Shown here: positions 1-64,000 of the stretch, piece by piece
Layout: every line of letters begins with the position of its first letter
Position numbering within the stretch: position 1 is the stretch's first letter
DNA from: Halarcobacter sp.
GTDB taxonomy: Bacteria > Campylobacterota > Campylobacteria > Campylobacterales > Arcobacteraceae
DNA: 64,000 bases
Direction of reading: 5' to 3'
NCBI GenBank assembly: GCA_048571215.1
Contig: CP182352.1
Span: 2,240,001-2,304,000 of the forward strand
The notes under the pieces: model-generated
Seen by the model: only the letters and a program-made list of their open reading frames with translations
Databases searched by the model: none
What the model was told of the DNA's origin: nothing
Translations under genes and position numbers: made by a program

Positions 1-1
1 A

Positions 2-238
2 AACTTTATTTATAGATTCTTTGTTTATTGTTTTATTTGGATTACGGGATATTTATTAACTATGACAATTCTAGCAGGTGCTTTAAAAATGGGAGTACTT
101 TTATCAGCTATTATTGGAATGATTCTTCCTATTATAGTTATTAGAAAAGTAGAGTATATAAAAGAGAATCCATTTAAAAGTTTAGTTTTAACAGCTTTTC
201 TACTTTTTATATCAATGATTGCTTTTGATGTTAGGTAA
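2..238 (+). CDS. 3' part of a small hydrophobic membrane protein (truncated by window start)
   Basis: Open frame from base 2: NFIYRFFVYCFIWITGYLLTMTILAGALKMGVLLSAIIGMILPIIVIRK...FISMIAFDVR, stop TAA at 236-238. Confidence 0.6.
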   Translation, partial: NFIYRFFVYCFIWITGYLLTMTILAGALKMGVLLSAIIGMILPIIVIRKVEYIKENPFKSLVLTAFLLFISMIAFDVR

Positions 239-265
239 AAAAATATAAATTCTGAAATTTCTTTT

Positions 266-286
266 TAGGTATCACATAGGTATCAC
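266..286. repeat. Tandem 10-bp direct repeat TAGGTATCAC-A-TAGGTATCAC, candidate tyrosine-integrase arm-type site
   Basis: Exact repeat at 266-275 and 277-286, about 70 bp from the tRNA fragment; the arm-site role is inference. Confidence 0.5.
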
Positions 287-354
287 TTAAATTTCTAGCA
301 ATAAAAAAAGCCCGACATGAAAACTCCAAAGAGTCCATCATATCGAGCTTTAAA

Positions 355-402
355 TGGCACGCCTGGTAGGATTCGAACCCACAACCGCCGGGGCCGAAAC
401 CC
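355..402 (-). mobile_element. 3' half of tRNA-Arg(TCG), probable att site of an integrative element
   Basis: Minus strand GGG-TTTCGGC-CCCGG-CGGTT-GTGGG-TTCGAAT-CCTAC-CAGGCGT-G-CCA gives anticodon loop TCG, T-arm, acceptor 3' strand and CCA; no D-arm or 5' acceptor strand beyond 404. Confidence 0.8.
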
Positions 403-574
403 TGTGGGTGATTTTTTTGCTACTTTTTTTTCACAAAAAAAAGTCGGAATAAGTTAAGATGTACAGTAAAAGTTTATTTACACTCAAATATTATAAACAA
501 CAAATTATTATTCATTATAAATCAAGCAAATTTTCCACATAATATTCACAAATACCAAAACACTTGGAGAAAAA

Positions 575-735
575 ATGAAAAACTAGTCTTTATCCTTGCC
601 ATAAGCACTTTTAGAGGTTACATTTGCCATAAAACGTTCGGGTAAAAACTATGTACCAGAAGAAGATGAAGCCCCTACTATAAGAAATAAAAGCTCAGAT
701 TGTAAAAGTAAATCAAAAATAAATAGTTATTTTTA
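575..735 (+). pseudogene. Possible decayed secreted-protein gene remnant
   Basis: GGAGA RBS followed by ATG AAA AAC TAG; one extra A would give the signal-peptide-like MKKLVFILAISTF; further stops follow. Confidence 0.25.
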
Positions 736-885
736 AAAGATTAGCTTTTACTATTTGTAAACAAATTGTAAAAATTTCTACAAAATGATATTTACATTTT
801 TTTATTATAATTATATTCATAAAAAAAGTTTGATTTAATTATACTCCTCCTTGAAAAAAACTCTTTTTAAATTCGTTCTTCTTTT

Positions 886-2343
886 TTAAGAAGAACAACT
901 AAGTTGTAAATTTACATGCTCTACAGGTGTAGGTTTGGCATACCTTTCAAAATCTTTATGCTCATCAAATGGATTTTGTGCAATATTTAGTAAGTCATTT
1001 GTAAGTTCAAAATCACCATTTTCTGCTTTTTGTATAGCTTCTTGAAGCATATAGTTTTTTATTACAAATTTAGGATTTGCCTTTTTCATTTGTTTTTTTC
1101 TTTGTTCTTTAGTTCTATTTTCTTTTTCTACTACACTTTTATATTCATCAAACCATTTTTGTATAGGCTCTCTAAAAACACACATATCAAGTATTGAAGA
1201 GATATTATCAAGGTTTTCTAGTTTTGTTAGTTCATAAAAAAAGCAGTTGTAGTCAGATTTTGCTGATTCTAAGGCACCTAGTAGTTGTACTATTAAATCT
1301 AAATTTGAATCTTCACTTAGAGTTTCATCTAATCCTAATCTATTATTCATAATCTCTAAATATCTCTTTTGATGTAAGGATTCAAAACTCTTAAGATACT
1401 TCATAAGTTTACTAAAATCACAAATTTTTCCTAAGTTATAAGCCAAGACTTCTAAATTCCATTTTGCTATATGGGGTTGATTATTATAAGAGTATCTCCC
1501 TTCCACATCTGTATGATTGCAAATACAGTGTTTTTCAAAATAATCCATAAAAGCGTATGGTCCATAATCTATAGTTAAACCTGCCATACTCATATTGTCT
1601 GTATTCATAACTCCATGCATAAAACCATAAACCATCCATTGAGCCATCAAGGCTGCTGTTTTATCTACAAGTTCATAAAACATCTTTTCATATCTATTTT
1701 CTACTCCAATTAGATGTGGATATGACTCTTTTATAACATACTCAGCTAGATTTGTTAGGTTTTCATTTGCATTTTTACCGCGAGAAAAAAACTCAAAGGT
1801 TCCTATTCTAACCCAAGAGGGTGACATACGCATAACAATTGCACCCTTTTCTGATTTTCCATAATCTCTATAAACAGGATGAGAAGAACCAATGATTGCT
1901 AAGGCTCTTGTGGTAGGAATTCCTAAAGCATGCATATGTTCACTCATAATAAACTCTCTAATACTTGAACGCAATACAGCCCTACCATCCCCTTGCCTTG
2001 AATACCTAGTAAGACCTGAACCCTTTGTTTGTAAATGCCAACTATTTACTGCACCTAAATTTATTGCTCTTCCATCACCTAATTGTGGTACAAAATATCC
2101 AAACTGATGACCTGCATATCCCATAGCGTATGGAATAGAACCTTTTAAAACATGTTCACCATTTACAAATTCAAGAAATTTTTTTGTTTCACATTCACTA
2201 TAATCTAAGCCAATTAAATCACAGGCACTTTTACTATAAGCTATAAGATGGGGATTATTTAATGGTTGTGCATCAAGTTTTTGATAGAATTTATCTTCAA
2301 GTTCAAAATAATTTATATCTAGTTTTATATCTTCTAATTTCAT
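886..2343 (-). CDS. selO: Protein adenylyltransferase SelO/YdiU family
   Basis: Motifs YAGHQFG, QLGDGRA, KGSGLTRYSRQGDGRAVLRSSIREF, HGVMNTDN, IDYGPY; C-terminal LSCSS. Confidence 0.95.
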   Translation of the reverse strand: MKLEDIKLDINYFELEDKFYQKLDAQPLNNPHLIAYSKSACDLIGLDYSECETKKFLEFVNGEHVLKGSIPYAMGYAGHQFGYFVPQLGDGRAINLGAVNSWHLQTKGSGLTRYSRQGDGRAVLRSSIREFIMSEHMHALGIPTTRALAIIGSSHPVYRDYGKSEKGAIVMRMSPSWVRIGTFEFFSRGKNANENLTNLAEYVIKESYPHLIGVENRYEKMFYELVDKTAALMAQWMVYGFMHGVMNTDNMSMAGLTIDYGPYAFMDYFEKHCICNHTDVEGRYSYNNQPHIAKWNLEVLAYNLGKICDFSKLMKYLKSFESLHQKRYLEIMNNRLGLDETLSEDSNLDLIVQLLGALESAKSDYNCFFYELTKLENLDNISSILDMCVFREPIQKWFDEYKSVVEKENRTKEQRKKQMKKANPKFVIKNYMLQEAIQKAENGDFELTNDLLNIAQNPFDEHKDFERYAKPTPVEHVNLQLSCSS

Positions 2344-2504
2344 ATTTACTCTTTATGCAATTATCATGCCTATGGGGTTTTTCTAAGATTAGCTAAAAAA
2401 TATAAAACAACTCTTTATTAGAAAATCTAATAATAAAATTTACATCTTTTTAACTCTTATGAAAAATTAGTTATAATTGCCAAAAAATTAGACCTAGGAT
2501 TGAT

Positions 2505-3656
2505 ATGATTGAAAATATAGAAACAGCTTTATGCCATGCAACAAAATTTGCACCAAACCAAGATATATATGGTGCTTCACACTTTCCAATATACAACACT
2601 GGAACTTTTGATTTAAAAAAACAAGATGGCGATAAGATTTATGACTATACAAGAAGTGACAACCCTACAAGAGAAACTTTAGAAAACCTATTTACCCATG
2701 CAGAAAATGGTGCTGGATGTGTATGTACCCATACTGGAATTGCTTCTGTTGCCTTACTTTTTGAGACTGTATTAAAAGCAAACTCAGAAATTTTGGTTGA
2801 AGCTGATTGTTATGGAGGAACCTTTAGACTTCTAAAAGTATTTCAAGATAAATACAATATTAAAGTACATTTTGCAAACTTTTTAGAATTTAATAAACTT
2901 GAAGAGGTTTTAAAAAACAATCCTATAGATTTAGTACTTTGTGAGTCACCAACAAATCCAGGACTAAAAATAATTGACTTAGAAAATGTAGCAAATTTAG
3001 CACATAATTATAATTCACTCTTTGCAGTAGATAACTCACTTGCAACTTTTATTTCACAAAAACCCTTAGATTTAGGTGCTGATTTTTCATTATTTTCAAC
3101 AACTAAATATGTATCAGGTCATGGAGCTGTAGTTGCTGGTGCCATTGTTGCAAAAACAAAAGAGTTAGCCGATGATATCCACTACTATGCAAATGCCCAT
3201 GGTAGAAGTCAAAACCCTATGGATGTATATCTAATAAGTTTAGGATTGCCTACTTTAAATATTAGAATGAAAGCCCACTTTGAAACTGCTTTAGAGATAG
3301 TTGAGTTTTTAAAAGAGCAAGAGTATGTAAAAAAAGTGACTTTCCCAGCACTAAAAACTCACCCTCAATATGAACTAGCAAAAAAACAAATGAAGTATAT
3401 CCCTGCTGTTTTTTGTGTAGATTTTACTAGTGTAGAACTAGCAGAACAATTCATAGAAAAAACAAAAATCTTTACAGAAAAATGTTCATTTGGAAGTCCT
3501 GATTCAAGAGTTGAAATCCCTGCAAAAATCTCCCATGCCTCTTTTTCAAAAGAGGAGCTTGCTGCTATTGGGATTTCGGATACGACTGTTAGATTTTCGA
3601 TTGGTTTAGAAAATGCACAAGATTTAATAAAAGATATAAAACAAGCTGTAAAGTAG
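2505..3656 (+). CDS. Cys/Met metabolism PLP-dependent enzyme (cystathionine gamma-synthase / beta-lyase family)
   Basis: YDYTRSDNPTR, CYGGT, ESPTNP, STTKYVSGH (PLP lysine), VRFSIGLE. Confidence 0.9.
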   Translation: MIENIETALCHATKFAPNQDIYGASHFPIYNTGTFDLKKQDGDKIYDYTRSDNPTRETLENLFTHAENGAGCVCTHTGIASVALLFETVLKANSEILVEADCYGGTFRLLKVFQDKYNIKVHFANFLEFNKLEEVLKNNPIDLVLCESPTNPGLKIIDLENVANLAHNYNSLFAVDNSLATFISQKPLDLGADFSLFSTTKYVSGHGAVVAGAIVAKTKELADDIHYYANAHGRSQNPMDVYLISLGLPTLNIRMKAHFETALEIVEFLKEQEYVKKVTFPALKTHPQYELAKKQMKYIPAVFCVDFTSVELAEQFIEKTKIFTEKCSFGSPDSRVEIPAKISHASFSKEELAAIGISDTTVRFSIGLENAQDLIKDIKQAVK

Positions 3657-3659
3657 TAG

Positions 3660-5153
3660 ATGAAAGATAGTTTTTTTAAACCAATACCTTGTGGAGAAAC
3701 TTTACCACCAAATAATGTACATGCGGTGTCTGTATCTATGCCAACAATACAAGATGTGATAGATTATGAAGAAAATCCAACAGCATGTGAAAAGATAAAA
3801 AGTGGTTATCCAAGATTTGTATTACATCCATATTTAAAAATATTAGCAAACTATATAAAAGACAAATATAAAATATCTGATAAATATGAAGTAGTAGTAT
3901 TAAGTTCACAAAAAGCAGTTAAACTAATAAGTGATAAATACTATATTCACAATAAAATTGAAATAGATGAACCTTTTGGAGTTATTTTAGTTCAAAAAGG
4001 AACATCTCAACTTCAAAAAGTATTAAGTTATATTCAACATGTTGGATGCAATCTCTCTTCAAGATTTGCAGAAGAGTATTTATATAAATTTGGCTTAATA
4101 GATAAGTTACACAAAGAAAAATTAGAAGATAAAACAAAAGCAAAAGATATTATTTTAAACACTTTAGCAAAAGCGTATAATCAGCCTAAAGAAAACATAT
4201 GTTTGGCACCCTCAGGAATGAATGCGATTTATTCTGTTATAAGAGGACTAAACTCTATACAAAGCCACAATGGAAGAGATATATTAGTTCAATTTGGTTG
4301 GTTATATCTTGATACTATGAATATAGTAAACCATCATTTTAATAGACAAAAAATATTTTCAGATATTTTAAATCTAGATTTACTAGAAAAATATTTAGAA
4401 AAAAATGGTTTAAAAGTTACTGCAATCATAACAGAGATACCAACTAATCCCCAACTAAAAACTTTGGATATACAAAGACTAAGAAAATTGTGTGATAAGT
4501 ATAATATTCCACTTGTAATAGATACAACTTTTTCTACCCCATATAATCTAAACCTAGAAAATTATGCTGATATTTTTGTTGAATCTTTGACAAAATTTGC
4601 TTGTGGAAATGCAGATGTATTAATGGGTGCTATTATTTTAAATAAAAAACATAATTTATCCCATATGAATAAAGAATTTTTCAAACATTGTGATCCTGTT
4701 TATATAAAAGATATTCAAAGATTAGCTTACGAAATTAAAGATTATGAAGAAAGAGTAAAAAAAGTATCAAAAAATACAAAAAAATTAATAGAGTATTTAA
4801 CTAATTGTTCTTATATAGACAAGATTTATCACTGCATGAGTGAAGAAAACAAAATAAACTATAAGAAAATAGTAAAGGATAAAAACTCTTATACAGGTAT
4901 CATCTCAGTAACCTTCAAAAAACCTATAAAAGAGGTTTATGATAAGTTAAATTTTGCAAAAGGACCTAGTTTGGGAACTGAATTTACTCTTCTTATGCCT
5001 TATACCTATTTAGCACATTATGATTTAATCACCTCAAAAGGGGGAAATGATTTTTTAGAAAAAATAGATCTTCCTATTGAGCTAGTTAGAATTTCAGTTG
5101 GAACTGAACCTATATTAGAAATTATAAAAGAGTTTGAAAAGTTAGAGAAATAA
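3660..5153 (+). CDS. PLP-dependent transferase, long-form cystathionine gamma-synthase-like
   Basis: HAVSVSMP, GYPRF, SGMNAI, EIPTNP, ESLTKF, KGPSLGT, VRISVG; starts 3 bp after the previous gene. Confidence 0.85.
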   Translation: MKDSFFKPIPCGETLPPNNVHAVSVSMPTIQDVIDYEENPTACEKIKSGYPRFVLHPYLKILANYIKDKYKISDKYEVVVLSSQKAVKLISDKYYIHNKIEIDEPFGVILVQKGTSQLQKVLSYIQHVGCNLSSRFAEEYLYKFGLIDKLHKEKLEDKTKAKDIILNTLAKAYNQPKENICLAPSGMNAIYSVIRGLNSIQSHNGRDILVQFGWLYLDTMNIVNHHFNRQKIFSDILNLDLLEKYLEKNGLKVTAIITEIPTNPQLKTLDIQRLRKLCDKYNIPLVIDTTFSTPYNLNLENYADIFVESLTKFACGNADVLMGAIILNKKHNLSHMNKEFFKHCDPVYIKDIQRLAYEIKDYEERVKKVSKNTKKLIEYLTNCSYIDKIYHCMSEENKINYKKIVKDKNSYTGIISVTFKKPIKEVYDKLNFAKGPSLGTEFTLLMPYTYLAHYDLITSKGGNDFLEKIDLPIELVRISVGTEPILEIIKEFEKLEK

Positions 5154-5154
5154 C

Positions 5155-5496
5155 CTATAACTTTAAAACTCCATTTACCCTTGCTGCACTATCTTTTTTT
5201 GATAAGGTAAGTCTAACGATAGAATCTTCTATCGCCTTTAAATTATGTAAAATACTAGCTTCTAAAGATACAATATCACCTTTGATTAGATTATAAGTGT
5301 TATTACCAAGCCCAAAATCTATTTTGCCATCAACTATCTCAACTGTAATTGGATAATTTGTTTTATGGTCTTTCATGATTTGTTCTTTTTTAAATACAAT
5401 TCTAATCTCTTTTGCAAAATCACTCTCAAGCATAGGGGTGATTTGTACTTTCTCTTCACTATAAACTAAATTCTCATAAATATTAACTTTTTTCAT
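5155..5496 (-). CDS. Cupin-domain protein
   Basis: MKDHK...ITVEIVDGKIDF...GD...HNLKA cupin pattern; start moved to the ATG at 5496, which follows a GGAG RBS. Confidence 0.8.
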   Translation of the reverse strand: MKKVNIYENLVYSEEKVQITPMLESDFAKEIRIVFKKEQIMKDHKTNYPITVEIVDGKIDFGLGNNTYNLIKGDIVSLEASILHNLKAIEDSIVRLTLSKKDSAARVNGVLKL

Positions 5497-5544
5497 TTTA
5501 AACTCCATTTTTAGGTAGTTTAACAAAAAAGGGTTCTCAAAGAA

Positions 5545-5558
5545 TTGATACTAGTCAA
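5545..5558. promoter_or_regulatory. Crp/Fnr-family box TTGAT-ACTA-GTCAA upstream of the cupin gene
   Basis: One mismatch from TTGAT-N4-ATCAA, flanked by AA/TT; about 30 bp upstream of a TAAACT -10-like hexamer on the minus strand. Confidence 0.55.
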
Positions 5559-5563
5559 TTTTA

Positions 5564-6991
5564 TTAAATATATTGGGCATTAAAATACAATAAAACTCCA
5601 AGTATTAACATCACAATTGGGGCTAAGTACTCTATAAAATCTATAAAGTTTTGTGATCTATTTGAAACTTTATTTACACTAACCCCTAGAAATGATGATA
5701 AAAATATTATAACTCCCATTCCTAAACTTATAAAAATAGAAGCTAAGATTACTGCAAAATATGTTTTTAAAATAAAAGCATAAATAAATAAAACTACCGT
5801 ACCAGGACAAGGTATTAAACCAGCTGTTAAAACAAAATATAAATCTTTTTTCATAAAATTTGGTTTTAGATTTGTCATTGTCTTTGGTTGTTTTACACTC
5901 CAAGTTGGGTTTACATTTGCTGATGTTGAACAACAAGAACTACAAGAACACTCATTGTGCTTAAACTTATTAAATAATATATATAAAGCTAAAAAAACTA
6001 TTAAAATAGATGATATTTTAGTAAGTATCTCAACGGAATCATTAATAAAGTTATTTAGAACTGATTGTAAAATAAATACTGATATCACAACTAATATTAA
6101 AGCACCCAAGATATGAATAAAAGCTGTTAATTGTGAAATAAAAAAAGCTTTTAGATAAGAACTTTTATTTGATGAAAAATAGGCAAATGCAAGTGACTTA
6201 CCATGTCCTGGTCCTAAAGCATGGATTATCCCATAAATAAATGAAACAAAAAGGAGAGTAAATAAAGCAATAGTATCACCTTGTTTTATCTTTAATAGAT
6301 AGTGTTTAACCTTTTTTGTAAATTTAGACAATAGGGTTTCAGTTTGTTTTTTTTCAATATTATTTTGTTTTAAAGGTACTACTTCTTTATTACTAAGTTC
6401 TTTTTCTTTGAAAGTGGGAGTTATAAAAAATGCAACATCTTGTCTTTTTAATACTTTTTTATAATCAAAATCAGCATTTAATTTTATGCTATTTTTTGCT
6501 AATACTAAGACAAAATAGTTTTCATCATCATTTATCTTTATATATAAGATGTTATCTTCTATAACTTTATAATCTAAATTTATAAAATATTCAAAATGAA
6601 GTAAAGAGTTTTTTATATAAACTTTATATTTTTTTATCTTTATTGGTTCTGATTTATCTTTGTTAATAATCTTATCGTATGAGATATGGGTTAAAAAGTT
6701 TTTAGGTTTAATATAATCCAAAAGTGATTGTTCTATAGGTTTCAATTCACTTTTATCTAAATAGTTATTTTGATTTCTATCATATATTTGTTTTAATTGG
6801 TCTGTAAACTCTTTTGTCAAAACCCAAGTGATTTTGGCATCATCTATTTTATCTTTTGTAGCATTTATCTTTATTGCTACTTGAGTTAAAGGAGAGTATA
6901 CAGTACAAAGTGCACACCCAAAAAGGGTGTGTGTAAAAAGTACTAAAATAAATAGATATTTACTTATATGTTTTTGCAATTTCATTTGCAA
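5564..6991 (-). CDS. DUF1007-like periplasmic domain fused to an RcnA/NiCoT-family metal permease (ZevA-ZevB-like)
   Basis: Signal peptide followed by CALC; C-terminal YGIIHALGPGHGK and GLIPCPGT permease motifs; Cys-rich loop HNECSCSSCC; exact start uncertain because it overlaps the upstream gene. Confidence 0.8.
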   Translation of the reverse strand: MQMKLQKHISKYLFILVLFTHTLFGCALCTVYSPLTQVAIKINATKDKIDDAKITWVLTKEFTDQLKQIYDRNQNNYLDKSELKPIEQSLLDYIKPKNFLTHISYDKIINKDKSEPIKIKKYKVYIKNSLLHFEYFINLDYKVIEDNILYIKINDDENYFVLVLAKNSIKLNADFDYKKVLKRQDVAFFITPTFKEKELSNKEVVPLKQNNIEKKQTETLLSKFTKKVKHYLLKIKQGDTIALFTLLFVSFIYGIIHALGPGHGKSLAFAYFSSNKSSYLKAFFISQLTAFIHILGALILVVISVFILQSVLNNFINDSVEILTKISSILIVFLALYILFNKFKHNECSCSSCCSTSANVNPTWSVKQPKTMTNLKPNFMKKDLYFVLTAGLIPCPGTVVLFIYAFILKTYFAVILASIFISLGMGVIIFLSSFLGVSVNKVSNRSQNFIDFIEYLAPIVMLILGVLLYFNAQYI

Positions 6992-7865
6992 CTTTTAATA
7001 AATTTTGATTCCAATTATATGCTAAAGGGTCGATTTTAGATACTGTTCCATTGATACTTTTTGAGATTGTTTTTGCACCTTTTTGTGAAAATTGAGGTGA
7101 AACAAAAACTATTTTGATGCCATGCTCTTTTGCTTTTTTTACCAACTCTACTAGCTGGGCAGGTTTTGGTTCTTTTCCTTCAACTTCTATAGCTATTTGT
7201 TCAAGATCATATCTATTTGAAAAATATCCCCATGATGGATGAAATACCATAAATGGTCTATCTTTATATGGACTTAATATTTTTTTTAACTTTTTATCTA
7301 AATTATCAATCTCTTCTAAAAATTTATTATAATTTTTCTCATAAAAAGCTTTATTTTTAATATCTATTTTTACTAAAGCATCAAGAATATTTTTTGCTTG
7401 AATTTTAACTAAAATGGGATCTAACCAAACATGTGGATCTAAGCCTGAGTGTTCATGTTCATCATGGTCTTCATGCTCATCATGGTGTTCATGTTCATCA
7501 TGATGTTCTGCATCATCCATATTTTCTTCATGATGTGTATGTTTTGCTATTGCTTGCTTTTTAATACCATCTGCTGTATCAATTATTAACATATTTTTAT
7601 TTGCACTTTTAAATCTATCTAACCAAACATTTTCAAAAGGTACATCTATTGAAAAATAGATCTCTGATTTGGACAAAAGTCTCATCTGAGAAGTTTTAGG
7701 TTCATAAGTTGCAGGACTTGCTCCTGGTTTTACCATTACATTTATTGTAACTTTATCTTTTGCAATTTTTTCTACAAAATATTTTTGTGGTAATATAGAG
7801 ACAGTAACCTCTTTTGCATATATTATTGAAGTAAATACTAAAAATAGTATATATAGCTTTTTCAT
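6960..7865 (-). CDS. znuA: Zn/Mn ABC-type substrate-binding protein
   Basis: PGASPATYEP, His/Glu-rich loop, DPHVWLDP, FMVFHPSWGYF, EGKEP. Confidence 0.9.
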   Translation of the reverse strand: MKKLYILFLVFTSIIYAKEVTVSILPQKYFVEKIAKDKVTINVMVKPGASPATYEPKTSQMRLLSKSEIYFSIDVPFENVWLDRFKSANKNMLIIDTADGIKKQAIAKHTHHEENMDDAEHHDEHEHHDEHEDHDEHEHSGLDPHVWLDPILVKIQAKNILDALVKIDIKNKAFYEKNYNKFLEEIDNLDKKLKKILSPYKDRPFMVFHPSWGYFSNRYDLEQIAIEVEGKEPKPAQLVELVKKAKEHGIKIVFVSPQFSQKGAKTISKSINGTVSKIDPLAYNWNQNLLKVANEIAKTYK

Positions 7866-7889
7866 TATTATAACCCTTTTATAATTTCT

Positions 7890-7947
7890 GCAATTGAGTT
7901 GCGTTTTGGAATTCTAATAAAGAATCACTTTAATGCAACTGAATTGC
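7890..7947. promoter_or_regulatory. Two GCAA-N5-TTGC palindromes, candidate Zur operators
   Basis: GCAATTGAGTTGC at 7890-7902 and GCAACTGAATTGC at 7935-7947, between the divergent znuA and Fur-family genes. Confidence 0.6.
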
Positions 7948-8001
7948 TTTTGTATTATTTTTATTAAATCTATTTTTAAATTTTTAAGGTTATAATATAA
8001 T

Positions 8002-8361
8002 ATGAATTTAAATAATTTACCAACAAAATTTAAACTAACCACTGCTAGAAAAGAGATTCTAGAGATTTTTATTAAAGCTAATAAGCCATTAAGTTATGAA
8101 GATATAAAAGATAAACTTAATATGGATAAAGCTACTTTTTATAGAAATATTATTAAGTTTGAAAATGAAGATATCATAAACTCATTTGAATCAAATGACA
8201 AAAAAAGATATTTTGAGATTTTAAATAAACAACACTCACACTTCATATGTACTGTCTGCTCAAAAATAGAGTGTATACATGAGAAGCTTGATATTGATAT
8301 TAAAGGTCATCAAATAGATAATATTATTATAAAGGGTATCTGCCCTAATTGTTTAAAATAA
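8002..8361 (+). CDS. Fur-family regulator, probably Zur
   Basis: DKATFYRN helix, HSHFICTVC and C-terminal CPNC; divergent from znuA. Confidence 0.85.
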   Translation: MNLNNLPTKFKLTTARKEILEIFIKANKPLSYEDIKDKLNMDKATFYRNIIKFENEDIINSFESNDKKRYFEILNKQHSHFICTVCSKIECIHEKLDIDIKGHQIDNIIIKGICPNCLK

Positions 8362-8370
8362 AGGAAAAAA

Positions 8371-9654
8371 ATGATAGTAGATAAATTGATAACTTTAAAT
8401 AGGTTTATCAATAAAGAAGCTCTAAGTGGTATTTTACTTTTTTTAGCAACTGTTGCTGCTGTAATAGTTGCAAATTCAAGTTTAGGGCAAGCATACTATG
8501 ACCTGTGGCATCTACCACTTGGTATAAATATTGGTGAAATATCAATCTCAATGACTTTAACATATTGGATTGATGATGCTTTAATGGCACTATTTTTCTT
8601 AATGGTTGGATTAGAGATAAAAAGAGAGATGCTAATAGGTGAGCTTTCATCTGTTGCAAAAGCCTCTTTCCCAATTATAGCTGCAATTGGGGGTATGGCT
8701 ATACCTGCATTAATTTATGTAGGCTTAAACCCATCTAATCCTCTTGGATTTGGTATACCTATGGCTACAGATATAGCTTTTGCTTTAGGTATCTTGATGC
8801 TTTTAGGTACAAGAGTTAACCCTGCACTAAAACTATTTTTAGTTGCCCTTGCTGTTGTTGATGACTTAGGGGCTGTATTAGTTGTAGCCACTGTTTATAC
8901 AAGTGAAATACATAGTGAATATTTTTTACATGCAGGAGTTATTTATGCTTTAATTTGGGCACTAAACTTTAAAGGTGTTACTAAATTAGCCCCTTATTTA
9001 GTATTAGGGATATTCTTATGGATATATATTCATGCTATTGGAATACATGCTACTGTTGCAGGTGTATTATTAGCATTTGCAATACCAATTAAATCAAAAA
9101 TCAATGAGAAAGAATTTATTGAAAACTCAAGGGAAGATATAGATGCCTTTGAAAAACATATAGACAAATCAGAAATTTTAAACCATCATCAAATAGATAA
9201 CTTGGAAAATATAGCTTATAACTACGATAAGGTACAAAATCCCTTAGTAAGGTTAGAACACAACCTACATGGAATATCTGCATTTTTTATTATGCCTTTA
9301 TTTGCCTTTTCAAATGCAGGAGTTTTAATTGACTTTTCAACAGTAAGTGCAAACCTAATGGTAGTTCTAGGTGTAGTATTTGGTTTACTACTAGGAAAAC
9401 CAATAGGTATTTTAGGTTTTACTTATTTAGCAACTAAATTTAAAATAGTAAAAAAACCTGATAATATCTCTTGGAGTGAAATCTTAGCAGTTGGTTTTTT
9501 AGGTGGAATAGGTTTTACAATGTCAATATTTATTACCCACTTAGCATTTATAGATGAAAATTTAATTAGTGCAGTAAAACTTGGAGTTTTTGCAGCTTCC
9601 TTTATAGCAGCGATTATTGGAGTTATTTTAATCCTTAGATTAAAAAAGAATTAA
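8371..9654 (+). CDS. nhaA: Na+/H+ antiporter NhaA
   Basis: WIDDALMALFF, GLEIKRE, PMATDIAFA, LAVVDDLG, GIGFTMSIF. Confidence 0.95.
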   Translation: MIVDKLITLNRFINKEALSGILLFLATVAAVIVANSSLGQAYYDLWHLPLGINIGEISISMTLTYWIDDALMALFFLMVGLEIKREMLIGELSSVAKASFPIIAAIGGMAIPALIYVGLNPSNPLGFGIPMATDIAFALGILMLLGTRVNPALKLFLVALAVVDDLGAVLVVATVYTSEIHSEYFLHAGVIYALIWALNFKGVTKLAPYLVLGIFLWIYIHAIGIHATVAGVLLAFAIPIKSKINEKEFIENSREDIDAFEKHIDKSEILNHHQIDNLENIAYNYDKVQNPLVRLEHNLHGISAFFIMPLFAFSNAGVLIDFSTVSANLMVVLGVVFGLLLGKPIGILGFTYLATKFKIVKKPDNISWSEILAVGFLGGIGFTMSIFITHLAFIDENLISAVKLGVFAASFIAAIIGVILILRLKKN

Positions 9655-9706
9655 CATTAATTTAACACACAAACTTTATAATTACTGAAAAAAAGGAATT
9701 AATTAT

Positions 9707-10198
9707 ATGAAAAGTAGTAAATTAGTATCAACATTGAAGATTTTAACTTTATCTTCGATTTTTGCAGTATCTGCACTTATGGCTTCACAAGTAGAGATTG
9801 AAGATGCTTATGTTAGAGCAACACCTCCAGGACTTCCTAACTCAGCAGCATTTTTAACAATAAAAAATGAGTCTGATAAAGATGTATCTATATTAAATGC
9901 ATTCTCAAAAGTTTCAAAAGTAGTTGAACTTCATACACATGATATGAAAGATGGTGTTATGAAAATGTATCGTGTTGAGAAAATAGATGTACCTGCAAAA
10001 GGGCAAACTGTACTTAAACCTGGTGGATATCACATAATGTTAATTGGTCTAAATAAAGCTTTAAAAGTTGGAGAAGATGTAACTTTTTCTTTAGAACTTT
10101 CAAATGGTGAAACTCTTACTATTGTTGCTCCTGTTAAAACTGTTATGTCAGGGATGAAACATAATGGAAACAAAATGATGATGGGTTCAAAAAAATAA
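9707..10198 (+). CDS. Periplasmic copper chaperone PCu(A)C
   Basis: Signal peptide; ELHTH...GVMKM...LKPGGYHIML; Met-rich tail. Confidence 0.9.
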   Translation: MKSSKLVSTLKILTLSSIFAVSALMASQVEIEDAYVRATPPGLPNSAAFLTIKNESDKDVSILNAFSKVSKVVELHTHDMKDGVMKMYRVEKIDVPAKGQTVLKPGGYHIMLIGLNKALKVGEDVTFSLELSNGETLTIVAPVKTVMSGMKHNGNKMMMGSKK

Positions 10199-10201
10199 AT
10201 T

Positions 10202-10687
10202 ATGTCAAAAGAGAAAAATAAGTTAAGAAGTACAATAGTTCAAATTGCTATTGTACTTTTTATAGTAGTTGGATATTTTTTGATTGACTTTAACGCTCTT
10301 TATCAGTCATTTAAGGGTGAAGCTCAACTTGTAACACAAAATAAAGAGTGTGACTTACACAAAAGTTCTTGTAGTATAAAAATACAAGATGGTACAACCT
10401 TTGAACTAACAGTATCACCTAAAACAATCCCATTAATGGAACCTATAAAATTCTTTATCAAAAGCAATAAGCCTGATTTAAAAGATTTGTATATAAATAT
10501 TTATGCTACAAATATGTTTATGGGTGATTTTAATATTCCCCTTAAAAATTTAGGAAATGGGAATTATCAAGCCATTGCTACACTACCAACTTGCCCAGTT
10601 GGAAATATGGAATGGAATGGGGATATAAAAATAGAACAATTTAATAAAACAATTGGAGCTAGATTCCAATTTAAAACGGATATATAA
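10202..10687 (+). CDS. Membrane-anchored hypothetical protein in the PCuAC-SCO cluster
   Basis: N-terminal TM helix; CDLHKSSC, NMFMG and LPTC motifs; coupled to the SCO gene. Confidence 0.75.
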   Translation: MSKEKNKLRSTIVQIAIVLFIVVGYFLIDFNALYQSFKGEAQLVTQNKECDLHKSSCSIKIQDGTTFELTVSPKTIPLMEPIKFFIKSNKPDLKDLYINIYATNMFMGDFNIPLKNLGNGNYQAIATLPTCPVGNMEWNGDIKIEQFNKTIGARFQFKTDI

Positions 10688-11259
10688 TGAAGATATTTTT
10701 AAGACTAGGTATTATTTTTATTGTGGCAGTTGTTTTAATATCACTATTGAAACCATTTGTTGATGATTATAGAGAAGCCCAAAAATATGATTTTAAAGTT
10801 AATACTGCTGATGGACCTATTACTAAAAAAAGTTTCATTGGAAAACCTTTGGCTGTATATTTTGGATATAGTTATTGTCCAGATGTTTGTCCAACCTCAT
10901 TGAGTTCACTAGCTCAAGCATTAGATAGTTTTGATAAAGAAAAAACAAAAGATTTTGTAGGTTTATTTATAAGTGTAGACCCAGATAGAGATACCCTAGA
11001 AAACCTAAAACAATACGCTGGATATTTCCATCCAAACTTTATTGGGGCAACATCAAATAAAGAGAATATTGATGATATAACAAAAAGATATGGTACTTAT
11101 TATCAAAAAGTTCAATTAGATGATTCGGCTATTGGATATTCAGTAGCTCACACTTCTTTTATATATCTATTTGATAGAGATGGTAAATTTAGAGGAAAAG
11201 TCGATCACTTTTCAGACCCCGCACAAATCAAAATTAAATTAAAAGAGATTTTAGAATAG
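10687..11259 (+). CDS. SCO1/SenC copper chaperone
   Basis: FGYSYCPDVCP, ISVDPDRD, YSVAH. Confidence 0.93.
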   Translation: MKIFLRLGIIFIVAVVLISLLKPFVDDYREAQKYDFKVNTADGPITKKSFIGKPLAVYFGYSYCPDVCPTSLSSLAQALDSFDKEKTKDFVGLFISVDPDRDTLENLKQYAGYFHPNFIGATSNKENIDDITKRYGTYYQKVQLDDSAIGYSVAHTSFIYLFDRDGKFRGKVDHFSDPAQIKIKLKEILE

Positions 11260-11304
11260 CAATTTTATTCTATATCTCTTTTTCTATTTAGGTATAATCT
11301 ATTT

Positions 11305-12102
11305 ATGAAACTAAAATACCTAAAAGAGACTTTTTTTGAAAATATTCAAAACTCAAACGACAATTTTTCAAAACATTTCCATGATACGTATACTATTGGT
11401 ATAACCCATCAAGGTTTATTTAAATCAGTAAATGAAAACAAAGCTATTTTATCTTATAAAAATTCCACTAGGATTATAAACCCAGGTGAGGTTCATGGTG
11501 GTAACTCAAAATCTTGGAAATATACTAACTTTTATCCATCCCTTGAACTTATAAGTGATATTTACCAACAAATATTTTTTGAAAAAAAAATACCAATTTT
11601 CAAAGAACATATAATTGAAGATATATACCTTTACAAACTACTATTAGACTTTTTTGTAAGTACTTATAAAAATCAAGATAGTATGATAATTGAAACCAAT
11701 ATGATAACTGCCCTATCCTATTTAATAAAAAACTATACCCTAACAAAGATTGATGAGCCAGAGTTTTACAATAAAAAGATACTAAAAGATTCTATAGAAT
11801 ACATAAAAGATAGTTTAGAAACAAATATCTCCCTTGATACTTTAGCCTCAAACTCAAATCTTAGTAAATACCATTTCCTTAGAGTATTTAGAAACTCTAT
11901 TGGGATAACTCCACACCAATATATATTGATTCAAAAAATAGAAAAAAGTAAAGAGCTTATTTTAAAAGGTATGAATCTTAATGAAGTAGCTTATTCAACA
12001 GGCTTTAATGACCAATCTCATTTTATTAGAAATTTTAAAAGAATTTATGGTTATGTACCAAGTAAACTAAAACAAAACAGCAATTTTATTCTATACAAAT
12101 AA
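11305..12102 (+). CDS. AraC-family transcriptional regulator
   Basis: HFHDTY and NPGEVH ligand-binding domain; LSKYHFLRVF and GFNDQSHFIRNFK HTH. Confidence 0.92.
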   Translation: MKLKYLKETFFENIQNSNDNFSKHFHDTYTIGITHQGLFKSVNENKAILSYKNSTRIINPGEVHGGNSKSWKYTNFYPSLELISDIYQQIFFEKKIPIFKEHIIEDIYLYKLLLDFFVSTYKNQDSMIIETNMITALSYLIKNYTLTKIDEPEFYNKKILKDSIEYIKDSLETNISLDTLASNSNLSKYHFLRVFRNSIGITPHQYILIQKIEKSKELILKGMNLNEVAYSTGFNDQSHFIRNFKRIYGYVPSKLKQNSNFILYK

Positions 12103-12140
12103 AAAATAATATATTAAACTTCCATAAAAAAGAATTTTAT

Positions 12141-13031
12141 ATGACAGATACAAATAAAAATATATTTTACTTCTTGCTATTTCTAGCAATGTTTGCTTGG
12201 GGAGCTTCTTGGGTTAATGTAAAAGTTTTAAGCTCATATATAAATGAGTTTGAAACCATGTTTTTTAGATTTTTCATAACTGCTATTACTATGATTCCAA
12301 TAATACTATATTTGAAAAAATCTTTTAAAATTGATTTAAAAAGTTTTCTCTTAGTTGTTGTTACAGCTATTGTATTTATCTTATATATGAAATATTTCTT
12401 TTTGGGAACAAAATATGGAACTGCAAGTTTAGGTGGAGCTTTTGTAACCACACTTATTCCTATAAATACTTTTCTAATCTTAGCATTTTTCAAAGAAAGA
12501 AAAATCACAAAAAAAGATGCCTTTGCTCTTTTTATAGGAGCTTTGGGAGTTATGACCATATTAAATGTTTGGTCTTTTAATAGTGAAGAGATTTTTTTAA
12601 AACAAAACTTTTATTTCATCTTAGCATCAATTTTTTGGCCTATAATTACAATATTAAGTTCTAAATCAAGCAAAATCTCCCCTATAGTATTTACCTTTTA
12701 TCTTTATTTAGTAACCTCGATACTAAATATACTATTTTTTGTAGATTTAACAACTATTGATTATGGAAGTTTTGATAAGATTTTTTATATAAATATCTTT
12801 ATACTTTCAATTATTTCTTCAACTTATGCAAATACAATATATTTTTTAGGTATTGAAAAACTAGGAGCTAGAGAAGTAAGTAGTTTTATATTTTTTGTTC
12901 CCTTTTCAGCGATAGTTTTAAGTGCTATTTTCTTAAAAGAGCACATAAACCTATCAATAATAATTGGTACAATTTTAACTATTACTGCTATAAAAATCTT
13001 AAATAATATAAAATTATTTAAGAGATTATAG
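12141..13031 (+). CDS. DMT/EamA-family transporter
   Basis: About 10 TM helices, AMFAWGASW, two EamA-like halves. Confidence 0.85.
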   Translation: MTDTNKNIFYFLLFLAMFAWGASWVNVKVLSSYINEFETMFFRFFITAITMIPIILYLKKSFKIDLKSFLLVVVTAIVFILYMKYFFLGTKYGTASLGGAFVTTLIPINTFLILAFFKERKITKKDAFALFIGALGVMTILNVWSFNSEEIFLKQNFYFILASIFWPIITILSSKSSKISPIVFTFYLYLVTSILNILFFVDLTTIDYGSFDKIFYINIFILSIISSTYANTIYFLGIEKLGAREVSSFIFFVPFSAIVLSAIFLKEHINLSIIIGTILTITAIKILNNIKLFKRL

Positions 13032-13039
13032 CTAATAGT

Positions 13040-13747
13040 TTATCTTACATAAGAACCATTGTTAAAATCAACTGTTGTTCCATTTACATACTCTGGACAA
13101 TCAGTTGCTAGCCAAAAAATAACTTCAGCAGCTTCTTCAGGTTCTGCAAATCTTCCACAAGGAACTGCTTTTTTGAATTCTGCTTTTCTCTCTTCTGAGT
13201 TATCTTTTTGCATATCTGTTTCTACAGGACTTGGTGCAATACAATTTACTATAATCCCATGACTTCCAAGAAGTTTAGCAAAAATCTTTGTAGCATTTAT
13301 TAGTCCTGCTTTTGCAATTCCATACCAAATATCAGGATGACCTATTTGACCTGCAATAGAAGCTGTATTTACAATCCGTCCATAAGCTCTTTTTTTCATC
13401 CCTTCACTAAAAAGTGTGATTAACTCAACTGGTGCATACAAATCCACATTCATAATGTGCTCTTTTGCGTCTAAAGGATAATTATCATAGGTGTATTTTG
13501 GTTGCATATAACCTGCATTGTTAACAAGAACATCAATATCTCCCACCTCTTTTGCAAGCTCTTTAAGCCCTTGTATATTTGATAAATCATATTCAATTGT
13601 TTTTACTTTTGGATTATCTTTTAAAGGAAAATTAGAAAAATCTCTGGCTACAGCAATAACTTCAAAATCTACTTCTAAAAATTTTTTAACTACCTCTAAG
13701 CCTATACCTTTATTTCCCCCTGTAACTAAAACTCTATTTAACATCAT
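13040..13747 (-). CDS. SDR-family oxidoreductase
   Basis: TGGNKGIG, NNAG, YGIAK. Confidence 0.92.
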   Translation of the reverse strand: MMLNRVLVTGGNKGIGLEVVKKFLEVDFEVIAVARDFSNFPLKDNPKVKTIEYDLSNIQGLKELAKEVGDIDVLVNNAGYMQPKYTYDNYPLDAKEHIMNVDLYAPVELITLFSEGMKKRAYGRIVNTASIAGQIGHPDIWYGIAKAGLINATKIFAKLLGSHGIIVNCIAPSPVETDMQKDNSEERKAEFKKAVPCGRFAEPEEAAEVIFWLATDCPEYVNGTTVDFNNGSYVR

Positions 13748-13853
13748 AATTCCTTTATATTTTTTTCTATTATAACAAGGATTTTAATAAATCCAAATGA
13801 TATATTTATGATTTTTTTAGTAATCTATAATAATAAATAAAAAAGGACAAGAG

Positions 13854-14552
13854 ATGAAAAAAATTTTGCTAACTATTTTTATAATTTCAAACATTTTTGC
13901 AATAGATTTAATAAAACTGCCATTAATGGAATTAAATGTAAATCACAAATACTCAAATGGCAAAGAGCAAGTTATCAATATAAAAAGGGAAGTAGATGAA
14001 GTTTGTTTAAATGTCCCAATAAATGTTGAAAACTTCCAAAGTGAAAATTTAGCATCATCAAAAGTTAATTCAAAATGTAAAAAAACTTTTATCACTACAC
14101 AAGGTCTTATCCAACCAATCACGTTTGATGAAAAAATTAAAACAGTTGGAGAACTTGAGGTTCTAAATTTTATTTTAGGAAAATCTTCAAAATACTCTTC
14201 AGAATATATATTAGTAGATAGTAGAACCAAAGATTGGTTTGATGCAGGAACAATCCCAAGTGCAGTAAATATCCCTTACAATGACTTAGATTATGATGAA
14301 GATTTCTTAGATGATTACAAAAAAGCTTATAAAAATCTTGGAGTTAAAGTATTAGGAAAAGATAAATTTGATTTTAAAAATGCAAAAACTGCAATCTTTT
14401 TTTGTAATGGTTCATGGTGTGGTCAATCTCCAAGGGCTATGAAAAAATTGATTAAAATAGGATATCCTAAAGAAAAAATGATGTGGTATAGGGGTGGAAT
14501 TGCAGCTTGGGCTGGTGTATCTTTGACTTTAACTAAAAATATAGGAAAATAA
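13854..14552 (+). CDS. Secreted rhodanese-domain protein
   Basis: Signal peptide; LVDSR, GTIPSAVNIP, FCNGSWCGQS, WYRGG. Confidence 0.88.
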   Translation: MKKILLTIFIISNIFAIDLIKLPLMELNVNHKYSNGKEQVINIKREVDEVCLNVPINVENFQSENLASSKVNSKCKKTFITTQGLIQPITFDEKIKTVGELEVLNFILGKSSKYSSEYILVDSRTKDWFDAGTIPSAVNIPYNDLDYDEDFLDDYKKAYKNLGVKVLGKDKFDFKNAKTAIFFCNGSWCGQSPRAMKKLIKIGYPKEKMMWYRGGIAAWAGVSLTLTKNIGK

Positions 14553-14561
14553 TCCTATATT

Positions 14562-16166
14562 TTAGTTCTGATTAAAAAACTTTTTAAATGCAGCAGCTAT
14601 CTCTTCATTTGTAGCCTCTGCATTTGGTTTTAACTTCATAGGTAAAGTTTCTTTTTTAGATGGAGCTTTATTAAAAAGTTTATCTAAATTTATTTTATCT
14701 CCAAGTTTCTTTTTAATAGATTTTTTAATCTTGTCTTTTACTTTATTTTTAATAAAACTACTTGTATCAACTTTAATTTTTGGATCTTTTATTGAACCTT
14801 TAATTGTTGTATCAAAATTGTAATCTTTTATTTTAGTTTGAACAAGTGCGTTTATTGTTTGCTTTTCAGTATCTAGTGTACTACTTGGTACTACAATTCT
14901 TGTATAAGCACTTTGCATATCAATAACTGAATTTATAATGTTGTTATCAATATCACTTTTTAGATTTACACTTTCATATACCTCTTTTGTTATATCGAAT
15001 TTTGCAAATGTATTGATAATCGTAGAGAATTCATTTTTAATAAATTGACCATTGATTAGTTTTCCATCAACCTTACCAATTTTTGAAGCTAAATTATAAT
15101 CTATACTAACATCTGATTTTGAGGTAAATATTTCTGGATAATACATCATATGTAGTAAGTCTTTTATTTCTACATCTTTTATTGTTGCTTTAAAATCATT
15201 ATTAAGTAAATTGAAGTTTAATTTTCCACCAAATATTTCTGATAAACCGTCTATTGATAAACCATTTTTATCTTGTTTAATATTTCCATTTAAACTCAAA
15301 TTACCTCTCATCGCTGTTTGTGTTACATCGTATAGGTTCGCTAAATTTGGAACTTGGATTAAATAATCACTTGTAAAACTACTATCTTTTAAATCAAATA
15401 TTGCTTTTTTTATGTCAAAATTTGCCATTGATGTTTCAATACTTGCCATTGTTACAGCTTTAGTTTTAACTAAATTTGTTACAGCCTCCCCTTTAAAAGT
15501 TAAAGCTTTTACAAGTTTTTGATTAAAGTCTTTATTTACTAAAGTATTATTTACTAAGCCTTTAGAAAGTTTTGTAACAATTTTACCATCAAGATTTTTT
15601 ATATCTGCACTTTTAATATCACCCTCAATAGAAACAAAACCTGAAGCATATCTTGGTTGGTCTATTGTATACAATAACTCGTCAATTTTTGCATTTTTAA
15701 TAGTAAAGAAAATATTACTTGGTTTAAACTCAACTAAATTTATATCATACTTTGTATCACTTGACGCGAATTTACTAAGTCCAACTACTTTTGTTAGAGC
15801 TTTATCGCCTTTTACTGTACCGCTTGTAGAAAATGAACCATTTAATTTTTGTTTAGTTATATTTTGAAGTTTTGATAGATCTTTTATATTTATATCATAT
15901 TTTAAATCTACACTTTTTGATAAAAGTGCCAATTTACCCTCAATATTTATAATTGAATTATCATCAATTGTAGCTTTAAAAACTATATCACTAGTAGTTA
16001 ATTTAAAATCATTTACTTTTAAATTTACATCTTTTTGTCCCTCATTTACTTTTTGTTCTATCAAAGTTGCAACTAAAGAGTTACCCCCTGAGGTAAATAA
16101 AATCCAATAAGTACCCACTATAACAGTTACAATAAGAAATGTTAATCCGAAAAAAAGCTTCTTCAT
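14562..16166 (-). CDS. Membrane-anchored beta-rich envelope protein (AsmA-like, tentative)
   Basis: N-terminal TM helix followed by repetitive amphipathic beta strands; C-terminal IKGSIKDPKIKVD. Confidence 0.55.
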   Translation of the reverse strand: MKKLFFGLTFLIVTVIVGTYWILFTSGGNSLVATLIEQKVNEGQKDVNLKVNDFKLTTSDIVFKATIDDNSIINIEGKLALLSKSVDLKYDINIKDLSKLQNITKQKLNGSFSTSGTVKGDKALTKVVGLSKFASSDTKYDINLVEFKPSNIFFTIKNAKIDELLYTIDQPRYASGFVSIEGDIKSADIKNLDGKIVTKLSKGLVNNTLVNKDFNQKLVKALTFKGEAVTNLVKTKAVTMASIETSMANFDIKKAIFDLKDSSFTSDYLIQVPNLANLYDVTQTAMRGNLSLNGNIKQDKNGLSIDGLSEIFGGKLNFNLLNNDFKATIKDVEIKDLLHMMYYPEIFTSKSDVSIDYNLASKIGKVDGKLINGQFIKNEFSTIINTFAKFDITKEVYESVNLKSDIDNNIINSVIDMQSAYTRIVVPSSTLDTEKQTINALVQTKIKDYNFDTTIKGSIKDPKIKVDTSSFIKNKVKDKIKKSIKKKLGDKINLDKLFNKAPSKKETLPMKLKPNAEATNEEIAAAFKKFFNQN

Positions 16167-16292
16167 AAAAATCCTTTTTTAAAATATCATCTATTATACT
16201 TTAAGTAAATTGAAATAACTATTATGTGTTACTTAAAGTAAACTTTTTGTAATTTTAATATGAAACTAATTAAGTTTTAACACACTATCGTG

Positions 16293-16388
16293 TATAATCT
16301 CAGCCGAACAAGGTGATAAGTAGGGAAATATTTGCATTTATGTAAGTATTGCTACAGTTTTCTGTGGTTACGCTATCCGAACAGACTT
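16293..16388 (+). promoter_or_regulatory. atpE promoter (-10 TATAAT) and structured 5' leader
   Basis: TATAAT at 16293-16298; predicted hairpins at 16320-16355 and 16356-16387. Confidence 0.5.
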
Positions 16389-16418
16389 TGTAAAAAAATA
16401 TATTATAAGGAATCTAGA

Positions 16419-16733
16419 ATGAAAAAAATCGTTCTTTTAATGCTAGCTATTGCTGGTGCTGCTTTCGCTGCTGATGGTGCAGTTGCAAATGAAACTTTAA
16501 AAGCTTACTCTGTAGTTGCTGCAGGTATTGGTCTTGGTCTTGCTGCACTTGGTGGTGCTATCGGTATGGGTAACACTGCTGCTGCAACAATCGCTGGTAC
16601 TGCTAGAAACCCAGGTTTAGGTGGAAAATTAATGACAACTATGTTCATTGCTTTAGCGATGATCGAAGCACAAGTTATTTATGCACTTGTTGTTGCTATG
16701 ATTGCATTATATGCAAACCCATTCTTAGGGTAA
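16419..16733 (+). CDS. atpE: F0F1 ATP synthase subunit c with signal-peptide-like N-terminal extension
   Basis: GLAALGGAIGMG, ARNP, MIEAQVIY; ATG at 16419 follows AAGGA (the track start at 16332 is too far upstream). Confidence 0.95.
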   Translation: MKKIVLLMLAIAGAAFAADGAVANETLKAYSVVAAGIGLGLAALGGAIGMGNTAAATIAGTARNPGLGGKLMTTMFIALAMIEAQVIYALVVAMIALYANPFLG

Positions 16734-16764
16734 TTTATAAAGCTACAGTTTTTATAAATACTTT

Positions 16765-16798
16765 AAAAGGTCAAGAGTTTTTCTCTTGACCTTTTTTT
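16765..16798. terminator. Bidirectional rho-independent terminator
   Basis: AAAAGGTCAAGAG-ttttt-CTCTTGACCTTTTTTT between the convergent atpE and SDR genes. Confidence 0.9.
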
Positions 16799-16802
16799 AT
16801 CT

Positions 16803-17516
16803 CTAATAATTTATAGATTGAGCAAACTCATTTTCTAAATTTATTTTATCCTCTTCTAATCTTTGTTTTATAACTTTAGCAAAAGAATCAGGATATATCT
16901 CATATTCACTACTAGATAAGCCATTTATTGTGGCATTTACAATATCATTAGGTGAAGTTTTTGGCATTTGTAAATCTTTTGACATTGCAGTATCGATAGG
17001 ACCTGGTAACACTTCATATACTAATATATCTTTTGTTTTTAATTCTGCTCTTAAAGCCTGTGTTACAGAGTGTAAAGCACTTTTTGATGCACAATATAAA
17101 GCCATAATAGGAAGGTTTATCAATGCCAAAATAGATGATATATTTATAATAATTCCACCTTTATTTATATTACTAGATAAGATTCTGCAACTATTTAAAG
17201 TACCAAATAGATTTACATCAAAATCTATAGTTTCATCATCAAACAATCTTTTATCACTATTTGCACCTGCATTATTTACTAAAATATCTATTTTTTCAAT
17301 ACCTGTTATTACACTTTTAAATTGCTCTTTATTTGTAATATCTAATTGGATAAGTTCTATTTTATTTGAAAGCTTTTTTATAGAATCCAATTTGTTTATA
17401 TCTCTTGCTGCACAATATATTTTTTTAACATTCTGATTTAAAAACTCTTTTACAAACGCATTTCCTAAACCACCACTTGCTCCTGTAATAAATACAATTT
17501 TATTTTCTAAATTCAT
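16803..17516 (-). CDS. SDR-family oxidoreductase
   Basis: TGASGGLG, NNAG, YCASK. Confidence 0.92.
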   Translation of the reverse strand: MNLENKIVFITGASGGLGNAFVKEFLNQNVKKIYCAARDINKLDSIKKLSNKIELIQLDITNKEQFKSVITGIEKIDILVNNAGANSDKRLFDDETIDFDVNLFGTLNSCRILSSNINKGGIIINISSILALINLPIMALYCASKSALHSVTQALRAELKTKDILVYEVLPGPIDTAMSKDLQMPKTSPNDIVNATINGLSSSEYEIYPDSFAKVIKQRLEEDKINLENEFAQSINY

Positions 17517-17525
17517 CTAATATCC

Positions 17526-17954
17526 TTAATCTTCTATATTTATATAAACTTTGTTTAATAATCTAATTAAACTTCTATACTCCTCTTCACTCAATCCCTT
17601 TGAAAGTAGTTGATTATATTCTTGTGATATTGGAACAACTTTTTCAACCAGCTCTTTTGCTTTTGGTGTTGGGGAAATATTCATAACCCTTCTATCTTCA
17701 CCATTTGATATACGAGTTAAGAAACCTTTTTTTTCAAGCCTATCAAGACTTCTTGTGATATTTGCTTGGTCTTTATAAGTACTATTTGCTAATTCTCTTT
17801 GGGTTAAACCAGGATTTTCAACAATCCTAAATATCAAAGACCACTGTTCAGGAGAGATATCAAACTCTTTAATCTTTTGATTAAAGCCTGTTTTCATGGC
17901 TAATGAGGTTCTATTTAAAACAAATCCTAAGGAATTATTCATATCAAATTTCAT
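17526..17954 (-). CDS. MarR-family regulator
   Basis: LTQRELA, DQANITRSLDRLEKKG, EDRR. Confidence 0.92.
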   Translation of the reverse strand: MKFDMNNSLGFVLNRTSLAMKTGFNQKIKEFDISPEQWSLIFRIVENPGLTQRELANSTYKDQANITRSLDRLEKKGFLTRISNGEDRRVMNISPTPKAKELVEKVVPISQEYNQLLSKGLSEEEYRSLIRLLNKVYINIED

Positions 17955-17994
17955 GTTTACTCCTAAAATCTAACTATACAATTTTTAAAATTAC

Positions 17995-18022
17995 TTGTCA
18001 AGACAATTATTGTTATAACAAT
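17995..18022. promoter_or_regulatory. Tandem TTGT-N4-ACAA palindromes, candidate MarR operator
   Basis: TTGTCAAGACAA at 17995-18006 and the perfect palindrome ATTGTTATAACAAT at 18009-18022, just upstream of the marR gene. Confidence 0.6.
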
Positions 18023-18108
18023 CTTTTCTATGATTTTTCTTTTTAATAAAATATATAAGATTTTACTGCTATAATTCCCAACTTAAAAATTCAAATATTT
18101 TTTTATAT

Positions 18109-18192
18109 GCAGATGTGGTGGAATGGTAGACACGCGGGCTTGAGGGGCTCGTGCTTCACGGCGTGTGAGTTCAAATCTCATCATCTGCACCA
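18109..18192 (+). tRNA. tRNA-Leu(GAG)
   Basis: Acceptor GCAGATG/CATCTGC, anticodon arm CGGGC-TTGAGGG-GCTCG, long variable arm, GTTCAAATC, CCA end; TGCTATAAT promoter near 18067-18075. Confidence 0.96.
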
Positions 18193-18394
18193 TTCATTTT
18201 AGAACTACTTTTTTTGATAAAACAAACATAATATTAAGTAATTTTTCTCACTTTGACTAGTCTTAACTTATATTTAATTTGATACAAAGTCTACATCACT
18301 TTTTTTATTACAAAATTTATTTTTATTTATTGATTTATATTCTTTAATCGGGTGTTAATTTTTAGTCTTTAAAGCTATATATTAAAATATATTA

Positions 18395-20920
18395 TTAATC
18401 TATTTTAATATCATTTTTTCCTTTAAACTCTTTTTCATTTGCACTTGCAACTACTTGTTTAGAAATTAAATCTGTTTGTTGGGCAATATTATTGGTATCT
18501 TGGGCAATATTTGCATTCTCTTGTGTTTGTTTATCTAAGCTAGCTATACTTTCATTTATTTGAGATATTCCTATTTGTTGCTCCTTAGAAGAATCAGAAA
18601 CTGCACCAATAAGCTCTATTGTATTATTTATATTTTTACTAAGACTAATATATCCTTCAATCATTGCATCTGAGATTTGTTTACCTTCATTTGCTTTGGT
18701 ATTGGCATTCTCTACTAAATCTTTTATCTCTTTTGCTGCCTCAGCACTTCTAGCTGCTAAGTTTCTTACTTCTTGTGCAACTACAGCAAAACCTTTACCC
18801 GCTTCTCCCGCTGTTGCAGCTTCAACTGCTGCATTTAAAGATAAGATATTAGTTTGAAATGAAATCTGGTCAATTACTGTAATTGCTTCATTTATTGCAC
18901 TTACTTGATTATGTATATCATCCATTGCTAAAGTTGTTTTTTGAGCTAACTCTTCACCACTTTTTACAGAAGAATCAAGCTCTTGTGAATAAGAATTCAT
19001 CTTTTGTACATTTTGATTATTTAAAATAATACTACTATTTATCTCTTCTATAGCAGCAGAAGTCTCTTCAATAGAAGCTGCAGCAGAATTTGTATTATTT
19101 GCTAAAACTTCAACACTTCTAATTAATTTATCTGAACTATCATCAAGTTTAAGTCCGTTTGTTTTATTTTCAATTAACATTTCAGTTATAGAATCCCCTA
19201 AAAGATTAACCCCATTAGCAAGCTTTAATAAATGCTCTCTTAAATCTTTTGAATCTACTTTTTGTAAATAATTGTATTTAGTATAAGTTTCTAATACTTT
19301 TAAAATATTATCAATATTTGCTTCTAAATTATTTCCCATATGGTTAATAACATTTTTCAATTCATTTAAAGAAGGATTATCAGAGTTTGCATCTATTCTT
19401 TGTGATAAATCTCCTTTTTCAAACTCAGATAAAACTTTTACTGTTTCATTTATAAGTTTTCTATCTTTTTCAATCCCTTCTTTTGTTTTATTGATATTTT
19501 TATTTACAACTTTTGACATTTGTCCAATTTCATCTTTTTTTGATTCATCTAAATAAACTACCTCATTTGTTTCATTATTTAAATATCTAAAAAATGACAT
19601 TAGTCCATTTTCAAAATCTTTTATTGGTTTAATAATAGAACTTCTTAAAATATATACTGAAATAAAGATTATTAAAACTAAAACTGCAAAAGAGATTAAG
19701 GCCAAAATTATATTTAATTTTATACTTCCTGCTAAAGCCTCTTCATCAGCTATTTCAGAAACTATAGCCCATTGTTTATCAAATACTTTAATTCCAGAAT
19801 ATGCACTTAAGTATTTTTTCCCATCATTGTTAACTATTATATTAGCACCAGTTTTATTTTTTAAAGCAGCCATTGTTGCTTCATTTTTAATCTCATACAA
19901 AGAGATACTTGTTTTAGAACTTTTAACATGTTTATTTTCAATTTTATTTAAATACCTGTGATTATTTCTCATTTTATAATCACTACCAACTAAAAATGAG
20001 TTTCCACTTTTTCCTAATCCTGCATTTTCATAGTTTCCATTAAAATTCATAATTGAATCAATTTTATCTATAGGAAATTGTATGATTAGATTACCAACTC
20101 TTCTATTTTGATTATTAAATACAGGAGTTGCTAAAAAAGAAGCTGGTGCATTGTAGCTTGGTTCATATGGTTCAAAATCAGAAAATGCAACTTCACCTTT
20201 TTTAAGCTTATATGCTGTTTTATTTACTTTAGCAATTGCACTATTTGAATATGGTCCACTAATTAAATTTGTTGCAAAATCTTTTTCTTTGAAAGTACTG
20301 TAAATAATTGTTCCTTTCAAATCAACAAGAAAAATATCATATAAAGAAAACTTTTCTAAAATAGTATTGAATGTTTCGTGAAATCTTGTATGTGCAAAGG
20401 CATAATTATTAAAAAAAGTATTTGATTGTTTTAATTTATTCTTTTCTCCAATTTTAGCCTTATTTTTTATAATATACATATATTGGGCTAAAATCCCATT
20501 ATCATTTTGTGGTAAGTATTTATCAGTTTGTTTTTTTGCTTCAATATTAGGCAAATTGAAATTTATTTTGTTTATATAAAATTCATTATAATGTTTTATA
20601 AGCTCATCTTTTACTTTTTGCATATCTACTTCAGAACTTGATTGTGCTGAGATAGTATAAAAACCTCTAATAAATTCATTAAAAGCATCTTGTGTAGAAG
20701 CAGAGTTTGCAGTTGAGATAATTAAACCCTCAATAGTTTTAAAGTATTCAGAAATATGTTGTTTTTTTGCTTCAGTTATAGATTTTAACTGAGTTAACTT
20801 TTCCTTTTCAGAATGTTTTATACTCTCACGTACACTAATTGATAAAATTACAACGGATAAGAATAATAAACTACCAATAATTAGTAACATTAACTTCATA
20901 TTTATACTAAGATTTTTCAC
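18395..20920 (-). CDS. Methyl-accepting chemotaxis protein with a Cache-type sensor
   Basis: Two TM helices, large periplasmic domain (YDIFLVD...[12 protein letters not shown]), [27 protein letters not shown]. Confidence 0.95.
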
Positions 20921-21167
20921 AATATTTTCCTACAAAAATTAATATTTTTGTATCTTACTAAAAGATAGTAGTGAAATAGTGTCAGTAATAACTTGGTAAA
21001 AATAGTTCTTAATTCTTTTAAATTTGTCCTCTTTTTATTATAGCTTTTTTGCTATTCATTCTCTAAGGTGTTAGTTTAGAACATAAAAAATAAACATTTG
21101 TCTAATTAAACTATTGCGTTTTTAAGTTACAATATTACTATATTTAAATTTTAATAAGGAGGGAATA

Positions 21168-21782
21168 ATGACATTGTATAGTATGTTAGCTTTCGCTGGT
21201 GCGATGTTTTTATTAGCAATCACTCCTGGACCTGGAGTGTTTGCAACAATTTCAAGAGCTTTAGCTTCAGGTTTTAATAATGCTGCTTTTGTAGTATTAG
21301 GTATTGTGTTAGGAGATATCATCTTCTTGCTTTTAGCAATTTTTGGTCTGAGTGCCATAGCTTCTGTTTTAGGTGATTTTTTTATAATAGTAAAATATTT
21401 AGGTGGAGCATATCTTTTATATCTTGGATATAAAATATTAACTTCAAAAGTTGATGAGACAAAAGTTAATGGTGTATATGAACTATCTTGGAAGAAAAAC
21501 TTTTTAGCCGGACTTTTAATAACTCTTGCTAACCCAAAAGTAATACTATTTTATTTGGGATTTTTACCAACATTTGTAAATCTTCAAACTTTAACAGCTA
21601 TTGATATAATAATTATTTCAACTATTGTAACTATTGTACTTGGTGGAGTAATGCTTGGATATGCGTATAGTGCAAGTGGCGCAAAAAAACTATTTAAAAG
21701 TAAAAGTGCAAAAAGAAAAATGAATGTAGTTGCAGGAACTACAATGTTAAGTGCTGGTGGCGTTCTTATTGCAAAAGCTTAG
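21168..21782 (+). CDS. LysE/RhtB-family exporter
   Basis: ITPGPG, LGGAYLLYLG, NPKVILF; AGGAGG RBS. Confidence 0.92.
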   Translation: MTLYSMLAFAGAMFLLAITPGPGVFATISRALASGFNNAAFVVLGIVLGDIIFLLLAIFGLSAIASVLGDFFIIVKYLGGAYLLYLGYKILTSKVDETKVNGVYELSWKKNFLAGLLITLANPKVILFYLGFLPTFVNLQTLTAIDIIIISTIVTIVLGGVMLGYAYSASGAKKLFKSKSAKRKMNVVAGTTMLSAGGVLIAKA

Positions 21783-22378
21783 ATTTAAAAGAAGGAGAGA
21801 CTTCTGCTATCAAAAAAAAGTGTCTTATAGACTTATATTTTTAATCTCTACTCTTTTATTTTTACTTTTTTATTTATACATCTTCATATGCTTTTATTAT
21901 TGATATATTTCTTTGTTGTTTTGGTATTTTCAAAGTATTTATTTAATTCTTTTTGTTTTATATTTAGTATTTTTAGTTCTACTTGCGAAATTGGTGTATT
22001 TAAAAACTCACTTAAAGTTTTTAAATCAAACTCTTGTAATAAAATTGAGTTATTGCAGCATGGGTAATATTTTTGAATTTTCTAAAGTATATTTATGTAA
22101 ATTTTTAAAATCTATTGCATATATAGAACAATTTAAACATAAAAAAAATAACTATCTTACAAGACATCATAAACACCACTTTCTTCTATAATTTTTTATA
22201 ACTATACAAAAAAAATGTCACATTTCATCACACCTGAGATACTTTATTAAATTTATCTGCTTTTGTTATAAATATAAACTTTATAATTATTAATAATATA
22301 TAAATGAGAAGTAAAATTATTTTTATTTTTTATCTCTTAACTTATCATTAAAAAAACTTACAGACAACTCTTTTGCAT

Positions 22379-22558
22379 TTACTTTATAATCTCTTTCTTT
22401 CCTGTAAATACCAATTGTTTTCCACATTTAGGACATTTGTACAAACTTTCTTTTATTGAATAAAAATACATGCATGCCTTATAATGTTTTTCATATGGCA
22501 AATCATATGTACTACAAATGCATTTGTATTTATAAGTTTCATTAACATTAGTACTGAT
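22379..22558 (-). CDS. 59-aa zinc-ribbon microprotein (SprT C-terminal-like) with an ATC start; not in the ORF track
   Basis: (M)STNVNETYKYKCICSTYDLPYEKHYKACMYFYSIKESLYKCPKCGKQLVFTGKKEIIK*; AAGGA lies 6 nt upstream of the ATC. Confidence 0.6.
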   Translation of the reverse strand: MSTNVNETYKYKCICSTYDLPYEKHYKACMYFYSIKESLYKCPKCGKQLVFTGKKEIIK

Positions 22559-22811
22559 TTTATTTCCTTTTTATTTATAAGATTTTATAAATATAGTATT
22601 ATTATACAGAATTAAAATTATTTTTTTCTTTTTTTATATTATTTGTATGTTGACAATATAAAACTCTAATCTGTAATCTATTTACTAAAAAAATAATTAA
22701 GTTACTTTTTAATCAACTCATATATCTTGAATTGAAAATATTAAATATATATTTAAGTTATATCAAAAGCTACTTTGATATATTAATAATAACTAAAGTT
22801 GAGGAGCTATA

Positions 22812-23831
22812 ATGGGTTTAGAGTATAAAAATATAATTGAAAGTAAGTATCTACCTAATCTCTTTTTCTCTAAAGATAAAAAACAAAGACATATTGGAGT
22901 TGAGATTGAATACTCTAATTTAAACCTACAAAAAAGTGCAATGCTTGTAAAAGAGATTTTTGCAGGAGAAATTATAGAAAAAAACAAATATGAATTATGT
23001 TTAAAAGATAGTTCTTATGGGGATTTTAATTTTGAACTTGATGCACAACTTTTACAAAAAATGCAAAGTGATGGTTTATTTGAAAAACTAAATAAGCTTA
23101 TAGGGGATATTTCAGAGGATATTGATAAGCTTGTGGATAAAACATCTAGAAGATTTGTACCCTTTGAAATAGCGGCACCTCCTATTCCCATATGTGATTT
23201 ATATAAATTAGATAAAATGGTAGAATCTTTAAGACTAAATGGAGCCTTAGGTACTACTCACTCATTACACTATGCCTTTGGAGTTCATTTTAATGTAGAA
23301 CCACCAAGTCAAGATATCGAAGATGTATTAAAACTATTTAAATCTTTTTTAATTATACAAAAATGGATTGAGGCACAAAGTGAAGTTGATATAGCAAGAA
23401 AAATCTCACCTTTTATAAATGATTTTCCAAAAGATTATATTAAAAAGGTTATCTCTTTAGATTATAAGCCAACAAAAGAAGAGTTTACAGAAGACTATAT
23501 TAGCTTCAATCCAACTAGAAACCGTATTTTAGATATGCTTCCTCAACTTGCTTTTTGGGATGAAACAAAAGTTAGAAAGCATCTTCCTAAAGAAAAAATT
23601 AACCCAAGACCAACATACCATTATAGATTACCAAATAGTAAAATAGATCAATTTAGATGGAATCTATCCCAAGAGTTTCAGCTATGGGTTATAGTTGAAT
23701 TATTAGCATCAAATCAAGAACTGTTTACTGAGATGAGTAAACTATTTTTAGAGCAATTAAACTCAAGTATTTTTAATAAAAATGAATGGATAGAGATATG
23801 TCACAAAAAAATCCTAAACCTCTTGTCATAG
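22812..23831 (+). CDS. Amidoligase-family (COOH-NH2 ligase) protein
   Basis: HIGVEIEY, FEIAAPP, FGVHFN, NPTRNR, RPTYHYRLPN. Confidence 0.8.
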   Translation: MGLEYKNIIESKYLPNLFFSKDKKQRHIGVEIEYSNLNLQKSAMLVKEIFAGEIIEKNKYELCLKDSSYGDFNFELDAQLLQKMQSDGLFEKLNKLIGDISEDIDKLVDKTSRRFVPFEIAAPPIPICDLYKLDKMVESLRLNGALGTTHSLHYAFGVHFNVEPPSQDIEDVLKLFKSFLIIQKWIEAQSEVDIARKISPFINDFPKDYIKKVISLDYKPTKEEFTEDYISFNPTRNRILDMLPQLAFWDETKVRKHLPKEKINPRPTYHYRLPNSKIDQFRWNLSQEFQLWVIVELLASNQELFTEMSKLFLEQLNSSIFNKNEWIEICHKKILNLLS

Positions 23832-24481
23832 TAACAGGACCAAAAAAAGGTTTTATCTCTAGATATTTTATAAAATTTTGTATTTTTCTATCTGGTGGGA
23901 AAAGTAAAATAATCACTGAAAATAGTAAATTTAAAAATCTTGAAATGGATGCCTTGCTTATAAGTGGGGGAGATGATTTATATAATGCCTTTATAGATAA
24001 AGATACTTGTGAGATTGATGATATTATTACCTATGAGAGAGATGTTTTAGAATACAAACTATTATATAAAGCAATAGAGGAAAATAAACCTGTCTTTGGG
24101 ATTTGTAGAGGTTATCAACTAATAAATGTTTATTTTGGTGGAGATCTATATGAAGATATTAGAAATGATGGATACGATTATAGATATACCCCCTTTGCTT
24201 GGAAAAATATTTTTCTAAAAAAAGGTAGACAACTTAACTTTTTAACAAAACAAAGGGAGATAAAAATCAACACTCTTCACCATCAAGCTGTAAAAACAGT
24301 GCCAAAAAACTTTAAAATTGAAGCTATTGATAAAGATAATATCATTCAATCAATCTCAATGAAAACTAAAAAAAATTTAATCTTCGGTGTTCAATGGCAT
24401 CCCGAATATCTTTTTTTTATGAAAAGTCATCTAAAACTATTTAAAATGTTAGTAAATAGTGCAATAGAGACTAAAGTTTAG
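23786..24481 (+). CDS. Class I glutamine amidotransferase / gamma-glutamyl hydrolase (peptidase C26, PuuD-like)
   Basis: SGGDD, GICRGYQ (Cys nucleophile), NTLHHQAV, GVQWHPE. Confidence 0.9.
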   Translation: MDRDMSQKNPKPLVIVTGPKKGFISRYFIKFCIFLSGGKSKIITENSKFKNLEMDALLISGGDDLYNAFIDKDTCEIDDIITYERDVLEYKLLYKAIEENKPVFGICRGYQLINVYFGGDLYEDIRNDGYDYRYTPFAWKNIFLKKGRQLNFLTKQREIKINTLHHQAVKTVPKNFKIEAIDKDNIIQSISMKTKKNLIFGVQWHPEYLFFMKSHLKLFKMLVNSAIETKV

Positions 24482-26027
24482 CCTCTACTCTTAAAGCTTT
24501 ATATAAACTATAACACATAAAAAGCAATACAATAGTAAAAGGTAATCCTGTAGTAATTGCCCCTGCTTGTAATGCAGACAGAGCTTCTTTACCACCTACA
24601 TAAAGTAATGCACCTGCAATGAGACCCTCCATAGAAGCCCAAAATATTCTTTGTGGAATTGGTGCATCTATTTTTCCTCCTGCAGTAATTGAATCGATTA
24701 CTAATGAACCTGAATCTGAACTAGTAACAAAAAATACTAGAACTAAGATTATCCCTAAAACAGAGATAAAAGAGGACATTGGTAGACTAGCAAACATTTG
24801 AAACATAGCTAAGGAAACATCTGAAATACCATTAGCCAACTCACCCACATGGTTTTGAACTTCTACTAATGCTGTTCCACCAAATGCTGACATCCAAAGC
24901 ATTGTAATAAGAGTTGGTATTATCAAAATCGCAATCATAAACTCTCTTACAGTTCTACCTTTAGAAACACGAGCTATAAACATCCCAACAAATGGTGACC
25001 AAGATATCCACCAAGCCCAATAAAAAACTGTCCAACCATGAAACCAAGCTTCATCTTCCCTACCTACAAAATTACTTAAAGGTATTATATTTCCAATATA
25101 GCTTGTAAATGTATGAAAAAATGTTGCAAATATATCTGTAGATATCCCTGCAATAATTACAAAAAATAATAAGACAACTGCAACTAACATATTTATATTA
25201 CTTAAAAGTTTTACTCCACCATCTATACCTCTAACTACTGAGAATATTGCAATAGCAGTAATAAATATAATAATCCCAATTTGAATATTAATAGTACTTC
25301 CAATACCAAATACATAATCCAATCCACTTGCTGCTTGTTGAGCACCTAATCCCAAAGAGGTAGCCAAACCAAAAATAGTTGCTAAAACTGCTAATAAATC
25401 AATAATATGACCAGGCCATCCCCAGATTTTTTCTTTTAATATAGGATAAAATGCTGATCTAATAGTAAGTGGTAACTTTTTGTTATAAGTAAAAAAAGCT
25501 AATGATAAAGCTACAACACCGTAAATAGCCCAAGGATGTATCCCCCAGTGATACATTGTTGCACCCATAGCTAAAGATGCAGCTTCAGGAGTATTTGGTT
25601 CAACACCTAAAGGAGTTTTATACCAAGCTGTATAATATGCAATTGGTTCTGCAACACTCCAGAACATTAGCCCGATTCCCATCCCTGCTGCAAAAAGCAT
25701 TGAGAACCATGAAACCCTTGAAAAATCTGGTTTTGCATCTTTTCCACCAAGTCTTACTTTTCCAACTGGTAAAAATATTAAAGATAAACAAAAAATAACA
25801 AAAAAGTTACCTGCTAACATAAATAACCAATCAAAATTATTGATTGTCCACCATTTAGCTCCATCTAAAACCTCTTTTGCACCAAAAGGAAACATTATAG
25901 TTCCAATAACAAAAAGTAAAATAAGTAATGCACTTAAAAAAAATACTGGATTATGAATATCCATACCTAATACTTCAATGTTATCTTGCCCTACTTCATA
26001 ATCTGTTTTATATGCTGTTCTACTAAT
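24471..26027 (-). CDS. BCCT-family transporter; start extended to ATT at 26027
   Basis: SWFSMLFAAGMGIG, WTVFYWAWWISWSPFVGMFIARVS; the frame is open 21 codons upstream of the track ATG (ISRTAYKTDYEVGQDNIEVLG); one further ATT then an in-frame TAA precede it, with AAGGA 6 nt before the ATT at 26027. Confidence 0.9.
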   Translation of the reverse strand: MSRTAYKTDYEVGQDNIEVLGMDIHNPVFFLSALLILLFVIGTIMFPFGAKEVLDGAKWWTINNFDWLFMLAGNFFVIFCLSLIFLPVGKVRLGGKDAKPDFSRVSWFSMLFAAGMGIGLMFWSVAEPIAYYTAWYKTPLGVEPNTPEAASLAMGATMYHWGIHPWAIYGVVALSLAFFTYNKKLPLTIRSAFYPILKEKIWGWPGHIIDLLAVLATIFGLATSLGLGAQQAASGLDYVFGIGSTINIQIGIIIFITAIAIFSVVRGIDGGVKLLSNINMLVAVVLLFFVIIAGISTDIFATFFHTFTSYIGNIIPLSNFVGREDEAWFHGWTVFYWAWWISWSPFVGMFIARVSKGRTVREFMIAILIIPTLITMLWMSAFGGTALVEVQNHVGELANGISDVSLAMFQMFASLPMSSFISVLGIILVLVFFVTSSDSGSLVIDSITAGGKIDAPIPQRIFWASMEGLIAGALLYVGGKEALSALQAGAITTGLPFTIVLLFMCYSLYKALRVEAKL

Positions 26028-26295
26028 AATTTATCCTTTATAAAAAATTTATTTAATATTTTATCTTATTCTATGTTTATATTTAATATATAAGGTGTAT
26101 TTTTTTTACATGATATATGTAAAATTTATAACTATAGTGTGTTGTTTTTTATATATTTATGAAAAAATCATCCATTTGACTTAAAAAAAATAATATATTT
26201 ATTATTTATAGAATTATCGTAAAATCAATCATGATATTTATTTTTAATTTAATATTTAAAAAGTATAATTAGCAAAAAAATTCAGGCTTGGTAAG

Positions 26296-28197
26296 ATGTA
26301 TCGTTTAATATTTTCATTTGTTTTATTTTTTAACTTCCTATTTGCTTCAAGCTTGGAATCTCTACTAGAAGAATATGAAGATACCTCTAATAACTCATTA
26401 CAAACTCTAAATGAAAAAATGGGTCATGCAAGAATCTACTCACAAAAAGATTTAAGACTTATGCAATATGATAGATTAAGTGATATATTAAAAGAACTTC
26501 CTATTAATAATCTAAATAAAAGTACTTTTGGAACAAGCACCCTTTCACTTGCAGGAACAAAATCTCAAACTACAGGTTATTTTAGACTTTTTATAAATGA
26601 CCATGAGGTAAGTTCACCCCATACCCAATCTCCTTTTTTGAATTGGTTTGAAATACCAATTGAGTTAATAGATTATGTTGAGATCTATTATGGAGAGGGT
26701 TCTTTTACCTTAGGAAATGAAACAGGGGTTGAGTTTATAAGAGTTTATACAAAAAAAGCCTCAAAACAAAATGGTACTAATATAAAATCAACAATTACAA
26801 ATAAAAGTACAAACTCACAAGAAATTAGCCATTCAGAGCTATTTGAAAATGGTTGGTCATACCTTTTATATTATGCAAATCAAAATACTTTTTTCAATAG
26901 AACTTATAATAATAAAAAGCTTAATTCAAATAGCTCTCAACAATATTTATTTTTAGATGTTTCAGATTCAAAAAATAGTATAAATATCGCTTATACAACC
27001 TTAAATAAAGACAACTACAAAGGTTTGTCTTTTGATGCTAATTCAGATAGTGGTGAGATTGTTGCAGACCATTTTTATATAGATTATAATAGATATTTTT
27101 TAAATGATAAATCTTTAAAACTAAATCTTTCTGTGGATATACAAAATAGAGATTACGAAGAGAGTAATAATGAGGGAATAGCAGCTGGTAACATACTTAA
27201 TAGCTATTTAACAAGAAATATAAAAAACTATAGTGAAGATTTAAAATTTACAAAAATAAATGCCCAACTATCAAAAAACTTTAAAACTAAAAGAAACAAT
27301 CTATTTACTGCTATAAATATAAAAAATAAAAAATATAAAACAAATAGTAGAACTATAAATACAACACAAGTTGGACCCTTTAATAATTTTGATGAAGAAA
27401 CTATTTACTCTATTTTATTGCAAAATGACTATAAAGTTTTAGATAATTTGATTTTTATAGGTAATCTAAAAATTGATAAGTATCAAAGAAGTGGGTATAT
27501 GGAAGATAATACAAAAGTATTATATAGAATTGGTTCTATTTATCTTCCAAATAAAAATCTTGGATTTAAAACTTTTTATACTATAAGCCATATTCCACCC
27601 TCATTTTATAATACAGATTTTGTTTTTTCTTCAAAACCAAAGCTAAAAACACAAGAGTATAGATACTTTACAAGTGAAGGTGCTTATACTTTTGGTGATT
27701 CAAGATTAAGCTTAGAGTATTTTAATGTAAATATTGATGATTATATATATCTTGCATCACCAATAGGGTTTATAAATGTAGATCATACTATAAAAACTGA
27801 TGGTTTTATTTTTGATTATCTTTATAATTTAGATAGAAATAGTAAAATTGAAGTTAACTATTATGCAAGCCAACTAAGTGAAGTAAAAAGTAGCTATACA
27901 CAAGGTGGGTACTTTAAATATATGCAAGATTATGATAGATTTAGTTATTTCACATCATTAATTTATAGACATGGGTTTAAATATCAAGGATTAGATATAA
28001 AAAATAGTTTTAATCTAGCACTTGGTGCCACTTACAATTTTACAAAAAATTTTTCTTTGAGTTTGAAAGGGGAAAATCTTCTTAATAAATCAACTCAATC
28101 TATTTATTCTGATTCCCCTACTGTTGGTAGCTCTACACTATTTTTGCTAAATGATTATGATAGAAATATCTCATTTAGTCTAAAGTGGAGGTTCTAA
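26296..28197 (+). CDS. TonB-dependent receptor-like outer-membrane protein
   Basis: Signal peptide, plug motif IPIELIDYVEIYYG, GENLLNK, C-terminal LKWRF. Confidence 0.85.
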   Translation: MYRLIFSFVLFFNFLFASSLESLLEEYEDTSNNSLQTLNEKMGHARIYSQKDLRLMQYDRLSDILKELPINNLNKSTFGTSTLSLAGTKSQTTGYFRLFINDHEVSSPHTQSPFLNWFEIPIELIDYVEIYYGEGSFTLGNETGVEFIRVYTKKASKQNGTNIKSTITNKSTNSQEISHSELFENGWSYLLYYANQNTFFNRTYNNKKLNSNSSQQYLFLDVSDSKNSINIAYTTLNKDNYKGLSFDANSDSGEIVADHFYIDYNRYFLNDKSLKLNLSVDIQNRDYEESNNEGIAAGNILNSYLTRNIKNYSEDLKFTKINAQLSKNFKTKRNNLFTAINIKNKKYKTNSRTINTTQVGPFNNFDEETIYSILLQNDYKVLDNLIFIGNLKIDKYQRSGYMEDNTKVLYRIGSIYLPNKNLGFKTFYTISHIPPSFYNTDFVFSSKPKLKTQEYRYFTSEGAYTFGDSRLSLEYFNVNIDDYIYLASPIGFINVDHTIKTDGFIFDYLYNLDRNSKIEVNYYASQLSEVKSSYTQGGYFKYMQDYDRFSYFTSLIYRHGFKYQGLDIKNSFNLALGATYNFTKNFSLSLKGENLLNKSTQSIYSDSPTVGSSTLFLLNDYDRNISFSLKWRF

Positions 28198-28655
28198 TGA
28201 AATTTTTATTTTTAACACCACTACTAACTTTTATGCTTTATGCACAAAACTATACCTACTTGATTGATGAGTATGATAAGGTGATAGATTTAGAAGCAAA
28301 GATTATTAGTAAAATCGCCAATGATATTGTAAAAAATGGTGAAATCAATCTATATATTCCAAATATAAAAAATCTTGATAAAAAGATCTATTCTACTAAG
28401 TTTAATCTTGTAGATAGTTGCAAAAAAGCAAATTTTGTATTTATAAAAAATAAAGATGACTTAGATAATTGTAAAAATATGAATAATAAACATTTTTTTA
28501 CAAATAACTATAAAATACTAATAAATGACCATAGATATATAGGAGCATTTTTCTGGAGTAAAAGTAGACCAAATATTGTATTAATCAAAAATAGATTAAA
28601 TAAAAAAAATATACAGTTATCAAAAGAATACGCTCAATTTATAGAAGATTTGTAA
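28197..28655 (+). CDS. Periplasmic protein, YfiR-like by context
   Basis: Signal peptide MKFLFL...LYA after GGAGG; overlaps both neighbours by TAATG; contains a Cys pair. Confidence 0.55.
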   Translation: MKFLFLTPLLTFMLYAQNYTYLIDEYDKVIDLEAKIISKIANDIVKNGEINLYIPNIKNLDKKIYSTKFNLVDSCKKANFVFIKNKDDLDNCKNMNNKHFFTNNYKILINDHRYIGAFFWSKSRPNIVLIKNRLNKKNIQLSKEYAQFIEDL

Positions 28656-30553
28656 TGAAAAACAAATTTATTATAAAAAATCCTCTATACTTAATATTTT
28701 TTTCTATACTTATATCTATATGTTTATCTTTTTTACTTTATGGAACAATAAAACTTGAAAAAAAATTTGAAGATAAGATGTTAGATATTTCAACATCTGA
28801 TGTTATTTCAATCTCAAAAAATAGTTCTCAATCAATCTATAAACTACTTAAAAATAGCAAAAACTATGTAGAAGATATTAAAAAAGATAGTTCTTTACAT
28901 GAAAATATAGAAAAAAATTTAACTCTGCTTCTTACAAAAAATATCAAATATGCTTATTTACTTTACAAAGATAAAAAAGGTGTTTTTAGATTCTTAGCAG
29001 ATGGAGCTAAAGAGGACAAGGCATTTATAAACCAAAAGTTTGATATTGATAGTCCAAAATGGTTAAATATATTTGAAACTAAAAAACCTTTACTTATAAA
29101 ACAACCTTTATTGCATCAGTTATCTATTACATATCTAATTCCAATAATCCATAAAGATAAAGTAACACTTATCCTTGCAATAGATTTTTCTGTTGAAAAA
29201 GTTGAAGATATAAACCAAATTATCTCATCTATAAAATATGCAATTATTACAATCATATTTATTATTGTATTTTTTATAATTGCCCTGATAATCCAAACAA
29301 TAAAATACTTAACAGTCAAAAAAAATGCTTTTACAGACAAACTTACAAATGTTTATAATAGAAACTATCTTCAAGAATCAAAAGATTTTATAAACTTAAG
29401 TGATTATATACTTGTTGCTTTAGATATTGATTTTTTTAAAAAAATCAATGATACTTATGGTCATGATGTTGGAGATAAAGTATTAAGACAAATTGCAAAT
29501 ATATTACAAATAAATATTAGAAACAATGAAGATATTATAGTAAGATATGGTGGGGAAGAGTTTATTATACTACTTAGAAGCAAAAGAAATAGCCAACTTG
29601 ATGCACTTAATATATTAGAAAGAGTTTTTACTTCTATACAAGATGAAAACTTTATAATCTCAAAAAATGAATTTATAAATGTGACTGTATCTATTGGTGT
29701 AAACCTAACTCCTGGCAAGTCAAGAACCTTTCAAGATGCATTCAAATTAGCTGATATAGCACTATATAATGCAAAAAACAAAGGTAGAGATAGAATAGAG
29801 ATTTACTCAAGTGAACAAAATGAAAATCACTTTTTTATGTCAATAAATGATATAAAAAATGCCATTGATGAGAATAGAGTTATCTGCTACTATCAAAAAA
29901 TTTTAGATAATAAAACTAAAAATAGTTCACACTACGAAGCACTTCTTAGAATTGTTTCTAAATCTGGAGAGATAATTACACCAGATAAAATTTTACCTGT
30001 AATAAAAGGAACCTTTATCTCAAGAAATATCACCAAATGTGTTCTAGAAATCTGCTATAATAAATTGATGGAAAATAAAGATATATCTCTTAATGTAAAT
30101 TTAAATCCACAAGATGTTATTAATGATTCAATCTTAAGCATATTAAAAAACTATGCAAATGAGACAAATATTGCACAAAGACTTGGTTTAGAGATTATAG
30201 AAACTGAAGATATTATCAACTATAAAGGTGCGAAGCAAAATCTTCTTATGCTTAAAAATTTAGGCTATAAACTATTTATAGATGACTTTGGAAGTGGTTA
30301 TTCAAACTTTATTTATCTTACCGAAATAAAAACAGATTTTATTAAGATTGATGGAAATATAATAAGAAAAATTTTAGATGATAAAGTTTCATACTTAGTT
30401 GTAAAAAGTATAGTTAATTTTGCAAAAGAAGCTGATATAAAAGTTATAGCAGAATTTGTTAGCAATAAAGAGATATACGAAAAAGTTGAAAAGTTAGATA
30501 TTGAATATTCGCAAGGATACTATTTTCATAAGCCAGAAAAAGATTTAACCTAG
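28655..30553 (+). CDS. Membrane-bound GGDEF-EAL diguanylate cyclase/phosphodiesterase
   Basis: Two TM helices; intact RYGGEEF, EALLR, DDFGSGYS, QGYYF. Confidence 0.93.
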   Translation: MKNKFIIKNPLYLIFFSILISICLSFLLYGTIKLEKKFEDKMLDISTSDVISISKNSSQSIYKLLKNSKNYVEDIKKDSSLHENIEKNLTLLLTKNIKYAYLLYKDKKGVFRFLADGAKEDKAFINQKFDIDSPKWLNIFETKKPLLIKQPLLHQLSITYLIPIIHKDKVTLILAIDFSVEKVEDINQIISSIKYAIITIIFIIVFFIIALIIQTIKYLTVKKNAFTDKLTNVYNRNYLQESKDFINLSDYILVALDIDFFKKINDTYGHDVGDKVLRQIANILQINIRNNEDIIVRYGGEEFIILLRSKRNSQLDALNILERVFTSIQDENFIISKNEFINVTVSIGVNLTPGKSRTFQDAFKLADIALYNAKNKGRDRIEIYSSEQNENHFFMSINDIKNAIDENRVICYYQKILDNKTKNSSHYEALLRIVSKSGEIITPDKILPVIKGTFISRNITKCVLEICYNKLMENKDISLNVNLNPQDVINDSILSILKNYANETNIAQRLGLEIIETEDIINYKGAKQNLLMLKNLGYKLFIDDFGSGYSNFIYLTEIKTDFIKIDGNIIRKILDDKVSYLVVKSIVNFAKEADIKVIAEFVSNKEIYEKVEKLDIEYSQGYYFHKPEKDLT

Positions 30554-30567
30554 ATTTTTAACAAAAA

Positions 30568-32397
30568 ATGTTAAAAAACAATTATATAAAAATCAAAAGG
30601 AAATTTATGAATTTCAATTATATAAAAAAAATATTATTCATACTTTTTATACCCCTATTTCTATTTTCACAAGATATAACAGATAAGGAAACTTCATCAC
30701 AAAAAAGTGTGGATGAGCACTTAGATGAACAAGTAGTTGTTGCAAATGAAGTAGTTAAAAATATAAATAAAAATAAATATTTGCAAGAGAACAAAATAAA
30801 AAAAATAAATGATGAAATAAACTACTTTGAAAATAGAATTTCATTAAACAAAAAAGAGGGTTATGCACTAGCAGTTAAAAGAGATGAATTAAAAGTTTTA
30901 CTTCTAAAAGAAAAAAAAGTTTTCAATTCAACATTAGAAAAAATCACTCAAGGTAAAAAGTCTTATAAAGATCAAGAGTATTTTAAAGAGGTTCTAAATA
31001 AAAATATAAAAAGCTTGGAAGACAACTCTTGGATAAACTATAGAAAAGATTTTTTAGAACAAAAAGATAGTAAAGGAGAGATATCAAAAGAGTTTGTTCA
31101 AAACTACAAAGATTTGATAGAACAAAATAGCCAACAACTATTTACCCTTAAATATTTACTTTCAAATATAAGTTTATATAGACATACAAATTTTTTTATA
31201 GACCAATTTAATATCCAAAGTCTAATTGCTTCAATAGACTCTTTAGAATATATCTCTACTCTTTCAGATTTCACCTCATACCATTTTAAATTTTCAATTG
31301 GTGAGATTATTGTTGTGATTTTAATCATGGTATTTTTTAGACTTTTAAATACAAAAATCATTACGCTTCTTTCAACTTTATTAGCAAAATATACTTTTAA
31401 AAATAGTGATGAAGATTTTGAAAAATACTTAAGAAAATCTATACAAAGACCTCTTGTCTTAGCTTTATATACTCTATCCGTACATATATCTATTATGATT
31501 TTAGTAAAAGACATAAAAATTATAGACAATATAATTCCTTGGATAAACACCTTATATTTAGCTTTATTTACTTGGGCAATATATTCTTTTTTGACAAACA
31601 GTATTACAAACTTTGCTCAAAGCTTAGTTGAGAGATATCCAAATGTTAGAAGGGAAATGATTGTCTTTATTTTAAGGATTACAAAAATTGTATTAATCAT
31701 ACTAGTAATTTTATTCCTATTTTCTCAATTAGGTTTAGATATAAAAGCAATTGCTGCATCACTAGGAGTTGGTGGTATTGCTATAGCTTTAGCTTCAAAA
31801 GATACCTTAGCTAACTTTTTTGGTTCGCTAAATATTATGACTGATAACTCATTTTCACAAGGGGATTGGATAAAAACTGATACAATTGAAGGAACTGTAG
31901 TAGATATTAGAATGAGAACAACAAGAATTAGAACCTTTGATAATGCAATGATTACAGTTCCTAACTCTGAACTTGCAAATGCTCATATTCAAAACTATTC
32001 AAAAAGAAAAATTGGTAGAAGAATAAAAATGAAAATAGGAATAACCTACGAATCTAAAATGAGTGATATAATAAATTTAAAAAATGATATCTATGAAATG
32101 ATACATGATCACCCAGATATTGCAACAGAAAGAAATGCTATTTTAAATGTAACAAAAAAATTTGAAGCTATTAAAAGGGAGGATTTACAAGGGGTTAAAA
32201 GAACACTTTTAGTATTTATTGATGAATACGATAATAGTTCAATAAATATCTTAGTTTATTGTTTCTCAAGAAGTCCTGATTGGGATAAATGGCTTGAAGT
32301 AAAAGAAGATGTAATCATAAAAATAAGTGAATTGGTTCATAAAAATAATTGTGAATTTGCATATCCAACACAAACCTTACATTTAAAAAATAGTTAA
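30568..32397 (+). CDS. MscS-family mechanosensitive channel with a large periplasmic N-terminal domain
   Basis: GVGGIAIALASKDTLANFFG, GDWI, GTVVDIRMRTTRIRTFD, FAYPTQTL; real start probably MNFNY. Confidence 0.9.
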   Translation: MLKNNYIKIKRKFMNFNYIKKILFILFIPLFLFSQDITDKETSSQKSVDEHLDEQVVVANEVVKNINKNKYLQENKIKKINDEINYFENRISLNKKEGYALAVKRDELKVLLLKEKKVFNSTLEKITQGKKSYKDQEYFKEVLNKNIKSLEDNSWINYRKDFLEQKDSKGEISKEFVQNYKDLIEQNSQQLFTLKYLLSNISLYRHTNFFIDQFNIQSLIASIDSLEYISTLSDFTSYHFKFSIGEIIVVILIMVFFRLLNTKIITLLSTLLAKYTFKNSDEDFEKYLRKSIQRPLVLALYTLSVHISIMILVKDIKIIDNIIPWINTLYLALFTWAIYSFLTNSITNFAQSLVERYPNVRREMIVFILRITKIVLIILVILFLFSQLGLDIKAIAASLGVGGIAIALASKDTLANFFGSLNIMTDNSFSQGDWIKTDTIEGTVVDIRMRTTRIRTFDNAMITVPNSELANAHIQNYSKRKIGRRIKMKIGITYESKMSDIINLKNDIYEMIHDHPDIATERNAILNVTKKFEAIKREDLQGVKRTLLVFIDEYDNSSINILVYCFSRSPDWDKWLEVKEDVIIKISELVHKNNCEFAYPTQTLHLKNS

Positions 32398-32495
32398 ATC
32401 CCAACTATTCATTGATATAACAATAAGTTTGTGTATAAAGGGAAAATATAGAAAAATATAGTAAACTTTATAAAACTATGAATTAAGGATTTAAA

Positions 32496-32660
32496 ATAAA
32501 ACTAGAACCTTGTAGAAACTGTAAAAGTGAAATTGAACCAAAAAAAAGTAGGTGTCCATATTGTGGAACATTAAACCCTACAATTAAAATAAAAGAGATA
32601 TTTGTAGGGATTTTTTTTGTTTTAGCTGTAATGACAGCAGTAAGCTATTTTGTAAACTAA
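32496..32660 (+). CDS. 54-aa zinc-ribbon + TM microprotein with an ATA start; not in the ORF track
   Basis: (M)KLEPCRNCKSEIEPKKSRCPYCGTLNPTIKIKEIFVGIFFVLAVMTAVSYFVN*; AAGGA at 32485-32489 lies 6 nt before the ATA. Confidence 0.7.
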   Translation: MKLEPCRNCKSEIEPKKSRCPYCGTLNPTIKIKEIFVGIFFVLAVMTAVSYFVN

Positions 32661-33193
32661 GCTCTTTTTCTTATTACACCAATCAAAAAGCCCAAACCTA
32701 AACCTATAAAGTGTGAATACCAAGCGATTGGTAAGCCTAAAAGTAGTGGTGCTACGGAGATAATTAATATCCAAGTGATTATCCCTTTTCTTTGTACCTT
32801 ATCAAAATATGCAAAATACCCTAAAAGTACACAAATAGCTCCAGAAGCTCCCACTAGGTTTACTTGAGGGTCAAGATAATAAATATACGCAAAACTTAAA
32901 AGTGAAGTTAAGAGTCCCCCAATAAAATATACTATAAGAAACTCTTTTTTACCTCTATATTGTTCTATTGGGTTACCAAACTGATATAAAACAAACATAT
33001 TCATAGCCAAATGCCCTATTCCACCATGGGCAAACATAGTAGTTAGGGGTTGCCAAAAAAAATCTTCTCTTGTAAAGTAGATATTTAATCCCAAATAATA
33101 TCCACCATATTGCATATTAATCTGAACTAAATACATTATTATCGTAATAACAATCACAATATTTGTTACAGTTAAATCTTTAGTTTTTAACAT
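32657..33193 (-). CDS. Rhomboid intramembrane serine protease
   Basis: FAHGGIGHLAMN, VGASG, SHFIG. Confidence 0.92.
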   Translation of the reverse strand: MLKTKDLTVTNIVIVITIIMYLVQINMQYGGYYLGLNIYFTREDFFWQPLTTMFAHGGIGHLAMNMFVLYQFGNPIEQYRGKKEFLIVYFIGGLLTSLLSFAYIYYLDPQVNLVGASGAICVLLGYFAYFDKVQRKGIITWILIISVAPLLLGLPIAWYSHFIGLGLGFLIGVIRKRA

Positions 33194-33755
33194 AATTTTT
33201 AAACACCTTTATAGAACAATCAATTCTGTCTTTGATTGCATTTGTATACATAAACTGAAAATCAGTATATACCCTAAAAATCTCTGTAGAATTTATCTTA
33301 AAAGAGGTCATAACAGAACCTGCGTTTAGTTTACATTCTTCATTTTTCTTGTTTGGGTCTTTTTTGTCATTTTCTATTATCTCATATTTTATCTTCAAAA
33401 ACTTTTCTAAATCATTTTTAGGTTTTACACCTAAGGAATCAATATAAAAACCATCTAACTCATCCAAGGATACTATGTTTTCAATATTTGATTTCATATG
33501 TACAGCTTTTAAATATGAACCTTCTAGTTTATAATATCCTTTTTCAATAGCATTGATAGATTTTTTTAGAAGTTTTTCATTAAAAACTTTTGAGTATGTA
33601 TAACTTTGTTTTTCACAGGCTAGTTTTTTTATGGAATCTGTTTGTTTTTCAGAAATAAAATTTGTGTACAAAATAAGAACACAAGAGATTATTACTATAG
33701 AAGCAAGAGTAAAAAAATTATTAATAATTAAACTATCTCTTGCTCTTTTTCTCAT
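33180..33755 (-). CDS. Membrane-anchored hypothetical protein
   Basis: One N-terminal TM helix; sits between lon and the rhomboid gene in an apparent operon. Confidence 0.7.
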   Translation of the reverse strand: MRKRARDSLIINNFFTLASIVIISCVLILYTNFISEKQTDSIKKLACEKQSYTYSKVFNEKLLKKSINAIEKGYYKLEGSYLKAVHMKSNIENIVSLDELDGFYIDSLGVKPKNDLEKFLKIKYEIIENDKKDPNKKNEECKLNAGSVMTSFKINSTEIFRVYTDFQFMYTNAIKDRIDCSIKVFKNYVKN

Positions 33756-33764
33756 CTTATTATT

Positions 33765-36182
33765 CTAAACTAAAGCCTCTTTTAAAACATCATCTATTGT
33801 ATCAACAGCTTTTATCTCCATAGCTTCTTTTACCTCTGAAGGGATATCATCTAAATCCCTTTGGAAATTTTTTCTAGGGATTAGGGCTAATTTCATTTTA
33901 GCCTTATATGCAGCTATTAGTTTCTCTTTTAATCCACCAATAGGAAGCACTTTTCCAGTAAGTGTAAGTTCACCTGTCATTGCCACATCTGATTTAACTT
34001 CCCTTTCACTTAAAAGTGAAGCTAAAGTTGTAGCCATAGTTATCCCTGCACTTGGTCCATCTTTTGGAGTTGCACCTTCTGGTATATGAAGATGGATGTC
34101 ATATCTTTTATATACCTCACTTGGATCTACCTTTGATTTTTCTTCTAACTCTTTTGGAAGTTTTGGAATAATATCTTGAGCAATTCTAAGCTTTTTGTTA
34201 TCGATTAGTAGTTTTACAACTGAGTATGAGATTCTTGATGATTCTTTCATCACATCTCCCATATTACCAGTTACATTTAAAATTCCTTTACCTCTAAGTT
34301 TTATTGCTTCAATCTTAAGTACATCACCACCCACTGCTGTCCAAGCTAAACCATTAGTTAAACCAATTGAGTTTTTCTTATCTGCTGGGTCTATTTCAAA
34401 AATTGGATTATCTAAAAACTCTTTTATGTTTTTAGTATTTATTGATACTTTTTTCAAATCTGGATTTTTAAGAAGTTTTTTTACTGCTTTTCTAAATAGT
34501 TTTGCGAATACTCTTCTTAAGTTTCTAACTCCAGCTTCCCTTGTATATTTTGAAATAATTAACTCAATTGTTGTTTTAGATAAAACTATTTCACTTCTTT
34601 TTAAACCATGTTTTGCCAACTCTTGAGGGATAAGATAATCTTTTGCAATATGATATTTCTCATTTGGAGTATATGAAGACATCTCTATAAACTCCATTCT
34701 ATCTCTAAGTGGAGCTGGTATTCTTCTTACATCATTTGCTGTTGCAACAAAAATACATTGAGATAAATCAATCGCAAAATTTAAATAAAGATCTCTAAAC
34801 TCATTGTTTTGTTCTGGGTCAAGAACTTCTAACATAACAGCAGTAGGATCTCCTCTATTATTTGCACCTAGTTTATCAATCTCATCTAAAACCATAACAG
34901 GATTCATACTTTTTGCATCAGTTAATCCTTTTACAATTCTACCAGGCATAGCTCCAACATATGTTCTTCTGTGACCTCTTAGCTCATTTACATCTTCCAT
35001 CCCACCTAATGCAATTCTAATAAGTGGTCTTTTAAGTGCTTTTGAAATAGAGTTTGCAAGTGAAGTTTTTCCAACCCCAGGAGGTCCAACAAAACATAAA
35101 ACTGTACCTTTAGATTTTAAATCATCAATCTTTCTAATCTCTAACATCTCTTTTACTGCAAAATACTCAGAGATTCTCTCTTTTGGCTCTTCTAAAGAGT
35201 AATGATCTTTATCTAATTGCTCTTCAACATTTTTTACGGAAATTTTTTCGTTTGAATATTGACCAAAAGGTATCTCTAAAACATTTTCAATATATGTTTG
35301 CAATAAAGAACTATCAGGTGAATCTTGGTGCATTCTACTTAATTTATCTATTTGTTTTTTTGTCTCTTTGAAACCATCTTTTGGCATAAAAGGTTTAAGA
35401 TTTTTAAGCCTTCTTTTGTATGCTTTTATCTCACTTTCTTTTTGATTATCACTTCCTAACTCTTTTTGGATAGCTTTAATCTGCTCTTTTAGAAAATAAT
35501 CTTTATGGGTTTTTTCTATTTTTGAGTTAACCTTTTGAGTAATCTCTTTTTGGATTCTTAAACTTTCAATCTCTTTTTTAATTGTTTCTATTATCTCTAA
35601 AAGTCTTATTTCAACATTTGTTTGAGAAAATAGATGATAGGCTTCCTCTTTTTTGATTCTTAAAACAGAAGAGATAAGATCAGCAATTCTTGTTGCATCA
35701 TCATTCTCTTCTATTGTTTTGATTAAATCAGCAGGAAATTTTGAGTTTACTCTTGATAGTTTTTTTACCTGTTCTCTTAAAACATCTATTATTGAATCAA
35801 CACTTTCTTTTGAGTACTCTTCTTGACCTAATTTATCAACTTGAGCAAATATTGGATTTTCAGGATCGAATTTTTCAATTTTCCCCTTAGCCAAACCTTG
35901 AAATAATACTTTAATTTTACCATCAGGTAGTGTTACTTTTCTCATAATATTACCAATAACACCTACATCATAAAAGCCATCTTTTTCTCTTTTGCCTTCA
36001 AACCCAGGTTTACTTACTGTAACAATTACAAGTTTATTATTATCAATAGCATCTTCAACTGCTTTTATATTATCTTCAATTCCCAAGAATAAAGGTGCAA
36101 TCATAAAAGGGTATAAAAATATATCATCCTCTATTACTAATGGTATCTCTTGTGGAAAAGAGTCATAATTTTCTAATTCCAT
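33765..36182 (-). CDS. lon: ATP-dependent Lon protease
   Basis: GPPGVGKTS, LDEIDK, HRRTYVGAMPG, PKDGPSAG. Confidence 0.98.
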   Translation of the reverse strand: MELENYDSFPQEIPLVIEDDIFLYPFMIAPLFLGIEDNIKAVEDAIDNNKLVIVTVSKPGFEGKREKDGFYDVGVIGNIMRKVTLPDGKIKVLFQGLAKGKIEKFDPENPIFAQVDKLGQEEYSKESVDSIIDVLREQVKKLSRVNSKFPADLIKTIEENDDATRIADLISSVLRIKKEEAYHLFSQTNVEIRLLEIIETIKKEIESLRIQKEITQKVNSKIEKTHKDYFLKEQIKAIQKELGSDNQKESEIKAYKRRLKNLKPFMPKDGFKETKKQIDKLSRMHQDSPDSSLLQTYIENVLEIPFGQYSNEKISVKNVEEQLDKDHYSLEEPKERISEYFAVKEMLEIRKIDDLKSKGTVLCFVGPPGVGKTSLANSISKALKRPLIRIALGGMEDVNELRGHRRTYVGAMPGRIVKGLTDAKSMNPVMVLDEIDKLGANNRGDPTAVMLEVLDPEQNNEFRDLYLNFAIDLSQCIFVATANDVRRIPAPLRDRMEFIEMSSYTPNEKYHIAKDYLIPQELAKHGLKRSEIVLSKTTIELIISKYTREAGVRNLRRVFAKLFRKAVKKLLKNPDLKKVSINTKNIKEFLDNPIFEIDPADKKNSIGLTNGLAWTAVGGDVLKIEAIKLRGKGILNVTGNMGDVMKESSRISYSVVKLLIDNKKLRIAQDIIPKLPKELEEKSKVDPSEVYKRYDIHLHIPEGATPKDGPSAGITMATTLASLLSEREVKSDVAMTGELTLTGKVLPIGGLKEKLIAAYKAKMKLALIPRKNFQRDLDDIPSEVKEAMEIKAVDTIDDVLKEALV

Positions 36183-36228
36183 AGTATTCTAACTCCTATA
36201 TAATTTTTAAATTTTTTAAAATAGATAT

Positions 36229-36888
36229 TTATTGAAAAATAGATCTATACAAAGGAACATCAACAGGTTCAATCTCTTTTGGTTCAATCCAGCTTTTTTC
36301 AACTTTTTTATTATAATACTCAGCTGCTTTTGGTTTATCAATTCTTTTATATAAATCAGCTATCTCTTTATCTAAGGCAGCTTTTGCCATAAAAAGTCTT
36401 GAACTCATTGTATCTACCAAAGGCATGTATGGAGAGTTTGGAAAAGATTCTTTAAAAACTTCTATATCTTTTATAGTATTTTCAACTAACATTTGATCTC
36501 TTAGTTCATAAGAAAACCCTAAAAAATTTGCTTTGATTTTAAGATATCTTACATAATCAATATTTTTACTATATGCGTATCTTTTTATATATTCATCTAA
36601 ATAAAAGTTTGCCAATAAATACTCTTCTTCATCTATATGTCCATTTGCCAGAATAAGTAATGCAGTTGGTAAAAGTGGAGAATTTCTATGCTCACTTTCT
36701 AATGAAGTATAGGTATCATCAGCCTCTTCTAAATAACCAGTTGATATTTGACTTACCATTTTGTTATACCAATAAAGCGCAGGTTTATCATACTCTTGAA
36801 ATCTCTGTTTCTTCTCAGAACAAGCAGTAAATAAAAATGCAATTACAAAGATTATTGCAATATTTTTAAGCTTTAAAATATTTAACAT
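36229..36888 (-). CDS. bamD: Outer membrane protein assembly factor BamD (lipoprotein)
   Basis: Lipobox FTAC; TPR helices; FPNSPY, IADLYKR. Confidence 0.88.
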   Translation of the reverse strand: MLNILKLKNIAIIFVIAFLFTACSEKKQRFQEYDKPALYWYNKMVSQISTGYLEEADDTYTSLESEHRNSPLLPTALLILANGHIDEEEYLLANFYLDEYIKRYAYSKNIDYVRYLKIKANFLGFSYELRDQMLVENTIKDIEVFKESFPNSPYMPLVDTMSSRLFMAKAALDKEIADLYKRIDKPKAAEYYNKKVEKSWIEPKEIEPVDVPLYRSIFQ

Positions 36889-37012
36889 TTGAATATTCCT
36901 TTTTCATAAAGTAAGTATTTTAACTAATAAAACCTTGGTACTGACTTACCTTTAGGGGTTTTTTTTATGATTAGTTGTTATAATATAAAAAATAATTTAC
37001 AAAGGTTGATAA

Positions 37013-37777
37013 ATGAAACTAACATTAATAGGAAATGGCTTTATGGCACAAGCTTTAGCCAAAGGTCTAATAGAAAATTTTGAAGTTGAGATTATTGGAA
37101 GAGATATTAATAAATTAAATAAAATTAAAGAGATGATTCCTAAAATAGAAGTAAAAACCTTAGATGATATTGAAAATATAGATAATAAAAATATTCTTTT
37201 TTGTGTAAAACCATATGCTCTACAAAGTGTTGCAGTTAGACTTCAAGGGGAGGCAAATATGCTTATCTCTATTTTAGCAGGAACAACACTTGATAGCCTA
37301 AGAAAACAGATAAAAGCCAAATATTATATAAGAAGTATGCCAAATGTAGCAGCATCTGTTTCTAAATCAACTACCACAATAACAGGTGATAATGAAGCAA
37401 AAAATCTAGCAGTGGAGATATTTAATTTTATTGGAAAATCTATTTGGGTAAACACTGAAAAACAACTTGATATCGCAACTGCAGTTGCAGGAAGTGGACC
37501 TGCATTTTTAGCACTGGTTGCAGAAAGTTTAAGTGATGGGGCAGTTAAAGCTGGACTTGAAAGAAAAATAAGTAATGACTTAGTACAAGGACTTTTTGAA
37601 GGCTTTGCACAACTATTGAAAAATAACCACCCAGCTATAATAAAAGACTCTGTTATGAGCCCAGGGGGAACAACAGCAGCAGGTGTAGCTAAACTTGAAG
37701 AGGGTGCAGTTAGAGACTCTATGAATAAAGCTGTAAATAGTGCCTATGAAAAAGCATGTGAGCTTGGGAAAAAATAG
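37013..37777 (+). CDS. proC: Pyrroline-5-carboxylate reductase
   Basis: IGNGFM, CVKP, RSMPN, GSGPAF, VMSPGGTT. Confidence 0.96.
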   Translation: MKLTLIGNGFMAQALAKGLIENFEVEIIGRDINKLNKIKEMIPKIEVKTLDDIENIDNKNILFCVKPYALQSVAVRLQGEANMLISILAGTTLDSLRKQIKAKYYIRSMPNVAASVSKSTTTITGDNEAKNLAVEIFNFIGKSIWVNTEKQLDIATAVAGSGPAFLALVAESLSDGAVKAGLERKISNDLVQGLFEGFAQLLKNNHPAIIKDSVMSPGGTTAAGVAKLEEGAVRDSMNKAVNSAYEKACELGKK

Positions 37778-38051
37778 TTTCTCACTATTAGAAACTATAG
37801 TTAGTATTTTTTTACTCTCAATAATCATAATAGGATTTAGTAGATATTCCTATTATGATAATTTTGATGAAGAGTTTATGAAATTAAACTCAATCGAAAA
37901 TGCCTTTACCTCAAAAAACTACAATAAAAATTTTCTCACTTCACAAGTCTCTATACAAATAATAAAAAACAAAAAAGATATAGAGATAAAAAATGTAAAA
38001 AAACTTAACTATAATGATAAAAAAATAAAAGTGTTTAAGTATGAATTATAA
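37740..38051 (+). CDS. Prepilin/pseudopilin-like protein
   Basis: KNSFSLLETIVSIFLL type IV N-terminal motif; real start probably GTG 37758 or TTG 37764. Confidence 0.65.
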   Translation: MPMKKHVSLGKNSFSLLETIVSIFLLSIIIIGFSRYSYYDNFDEEFMKLNSIENAFTSKNYNKNFLTSQVSIQIIKNKKDIEIKNVKKLNYNDKKIKVFKYEL

Positions 38052-38391
38052 AAACTCTTTTACCCTACTAGAAATAATTGTTGTAATCTTTATTGGTTCT
38101 ATTTTTTTTATTTACACCTTTATTTTTACAAAAAATATATATGAAGTAAACAATCAAAATAAAAAAACTGCTATTTTAAAAATAGATTTAAATTCAACAA
38201 AAATAATCCTACAAAAAAATATTAATCTAACAAAAAATAAACTTATTTATAAAAATAACTCTTTATATTTAGATGATAAACTATTATTAGAAAATGTTAC
38301 TTCCTTCTCAAAAAAGATAGATTCTAAATATATACATATAGATATTACACTTGAAGAGAAAATTAAACAAAAATGGATTTTAAAGTTATGA
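38041..38391 (+). CDS. Prepilin/pseudopilin-like protein
   Basis: KNSFTLLEIIVVIFI. Confidence 0.7.
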   Translation: MNYKNSFTLLEIIVVIFIGSIFFIYTFIFTKNIYEVNNQNKKTAILKIDLNSTKIILQKNINLTKNKLIYKNNSLYLDDKLLLENVTSFSKKIDSKYIHIDITLEEKIKQKWILKL

Positions 38392-38729
38392 GAAAAAATT
38401 CATTTATCCTTCTTACAACCTTGATTCTAATCTTTATTTTTTCTTTTTTAATAATAAATATATTTGAAGTAAAAAGTTTAAACTCTCAAAATATAAACAA
38501 TCAATATAGATTTATCCAAGCAAAAAATCATCTTAATTTTTTGCAAGATTATATCAAGTCTTTAACTACCTTGAAACTACTTGATACAATATCAATAAAA
38601 GATGACAAATATAATATTTATGCAACTATTGAAAAAAAAGAAGAAAATTATGAGATAGATATCTATGTAAAAGCAAAAGATTTTAATATAAGTTTACATA
38701 AAAAAATATTTAGAAAAAAAGAGAGTTAA
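38373..38729 (+). CDS. Pseudopilin-like protein (GspK/PilX-type N-terminus without Glu5)
   Basis: MRKNSFILLTTLILIFIFS...QAKN. Confidence 0.55.
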   Translation: MDFKVMRKNSFILLTTLILIFIFSFLIINIFEVKSLNSQNINNQYRFIQAKNHLNFLQDYIKSLTTLKLLDTISIKDDKYNIYATIEKKEENYEIDIYVKAKDFNISLHKKIFRKKES

Positions 38730-38739
38730 ATTCCCTTTT

Positions 38740-39342
38740 TTATAAAATCACATCCAAGACTTTTTTAGCTAAATTTAAAGCCTTTGTTCTATGGGAAAAC
38801 TCTTTTTTAACTTTAAAATCTAGTTCTCCTAAGGTTTTTTCATATCCATTTGGTATAAACATAGGATCATAACCAAAACCACCATCTCCTAGCTCTTTTG
38901 CAATCACCTCTCCATGCATCCAACCATGGACTGTATAAACTTCATCATCAAATACTATAGCTATACAAGCAGTATAATATGCCTTTGTTTTTTCTAAATT
39001 TTTCTCTTTTAGTTTTGAAATTAGTTTTGCGTTATTATCTTTGTCACTGGCATTTTCTCCTGCATACCTTGCTGAGTAAATACCAGGTTCATTATTAAGA
39101 GCAGGTACAGTTATACCACTATCATCGGATATCACTACAAATTTTTCTTCTAAATTTAATTTTTTAATTTGATTATAAATATTTTGAGCTTTTTTTACAG
39201 CATTTCCTTTAAAACTATCTTTATCCTCAACAACTTCAAACTCTCCAATTAACTCTTTAAAGGTTACAATATTATCATCTGGCATAAGTTTTTTAAACTC
39301 TTCAATTTTGCCTTTATTAGCTGTTGCTAAAACTATTTTCAC
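38740..39342 (-). CDS. rdgB: Non-canonical purine NTP pyrophosphatase (RdgB/HAM1)
   Basis: LATANKGKIEE, SDDSG, PGIYSARY, GFGYDPMF, SHR. Confidence 0.96.
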   Translation of the reverse strand: MKIVLATANKGKIEEFKKLMPDDNIVTFKELIGEFEVVEDKDSFKGNAVKKAQNIYNQIKKLNLEEKFVVISDDSGITVPALNNEPGIYSARYAGENASDKDNNAKLISKLKEKNLEKTKAYYTACIAIVFDDEVYTVHGWMHGEVIAKELGDGGFGYDPMFIPNGYEKTLGELDFKVKKEFSHRTKALNLAKKVLDVIL

Positions 39343-39792
39343 AATCTATCCTTTATACTTTTTACCATTTCCAAAACCTTGAGTTGAATTTATATTAACT
39401 CTAACATTTTTTATCGGGCATTTTAATTAAATCTACTTTAAGTATTATTTATTTTTTAATTCAAGAAGATATTATTTTGTAAATCTTTATAAATATAATT
39501 ATACATACTAATCAAATCTTATTTAAAATCAAAAGAAGAAAAACATAAAGTTGATATTAATGTAAAATCAGATTTATTATTAATAACAGATGATTTAATT
39601 GATGACTATGTAATTTATGAATTGTTAGATGTTGAATTAGGTGATGATGTAACTTATTATGAAAAATGGAAAATTTATATATTAAATTTTTTTACTAGAA
39701 TTAGAAGTTTTAATTTATTTATATACCAATCTAAGTTCTTTTAAGATACGCTATACTTCTTAGATTATTAAAGATAAAATGAGAAATAAATT

Positions 39793-42462
39793 ATGACTAA
39801 ATATAATTTTACATTAGAGTTTAAAAATGGAATATTTATAAATTTAGAATTGATAAATAAATGGTTTGATTTATTTCAAATTAAAACAAAAGCTTACGAT
39901 TCTAAAGATCTTAATGAAATATTTTCAAATAAGATTTTAGAACTTTTTTCTAGTTTAATGGAAACAATCAATATACCATTATTTAATGTAGGAAAAATTA
40001 CTCAAATAATTGAAAATGAAACTACATTACAAATAAATCTTTCTTTAAATAAAATTGAATATATACCAAAAGATATTTATACTCAAGTTCTCAATATAAG
40101 TGTAAATTTAATTATTGATTATTTTCAAAAAGAGATTACTACTGAAACTAAAAAAAATGTTTTTGATTGTGTTCAAAGTCAATTAATAAATCCTTTAAAT
40201 AACATTTCAAGTTCTGGAAAATCAACAATTCCTTTTTTAAAGGTAGTTTTTGAAAAAAACATTCCTTTTGAACATCTTGCTAATGGTATTTATCAGTTAG
40301 GTTGGGGAGCTAAAACAAGACTTTTTAATAGAAGTATTGTTGATAGTGATTCAGCAATAGGAAGTCAAATATCACAAAACAAAATTGCTACAGCTCAAAT
40401 GTTAAAGTATTTAGGACTTCCTTTTTCAAATCATATCGTAGTTACCACTGAAAAAGAGGCTTTAGAAGCTTCGAAAATATTAACATATCCCTTGGTTGTT
40501 AAGCCTTCAGATAAAAATAGAGATGAGGGTGTTTTTATAGATATTATGGATGAAAAAACTTTTTTAAAGGCTTTTAATGAAGTACTTTTTTTATCAATAA
40601 ATAAACAAGTCATTATTGAAAAACAAGTTTTAGGAGTTTGTCATAGGGTATTTATAGTAAAAAATAGATTACTTTATGCTGTAAAAAAATTGCCAATATA
40701 TATTAAAGGCGATGGTAAAAAAACTATATCTCAGTTAATTGATTACGAAAATAGTTTACTAGAAAATATTCCTCCTTGGAAAAGAACTTTTTATTATCCA
40801 AAAGATAAATTGACCTTAGAAGTTTTACAATCAAATAATATGGATTTTGAAACTATTTTAGAAAAAGGGGAAATTGCAAATTTAAGAAAAATAGAATCTA
40901 CACAATGGGGTGGAATAGATGAAGATGTAACATCATCTGTACATCAAGATAATATTGAAATAGCTATAAAAGCTGCGAGGGCTTTTAATCTTGACGTTGC
41001 AGGTATTGATATAATAAGTCCTGATATAAATAAACCTTGGCATGAAAATGGTGCAATAATAAATGAAATTAATTTCTCACCACTTTTAGGAGGTGGTGAT
41101 ATATCAAAAAAATCTATCCCTACTTTTATAGATACTTTCTTTAAAGACAACGGACGTATTCCAATTAGTGTATTTATAGGAGAAAATTCATTAGATAAAG
41201 TATTTGAAATACAAAAGAATATGTTTAAAAGTGGTAATAATGTTTTTGTTGTGTCTGATGAGGGATGCTTTAATCCAGATGGTTCGATATATAATATAAA
41301 CTTAAAGAATCACTATGCTAAATGTAAAGCACTACTAGCTGATAAAAGAGTAGAGTCTTTGATAATATCATCAAAAATTGACCCTTTTTTTAATGGTGAC
41401 CTTCCAATAGATAAGATTGATAATCTAGAGTTCTTTTCAAATACATCTAATACATGGAAAAATTTAGGAGAAAATATTTTAAGTGAAGATTATCATAATA
41501 TAATCAATGATTTTCTTCAAAAGAGTAAAGACCCCTTTTTTTATTTTAATCAAGGAAATTGTTTAAAGGAAAGTGGAAATTTTGTATATGCTAAAGAGGC
41601 ATATTTAAAAACAATAAATATAAATTCAAATCTTCTTGAGGTATATAATAATCTAGCAGTTACCCATCTAAGGTTAAAAGATTTACCTAGTGCTATTAAA
41701 GAGTATAGAAAAGCTGTAGAGCTACTTTTAAAAATAGATATATCAAAAATACCCCCACAAGAAATAATAAAATTTGATACAAAACATTTTGAACCAATTT
41801 TATATGAGACATTAGTTTTATTAGCAAAAAATTATATAAAAGCTTTTCCAACTTCAGGAACACTACTTGGCTTAGAGCGAGAAGGGGGATTGTTACCTTT
41901 TGATAAAGATATAGATATTGGTTTACCTTTTGAACAGATGAATGAAGCTACTATTTGTTTAGTTAAAAATGGATGGGAAGAGATTGAAGATTCATTTGGC
42001 TTGATTAACCCAAAAGCTTTTTTACATAAAAAATCTGGTTTGACTTTAGATATAGTTGGTTTTAAAAAAGATACTAATTCAAAAAAGGTTTTTGGTGGCT
42101 TATGGGTTGATGGTATTGCTGATAATCAACAAAGAATCACAGAGCATAATAATATGGAATTAAAAGAGATTCAATATCCATGTGGTTTGGGATGGGCATT
42201 AAAAGATTCTATTTCATGGCTTGTTTCAATATATGGAGAAAATTGGTGTATACCTGATAAAGGTTTTGATACGGTACTTGAAGCAAAAAATATAAAATCA
42301 TTTTCTTTACTTGTTCAGTATTATGGATATTCAAAAATTATTTTGTATTTTACTCAAAGAAAATTTGATAAATTAAATAGAACAATTAGCCTTTTTAGAG
42401 ACTATTTTCCTGATGATACTCTTTTTATAAAATTACAAAGGTATTTAAAAAATGAAAAATAG
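39793..42462 (+). CDS. Fusion protein: cyanophycin-synthetase-like ATP-grasp + TPR + LicD-family nucleotidyltransferase
   Basis: N-terminal part: YQLGWG, YPLVVKP, GDGKKTISQLI, AGIDIISPDINKPWHENGAIINEINFSP, GRIPI; two TPRs from about residue 580; GTLLGLEREGGLLPFDKDIDIG from about residue 689. Confidence 0.85.
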   Translation: MTKYNFTLEFKNGIFINLELINKWFDLFQIKTKAYDSKDLNEIFSNKILELFSSLMETINIPLFNVGKITQIIENETTLQINLSLNKIEYIPKDIYTQVLNISVNLIIDYFQKEITTETKKNVFDCVQSQLINPLNNISSSGKSTIPFLKVVFEKNIPFEHLANGIYQLGWGAKTRLFNRSIVDSDSAIGSQISQNKIATAQMLKYLGLPFSNHIVVTTEKEALEASKILTYPLVVKPSDKNRDEGVFIDIMDEKTFLKAFNEVLFLSINKQVIIEKQVLGVCHRVFIVKNRLLYAVKKLPIYIKGDGKKTISQLIDYENSLLENIPPWKRTFYYPKDKLTLEVLQSNNMDFETILEKGEIANLRKIESTQWGGIDEDVTSSVHQDNIEIAIKAARAFNLDVAGIDIISPDINKPWHENGAIINEINFSPLLGGGDISKKSIPTFIDTFFKDNGRIPISVFIGENSLDKVFEIQKNMFKSGNNVFVVSDEGCFNPDGSIYNINLKNHYAKCKALLADKRVESLIISSKIDPFFNGDLPIDKIDNLEFFSNTSNTWKNLGENILSEDYHNIINDFLQKSKDPFFYFNQGNCLKESGNFVYAKEAYLKTININSNLLEVYNNLAVTHLRLKDLPSAIKEYRKAVELLLKIDISKIPPQEIIKFDTKHFEPILYETLVLLAKNYIKAFPTSGTLLGLEREGGLLPFDKDIDIGLPFEQMNEATICLVKNGWEEIEDSFGLINPKAFLHKKSGLTLDIVGFKKDTNSKKVFGGLWVDGIADNQQRITEHNNMELKEIQYPCGLGWALKDSISWLVSIYGENWCIPDKGFDTVLEAKNIKSFSLLVQYYGYSKIILYFTQRKFDKLNRTISLFRDYFPDDTLFIKLQRYLKNEK

Positions 42463-42889
42463 AAATATTTTAGTAATGGGAGTTTTTGATCTTTTTCATG
42501 TAGGTCATTTAAGATATTTAGAGTATTCTAAAAATCAAGGAAACTCTTTGATTGTTGGAGTTCTTAGTGATAAATCATGTCTAAAAATAAAAAGTAAAAA
42601 GCCCATCATCTCACAAGATCAAAGAATGGAAATAGTTAAAAGTTTAAAATGTGTTAATAGTGTTGTATCTCTACCTGATGAAAATATTTTAAAAGATGAA
42701 GTAAAACTTTTAGAATGGATTAATAATTTAAATATCAATGCAGTTGTAGTTAGTAAGGAGTGGGAAGGTTCCACTAAATGGGAAAAAAGAGTGCCCCTGT
42801 TTAAACAAAATGGCATAGATATTATTTATGCTCCTCATACAAATGGAATCTCAACTAGTGAAATAATGAATAGGATTTTATTAAAATAA
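42452..42889 (+). CDS. Cytidylyltransferase (TagD / glycerol-3-phosphate cytidylyltransferase-like)
   Basis: GVFDLFHVGH, LIVGV, HTNGISTS; overlaps the previous stop codon. Confidence 0.9.
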   Translation: MKNRNILVMGVFDLFHVGHLRYLEYSKNQGNSLIVGVLSDKSCLKIKSKKPIISQDQRMEIVKSLKCVNSVVSLPDENILKDEVKLLEWINNLNINAVVVSKEWEGSTKWEKRVPLFKQNGIDIIYAPHTNGISTSEIMNRILLK

Positions 42890-43049
42890 TGAAAAATATG
42901 TAAAATAAAAATAGATTTTCTACTTAAATATGATATTATATAAAATAGTTATATAAAGATAAAGTATCTTAAATTATAAGTGTTAGTTTTTATAAAGATA
43001 GTAAGATTTTCTTTTATTGAATCTTATGATAATGAAAGAGAGAAGATAT

Positions 43050-44111
43050 ATGATAAATTGTAATCAGCCTTTTTTATTTAGATATGACCCAGAAGTATTA
43101 GATATTTTTGAAAAGAACTCTATAAGTTTAGTTATTTCAACCTATCAAATAGGAAAAGTTATTATTTTAAGTGCTGAAAATGGAAAAATTGTGCAATTAC
43201 CAAGAACTTTTGAAGGTGTAATGGGTATATCATGTGATGATGAAACAATTAGTATTGCTACAAAAGATGAAGTTATAGTATGTCAAAACTCTACTGAGTT
43301 AGCTAAAACATATCCTCCATCATCAAATAAATATGATGCAATGTATATTCCTCAAGCTAAATACTACACTGGTGAATTAGCAATGCATGATATTTCATAT
43401 ACAAAAGATGGTTTAATTGGAATAAATACAAGATTTTCTTGTTTAGTCAAAATAGATGACAAGTTTAATTTTACTCCAATTTGGAAGCCATATTTTATAA
43501 ATAAATTTGAACCAATTGATGCTTGTCATTTAAATGGAATGGCTGTTGAAAATGACGAAATTTTATATGCTACAGCTTTTGGTAAAACTTCCACTTCTGA
43601 AGGATGGAGAAAAAACAAATATGATTCTGGACTTTTAATAGATGTTAAAAAAAATAAAATTCTTTTAAGTGATTTAAGTATGCCACATTCTCCTAGAGTT
43701 TATAAGAATTTTATTTATCTTACTGAATCAGCTAAAGGTGAACTTATTAAAATCAATAGAAAAACTTTAAAAAAAGAAGTTTTATGTTCACTGCCAGGTT
43801 TCACAAGAGGTATAGATATAAGAGGTGAACTTTTATTTCTTGGTATGTCAAAATTTAGAGAAGATCATTTATATGGAGATGCTCCAATTTTGAAAAAATA
43901 TGATAGTTTGAAGTCAGGAGTAGCAATATTCCATTTACCAACAAATACTCTAATTGGTGTAATTGAATATATTAATACCGTAAGAGAAATATATGATGTA
44001 AAAACTCTATCACATATTAGACCAAATATCTTAAATACAAATGATTCAAAATTTAAATTATCATTGTCAACACCAGAATTCACATATTGGGGAGAAAAAA
44101 ATGAATTTTAA
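43050..44111 (+). CDS. TIGR03032 / DUF4915-like protein
   Basis: STYQIGK, YYTGELAMHD, NTRFSCL, DACHLNG, LSMPHSPR, LPGFTRG, EIYDV; start taken at MINCNQ. Confidence 0.85.
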   Translation: MINCNQPFLFRYDPEVLDIFEKNSISLVISTYQIGKVIILSAENGKIVQLPRTFEGVMGISCDDETISIATKDEVIVCQNSTELAKTYPPSSNKYDAMYIPQAKYYTGELAMHDISYTKDGLIGINTRFSCLVKIDDKFNFTPIWKPYFINKFEPIDACHLNGMAVENDEILYATAFGKTSTSEGWRKNKYDSGLLIDVKKNKILLSDLSMPHSPRVYKNFIYLTESAKGELIKINRKTLKKEVLCSLPGFTRGIDIRGELLFLGMSKFREDHLYGDAPILKKYDSLKSGVAIFHLPTNTLIGVIEYINTVREIYDVKTLSHIRPNILNTNDSKFKLSLSTPEFTYWGEKNEF

Positions 44112-47100
44112 AAACAAAACTATATCAAAAATTGTTAGTAATATTTTATTTAAGGATATGAATAAGAATATTTTAACAATCATGTCCACCGGTATAATAG
44201 TCACTTCATTAAGTGCAAATGGTCCCTTTGTATCGGGAACTAATCCTTTATCCTCAGTATCATACTCCCAACAAACTGCACCTACCTTTGGAGATTTAGA
44301 TGGAGATGGAGATTTAGATGCTTTAATTGGAGCATGGGATGGTAAGCTATATTACTACATAAATAATGGAACTAAAAAATCTCCCTCTTTTAGTTCTTCT
44401 ACTATGCCAAGTGGTTTACCTAGTACTTATGCTGGTCTTACTCAAATGCCTGCTATTGGGGATATAGATAATGATGGTGATTTTGATGTAGCTATAGCAA
44501 GACAAGAGACTAATACTACAGCTTCAAGTTCTATAGTTTATTATAAAAATAATGGGGATGGTACATTTAGTTCTTTTTCCCCCTCAGGATTACCTACTTC
44601 AACTGGAGAGAAATGGGGAACACTTACTTTTGCCGATGTTGATCAAGATGGAGATCAAGACTTATTTATGGCTCATGGAAAAGGTGGCGGTCTATCTTAT
44701 TATAAAAATAATGGTAGTGGAAATTTTTCAACTGCTACAGCTCCTTCAGGAATGCCTTCTGGTGTTTCTTATCCAATATTTACCTTTGGTGATGTAGATG
44801 GAGATGGTGATTTAGATATGTTTCATGGTGAATATAAAAATACAGAGATAGAGTATTATCGAAATAATAGTGGTACTTTTAATCTTGTAGCCCTTAATAC
44901 AGCTTTTCCTTCTTCTGACTTAACAAATCCTGGTACAAGTTCTACTCCATGGTTAATGCCTAATTTGGTTGATATAGATAATGATGGAGATTTAGATCTT
45001 TTTATTGGTAACTATGCAAAAGCTGGAAATAATGTTGGAATTATTTATAGAGAAAATAGTGCAACATCATTATCTTCAATATCTCCAAGTGATAATAGTA
45101 CGAATGTTTCAATCGATACTAACCTTGTGCTTACTTTTTCAAGTGCAGTCAATGTTAATAGTGGGAATATTTATATTAAAAAAACATCAGACAATACATT
45201 AGTAGAAACTATAGATGTAACATCTGGACAAGTTACAGGTTCGGGAAGTACTACTATTACTATTAATCCATCATCAGATTTAAGTAATGGTATAGAATAT
45301 TATGTATTAACAGATTCTACAGCCTTTATAAATGCATCTACAAGTAGTGCTGTAACTGGAATAAGTGATACAAAATTTTGGAGTTTTACAACAGTATCTG
45401 CACCTTCAACCGACTCAGACACAACACTAACAGCCTCAGCAACAGTTACAGAACCTGTAAGTTTATCAACTACAGTTGATACAGTTGGTGAAGCTGTAGA
45501 TTTATTTGATTTTACTATCACTGATGGTGGAAGTGGTGACACTTTATCAACAGATATATCTCAAATAGTTTTAAATACTTCTGGAACTGGTGATTTTAGT
45601 AAAGTAACATGGAGACTAAATGGACCTGATGCTACAAATGTAACAGGTGCTTATAACTCTAGTACAAACACTATTACTTTTAGTGGTTTATCTTTATCAA
45701 TTACAGATGGAGGAAATGAAACATATACTGTAAATGGGTATTTTAATAATAACACAGGTCTTACAGAAGATCAAACTTTTATACTAAGTGTAGATGGGGA
45801 TACTGATTTAACACTTGATGCTTCTAAAACACAGATGACAGGTTCAAATAATCCAATCACAAATGGTGGTGGAACTACAGTAGATGTTACAGCTACAAAA
45901 CTTACTTTTTCTACTGAACCATCTACAACAGTTGTTAGTGGAAGTACATTTTCAACTCAGCCAGTTATAAAAGCTGTAGATGAATCTGGCAATGTAGATA
46001 TAGATTTTAGTTCAAATATTATTTTAAGTGAGAATGGAGCTGGTTCATTAGGTGGAACAACTACAGTTGTAGCTTCTTCTGGTGTTGTAACTTTTTCAGG
46101 AATCTCTTATAATGCAGTTTCAGATTCTGATTCAAACTTCACAATCACAGCATCAGCAACAGGCTTAACATCTGACACATCAAATAGTATTAATCCAGAT
46201 GTAGTAGCCACAAAACTTGTATTTACAACACAACCAAGCCCAACTTCACTTCAAAATAGCGTACAAACAGACTTTGTTACAGACCCAGTAGTGGAAGCAA
46301 GAGATGCAAATGATATTTTAGATATTGATTATTATAATTCAGTAACTATCTCTGAAAATGGTGCAGGGACAGGAAGTTTTACAAATAACTCTACGAATGC
46401 TAGTGGAGGGGTTGCAACATTTACAGGACTTACTCTTTCTCATAATGCAGATGAAACATTTAAGTTAGTTGCTACAGGTGGAGATAGTATTTCAGGAACT
46501 AGTTCAAATCTTACAGTTACTTCAAATAATGCTCCAGTAACAACACTTCCAAGTGCACCAACTATCCATGAAGATGCAACAAATGTAGCCTTTGCCAATA
46601 CAATACAAATAACAGATGGGGATAGTGATAATCAAACAGTTACCCTAAGTGCTACAAATGGAACATTAAGCTTAACTCCAACTGGACTAAGTTTTACAAC
46701 AGGTGACGGTACAGATGATGCAACTATGACCTTTAGTGGAACCTTAGCAGCAGTAAATACAGCACTAGATTCATTAACATTTAGTCCAACTGCAGACTAT
46801 GATGGGAGTGCATCTTTAAGAGTTCAAACAAATGATGGAAATGGTGGAACGGATGATGATACATTAAATTTATCAGTTTTAAATGCACCAGAGATTACAA
46901 GTATAGTAAGAGGAACACCAAGTTCACAAAATACAAATGCAGATTCTTTAACATTTTATGTATACCTAGATAGTAATATAACAACAGATGCAACAGCAGC
47001 AGATTTTCAAGTTATCGGAACAACAACAGCAACAGTTACAAGTGTTACAAGACAAAGTATATATTATGAAGTAGTAGTTTCTGGTGGAAATCTAGCTTCA

Positions 47101-50100
47101 TTTAATGGAAGTGTTGGATTAAAGTTTGTAGATGATAATAGTGTACTAGATTCAAATGGTGTACCAATAGGTGGTGATGGAATTGACCACTTTACAACAG
47201 GTGAAACATATACAGTTGATAATACAGCACCAACTACAATAATATCAAATATAGACATAAGTGCAGATACAGGTACAAGCTCAACAGACTTTTTAACAAA
47301 AACAGCAAGCCAAACTATAACTGCAACCCTTTCAACTGCACTTGCAGGAGGTGAAGTATTATATGGTTCTATAGATGGTGGAAGTAATTGGATAGATATC
47401 ACTTCAAAAGTATCTGGCTCAGCAATCTCTTGGGATGGAGCAACACTAAGTGGAACAAACTCAATAAAACTTAAAGTAACAGATGCAGCAGGAAATGATG
47501 GATCAATAGCTACTCAAAGTTATACTATAGATACCTCTGCTCCAACAGCAAACCTAACAAGTGCAACAGATAATGTAGGAAGTGTAACAGGAGGATTAAG
47601 CTCAGGAGATACAACTGATGATACAAGTTTATTATTAGCAGGTACTAATGAATCAGGTTCAACAGTAAAAGTATATAATGGAACAACTCTTCTTGGAACT
47701 GCAACAGTTACTGGAACATCTTGGACTTATAGTGCTACTATTGCAGATGGTACAACTTATCAATTTAATGTAAAAGAAACAGATAGTGCTGGAAATGAAA
47801 GTACTGCTACTTCTAACTTTACTGTTATTGGTGATACCTCTGCTCCAACAGCAAACCTAACAAGTGCAACAGATAATGTAGGAAGTGTAACAGGAGGATT
47901 AAGCTCAGGAGATACAACTGATGATACAAGTTTATTATTAGCAGGTACTAATGAATCAGGTTCAACAGTAAAAGTATATAATGGAACAACTCTTCTTGGA
48001 ACTGCAACAGTTACTGGAACATCTTGGACTTATAGTGCTACTATTGCAGATGGTACAACTTATCAATTTAATGTAAAAGAAACAGATAGTGCTGGAAATG
48101 AAAGTACTGCTACTTCTAACTTTACTGTTATTGGTGATACCTCTGCTCCAACAGCAAACCTAACAAGTGCAACAGATAATGTAGGAAGTGTAACAGGAGG
48201 ATTAAGTTCAGGAGATACAACTGATGATACAAGTTTATTATTAGCAGGTACTAATGAATCAGGTTCAACAGTAAAAGTATATAATGGAACAACTCTTCTT
48301 GGAACTGCAACAGTTAGTGGAACATCTTGGACTTATAGTGCTACTATTGCAGATGGTACAACTTATCAATTTAATGTAAAAGAAACAGATAGTGCTGGAA
48401 ATGAAAGTACTGCTACTTCTAACTTTACTGTTATTGGTGATACCTCTGCTCCAACAGCAAACCTAACAAGTGCAACAGATAATGTAGGAAGTGTAACAGG
48501 AGGATTAAGCTCAGGAGATACAACTGATGATACAAGTTTATTATTAGCAGGTACTAATGAATCAGGTTCAACAGTAAAAGTATATAATGGAACAACTCTT
48601 CTTGGAACTGCAACAGTTACTGGAACATCTTGGACTTATAGCGCTACTATTGCAGATGGTACAACTTATCAATTTAATGTAAAAGAAACAGATAGTGCTG
48701 GAAATGAAAGTACTGCTACTTCTAACTTTACTGTTATTGGTGATACCTCTGCTCCAACTATTGCAATAACAAGTGATAAAGATGCACTAAAAGCAGGAGA
48801 AACAGCAACAATCACCTTTACCTTAAGTGAAGCAAGTAGTAACTTTGCAAGTGATGATGTAAGTGTAAGTGGAGGAACATTAACAAACTTTAGTGGAAGT
48901 GGAACAAGCTATACAGCAACCTTTACTCCAACTGCAGACTCAACAACTAATGGAACAATTGATATAGCAAGTTCTAAGTTTACTGATGCAGCAGGAAATA
49001 ATAATAGTGCTGCAACTCAAAAATCTATAACAATAGATACAGTAGTGCCAAGTGTAACAATAAGTTCAAGTTCAGATTCACTAAAAGCAGGAGAAACAGC
49101 AACAATCACCTTTACCTTAAGTGAAGCAAGTAGTAACTTTGCAAGTGATGATGTAAGTGTAAGTGGAGGAACATTAACAAACTTTAGTGGAAGTGGAACA
49201 AGCTATACAGCAACCTTTACACCAACTGCAGACTCAACAACTAATGGAACAATTGATATAGCAAGTTCTAAGTTTACTGATGCAGCAGGAAATAATAATA
49301 GTGCTGCAACTCAAAAATCTATAACAATAGATACAGTAGTGCCAAGTGTAACAATAAGTTCAAGTTCAAATGCACTAAAAGCAGGAGAGACAGCAACAAT
49401 CACCTTTACCTTAAGTGAAGCAAGTAGTAACTTTGCAAGTGATGATGTAAGTGTAAGTGGAGGAACATTAACAAACTTTAGTGGAAGTGGAACAAGCTAT
49501 ACAGCAACCTTTACACCAACTGCAGACTCAACAACTAATGGAACAATTGATATAGCAAGTTCTAAGTTTACTGATGCAGCAGGGAATAATAATAGCGCTG
49601 CAACTCAAAAAGTAATAACAATTGATAGTGAAATTCCTTCTGTAGTTATAACAACAGATAAAAATAGTGCAATAAATGGTGAAGTAGTAAACCTAAGCTT
49701 TGCCCTAAGTGAAGATAGTTCAGATTTCACAGTTGATGATATAACAGTATCTGGTGGAACAATAGATAACTTTGAACAAGATAATACAAATTCAAAATTG
49801 TATACAGCAAAACTAACAATAGATAATACTACCACCACAAAAACCACTTTAGATATAAGTGCAAGTAAGTTTGAAGATGCAGCAGGAAACCCAAATAATG
49901 TAGCTTTACAAAAAACTATTACAATCTTGCCAAGTGTATTAACATATACTCCAAGCTTAGATGCAACAGATATAGAACTAGATTCAACATTAGTATTAGA
50001 GTTTAGTGAAAAGTTAAATAAAGGTACTGGAAATATTCTTATAAAAAGATATAGTGATGATAATGTAGTTGAAACAATTGATGTAACAGGTACAAATGTA

Positions 50101-53016
50101 GTTATAGAAAACCCTAACGCAGGAAATAGCCTAACAAATACTCAAGTTACAATCACAAGAACTGTACCATTTACATTAAATACTAAATACTATATAGAGA
50201 TTCCAAATACATCCTTTAAAGATGTTGAAAATAACTTCTATACAGGAATATCTTCAAAAGATAGCTGGAAATTTACTTCTGTAGATAATCATGCTCCAAC
50301 TATCACAAGTGATGGAGGTGGTGCAACTGCAACATTAAATGTAGATGAGAACCAAACAGCAGTAACAACAGTAGTAGCAAGTGATGTTGATAATGGACAA
50401 ACTATAAACTACAGTATTTCAGGAACTGATGCAGCTTCATTTAATATAGATTCCTCAACAGGAGTACTTACTTTTAAAACAGCACCAAATTATGAAGTTA
50501 AAAACTTATATGGTGTTACAGTAACTGCAACAGATAATGGAGGAAATACCTTAAGTGATAGCCAAGATTTAACAGTTAATATAAATGATGTAAATGATGA
50601 CCCTGTAATAACAATAAATAATACATTAACAACAGATGAAGATAATGCAAAAGATTTATTGTTTACTTATACAGATGAAGATTCAAATACAGTAACAGCA
50701 TCTGAAAAGACAGCACCAAGTTATGGGTCAATAGTAATAAGTAGTGATAAAATCACCTATACTCCAAATGCTAACTTTAATGGAAATGATAGCTTTGTTG
50801 TAACCTTAACAGATAATAATGGCTTTAGTGTAGATAAAGCAATAAGTGTAACAGTTAATCCTATAGATGATGCACCAGTTATTACAACTACCTTAGATAA
50901 CCAATCAGAGAATGAAGATGGTAAAGGTTTAGTTATATCGTTAACAACAACAGATGTAGATAATGATTTAAATACAACGCCAGCAACATATAGTGCAACA
51001 TCTTCAGATGAAAATATAGCAACAGCATATATTCAAAATGGAAAATTAATAGTTGTACCAAAACCAAATGCAAATGGAACAGTTACAATTACAGTTACAA
51101 CAACAGTAAATGGGAAAAGTTCAACAAAAACCTTTACCTATACCTTAGTTAGTGTAAATGATGCCCCAACTATTTCAAATATTGCAGATATTTCTCATGA
51201 ACAAAGTTCAAGTGCTATAAATAAAACAATCACCTTTGATATCTGGGATGATGTGGATGTAACAAGCTTAAGTGTAACAAGCTCAAATACAAACTTACTT
51301 CCAAATAGTGATATATCTGTTTCAAAACTATCTTCAACACAAGGTGAGTTAAGTTATACAATTTCTGCAAATAACGCAGGAACAACTACTGTGGAAGTTG
51401 TAGCAAAAGATGCTGAAAATCTAGAGTATAAAGAGAGCTTTAATATAAATGTAAAAGCTTCAAATGATGCTTTATGTGTAGAGAATACAAAAACAACATT
51501 GGTATTTGATACAATAAAAGAGAATAACATCTCTCAAGATGCAATAACATCAAATCTTGATTTGGTTAATACAATAGCTTCAATTTGTAGCTCAACTATA
51601 ACTTGGAGTATCTCAGATACAAGTGTTTTAGATGTAAATGGTATAGTAACTAAAGGTACAACAGATAAAACAGTAACTGCAACAGCAAATATAGCAAAAG
51701 GACAATTTAGTACTACAAAAGTATTCTTGCTTACAATTGTAAAGAATGCAATAAGTGATAGTGAAGCCTTAGATAAACTTCTGTTTGAAAATATAAAAGG
51801 TGATAACCTAAGTAGATTGAAAATCACTTCTAAACTTAACTTGCTAGATACAATCTTAGGTAAAACCATCACTTGGAGTGTAGATGATGATAGTGTAATC
51901 TCACCATACTCAGGATATGTAACAAGAGGTTCAAGCGATACACCTATAGTCTTAACAGCAAAAGTAGGAGCTGAAACGAAAACCTTTAATCTAACAGTTT
52001 TAAAAGATGAAAGTACAAATACAGCTGCTCAAATAGTTGCAAAAGATAAAGAGTTACTAAGTATAGACTCTATTTTAGGAGAGAATAAAGATGATAATAA
52101 TATTATCTATAACCTAGAAAAACCACTTCCAAGCTTAGGTGTAAATGGTTCAACAATAACTTGGAGTAGCTCAAATGAAAACTATATCACAAATGATGGG
52201 GATGTATTAAGAGATGAGAATGCAGATAAATATGTGGTGTTAACAGCAACTATTACAAATGGAAGTGAAACAACTACAAAAGAGTTTATACTAAAAGTTC
52301 TTCAAAATAAAATAGAAACAAATGATGAAACAACTTTTAAAAATGCAAGTGATACTCCAACAGGTACAAGTGTTACAACAACAAATAATGGTAGTGATAC
52401 AACAACAGAGGCAAGCTTTACTAATACAATTTTAAATATTGTAGAAAAAGTGGTATCTCAAGATAGTATAAACAATATTATTGAGTTTGCACAAAAAATA
52501 GTAAATGTATACCTAAATACAGATGGAACTTCTCAATCAACACTGCAAAATCAAGATGGAACAAGTTCTTCTATAGAAACACAAACTAAAGGTTCAACTA
52601 CAAATGTAGATGATAGTGGAAATGTTCAAACAACAAATGGTAGTGTAACTCTAAAATTAAATAGTGATGGAACAGTTACCCATGAAGTTACAAAAGGAGC
52701 TTTAAAAACAACAGCAGACTCTACAATCTCTGGTTCAAATGTAAAAGAGGATGGAAGTGGTAATGTTGAAACCACCTCAGAAGTTACTCAAGGTGGATTT
52801 GTATATAAAGCAGTTGTAACAACAAATAGTCAAGGGGAAACTACTACTAAGTTTGTAAAAGTAGATTTATCTACAGGGGAACAAAGTGAAGTTGATAAAA
52901 CAATAAGTGATACAACCCCATATCAAGCAGGAAATAAAGTAGAGATTAGTAAAGTAAATGGTGTTTTATATATTAAAACAACAACTCCACTTGATGGTAG
53001 TATAGTAATTGAATAA
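44101..53016 (+). CDS. Giant (~2970 aa) surface adhesin: five FG-GAP repeats, Ig-like tandem domains, cadherin-like domains, three atrophied-Ig-like domains and an unrecognised C-terminal beta-rich domain
   Basis: GGAGA RBS before ATG 44101; leader ending ...VTSLSA; DxDxDGDxD five times; DAAGN/DSAGN-type Ig repeats; NDAP/VDENQT cadherin-like linkers; ITWS..G.V three times. Confidence 0.9.
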   Translation: MNFKNKTISKIVSNILFKDMNKNILTIMSTGIIVTSLSANGPFVSGTNPLSSVSYSQQTAPTFGDLDGDGDLDALIGAWDGKLYYYINNGTKKSPSFSSSTMPSGLPSTYAGLTQMPAIGDIDNDGDFDVAIARQETNTTASSSIVYYKNNGDGTFSSFSPSGLPTSTGEKWGTLTFADVDQDGDQDLFMAHGKGGGLSYYKNNGSGNFSTATAPSGMPSGVSYPIFTFGDVDGDGDLDMFHGEYKNTEIEYYRNNSGTFNLVALNTAFPSSDLTNPGTSSTPWLMPNLVDIDNDGDLDLFIGNYAKAGNNVGIIYRENSATSLSSISPSDNSTNVSIDTNLVLTFSSAVNVNSGNIYIKKTSDNTLVETIDVTSGQVTGSGSTTITINPSSDLSNGIEYYVLTDSTAFINASTSSAVTGISDTKFWSFTTVSAPSTDSDTTLTASATVTEPVSLSTTVDTVGEAVDLFDFTITDGGSGDTLSTDISQIVLNTSGTGDFSKVTWRLNGPDATNVTGAYNSSTNTITFSGLSLSITDGGNETYTVNGYFNNNTGLTEDQTFILSVDGDTDLTLDASKTQMTGSNNPITNGGGTTVDVTATKLTFSTEPSTTVVSGSTFSTQPVIKAVDESGNVDIDFSSNIILSENGAGSLGGTTTVVASSGVVTFSGISYNAVSDSDSNFTITASATGLTSDTSNSINPDVVATKLVFTTQPSPTSLQNSVQTDFVTDPVVEARDANDILDIDYYNSVTISENGAGTGSFTNNSTNASGGVATFTGLTLSHNADETFKLVATGGDSISGTSSNLTVTSNNAPVTTLPSAPTIHEDATNVAFANTIQITDGDSDNQTVTLSATNGTLSLTPTGLSFTTGDGTDDATMTFSGTLAAVNTALDSLTFSPTADYDGSASLRVQTNDGNGGTDDDTLNLSVLNAPEITSIVRGTPSSQNTNADSLTFYVYLDSNITTDATAADFQVIGTTTATVTSVTRQSIYYEVVVSGGNLASFNGSVGLKFVDDNSVLDSNGVPIGGDGIDHFTTGETYTVDNTAPTTIISNIDISADTGTSSTDFLTKTASQTITATLSTALAGGEVLYGSIDGGSNWIDITSKVSGSAISWDGATLSGTNSIKLKVTDAAGNDGSIATQSYTIDTSAPTANLTSATDNVGSVTGGLSSGDTTDDTSLLLAGTNESGSTVKVYNGTTLLGTATVTGTSWTYSATIADGTTYQFNVKETDSAGNESTATSNFTVIGDTSAPTANLTSATDNVGSVTGGLSSGDTTDDTSLLLAGTNESGSTVKVYNGTTLLGTATVTGTSWTYSATIADGTTYQFNVKETDSAGNESTATSNFTVIGDTSAPTANLTSATDNVGSVTGGLSSGDTTDDTSLLLAGTNESGSTVKVYNGTTLLGTATVSGTSWTYSATIADGTTYQFNVKETDSAGNESTATSNFTVIGDTSAPTANLTSATDNVGSVTGGLSSGDTTDDTSLLLAGTNESGSTVKVYNGTTLLGTATVTGTSWTYSATIADGTTYQFNVKETDSAGNESTATSNFTVIGDTSAPTIAITSDKDALKAGETATITFTLSEASSNFASDDVSVSGGTLTNFSGSGTSYTATFTPTADSTTNGTIDIASSKFTDAAGNNNSAATQKSITIDTVVPSVTISSSSDSLKAGETATITFTLSEASSNFASDDVSVSGGTLTNFSGSGTSYTATFTPTADSTTNGTIDIASSKFTDAAGNNNSAATQKSITIDTVVPSVTISSSSNALKAGETATITFTLSEASSNFASDDVSVSGGTLTNFSGSGTSYTATFTPTADSTTNGTIDIASSKFTDAAGNNNSAATQKVITIDSEIPSVVITTDKNSAINGEVVNLSFALSEDSSDFTVDDITVSGGTIDNFEQDNTNSKLYTAKLTIDNTTTTKTTLDISASKFEDAAGNPNNVALQKTITILPSVLTYTPSLDATDIELDSTLVLEFSEKLNKGTGNILIKRYSDDNVVETIDVTGTNVVIENPNAGNSLTNTQVTITRTVPFTLNTKYYIEIPNTSFKDVENNFYTGISSKDSWKFTSVDNHAPTITSDGGGATATLNVDENQTAVTTVVASDVDNGQTINYSISGTDAASFNIDSSTGVLTFKTAPNYEVKNLYGVTVTATDNGGNTLSDSQDLTVNINDVNDDPVITINNTLTTDEDNAKDLLFTYTDEDSNTVTASEKTAPSYGSIVISSDKITYTPNANFNGNDSFVVTLTDNNGFSVDKAISVTVNPIDDAPVITTTLDNQSENEDGKGLVISLTTTDVDNDLNTTPATYSATSSDENIATAYIQNGKLIVVPKPNANGTVTITVTTTVNGKSSTKTFTYTLVSVNDAPTISNIADISHEQSSSAINKTITFDIWDDVDVTSLSVTSSNTNLLPNSDISVSKLSSTQGELSYTISANNAGTTTVEVVAKDAENLEYKESFNINVKASNDALCVENTKTTLVFDTIKENNISQDAITSNLDLVNTIASICSSTITWSISDTSVLDVNGIVTKGTTDKTVTATANIAKGQFSTTKVFLLTIVKNAISDSEALDKLLFENIKGDNLSRLKITSKLNLLDTILGKTITWSVDDDSVISPYSGYVTRGSSDTPIVLTAKVGAETKTFNLTVLKDESTNTAAQIVAKDKELLSIDSILGENKDDNNIIYNLEKPLPSLGVNGSTITWSSSNENYITNDGDVLRDENADKYVVLTATITNGSETTTKEFILKVLQNKIETNDETTFKNASDTPTGTSVTTTNNGSDTTTEASFTNTILNIVEKVVSQDSINNIIEFAQKIVNVYLNTDGTSQSTLQNQDGTSSSIETQTKGSTTNVDDSGNVQTTNGSVTLKLNSDGTVTHEVTKGALKTTADSTISGSNVKEDGSGNVETTSEVTQGGFVYKAVVTTNSQGETTTKFVKVDLSTGEQSEVDKTISDTTPYQAGNKVEISKVNGVLYIKTTTPLDGSIVIE
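47530..48741 (+). repeat. Four near-identical 303-bp (101-aa) Ig-domain tandem repeats
   Basis: GATACCTCTGCTCCAAC recurs at 47530, 47833, 48136, 48439 and 48742. Confidence 0.97.
48787..49610 (+). repeat. About three near-identical 294-bp (98-aa) Ig-domain tandem repeats
   Basis: CTAAAAGCAGGAGA recurs at 48787, 49081 and 49375. Confidence 0.95.
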
Positions 53017-53026
53017 GGATATAAAA

Positions 53027-53311
53027 ATGAAAAAGATATCAATAATTGTATTAAGTATTTTAAGCTCAATAGTATTTACTGCTTGTGGAGGGGGAGGAGG
53101 AGACTCCTCTTTCAAACAAACAATAGTAGATATAACAGTTACTTGTGTAGCAAGCCCAACTTCAACAGACTTTGATACTTATAATACTTTGTATACAGGA
53201 GATACTGTTGTAAATGATCAGCCAGGTACTACAGTTACAACCTATCATAATATAAATGGTGAAACAAAAGTGTGCTTAAATACAGGTGCAGCACATATTG
53301 TAAGGAAATAA
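53027..53311 (+). CDS. Small lipoprotein (94 aa)
   Basis: MKKISII...FTAC lipobox, Gly5 tether, two further Cys; its AAGGA RBS overlaps the adhesin stop codon. Confidence 0.85.
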   Translation: MKKISIIVLSILSSIVFTACGGGGGDSSFKQTIVDITVTCVASPTSTDFDTYNTLYTGDTVVNDQPGTTVTTYHNINGETKVCLNTGAAHIVRK

Positions 53312-53312
53312 G

Positions 53313-53933
53313 ATGAAAGTATTAAATAATATAAAAACACTAAGTTTGTTAAGTTTAGTAGTATTTGCAGTAAATCTAAATGCAGATTCTAGTTTAGAAA
53401 AAACCTTAGATGATAAAAATGTATATGTGGGAGTATCATTAGGTTATTCTAATCTTCATATGTCAAAGGATGATAAGGTAGGAAGTGTAGCTTTAATAGA
53501 GAATATAGACTCCTCTTCAAAAAACATCTTGTTAGAAACAGGGTTTGAATATAATAAAAATTTAGAATTCTCATTAAACTACCAAAGGGTAGATAATGAT
53601 GATGTAAACTTAGATAATGTATATGTTTCTTTAAAATATAAATTCCCACAAGATAAGTTTACTCCTTATGTAGCAGCAAACTTAGGATACTCACAATTAT
53701 CTTGGCAAACAAGACCAGTTGCAACCATAAATAATGATACAAGCTCAGGTTCATATTTAGTTGGTACAACTTTAGGATTGCTATATCCTTTAACTACTAA
53801 GGTTAGTTTAAATCTAAACTATCAAGTTAATATGTTAGACCATGAAACTAGTGTTGAAAGTTTACCTAATAGATCTATATTAAATCATGATTTACTTCAA
53901 TCTTTTAATGTTGGGATTAGGTATACTTTTTAA
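53313..53933 (+). CDS. Small outer-membrane beta-barrel protein (about 8 strands)
   Basis: Signal peptide, YVGVSLGYS, FTPYVAANLGYS, C-terminal beta-signal VGIRYTF. Confidence 0.88.
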   Translation: MKVLNNIKTLSLLSLVVFAVNLNADSSLEKTLDDKNVYVGVSLGYSNLHMSKDDKVGSVALIENIDSSSKNILLETGFEYNKNLEFSLNYQRVDNDDVNLDNVYVSLKYKFPQDKFTPYVAANLGYSQLSWQTRPVATINNDTSSGSYLVGTTLGLLYPLTTKVSLNLNYQVNMLDHETSVESLPNRSILNHDLLQSFNVGIRYTF

Positions 53934-53958
53934 AAAGTATATTTATGGCTAGTTTTTT

Positions 53959-53990
53959 AAGGAGTACTTATACTCCTTTAGGACTTTTTT
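53959..53990 (+). terminator. Hairpin terminator closing the adhesin locus
   Basis: AAGGAGTA-ctta-TACTCCTT followed by a T-rich tract. Confidence 0.6.
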
Positions 53991-54094
53991 ATTATTTGAT
54001 TTAAATAAAGATTCTAAAAAGTACGATTTTATGGAAACTTAAATCAAATTTAAAATATTAAATTTAAAAATTCCTAAACATCTTATTAACTTTA

Positions 54095-55450
54095 ATGATA
54101 TATAATCTTTGTTTATTTTATTATATGGGATTATATATGATTAAATCTATTTTACCTCTTAGTTCAATTATTGCTCTTAGATTTTTCGGTCTTTTTTTAG
54201 TTTTACCTGTTTTATCAGTATATGCAATCAAGCTACAAGGTGCTACAACAACCTTAGTTGGTATAGTTATTGGTGGATATGCTCTAACTCAAATGATATT
54301 TCAAGTACCTTTTGGAGTTATGAGTGATAAACTTGGGAGAAAAGGCACTATTATTACAGGGCTTTTACTTTTCGCCATTGGTTCTATTTTTTGTGCAATT
54401 GCAAATGATATTTTACTTTTATTACTTGGAAGATTTTTACAAGGTGCTGGTGCTATTGGTGCAGTTGTAACAGCTATGATTAGTGATTTGGTTAAAGAGG
54501 AACAAAGGCCAAAAGCTATGGCTTTAATGGGTGGCTCTATTGGTATTGCCTTTGCAGCTTCTATGCTTCTTGGACCAACAATTGGTTCACTTGCTGGTGT
54601 TCCTGCACTATTTTATCTTACTGCAATAATAGCACTTGTTTCTATAGTGGTTTTAGTTAAAGCTGTTCCAAATCCACCTAAAATAACCCATAGATACAAT
54701 GGGAAAGCCCAGTTATCTAAAGTCTTATTAAATGGCAATTTAATAAAAATGAACATAACTAACTTTTTACAAAAAGGTTTAATGACCTTTGCATTTATGG
54801 TTATCCCTTTAGTTCTAATAAAAGAACACAGTTGGCAAATGAGTGAATTATGGAAAGTTTACCTTCCTTCAATGATATTTGGTGTTTTAGCTATGGCACC
54901 AGCTGCTATATTAGCAGAAAAAAAAGGTAAATTTAAAGAAGTACTTGCTGTTGGTATTTTATTTTTTGCAATCTCCTATTTGATTATTGGTTTTAGTACA
55001 AATACATTGATGTTTATTATTGGTGTAGTTATCTTTTTTATTGGTTTTAATATGCATGAACCTATCATGCAATCTTTAGCATCAAAGTTTGCAAAAGTTC
55101 ACCAAAGAGGTTTGGTTTTAGGTATTTTTAACTCTTGCGGTTATTTTGGTACATTTTTAGGTGGACTATTTGGAGGGATTTTTTACGAAAAGGTTTCCCT
55201 ATCAGATTTAGTAATTATTATATCTGTAATTTGTGTACTTTGGATTATACTTATTTTAACTATGCCAAATCCAGCAAAAAAGAAAACTTCATATATCCAT
55301 GTTGATAATGTAAACAATGATAACTTACATAAACTAGATACGCTAAATGGTATTGATGAATGGTATATCAATGAATCAGAGAGTTTAGTTGTAGTAAAAT
55401 ATGATAGTCAAGAGCAAGAAGAATCTCAAATAGCAGAACTTATTAAGTAG
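54095..55450 (+). CDS. MFS transporter (YajR-like)
   Basis: LRFFGLFLVLPV, FQVPFGVMSDKLGRK, GRFLQGAGA; real start probably MIKSIL. Confidence 0.9.
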   Translation: MIYNLCLFYYMGLYMIKSILPLSSIIALRFFGLFLVLPVLSVYAIKLQGATTTLVGIVIGGYALTQMIFQVPFGVMSDKLGRKGTIITGLLLFAIGSIFCAIANDILLLLLGRFLQGAGAIGAVVTAMISDLVKEEQRPKAMALMGGSIGIAFAASMLLGPTIGSLAGVPALFYLTAIIALVSIVVLVKAVPNPPKITHRYNGKAQLSKVLLNGNLIKMNITNFLQKGLMTFAFMVIPLVLIKEHSWQMSELWKVYLPSMIFGVLAMAPAAILAEKKGKFKEVLAVGILFFAISYLIIGFSTNTLMFIIGVVIFFIGFNMHEPIMQSLASKFAKVHQRGLVLGIFNSCGYFGTFLGGLFGGIFYEKVSLSDLVIIISVICVLWIILILTMPNPAKKKTSYIHVDNVNNDNLHKLDTLNGIDEWYINESESLVVVKYDSQEQEESQIAELIK

Positions 55451-55569
55451 TTTAGTAAATAACTAAACTACTTTAAAACTCAAATTAATCAAACTAAAAA
55501 CTAAAAAATTGTAAAATATAATAAAAAAAAGATAATAAATAATTTTTTTGTTATCTTCAAGGTTATATT

Positions 55570-56208
55570 TTGAAAAAAGTTATTTTTCTATCTTTCATAA
55601 TGTTTTCTACATTTTATGCAAATGAAACTTCAAATATACTATATAACTTCTCTCAAGAAAAAATAGAATCTGTAAAAAACAAATATGGTAAAAAAGCAGT
55701 AAAAAGATTTCTTATATTAGATAGTGTTTTAGAAAAATCGAAAAACAAAGATATCCTTACTAAATTAAAAAATATTAATGACTTTTGGAATAGAGTAACT
55801 TACAAATCAGATTTAATTCATTGGAATAAAAAAGACTATTGGGCAACTCCTTTTGAATTTTTAGGAACAGGAGCTGGAGATAGTGAAGATTATGTAATTG
55901 CAAAATATTTCAGTTTAAGAAAATTGGGTATTCCAAAAAGTAAATTAAAAATAAGCTATATTAAGTTTAAAGAAAAAACTAATAAACCCCATATGGTATT
56001 AAGCTATTATCATAAACCCAACTCAATTCCAATTGTATTAGATAATATTGACAAAAAATTAAAACTTGCATCAAAAAGAATTGATTTTATTCCTACTGCG
56101 CTTGCTAACAATACTGCATTTACTAATAATACTATGCTTACTAATAATAAAGAAAAAATAAAAAGTTTAAAAATACTCAAATCCAAAACAAAACAACTTT
56201 CAAAATAG
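55570..56208 (+). CDS. LapG-like transglutaminase-like peptidase paralogue with catalytic Cys replaced by Ser
   Basis: DYWATPFEF, GAGDSEDYVIAKY (AGT at 55882-55884), PHMVL, LDN; divergent repetitive C-terminal tail. Confidence 0.85.
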   Translation: MKKVIFLSFIMFSTFYANETSNILYNFSQEKIESVKNKYGKKAVKRFLILDSVLEKSKNKDILTKLKNINDFWNRVTYKSDLIHWNKKDYWATPFEFLGTGAGDSEDYVIAKYFSLRKLGIPKSKLKISYIKFKEKTNKPHMVLSYYHKPNSIPIVLDNIDKKLKLASKRIDFIPTALANNTAFTNNTMLTNNKEKIKSLKILKSKTKQLSK

Positions 56209-56336
56209 TTTTACATAATAGTAAAGCACTTTAAAATTTATATTAATCAAACTAAAAACTTAGAAGTTGTAAAATATATGGAACATAAATAAAAGAGGAT
56301 ATATAATTAATCTTTTTTTATTCACAAGGGATTATT

Positions 56337-56984
56337 TTGAAGAAAGTACTATTTTTATCTTTTATAATCACTTCTATGTTTTATACAATTACAATAGCAA
56401 ATAAGTTATATAATATTTCTCCACAAAAAATTGATGCAATAAAGAAAAAGTATGGTAAAAAAGCTGAAAGAAGATTTTTAATTTGGGATAAAGTTATGCA
56501 AAGTGCTAAAAATAAAGATATCCTTCACAAATTAAAAGATGTTAATGATTTTTGGAATAAAGTTGCTTATAGATCAGATTTGGTCCATTGGAGAAAAAAA
56601 GATTACTGGGCCTCACCCTATGAATTTTTAGGAACAGGGGCTGGAGATTGTGAAGATTATGCTATAGCAAAATACTTTAGTCTAAGACAACTTGGTATTC
56701 CAGAAAATAAATTAAGAATAACCTATGTTAAACTAAAAAGAAGAAGTACAAGATATGATGAAGCCCATATGGTATTGACTTATTACCACAAACCTGACTC
56801 AACGCCAATTGTACTAGATAATATTGACAAAAGATTAAAACTTGCGACTAAAAGAACCGATTTGTTACCTGTATATAGTTTTAATGCAAGTGGCTTATGG
56901 CAAGCAAAAAACAAGGGTAGAACCTCTATAAGAGTTGGAAAAAATAATTTAAGTAACTGGAAGTCTTTAATGACTAGAATCTAA
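56337..56984 (+). CDS. lapG: Transglutaminase-like cysteine peptidase (LapG/BTLCP)
   Basis: GAGDCEDYAIAKY, AHMVL, LDN, PVYSFN; immediately upstream of a LapD-like gene. Confidence 0.9.
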   Translation: MKKVLFLSFIITSMFYTITIANKLYNISPQKIDAIKKKYGKKAERRFLIWDKVMQSAKNKDILHKLKDVNDFWNKVAYRSDLVHWRKKDYWASPYEFLGTGAGDCEDYAIAKYFSLRQLGIPENKLRITYVKLKRRSTRYDEAHMVLTYYHKPDSTPIVLDNIDKRLKLATKRTDLLPVYSFNASGLWQAKNKGRTSIRVGKNNLSNWKSLMTRI

Positions 56985-56994
56985 AGGAGAAAAG

Positions 56995-59217
56995 ATGTCT
57001 TTATCAAAACAGCTGTATATAATTATATCATTTATATTTTTTATTATATTTACAGGAAATTTTTTAATTAGTGTTAAAAATACAAAAGAGTATTTAGAGA
57101 TTGAGTCTGCTACAAAAGCACAGGATACTGCCACATCACTAGGTATGAGTATAAGACCACTTATTAAACAAAAAGATGACCCAGAGATTGAGTCAATCAT
57201 AAGAGCTATATCAAATAGTGGTTTTTATAAGGAGATAAGATTAGAAGATGCAAACTTCATTATAAGCAAAAAACAGTTACTTGATGCTTCAACACAACTA
57301 GATAATACTAAAGACTGGACTATAACTAAAATATTTGTTGATCCAAAATTTGGAAAAGTAGAAAAAATTGAATCTGATGCTTTATTGAATGAAAAACTAG
57401 AAAAATTGGAAAATGATAATACAGATTCAGATTCTTTTACTTTTGAGGACCAAAGCCAGCAATTTAGATACCTACCATCAAAAGAGTACAAAAATGGAGG
57501 GAATATAACCTTTGAATTTACAGCTGTAAATAAAAACAACAGTATAGATACCTTTGCAAATATAACTATGAATAGAATTATTTTTCAAGAAAAAAGAGCT
57601 GTAAAATTTGATTATGTACCTGAATGGTTTATAGATTTGATTGATATGAATATGGAAGAGAAATATAGTGAGATCTCAGATGGCTGGAATACCTCTGCTA
57701 TTATTTATGTTAGTGCAAACCCAGGAGATGCTTATGCAAAACTTTATGAACAAGCTAAAAGTTCTGTAATATATTCAACTATTGCCTTTATAATCTCTAT
57801 AATTTTCCTTTTTGTTTTTGTTCAGTATCTTTTAAAACCCCTTAAAATGATTGAAAAACTAGCAAAAGATATTGCTCAAGGAAACTTTAGAACAATTGCA
57901 AAACTTCCATGGACAACAGAGATTAGAAATGTAGCAATTTCTATGAATGATATGTCAGTAAAAATTGAAAATATAATAAATAAATTAAATAAAAACCTTG
58001 AACTTCTATCAAAAAAACTTTCTGAAGATGAGTTAACTAAACTTCCTTTAAAATCTACATTTGATACTGATATGAAAGATATGTTTATACATAAATCAAA
58101 TGGTTATGTTTTTAATATAAAAATTGATGATTTAGCCTTATACGCAAAAAAACATACAAATAGTGAAGTTAATAAATTTATAATAAATTTTGCTAACTCT
58201 TTAACCTCCCTATATAATGAAAAAAATCTAAATATAAAAGCTTATAGATTTTTTGGTTCAGAGTTTGTTATATTAGCAAAAGATTGTGATTATGAATGTG
58301 CTAAAAGAGTTTGTAGTTTACTAAAATCACAATTTGAGAAATTATCAACAAGTTTTGAGAAAGATGAAATTGCACATATTGGTGCAACTCCTTTTAATAC
58401 CTATGGTACAATTCCTGAGATGTTACAATCAGCAAGTGAGGCCTTTGAAAAAGCTAAACTAATAGGACCAAATGAATCATTTATAAAAGATAAAACAGAG
58501 CTTTCAAGAGATATGGAAGCATGGAGAGATTTAGTATTTGATATTATTACTAATGCATCATTTGAAGTGGATTATATAAATAATGCACTTGAATTATCAA
58601 AAGATGAAGATAATATAATTATGCAAGAGGCATTTACTCAAATAAAAGATAAGGATAATAATATTATTCCTATTGGTACTTTTGTATCTATAGCTGAAAA
58701 ATATGAAAAAATTATTGATTTAGATAAAGAGGTTATTTCAAAAGTTATACACCATATAAATATAAATGGTATTAAACATAATATCACTATCAATTTATCA
58801 ATTGATTCAATATCTAATCATGAGTTTATAAGCTGGCTTCAAAAAATGATTAGCAAAAATAAAAATATCGCCTCACAATTGGTATTTTCAATAACAGCTT
58901 ACGCAGTTGCAAAAGATGTTAATATATTTAAAAACTTCTGTGACCATATCCATACTGCAGGTTCTAAAATTATAGTAAAAAGATTTGAAACTAAATTTAT
59001 TCCACTAGATAACATAAAAGATTTCAATCTAGACTATATAAGACTTGCAAGGGAATATACAAATGAGATTCAAAATGACTCAGCTAAACAAAGTTTTGTA
59101 GAATCTATACAAGACCTTTCTACACTATTAAATATTCAAGTTTTAGCAGAAAATATCAAAAGTGAAGAGGAGTTCAATATGATAAAAGAACTAGGTCTTT
59201 ACGCGGCAAGTAGATAA
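56995..59217 (+). CDS. lapD: LapD/MoxY-type c-di-GMP receptor (periplasmic domain, HAMP, degenerate GGDEF-EAL)
   Basis: MSLSKQL, AQDTATSLG, VPEWF, DGW; GGDEF position reads RFFGSEF and EAL position reads QEAF. Confidence 0.88.
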   Translation: MSLSKQLYIIISFIFFIIFTGNFLISVKNTKEYLEIESATKAQDTATSLGMSIRPLIKQKDDPEIESIIRAISNSGFYKEIRLEDANFIISKKQLLDASTQLDNTKDWTITKIFVDPKFGKVEKIESDALLNEKLEKLENDNTDSDSFTFEDQSQQFRYLPSKEYKNGGNITFEFTAVNKNNSIDTFANITMNRIIFQEKRAVKFDYVPEWFIDLIDMNMEEKYSEISDGWNTSAIIYVSANPGDAYAKLYEQAKSSVIYSTIAFIISIIFLFVFVQYLLKPLKMIEKLAKDIAQGNFRTIAKLPWTTEIRNVAISMNDMSVKIENIINKLNKNLELLSKKLSEDELTKLPLKSTFDTDMKDMFIHKSNGYVFNIKIDDLALYAKKHTNSEVNKFIINFANSLTSLYNEKNLNIKAYRFFGSEFVILAKDCDYECAKRVCSLLKSQFEKLSTSFEKDEIAHIGATPFNTYGTIPEMLQSASEAFEKAKLIGPNESFIKDKTELSRDMEAWRDLVFDIITNASFEVDYINNALELSKDEDNIIMQEAFTQIKDKDNNIIPIGTFVSIAEKYEKIIDLDKEVISKVIHHININGIKHNITINLSIDSISNHEFISWLQKMISKNKNIASQLVFSITAYAVAKDVNIFKNFCDHIHTAGSKIIVKRFETKFIPLDNIKDFNLDYIRLAREYTNEIQNDSAKQSFVESIQDLSTLLNIQVLAENIKSEEEFNMIKELGLYAASR

Positions 59218-59226
59218 ACTACTTGC
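59206..59226 (+). terminator. Hairpin at the end of lapD
   Basis: GCAAGTAG-ataaa-CTACTTGC. Confidence 0.5.
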
Positions 59227-59381
59227 TTTAGTATATAAGAGTTTTGAATTTTATCCTTTCATAGTTTTATCTTTAAAAATTATGATAAAATTCGCTTTTA
59301 AAATATCTATTTACTATAAGTTAAAAAATGATTAATAATTGTGTATTATAATTCATCTTTATAAATATATTAAGGATTTCA

Positions 59382-62300
59382 ATGTTTGAAAAGTTTTTAA
59401 GGTTTTTTGTTGAGAATACAAGGATGAACTACACTCTATTTGTATTAGTCTTTGCCCTTGGAATCTGGTCATATAATAATACAGCAAAAGAGATTTTCCC
59501 CACCTTTGATTTAGAAATGATATCTATAAGAGGTTCATATGCAGGAGCATCTGTTGATATTTTAGACAAGATGGTAGTTACAGAAGTTGAAGATAATCTG
59601 AAAAACCTAGATAGCATTGATACTATGACTACTGTTATAAGCCCTGGAAGTTTTACTATTGTTTTAGAATTAAAAAAAGGTAAAAATAAATATAATGAAG
59701 CTGATAAAGTGAAAGATGTTATCACTTTAGTTAAGGGTGATTTACCTTCAGATATGGATGAACCAACAGTAAATGTCTTGGATAGAAGTCGTACACTTTT
59801 AGATATATCACTAACATCTAAAAAATATAGTTTAGATGAGTTAAAACCCCTTGCTGATGATTTAAAAAGTCAACTTTTTACAATACCTGGAATAAATGAT
59901 ATTACAATATATGGAGATTCTGATGAGTATTATGAGATACTTATAGATGATACAAAAATAAAAGCTTTAGGATTAAATAAAACTTAAGTTTTTTCTGCTA
60001 TTTCAACCCTTTCATATGTTTTTCCCCTTGGTAAGATTGAAGGTAAGACCAAGCACTATTATATCTCTACTTACAATGGGGGTAAAAATGCCCAAGATTT
60101 TGCAAATACTCTAATTAATATAGGTGATGTTTCAATCTATTTAGGAGATATTGCTAAAGTATCCAAAAAATATGAAGATTCATCAACCCTATACTCTTTT
60201 AATGGAGAAAATGCCCTATCTTTAAAAATTGAACAAAATGATACGGCAGATGCCATTGAGATTACAAAAAAAATAAATGAGTTATTACCAGAACTAAATA
60301 AACAAAACCCTAATGTAACTGTAACTATTGCTGATGATAATAGTGAAAGAATCAAAGATAGATTAAATATTGTTGTTTCTAATATTATGTTAGGAATCAT
60401 CCTTATAACTATTTTAGTAATGTTACTAATAAACTTTAGAATGTCTTTTATCATAGCTATTGGTATCCCAACTTCTTTTGTAATAGCAGCTGTATATATC
60501 TATTTCTCAGGCTATACCATAAACATGATTTCCTTAGTTGGAGTTTTAATTGCAATTGGTATAGTTGTAGATGATGCCATAGTTGTAAGTGAAAATATTC
60601 AACAACATATTGAAGATGGACATTCACCAAAAGAAGCTGCTGTATTGGGTGCAAAAGAGATGGTAAAACCTGTAACTGTGGCTTCCCTTACAACTTTGTT
60701 TTCTTTTTTGCCCATATTATTAATAAGTGGTACTATGGGTGAAGTTATGAAGTTAATCCCTATTGCACTAAGTGCTTTAGTTGTTGCTTCACTAATAGAA
60801 TCATTTATATTTCTTCCAATACATGCAGCCCATACTTTAAAAAGTGGTGCAAAGGTTACATCATGGGAGAAAGTAAACAAGATTTACAGTTCAATAATAC
60901 ACCTATTTATGAACTGGAAAAAAACATTTTTACTTATCTTTATTATTATTGTTCCTGCATTAACAGCTTTTTCAGTAATGACGTCAAAATTTCAATTTTT
61001 TCCAAAATTTGATGCAAGTGATGTAAAGATTACAATCAAAGGAAATGAAAATCTAAAACTTGAAGATTCTTTTAAAATTGTTCAATCAATAGAATCAGAC
61101 CTAATAGCTAAAAAAGATGAGTTTTTTATCAAAAGTATTGATTCAGTTGCAGGTTTTAGACGAGACTTAGCAAACAATACAGAGAGATTTCCTTATGTTA
61201 TGTATATGACAGTTGAACTACAAAAATTGAAACCTAGCAACCTCTTAGATAAATATGTAACCCCTTATCTTAGTTTTTATTATGATGAAGAAGGTAGAAC
61301 AAGAACCCTCCACTCTGCTCAAATTGCAAAAAAAATAAATAAATTTTTAAAAGAGCAAGATTATAAGAAAAAGTTTTCCCTAAACGAAATTGCCATAAAA
61401 GAAAGAAGAGTAGGACCTATAAAATCTGATATTAAAATTGGACTAATCTCAAATGATAGCCAAAAAATCATATCTTCAGTTTTTAAAATAGAAGATGAGA
61501 TAAAAAAAATCAAAGGTATAAAATCTTACTCTAACTCTTTAAAATTCGGGATAGATGAGATAAAACTAAAGGTTAATGCCTATGGACAACAACTTGGTAT
61601 TGATGAGGCTTATTTAGGAAACTATTTATCTAACCTTTATAGACTTAAGAAAAAAGCTACTGCTTTTGATGCTACTTCTATGTTAGATATAAAAATACAA
61701 AGTCTAAACAAAGATGATTTTGAAGAGTTTAAGAATATGGAAGTACCCCTATCAAATGGCACTTATGTTGCCTTAAAAGATATTGCAGAATTTAATATTA
61801 TTAAAAGTTTTGAGCAAATAATAAAAGACAATGGGGAGAAAAACTTTTATATTTTTGCAGATGTAGACCCTGATATAATAACAGCAACAGAAGTTATAAA
61901 AAAACTAAAACCAACTTTAGATAAAATAAAACAAAGTGGGATGAAACTTGTTTTTAAAGGGGAAGAGGAGAAAAAAGCGGAACTTATGCATGATATGGTA
62001 TTAGCTTCTGCCTTGGCTATTATTCTTATTATGCTAGCTATGCTTTATTTATTTAACTCTTTTAGAGAAACTTTTATAGTTATGAGTGTTATACCTTTTT
62101 CTATTTTAGGGGTTTTAATTGGTCATGAAATTATGGGCTTAAATCTATCTATGCCTTCTATTATTGGAGCTTTAGGTTTAGCTGGGGTTGTTATAAATGA
62201 TGGAATTATTATGATGACCTATTTGAAAAAAGCTAAAAAAATAGATGAATTTTTCTTTAGGGTTATAAAAAGATTTAGACCAATTATCTTAACAACAATC

Positions 62301-62471
62301 ACAACACTAATAGGTATGAGTTCTTTGATATTTTTCCCAACAGGACAAGCTGTAATTTTCCAACCAATTGCCATAGCTTTAGGCTTTGGTCTTTTATGGG
62401 GAACTGTACTAAATCTTATTTATTTACCTGTTTTATATGCTTTGGTTCATAAAATCAAAGGGGATAGCTAG
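59382..62471 (+). pseudogene. AcrB/RND-family transporter interrupted by one in-frame TAA (59985-59987)
   Basis: The ORFs at 59382 and 60387 are in the same frame and the sequence between them is open after the stop; about 1029 codons in total; GIVVDDAIVVSENI, RFRPIILTT. Confidence 0.9.
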
Positions 62472-62477
62472 TATAAC

Positions 62478-63323
62478 TTATGGGGCTATATCTTTTTTAA
62501 CTGCCTCATAAGCAACTAAGATTTTCTTTCTTTCTATTCCCCATCTATATCCACTCATAGCTCCCGATTTTGCTAAAACCCTATGGCAAGGTATTAGATA
62601 TCCAATATGGTTTGAGCCAATAGCACTTGCAACTGCACGCACTGCTTTTGGTTTATTTATACTATTTGCAATATCTTGATAACTTGCTATTGTTCCATCG
62701 GGAATATTTAATAAGGCTTTCCAAATATTTATTTGAAAGTTTGTTCCCTTTACATATAAATCAAATTTCTTTTTCTTTAAAAAAATATTATCTAAATACT
62801 CTTTTGCTTTTTTATCATCTCTTATTAGATTTGCTTTTGCCCAAATCTCTTGAAACCTATTATAGATAGTTTCTTTATTATTATCAACAAAACCTAAATA
62901 ACTAACTCCTCTTTTTGTAAAAGCTATCAAAGCTTCACCAAAAGGTGTAAACCCATATCCATAAGTTATATCAACATCTTTACCCAACTCTTTATACTCT
63001 TTTGGGGTAACACCAATTATATTTACAAACAAATCATGCAATCTACTAGAACTAGATAATCCTAAATCCAAAGAACTATCTAAAATAGATTTGGATTCTT
63101 TTAAATGCTCTTTTGCATAATTTAAAGTAACTGATTGTAAAAATTGTATGGGAGTAACACCAACATACTCTTTAAATACCCTTATAAGATGGTATTTACT
63201 CATCCCTATATATTGGGAAATTTCATCTATGCTTGGTTGTTCTTTGAAGTTTTCATCAATATATTTTATCACTTTTTCAATTTTTTTATAGTTTTCACTT
63301 TCGTGTGATAAATTGTCTTTCAT
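62478..63323 (-). CDS. ada: Bifunctional AraC-HTH / O6-methylguanine-DNA methyltransferase (Ada-like)
   Basis: HTH SKYHLIRVFK; GTNFQ, AVRAVASA, IPCHRV, GYRWG. Confidence 0.9.
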   Translation of the reverse strand: MKDNLSHESENYKKIEKVIKYIDENFKEQPSIDEISQYIGMSKYHLIRVFKEYVGVTPIQFLQSVTLNYAKEHLKESKSILDSSLDLGLSSSSRLHDLFVNIIGVTPKEYKELGKDVDITYGYGFTPFGEALIAFTKRGVSYLGFVDNNKETIYNRFQEIWAKANLIRDDKKAKEYLDNIFLKKKKFDLYVKGTNFQINIWKALLNIPDGTIASYQDIANSINKPKAVRAVASAIGSNHIGYLIPCHRVLAKSGAMSGYRWGIERKKILVAYEAVKKDIAP

Positions 63324-63343
63324 AAAAAATCCTGATGAAGAGA

Positions 63344-63377
63344 TTAAGCTAAAGTAGTTTATACCACTTTAGCTTAA
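63344..63377 (-). terminator. Hairpin downstream of glyA
   Basis: TTAAGCTAAAGT...ACTTTAGCTTAA inverted repeat. Confidence 0.6.
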
Positions 63378-63383
63378 GATATA

Positions 63384-64000
63384 TTAGTAAGTTGATTTGT
63401 TGTATATCACAAAACCTCTAGCTAACTGCTTTAACTCTTCTTTTATCTTAGCTTGTAAATCTGTATTATTGATATCATCTAATACATCACATATTTTATT
63501 TGCTATCAATTCAAACTCTTTTTCTTTCATCCCTCTTGCTGTTAAAGCAGGTGATCCTACTCTTATACCACTTGTTACAAAGGGGCTTCTTGTCTCACCT
63601 GGCACTGTATTTTTATTTACAGTAATCCCTGCATTACCTAAAGCTGCATCTGCATCTTTACCTGAAAACTCTTTATTTAAGAAAGATACTAAGATTAGGT
63701 GATTATCTGTCCCATCTGAAACTATATCATATCCTCTTTTCATTAAAACTTCTGCTAACACTTTTGCGTTTGCTTTTACTTGTTTTGCGTAATCTTTCCA
63801 AGAAGGATCTAGTATCTCTTTAAAGGCTACTGCTTTTGCTGCCATTACATGTACTAATGGTCCACCTTGAAGTCCTGGGAAGATTGCAGAGTTTATTTTT
63901 TTTGCTATCTCTTCATCATTAGTTAATATCATACCACCTCTTGGACCTCTTAGTGTTTTATGGGTAGTTGTTGTTACTACATCTGCATAAGGGAAAGGAG
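63384..64000 (-). CDS. glyA: Serine hydroxymethyltransferase (5' end outside the window)
   Basis: [41 protein letters not shown]. Confidence 0.97.

Follow-up and report, generated by a model that had tools for sequence, protein, structure and literature searches.

Between the core genes rdgB and that of an MFS transporter, the 64,000-nt window analysed here, a stretch of a Halarcobacter sp. genome, carries six genes (g1 to g6) that we regard as probably a mosaic surface-adhesin island, in which a giant adhesin would be displayed tail first and modified by enzymes encoded upstream of it. Three modules make up the locus: a display module (the C-terminal domain of g4, with g5 and g6), the TIGR03032 protein g3, and a TPR-LicD protein with a cytidylyltransferase (g1 and g2); among the genomes searched, no other contained all six genes together. 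The best-supported feature of the locus is a conserved pair of adhesin tail and lipoprotein that the original prediction had missed. Anchoring of a giant surface protein by such a pair looks undescribed, a claim of novelty built on synteny and one complex prediction, and no description of the pair turned up in listings of the open-access literature. Nor was any matching system found that would explain how giant adhesins that are neither autotransporters nor RTX proteins are retained on Campylobacterota cells. If true, an anchor made of a tail and a clamp would give Gram-negative cells a new means of protein display, and the pair could double as a compact protein-capture tag.

A six-gene insert between two core genes

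The features of the locus, in positions of the window, are:

38740–39342, minus strand: rdgB, the left core flank (Ham1p_like and TIGR00042), adjacent to the MFS gene in 22 of the 24 genus relatives
39355–54076, no strand: inserted block of ~14.7 kb; identity to the empty sites of two relatives (L002 and L003) stops near 39354 and restarts at 54077
39793–42462, plus strand: g1, 889 aa, cytoplasmic, ATP-grasp with TPRs and LicD (Pfam/NCBIfam domain matches)
42452–42889, plus strand: g2, 145-aa HxGH-type cytidylyltransferase (PF01467)
43050–44111, plus strand: g3, TIGR03032/DUF4915, cytoplasmic six-bladed beta-propeller (family score, strand pattern)
44101–53016, plus strand: g4, 2,971-aa adhesin (FG-GAP and Ig-like domains)
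52444–53016, plus strand: g4 C-terminal domain (~190 aa), without family assignment; residues 2955–2971 are the predicted lipoprotein-binding tail
53027–53311, plus strand: g5, 94-aa lipoprotein (lipobox Cys20), predicted clamp for the adhesin tail
53313–53933, plus strand: g6, 206 aa, small beta-barrel of the outer membrane ending in Phe (PF13505 above cut-off)
53951–53985, plus strand: terminator-like hairpin, then a T-run (folding against shuffles; absent from the list of the consensus terminator scan)
54137–55450, plus strand: MFS transporter gene, the right core flank (annotation, comparison with genus relatives)

As originally predicted, the six genes share one orientation between rdgB and the MFS gene and are tightly coupled apart from a single gap, the junctions from g1 to g6 being an 11-nt overlap, a 160-nt gap, an 11-nt overlap, a 10-nt gap and a 1-nt gap; folding found no stable hairpin in the 160 nt between g2 and g3. 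The suggestion that relatives might hold an empty site also proved right, with rdgB and the MFS gene standing head to head without an insert in 22 of 24 genus relatives, and two relatives (L012 and L018) carrying a different insert there. In three read runs, contigs join 39341/39342 straight to 54128. No target-site duplication was seen by eye at the ends of the insert, and no recombinase is annotated among its six ORFs.

The terminator said to close the run is plausible and not proven, because the hairpin, more stable than all 200 shuffles (z −3.7) when a hand-chosen 51-nt stretch is folded, reaches a z of only −1.4 in a wider stretch and is not among the matches of the consensus scan. A promoter scan was uninformative (98 sites vs 98.7 expected). 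The domain assignments hold throughout (CphA-like ATP-grasp, TPR and LicD in g1, CTP_transf_like in g2, TIGR03032 in g3, FG-GAP and Ig in g4, a lipobox in g5 and OMP_b-brl in g6), as does the statement that no glycosyltransferase, flippase or capsule family is present, which Pfam and NCBIfam bear out for the six proteins. Identification of the gene block as a capsule locus was rejected, as was the inclusion of the downstream LapG/LapD genes in the system, these being flanking core.

The adhesin tail and its lipoprotein

The adhesin g4 runs from a probable Sec signal, judged by hydropathy alone, through an FG-GAP tip and an Ig-like stalk (Big_5, Big_13, Big_12, cadherin, Big_9 and aBig_2 domains) to the unclassified C-terminal domain. 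Ser and Thr make up 30% of its residues, near-perfect internal repeats occupy 47530–48758 (303 bp × 4.1) and 48780–49627 (294 bp × 2.9), and it has no transmembrane segment, lipobox or barrel of its own. Pfam and NCBIfam gave no C-terminal autotransporter barrel domain of type Va; two-partner secretion would pair a 206-aa g6 with a g4 that has no TPS domain in a scan detecting TPS at other loci; and, for a LapA-type route by type I secretion, there was neither a HemolysinCabind match nor a transporter gene in the insert. The C-terminal domain matched nothing in Pfam or NCBIfam and no sequence in the PDB. Its profile returned six proteins in a search limited to 334–2000 aa, and neither it nor the lipoprotein gave a usable match in the Atlas, a result that says nothing on novelty or absence.

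The partner, g5, consists of the lipobox with Cys20, a Gly/Ser linker and a 70-aa domain with two invariant Cys, and Pfam and further searches found no family match for it. A lipoprotein gene of this kind lies directly after the C-terminal domain in 27 of the 27 family loci opened, 14 of which are independent of the search profile because 13 of the lipoproteins were built into it, and all 21 C-terminal-domain matches of one family search have the lipoprotein. Outside the family, in three others, every intact lipoprotein match (10/10) follows a large ORF, seven of these with a domain-profile match; matches in frames of 29–35 aa were left uncounted both there (L202, L203) and inside the family (G002:C22, G002:C12). 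Each giant has one lipoprotein, also where a genome holds several giants.

Complex prediction places g5 on the last 17 residues of g4 with a score of 0.86, against 0.00 for the best of three controls. Of 157 solved complexes, 116 attain the 0.86 mark, as do 2 of 215 mismatched pairs, a yardstick that is rough here, where our own alignments were used. These alignments of neighbouring genes had 16 and 14 rows, at least 96% of contacts were common to the runs with a partner pLDDT of at least 88, and the tool passed 7 of 44 blind neighbours. The tail is predicted to pair with the 70-aa domain in an antiparallel, strand-like register, and we consider it likely that g4 and g5 bind and that the adhesin is thereby tethered. 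No solved structure resembles the pair by sequence. There is a likeness to PilC/PilY, large adhesins whose conserved C-terminal tail adds a strand to minor pilins by beta-augmentation in the accessible text of PMC13711793, although the predicted partner in our case is one lipoprotein without a known family and not a pilin complex.

The TIGR03032 propeller

The g3 protein clears the cut-offs of TIGR03032 (331.9 vs 251.5 bits) and PF16261 (336 vs 35), lacks a signal peptide and has a six-blade strand pattern, with H113, D157, C159, H160 and H213 invariant. The His triad H113, H160 and H213 is present in 81 of 81 sequences and N162 in 80 of 81, so that at the sequence level the family has the three His and H-x-N that accompany a six-bladed propeller in PAPS-independent arylsulfate sulfotransferase (ASST; PDB 3elq; accessible parts of PMC13426309 and bioRxiv 10.64898/2026.10.08.757629). 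Against 3elq the fold scores Z 19.4 (rmsd 3.8, 268 residues aligned), rank 21 among many propellers, and hhalign, with a shallow ASST profile of eight sequences, gives a probability of 0.3 and detects no homology. Unlike ASST as those sources describe it, g3 has no signal peptide and no Arg 18 residues past the second His (Arg374/Arg335), positions 177/178 of its family being Leu/Phe and Gly/Ser/Ala and its conserved Arg lying at 253 and 270. Membership of ASST was rejected, no sequence or profile link having been found and the fold matches being generic propellers.

Genes for TIGR03032 proteins neighbour those of large exported proteins across phyla, in 7 of the 7 plasmid loci opened (from 16 matches in all) and in 11 of 14 family loci, a count that leaves out four partial DUF4915 matches and G091; the neighbouring proteins have no domain common to all. 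We think it rather probable that g3 acts on g4, as a His-triad propeller enzyme that would travel with the adhesin tip. Nothing was found under TIGR03032 or DUF4915 in the open-access literature, and the locus suggests substrates that can be tested for this orphan enzyme family and for a second one, TPR-LicD.

The TPR-LicD and cytidylyltransferase pair

In g1, a CphA-like ATP-grasp region (~1–560) is followed by TPRs (~577–650) and a LicD/fukutin-type nucleotidyltransferase (~655–889). The last exceeds the Pfam LicD cut-off (24.8 vs 22.6 bits) in the N-terminal motif region only, where G689-TLLG, R696 and D704-x-D706-x-D708 are invariant in 22 sequences; we take G-T-L-L-G...R with D-x-D-x-D to be the LicD/fukutin motif. 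Its model (pLDDT 94) has FKRP as best Foldseek match (E 1.7e-5; VIA Z 12.4, rmsd 3.3, 157 aligned), tied within ~1 with LnuA. The cytidylyltransferase g2 falls below the cut-offs of TagD (TIGR01518, 65.9 vs 165.4 bits) and of the RfaE equivalog, only the superfamily domain passing, and the structures closest to it are glycerol-3-phosphate and ethanolamine-phosphate cytidylyltransferases. By analogy the two probably form an FKRP-like phosphotransfer pair, in which g2 would activate an alcohol-phosphate with CTP and the LicD part would transfer the phospho-alcohol from the CDP donor to a hydroxyl acceptor. The combination recalls FKTN/FKRP with ISPD (PMC4873967) and LicD with LicC (PMC10434233), FKRP being the best fold match; the accessible parts of these sources describe LicD and FKRP with glycans as acceptors, whereas the pair here has TPRs, an HxGH-type cytidylyltransferase and protein surface structures as neighbours.

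The ATP-grasp part would ancestrally have added an amide-linked group to the donor. It resembles the G domain of cyanophycin synthetase and CphA2 (PMC9427784, in its accessible text; PDB 7wac, 8fxh) and keeps the equivalent of Arg309 as R285, but the P-loop His267, catalytic in CphA1 according to the same source, is replaced by Arg both in g1 and in the consensus of the family, the match stops near residue 431–528 before a full M domain, and the module is fused to LicD or AMP-binding domains. Cyanophycin synthesis was rejected as a role, the alignment being partial and TIGR02068 below its cut-off (208.9 vs 850 bits). This part departs from consensus at 12 of 97 conserved columns, against a family median of 2, with D244 in the P-loop and K299 where homologues have G and R in 119 of 119, and may be impaired in this strain. 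The LicD part departs at 9 of 60 columns and, at 93% identity to the orthologue P0002, is the best-kept portion of g1. Elsewhere ATP-grasp and LicD are linked again, fused in reverse order in P0009 and encoded by unfused neighbouring genes in L153.

Among 34 strong TPR-LicD loci, a count that excludes seven weak ones (L131–L137, E >1e-30), 27 have a g2-type cytidylyltransferase fused or within 5 kb, and g2 occurs as a fusion with TPR-LicD in 4 of the 21 homologues aligned. In 18 of the 34, a gene for a flagellin, S-layer protein, autotransporter, TpsA-like protein or Ig giant is no more than three ORFs away, and 12 of 19 genus-level groups show a surface-protein neighbour, compared with a rough control of 62 in 3,103 ORFs (2%) near a giant in the source genome; the other 16 loci, all eight from Marinomonas included, have no surface-protein gene nearby. 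Going by these neighbours, flagellins, S-layers and adhesins may be the targets of phosphodiester decoration. TPR-LicD had no match in the plasmid collection, and no description of the cassette turned up in listings of the open-access literature.

The upstream slot of the island would thus hold exchangeable cytoplasmic enzymes acting on the adhesin before export, with the TPR-LicD part passing phospho-alcohol either to g4 Ser/Thr or to a sugar that another enzyme has put there; that g1 and g2 do act on g4 we consider evenly balanced. An unlikely alternative accepts the display trio and has g1–g2 arriving separately at an insertion-prone site, where they would decorate flagellin, another surface protein or an LPS/capsule glycan, or be decaying. 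The different inserts in L012 and L018, the ATP-grasp changes at invariant sites, and the three flagellin genes and many other giants of the source genome are consistent with this, as are homologues with a flagellin neighbour (5 of 34 loci) or within an LPS core cluster (L111). The two modules were not seen together in any further genome searched: 0 of 93 TPR-LicD loci have TIGR03032, the lipoprotein, the barrel or the adhesin C-terminal domain, and a full-length match to the LicD part was found in 0 of 183 other family genomes. A metagenomic contig from another study (contig 26 of X7) argues for the island, keeping the end of g1 together with g2 upstream of the adhesin stalk at 91–93% identity, with a different segment between them; only this bridging contig is used as evidence here, and stretches that were thinly covered or uncovered (g3 and the FG-GAP tip in X6, g1–g2 in X5) are set aside. 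Also against separate arrival, the surface neighbour of TPR-LicD, where present, is usually one to three genes away, and the LicD part is well kept.

HMW1C with HMW1, and Aah and TibC with autotransporters, are cases in which a cytoplasmic transferase modifies a large adhesin ahead of its export by Sec and is encoded next to it. The gene arrangement here is alike, and pre-export action would be too, but the transferase, by analogy, would be of LicD/fukutin type and use a CDP donor to form a phosphodiester, with a cytidylyltransferase of its own and an ATP-grasp domain; neither GT41 nor GT9 occurs in the six-gene locus. The type A flagellin modification of Clostridioides difficile, compared by its description in the accessible text of PMC4441256, likewise involves a small locus that attaches an amino-acid derivative to a surface protein through a phospho linkage, although there an in-locus glycosyltransferase first adds GlcNAc and g1–g6 include none. 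Only tentatively do we extend the island reading to split-lipoprotein display in free-living Campylobacterota, where every Sec-exported giant with this C-terminal domain would be caught through strand pairing by a cognate 70-aa lipoprotein and anchored at the surface tail first, and where an exchangeable upstream cassette would modify the adhesin while still in the cytoplasm, here with the first bacterial fukutin-like enzyme to place an amide-elaborated phospho-alcohol directly on protein Ser/Thr and a His-triad TIGR03032 group-transfer enzyme.

Proposed anchoring and export

Judging from its N-terminus, g4 would leave the cytoplasm by Sec. The predicted complex suggests that g5 is a lipid anchor supplied in trans, and because of this g4 would be fixed at its C-terminal end and its FG-GAP tip would lie outermost. 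Lipid-anchored display is known from the PulA/T2SS and Slam/T11SS surface lipoproteins, and a lipoprotein paired with a small barrel from RcsF-OmpA (PMC7857515, accessible part); here, in contrast, lipid anchor and adhesin are separate gene products, and g6 is a 206-aa protein with OMP_b-brl only, not TPR plus 14-strand Slam. It is improbable that g5 is instead a periplasm-facing chaperone or pilotin-like factor, binding the tail transiently and handing the adhesin to a secretion machine or the barrel, after which it would be released or otherwise anchored. The same synteny and interface would fit, and type II secretion (T2SS) operons abut three display loci, but g4 has no other anchor, lipoproteins match giants one to one, and 4 of the 17 giant surface-type ORFs of the source genome are themselves lipoproteins with a g5-like Cys-Gly-Gly start.

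The barrel is unlikely to be the exporter, because it follows the lipoprotein in only 16 of 27 family loci (absent from 10, one more ending at a contig end); it is also absent from 7 of 10 display loci outside the family. With 206 aa, the barrel is also small for a cargo of 300 kDa. We suggest that g6 would be an optional docking or assembly partner and not a pore. These counts, the null results at the 93 loci and 183 genomes, and the presence of a TIGR03032 gene next to no more than 2 of the first 15 display loci examined make very improbable the full model of the original prediction, a conserved, self-contained six-gene system with the barrel exporting the adhesin and all three enzyme genes obligate, for all its tight coupling, single orientation and single insertion; the broader idea of adhesin decoration and export fared better, each module having its own link, in other genomes, to exported surface proteins. 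The g4–g5 pair would most likely cross the outer membrane via the T2SS of the source genome, in which gspD/E/F/G are present.

The adhesin-tail/lipoprotein pair

Six plus-strand ORFs lie between rdgB and the MFS gene, as originally predicted, and the domain calls first made for them stand in family scans:

39793–42462, plus strand: g1, ATP-grasp/TPR/LicD fusion
42452–42889, plus strand: g2, cytidylyltransferase
43050–44111, plus strand: g3, TIGR03032/DUF4915 protein
44101–53016, plus strand: g4, 2,971-aa adhesin
53027–53311, plus strand: g5, 94-aa lipoprotein
53313–53933, plus strand: g6, small beta-barrel

What stands out most, in both strength and novelty, is a conserved pair of adhesin tail and lipoprotein with a confident predicted interface, of which a title-level search of the open-access literature found no description. 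The conserved domain comprises the final 190 residues of g4 and has no sequence match in Pfam, NCBIfam or the PDB; the proteins ending in it are of very unlike lengths and contents (FG-GAP, NHL, Ig or cadherin). A g5-type lipoprotein follows it directly in all 27 loci opened in the family, 13 of which were used to build the lipoprotein profile and 14 of which lie outside it. The barrel comes next in 16 of the 27, and one locus ends at a contig edge. Among 351 genomes drawn across the class, seven other than the genome holding the window (G000) matched the lipoprotein profile; these seven belong to three other families, and the profile had no match in the 245 genomes that make up the two largest families drawn. 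Every intact lipoprotein match outside the family (10/10) is preceded by a large ORF, seven of these ORFs match the g4 C-terminal domain profile, and a barrel-like gene is next in three of the ten loci.

Co-folded, the g4 and g5 domains scored 0.86 in complex prediction, against 0.00 for the best control, with at least 96% of contacts common to runs and partner pLDDT of at least 88. Of 157 solved complexes, 116 attain the mark used, as do two of 215 mismatched pairs, a calibration that is rough for the alignments of our own used here. The predicted interface lies mainly between g4 residues 2955–2971 and g5 residues 55–63 and 66–78; its best residue pairs are antiparallel, and we read them as probable strand pairing. 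No solved structure like these domains was found by sequence. The PilC tail, as described in PMC13711793, is the closest mechanistic precedent. No membrane anchor of its own was found in g4, and four of the 17 giant surface-type ORFs of G000 are ordinary lipoproteins, with a Cys-Gly-Gly start as in g5. On the simplest reading, g5 would give g4 its lipid anchor in trans. Export could proceed through type II secretion (T2SS), a route suggested by the gspD/E/F/G genes of G000, by three display loci that adjoin a T2SS operon, and by a surface lipoprotein described as exported in this way (PMC7857515).

In G006 (L089:7796–8374), only the C-terminal domain and lipoprotein are left at the site that TIGR03032 and a full giant occupy in genome G016, and in G028 (L197/L249) the g5-type domain, or predicted clamp, forms the C-terminus of a 273-aa lipoprotein. 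One to three phage-tail-collar-like small genes and further enzyme genes adjoin giants at L058, L073, L086, L039 and L249, and G000 carries a triplet of such small genes at 0.764 Mb.

A mosaic locus in a 14.7-kb insertion

Junctions between the six genes are overlaps or gaps of at most 11 nt, except for 160 nt between g2 and g3. An empty rdgB–MFS site, proposed as a check on the original prediction, is present in 22 of 24 genus relatives, where the two genes stand head to head; the remaining two carry a different gene between them. Identity to the empty sites stops near 39354 and restarts at 54077, and contigs from sequencing runs X3, X6 and X7 join 39341/39342 to 54128. The g1–g6 block is therefore a 14.7-kb insertion. 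GC content is 26–27% in g1–g3 and 31–33% in three flanking core genes. G000 itself is one contig of 3.6 Mb, and its named homologues suggest that it belongs to the Arcobacteraceae.

Among 183 other family genomes, matches were found to DUF4915 in 15, to the ATP-grasp part of g1 in 10, to the g4 C-terminal domain in 14 and to the g5 lipoprotein profile in 16; the LicD part of g1 gave six short motif-level matches only. Neither g3, g5, g6 nor the g4 C-terminal domain was found in the 41 genome and 52 metagenome loci carrying TPR-LicD (0/93). The locus is thus a mosaic and not a conserved sextet: the original interpretation is supported insofar as its modules are tied to surface proteins, and not supported as a self-contained six-gene set.

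Upstream of g1, a 72-codon acidic stop-free frame lacking an obvious start (39526–39741, plus strand) is possibly a remnant; no homologue was found in the genome or the fetched loci. Three small pseudopilin-like ORFs (37740–38729) adjoin rdgB and, by eye, are kept in many genus relatives. The lapG-lapG-lapD-like genes after the MFS gene (55570–59217) occur in identical order at locus L263 and are therefore core.

Enzyme modules beside surface proteins

In the TPR-LicD + CYTIDYLYLTRANSFERASE module, g1 residues 577–889 fall in a family of 300–500-aa proteins with an invariant nucleotidyltransferase motif; the model of this part (pLDDT 94) has FKRP as its best match. LicD-type enzymes are described as transferring phospho-alcohols from CDP donors onto glycans (PMC4873967, PMC10434233), and in C. 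difficile a small locus is described as placing a phospho-linked amino acid on the protein glycan of flagellin (PMC4441256). Of 34 strong TPR-LicD genome loci, 27 have a g2-type gene, either fused or no more than 5 kb away; three others end at contig edges and two have another cytidylyltransferase type. The window's g2 itself falls below the TagD cut-off. Eighteen of the 34 loci (12 of 19 genus-level groups) have a surface-protein gene no more than three ORFs away, the neighbours, classed partly by eye, being flagellin (5), S-layer/RTX (5), Ig giant (5), autotransporter (2) and TpsA-like (1); as a rough background, 62 of 3,103 G000 ORFs are near a giant. The other 16 loci, including all eight from Marinomonas, have no such neighbour. 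A conserved cassette of flagellin, a 300-aa gene, TPR-LicD and cytidylyltransferase recurs in genome loci L108, L110, L121, L122 and L126 and metagenome loci L141, L143, L144, L145, L147, L150 and L157. Its 300-aa gene has no Pfam match, and by gene content the cassette is a candidate flagellin phosphodiester-modification island.

Residues 1–560 of g1 resemble the cyanophycin synthetase G domain and fall short of CphA membership; homologues stand alone or are fused to AMP-binding domains. The two g1 domains occur in reverse order in the homologous fusion P0009 (38–39% identity) and as separate genes close together at L153. Consecutive genes at L125 encode a more distantly related ATP-grasp, an Ig giant, a fusion of TPR, sulfotransferase and LicD, a cytidylyltransferase and a type I exporter. 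These arrangements argue that the g1 fusion reflects a shared pathway. We infer that the ATP-grasp part would form an amide on the donor. The g1 copy may be impaired: it has Asp244 and Lys299 where all 119 homologues, including the 84% identical orthologue P0002, have Gly and Arg, with the Arg309 equivalent retained. A surface-protein gene lies within ~5 ORFs in seven of ten family ATP-grasp loci. G000 holds a second ATP-grasp/giant pairing (L045, 3.562–3.578 Mb), in which a 2,563-aa giant is preceded by a cluster containing two distant CphA-like ATP-grasp genes.

The g3 model is a six-bladed propeller (pLDDT 96), and H113, D157, C159, H160 and H213 are invariant across 81 sequences. Its His pattern recalls arylsulfate sulfotransferases, but profile comparison detected no homology to them and the expected Arg is absent. 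Among 58 longer TIGR03032 homologues, taken from the best 150 matches with the best five families per protein, 17 carry a sulfotransferase, nine an Asp/Asn hydroxylase, seven GT41, five GT2 and four GNAT. Irrespective of export route, a large exported protein adjoins TIGR03032 in each of the seven plasmid loci opened, which span four bacterial classes, and in 11 of the 14 family loci. Four proteins encoded directly downstream of TIGR03032 (L038:14441, L058:6164, L059:2655 and L041:1530) share a ~120-aa basic N-terminal leader, which is absent from g4.

A 4,855-nt contig from run X7, which belongs to a study not flagged as a possible source, bears on the link between the modules. It first matches 42119–42867, covering the end of g1 plus g2 with 52 differences over 749 nt, and further along 45415–46392 in the adhesin stalk with 84 over 978, with ~2.06 kb of unlike sequence in place of the 2.55 kb holding g3 and the FG-GAP tip. 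In a related strain, therefore, g1–g2 stay with the stalk and the g3-plus-tip segment is exchanged; the unlike stretch could hold a divergent TIGR03032 and shorter tip, as in G016. As a single contig from a close relative, it indicates linkage and not function. That g1–g3 modify the g4 adhesin is a reasonable proposition, with about an even chance of being right.

Other observations in the window

An RND efflux permease is split into two ORF pieces (59382–59987 and 60387–62471), and its L263 counterpart stays open over 818 aa or more; the split is a frameshift or an assembly error. At 3660–5153, a PLP enzyme whose match to BesB is strong yet below threshold adjoins a cystathionine gamma-synthase-like gene.

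Follow-up and report, generated by a model that had tools for sequence, protein, structure and literature searches.

A terminal all-beta domain and a neighbouring small lipoprotein as a candidate surface-anchoring pair for giant adhesins

The adhesin locus

The window, a stretch of 64,000 nucleotides from a Halarcobacter sp. genome, encodes a giant adhesin-like protein followed by a small lipoprotein and an outer-membrane beta-barrel (Table 1). The probable true start of the adhesin is 44101, with the ribosome-binding site GGGGAG, or 44158; with either one the protein opens with a Sec-type leader ending ...TSLSA/NGPF, and its C-terminal end reads ...TTTPLDGSIVIE. According to Pfam, the leader is followed by FG-GAP repeats, a Big_5/Big_13/Big_12/cadherin/Big_9 stalk and three aBig_2 domains; the terminal domain comes last. 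A single isolated GGxGxD motif at residue 1044 does not form an RTX array, and autotransporter, TPS and RTX families were all absent from the Pfam scan. The initial annotation had described the protein in just these terms, as having a Sec-like leader without RTX repeats, autotransporter barrel or TPS domain, and had seen no T1SS or TpsB gene in the window, where neither family was reported among the 51 ORFs scanned. Outside the window, the same genome carries four genes for T1SS membrane-fusion proteins that score above the cut-off, two TpsB genes and a T2SS cluster.

The close packing of the three genes was also confirmed: the ribosome-binding-like site of the lipoprotein gene overlaps the adhesin stop, the lipoprotein stop codon occupies 53309-53311, and the barrel ATG stands one base past it. 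The 19 short contigs that a single RNA run yielded here cannot demonstrate expression or co-transcription, and a promoter and terminator scan remained at chance level.

Table 1. Features of the adhesin locus (positions within the window)
Feature	Position	Strand	Basis or remark
TIGR03032/DUF4915 gene	43017..44111	+	directly upstream of the adhesin
Adhesin-like giant secreted protein	44041..53016	+	longest ORF, 2991 aa
Last aBig_2 domain, residues 2666-2755	52036..52305	+	Pfam; upstream border of the terminal domain
Undescribed all-beta C-terminal domain, 232 aa	52318..53016	+	profile family, AlphaFold, sequence
AAGGA ribosome-binding-like site	53015..53019	+	overlaps adhesin stop; 7 nt before lipoprotein ATG
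Cognate small lipoprotein, 94 aa	53027..53311	+	lipobox, aligned members; ATG at 53027
OmpA-like outer-membrane beta-barrel, 206 aa	53313..53933	+	PF13505; optional third gene

A portable terminal domain and its lipoprotein neighbour

The last ~230 residues of the adhesin had been set apart as a distinct domain rich in beta-hairpins and beginning at 52320; the domain itself stands, with its in-frame start at 52318. AlphaFold (pLDDT 96) predicts an all-beta structure of 21 strands in repeated beta-hairpins. Threonine makes up 20% of this tail, which is rich in Thr and Ser, poor in aromatic residues and devoid of a membrane-spanning helix. The last 232 residues had no NCBIfam match at E<=0.1, no Pfam family matched the tail, a PDB sequence search gave no match and an ESM Atlas search nothing usable. 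In fold searches, Foldseek matches had TM<=0.25, and among the matches listed the best reached Z 4.9 (rmsd 7.7, 145 residues aligned) and none Z 5 or more; these weak matches were meander sheets and barrels, and the absence of a better one does not prove a new fold.

A profile built from the tail retrieved 384 family members, clustered at 50% identity, which are carried by Arcobacteraceae, Sulfurimonas and related environmental bacteria as well as by Chrysiogenes arsenatis (WP_027390333.1). As the initial annotation had anticipated, the N-terminal passengers are very unlike one another (NHL propellers, FG-GAP, laminin G, DUF285, a nuclease domain, PKD, fn3 and DUF4347), and the position of the tail is strictly terminal: in the best 150 of the 384 hits it always ends within 8 residues of the C-terminus, in 132 exactly there. 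The last residue of these 150 tails is Glu in 87 and Phe in 42. Tail-bearing chains are approximately 1500-5800 residues long, of which 130-230 form the portable portion. Among 98 homologues of at least 600 residues, a crude heuristic found a signal-peptide-like start in 71 and neither a lipobox of their own nor a C-terminal RTX array in any; none of the 98 has two or more GGxGxD motifs within the last 400 residues. Three have an extended RFRIL-type leader, which we take to be an ESPR.

The lipoprotein consists of a signal peptide with the lipobox FTA-C, a Gly/Ser tether (here starting with GGGGG) and a beta domain of about 60 residues. The lipidation site, Cys20, is invariant in all 67 aligned members; Cys40 and Cys83 are conserved across most of them and likely form a disulfide. 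In 58 of the 67 the mature protein starts with Cys-Gly-Gly/Ser, which resembles the start of surface lipoproteins such as MtrC. A PDB sequence search gave no hit for the mature lipoprotein, the only matches being to the signal peptide; the best fold match reached Z 4.2 (rmsd 2.8, 59 residues aligned) among jelly-roll and cupin-like entries, Foldseek gave none at E<=0.001, and the ESM Atlas yielded unnamed clusters only, at 0.81. A FecR-like fold, considered as a possible resemblance, was absent from the structure and fold search results, and homology between tail and lipoprotein was rejected at an hhalign probability of 0.2%. The tail and the lipoprotein are two new families missed by annotation pipelines.

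A lipoprotein gene lies directly 3' of the tail gene at all 40 testable loci, a consistency that the initial annotation had predicted. These comprise 39 genome loci in 23 genomes (37 detected in the linkage analysis, L045 and L046 separately) and one locus on a metagenome contig of 48% GC; two loci whose tails are cut by contig ends (L034 and G173:C194) and the Chrysiogenes locus stand outside the count. In the reverse direction, 9 of 12 new lipoprotein loci have an upstream tail, two lie at contig ends and the last carries a large adhesin in which no tail was matched. Weak lipoprotein-profile matches were dropped where only the signal peptide and the Gly tract aligned (L033, L035, L036), as were others in which the alignment stopped within the first half of the profile. 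Genomes with three or four loci retain one lipoprotein per locus. Distances between tails and between lipoproteins are correlated (rho 0.48, 37 pairs), a value reached in none of 2000 permutations; partners also match across genomes, and the two members of a paralogous pair stay together.

Such close linkage and correlated distances would also follow from the inheritance of a cassette whose products do not interact: linkage alone is no proof of contact, and at one locus (L031) the lipoprotein gene follows a large adhesin without a detectable tail match. We consider such an arrangement very improbable, since the adjacency at 40 of 40 loci has outlasted the exchange of entire passengers and of every flanking gene across four families and in pairs at 16-30% identity.

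The optional barrel and the route of export

The third gene product is a clear member of PF13505 (44.8 bits, cut-off 28.7, E 2e-11) with a signal peptide and a terminal Phe. The initial annotation had combined tail, lipoprotein and barrel into one dedicated unit and expected a barrel homologue consistently behind the tail. This holds for the pair, but the barrel is no constant third member: its gene follows the lipoprotein at 21 of the 39 genome loci, one more is truncated, 17 have none, and a profile search with a positive control did not find the family in six carrier genomes, including the closed genomes G103, G105 and G126, which may nevertheless encode a generic OmpA-like barrel at another place. 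The results thus support a dedicated pair but not a dedicated translocator of three parts; for the same reason the barrel is not the obligate pore. OmpA-type eight-stranded barrels are moreover narrow and have no POTRA domain. We therefore regard as improbable the proposal of a split autotransporter, in which tail, lipoprotein and eight-stranded barrel would need no other machinery for translocation and the barrel would be the pore, even though carrier genomes account for every one of the 15 barrel-family matches at E<1e-39, another OmpA-like barrel occupies the same position at L044, and a third gene of 213 residues at L072 is a possible barrel (weak PF13505 match, E 0.026; no barrel-profile match). 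In another genus, weaker relatives of the barrel are encoded ahead of large lipoproteins, a further point in favour of that proposal, and some homologues have N-terminal SH3 or larger domains.

The adhesin combines a Sec leader with a T2SS in the genome, as expected of a T2SS substrate. A gsp cluster lies at G000:C1:1883835-1894245, and its GspD scores over the TIGR02517 cut-off. Because the secretin family PF00263 occurs in 176 of 184 genomes and is uninformative by itself, we used full-length GspD-type secretins instead; 16 of the 17 family carriers have one, compared with at least 66 of the 167 non-carriers among the matches listed (150 of 327). Within genera the association is weaker (p=0.026). 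GspD exceeds the TIGR02517 cut-off in five of six carriers from other families, and a gsp cluster adjoins four of the 39 loci, three of them in one genus, which may represent a single event.

Elimination points the same way. Besides the barrel family, searches of the closed genomes G103 and G105 found no TpsB or Slam match, and in G126 there was no Slam match and only a sub-threshold match to ShlB. The adhesin of G105 is a remnant of 192 residues, so the argument rests on G103 and G126. Slam (PF04575) was over the cut-off in none of five carriers, with weak sub-cut-off matches in G000 and G055 and none in G103, G105 and G126, in a search where 14 control genomes also gave none and which had no positive control.

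The pair might instead be exported with the help of BAM/TAM or in some unknown way, for instance with the beta-meander tail itself engaging the outer membrane; the T2SS would then be a mere correlate of lifestyle. In G173 (90% complete, 200 contigs) two tail matches were found and no full-length GspD match, and both the Phe-ending tails and the meander sheets and barrels among the weak fold matches are in line with such a route. Yet Glu ends about twice as many tails as Phe, the composition of the tail is not favourable (Thr/Ser-rich, few aromatics) and no fold match reached Z 5; we judge this route unlikely.

Our tentative preference, held with somewhat less than even confidence, is that the tail and the small lipoprotein form a cognate pair, a predicted surface anchor for a giant protein that is itself unlipidated, exported by the T2SS. 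The adhesin, with its observed leader, would cross the inner membrane by Sec, and the lipoprotein, with its observed lipobox, would be lipidated at Cys20. Gene coupling and co-inheritance suggest that the two bind each other, either in the periplasm or once on the surface; co-occurrence and elimination suggest that both may cross the outer membrane via the T2SS, whose secretin would have to admit chains of 1500-5800 residues. The lipid, supplied in trans, would then hold the adhesin on the outer membrane. The barrel, given its optional occurrence, could be an accessory docking or stabilising partner rather than a pore, and the same route would serve to display whatever passenger is joined to the tail.

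Linkage, co-inheritance and T2SS association fit equally well a lipoprotein that acts as a membrane-bound secretion chaperone or pilot, helping the tail to fold or presenting it to the T2SS in the periplasm and staying behind; the adhesin would then be released or otherwise retained, for example by the barrel where present. Membrane-associated chaperones of T2SS substrates exist in Acinetobacter, to judge from the titles of papers cited in PMC9245377. CpaB and LipB of this genus belong to the membrane-bound kind, as do the Lif foldases. We consider this role somewhat doubtful: the adhesin has no other anchor, as its tail lacks a membrane helix and the protein a lipobox, and a stalk that strings together dozens of Ig domains and bears a distal propeller would suit a tethered protein. 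The Cys-Gly-Gly/Ser start of the lipoprotein, similar to that of surface lipoproteins such as MtrC, likewise speaks for display.

Relation to known secretion systems

The pair resembles the type B substrates of the T9SS (PorP/SprF barrel, PorE) in having a terminal domain, a cognate partner and, if the T2SS is the route, a general export machine encoded elsewhere. The consulted sections of PMC10202324 describe the type B CTD as uncleaved, present on diverse large passengers and clustered with a cognate partner proposed as anchor. Here the obligate partner is a lipoprotein of 94 residues, with an OmpA-like barrel as an optional addition; the CTDs of the T9SS, moreover, are described as restricted to Bacteroidota. 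The CTD models TIGR04183, TIGR04131, PF18962 and PF13585 gave no NCBIfam match at E<=0.1, and the 25 Pfam families listed for 82 tail members include no T9SS CTD. The fold of these CTDs is an Ig-like beta-sandwich; fold matches of the tail had TM<=0.25, with none at Z>=5 among the matches listed.

Lipoproteins displayed by the T2SS include PulA, SslE, MtrC/OmcA and InvL, and their recognition by the T2SS is termed elusive, in the part of PMC9245377 consulted. They share with the present pair Sec export, a lipid anchor, likely passage through the T2SS and a Gly/Ser tether after the Cys; their lipid, however, is on the functional protein, whereas the adhesin has no lipobox and its lipid would be supplied by the separate small lipoprotein. 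CpaB, LipB and the Lif foldases are small membrane-tethered partners encoded beside one T2SS substrate. They serve single enzyme families, whereas this lipoprotein is the partner of a portable tail that occurs on unrelated passengers, and it has no sequence match or clear fold match.

Type V systems (Va/Ve, Vb and the proposed Vf) also combine a Sec leader, an Ig-repeat passenger and, as here, an adjoining barrel gene. In contrast to types Va and Ve, the adhesin chain contains no translocator barrel (no Pfam or NCBIfam family); in contrast to type Vb, it has no TPS domain, its neighbour is a PF13505 barrel of 206 residues, and the closed G103 and G105 gave no ShlB match. In type Vf the passenger is inserted within the eight-stranded barrel itself, according to the portion of PMC6555100 consulted; here passenger and barrel are separate genes.

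It is conceivable, at a confidence slightly below that in the pair itself, that these families represent an undescribed general display system, with a portable docking tail of new fold, a mini-lipoprotein as lipid anchor in trans, delivery by the T2SS and perhaps a shared beta-sheet that the lipoprotein completes together with the last strand of the tail. Among the papers listed by full-text searches, none dealt with the module. Such a system would explain how many orphan giant proteins without RTX, autotransporter or TPS signatures arrive at the surface and stay there. The tail would then direct the sorting of an entire class of surface proteins in Campylobacterota. It would amount to a modular T2SS substrate tag, defined by its sequence and present on hundreds of unrelated passengers of up to 5800 residues, and could serve as a display tag. 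We know of no agreed sequence signal for T2SS substrates; a portable tail of 130-230 residues with its lipoprotein would thus make recognition testable with reporter fusions.

The adhesin also recalls the LapA/LapD/LapG system, which is of the T1SS kind, in its great size, its Ig repeats and the presence of lapG and lapD homologues in its vicinity, and differs from it in having a Sec leader and no RTX tail. Two LapG homologues and one LapD homologue, on which the initial annotation was silent, are encoded 1.6-5 kb downstream in the window. A lapG gene lies in the DNA around one of the 39 loci and a TAA[GQ]-type motif, as expected of a dialanine cleavage site, likewise occurs within the last 420 residues at one of 39, so that a Lap link was rejected and this neighbourhood looks incidental. 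The TIGR03032/DUF4915 gene upstream of the adhesin occurs at only three of the 39 loci and is thus linked to the passenger, outside the module.

Locus and tail domain

The tail, the C-terminal domain of about 230 residues in the 2991-residue adhesin, and the lipoprotein encoded next make up a genuine surface-protein module of two genes, so far undescribed, in which a barrel is optional and the mechanism is predicted. Full-text searches covering the main text of openly available articles gave no description of it. Judged from sequences, the genomic case for it is strong. The adhesin stop and the AAGGA site of the lipoprotein gene overlap, and the barrel gene starts one base past the lipoprotein stop, both as the initial annotation had read them. 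Pfam assigned the barrel protein to PF13505. In the adhesin it detected three aBig_2 domains, the last ending at residue 2755, along with FG-GAP repeats and a number of Ig-like and cadherin families; it gave no secretion signature, and only this last point had been described initially. The genome has a single copy each of the tail, lipoprotein and barrel genes.

Coordinates of the features discussed (window positions unless prefixed; L, fetched loci of compared genomes; G000, own genome; SH3-like-barrel, member of the barrel family with an SH3-like N-terminus)
Feature	Position	Strand	Remarks
Adhesin-like ORF, 2991 aa	44041-53016	+	ORF call
Tail, final 232 aa of the ORF	52318-53013	+	downstream of aBig_2 end
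Lipoprotein gene	53027-53311	+	ORF call
Barrel gene	53313-53933	+	ORF call; PF13505 match
SH3-like-barrel gene overlapping large-lipoprotein gene start	L051:9072-11541		genus without tail
SH3-like-barrel gene overlapping large-lipoprotein gene start	L052:9512-12557		genus without tail; DUF285
SH3-like-barrel gene overlapping large-lipoprotein gene start	L053:699-3936		genus without tail; DUF285
SH3-like-barrel gene overlapping large-lipoprotein gene start	L057:8866-12148		genus without tail
SH3-like-barrel gene overlapping large-lipoprotein gene start	L063:1-3736		genus without tail
Barrel-family fusion, 712 aa	L046:2915-5053		large N-terminal domain, Pro-rich linker
Extended lipoprotein, 273 aa	L043:7618-8439		extra domain, long Pro-rich spacer
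Ubiquitin-domain passenger with tail	L037:6396-9032		domain at residues 23-91
Broken locus	L011:4796-5374		192-aa tail remnant in G105
Apparently split adhesin	L030:3832-14536		G070
T2SS cluster region	G000:C1:1883835-1907629		outside window
Region of the ATP-grasp fusion, 889 aa	39793-42889		TPR, weak LicD match
Two LapG-like proteases, one LapD-like receptor	55570-59217
AcrB-family RND transporter	59382-62471		two ORFs

The distinct beta-hairpin-rich domain initially noted at the end of the adhesin is genuine, and it is portable. Its AlphaFold model (82 sequences) is confident and all-beta, with 21 strands (pLDDT 96.4, pTM 0.91). No known secretion signal or anchor was matched: NCBIfam gave no model at E<=0.1, Pfam a single unrelated one (E 0.016), and fold searches no clearly related solved structure. 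A profile of the final 132 residues, searched against 1.84 billion proteins at E<=0.001, retrieved 384 clusters at 50% identity. Among the best 150 of these 384, the match always stops within 8 residues of the C-terminus, and the terminal residue is Glu in 87 and Phe in 42. Hairpin repeats in varying number (1-6 matched stretches) precede the terminal unit. The last ten residues are almost without sheet in the monomer model and might, speculatively, be a strand donated to a partner.

Passengers, the chains N-terminal to the tail, reach 5832 residues and are as diverse as anticipated, comprising NHL propellers, FG-GAP, laminin G, DUF285, DUF5122, a nuclease domain, PKD, fn3 and DUF4347. A crude rule assigns a signal-peptide-like N-terminus to 71 of the 98 long tail proteins, many of the other 27 looking partial, and finds a lipobox of their own or a terminal RTX array in none. 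Two tail-bearing passengers (L037 and P0025) contain a ubiquitin domain after the leader, in a bacterial genome (Pfam ubiquitin E 3.5e-27 in L037).

Going by source names, close homologues point to Arcobacteraceae. Tails occur in 17 of 184 Arcobacteraceae genomes, frequently with 2-4 copies each. Outside this family, 6 of 377 genomes sampled in the phylum have the tail, and the two largest of the other families sampled gave none (0/118 and 0/158). Named members, from 20 looked up among the best 150 of 384, include Arcobacter sp., two Sulfurimonas and Chrysiogenes arsenatis. Genome G105 retains only a tail remnant, and in G070 an inserted element apparently splits the adhesin, while the tail, the lipoprotein and the barrel beyond it on the downstream side are intact.

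Fixed lipoprotein, optional barrel

The lipoprotein is the fixed partner of the tail. Its homologue is the next gene at all 20 loci found by the tail alone, and a reverse search with the lipoprotein alignment added 12 loci, with a tail directly upstream at nine, a contig end at two and, at L031, a 1247-residue adhesin-like protein without a tail match. It is likewise present at 9/9 tail loci from other families and on a metagenome contig of 48% GC, so that the two genes adjoin at 40/40 testable tail loci. Within-genome tail paralogues, mostly 16-30% identical (53-69% in three recent pairs), each retain their own lipoprotein, and tail and lipoprotein pairwise distances are correlated (rho 0.48); this shows co-inheritance, not contact. 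That tail and lipoprotein do not interact at all is very improbable in our estimate. In its model (pLDDT 89), the mature lipoprotein is a small beta domain of six strands carried by a Gly/Ser tether, with no clear match in fold searches. At L043, an extra domain and the spacer separate the lipobox from the partner domain, as would suit a tether needing reach.

The initial annotation had included the barrel in the unit; the pair stood, the barrel as a fixed part did not. Of the 39 genome loci, 21 have a barrel after the lipoprotein: 19 profile matches, L028 (counted as a paralogue of the L030 barrel for its size, its leader and its terminal Phe) and L044 (a different OmpA-like type). None follows at 17, and at L018 the third gene is truncated past an SH3 domain. 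Profile searches did not find the family in carriers G093, G100, G103, G105 and G126 (positive control 5/5); nor was it found in carrier G446. The barrel is still linked to the module, since all 15 matches at E<1e-39 lie within carrier genomes; that it is itself the translocator appears improbable. Several homologues have N-terminal SH3-like domains. Five weaker homologues, from a genus that has no tails, lie directly upstream of large lipoproteins of 344-923 residues, a second barrel-lipoprotein pairing (L051, L052, L053, L057 and L063). Together these features suggest an accessory role around surface lipoproteins. In layout the L046 fusion resembles an autotransporter, with a barrel of the 8-stranded type.

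In the fetched DNA of the 39 loci, an OmpR-like response regulator occurs at ten (L004, L015, L021, L022, L024, L028, L032, L037, L042, L044), tail-collar genes at two and S74-chaperone genes at two.

Passage over the outer membrane

A T1SS is unlikely to export the adhesin because it has a Sec leader and no RTX tail. TpsB and Slam had no match in closed carriers G103 and G105, and closed carrier G126 gave only a sub-threshold ShlB match; G103 and G126 weigh most, as the G105 adhesin is a remnant. The module was examined for membership of the T1SS, type V, T9SS and T11SS and assigned to none. A full gsp cluster is present in the genome. Among the matches listed in a full-length search, a full-length GspD-type secretin occurs in 16/17 family carriers, the exception being G173 (90% complete), versus at least 66/167 non-carriers (p 1e-5 by Fisher test and 0.026 by permutation within genera, related genomes not being independent). 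Of the six carriers in other families, five exceed the TIGR02517 cut-off; in the sixth, a single 686-residue frame contains both halves. gspE neighbours the tail locus at 4/39 loci.

Our most likely reading, a tentative one, is that the adhesin (so called for its predicted function) would be exported by Sec, its tail would be bound by the lipoprotein, both would cross the outer membrane by the T2SS, and the lipoprotein would supply the lipid anchor in trans at the presumed surface location. The lipoprotein might instead be a periplasmic chaperone, which accounts for the same genomic data and which we consider rather unlikely; export by another route is doubtful, ranking with the barrel translocator and the lack of interaction below both the anchor and the chaperone. 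Under T2SS-dependent anchoring, the module would work like T9SS type B CTD proteins, which have cognate PorP anchors (PMC10202324), and like T2SS-displayed lipoproteins (PMC9245377).

A conserved SH3-domain gene closes the T2SS cluster, and a 2704-residue Cys-Gly-Gly-Gly lipoprotein lies ahead of the cluster; one pattern finds such a start in 12 lipoproteins of the genome.

Neighbouring genes

The window contains neither an RTX adhesin nor a T1SS alongside the LapG/LapD homologues; the genome has RTX-type giants and genes for T1SS at other sites. The RND transporter (profile positions 2-199 and 339-1021) is apparently broken, its two ORFs being separated by a 400-bp gap. Just 5' of the adhesin, the fusion with a cyanophycin-synthetase-like ATP-grasp region is followed by a cytidylyltransferase and TIGR03032, possibly a modification cassette.
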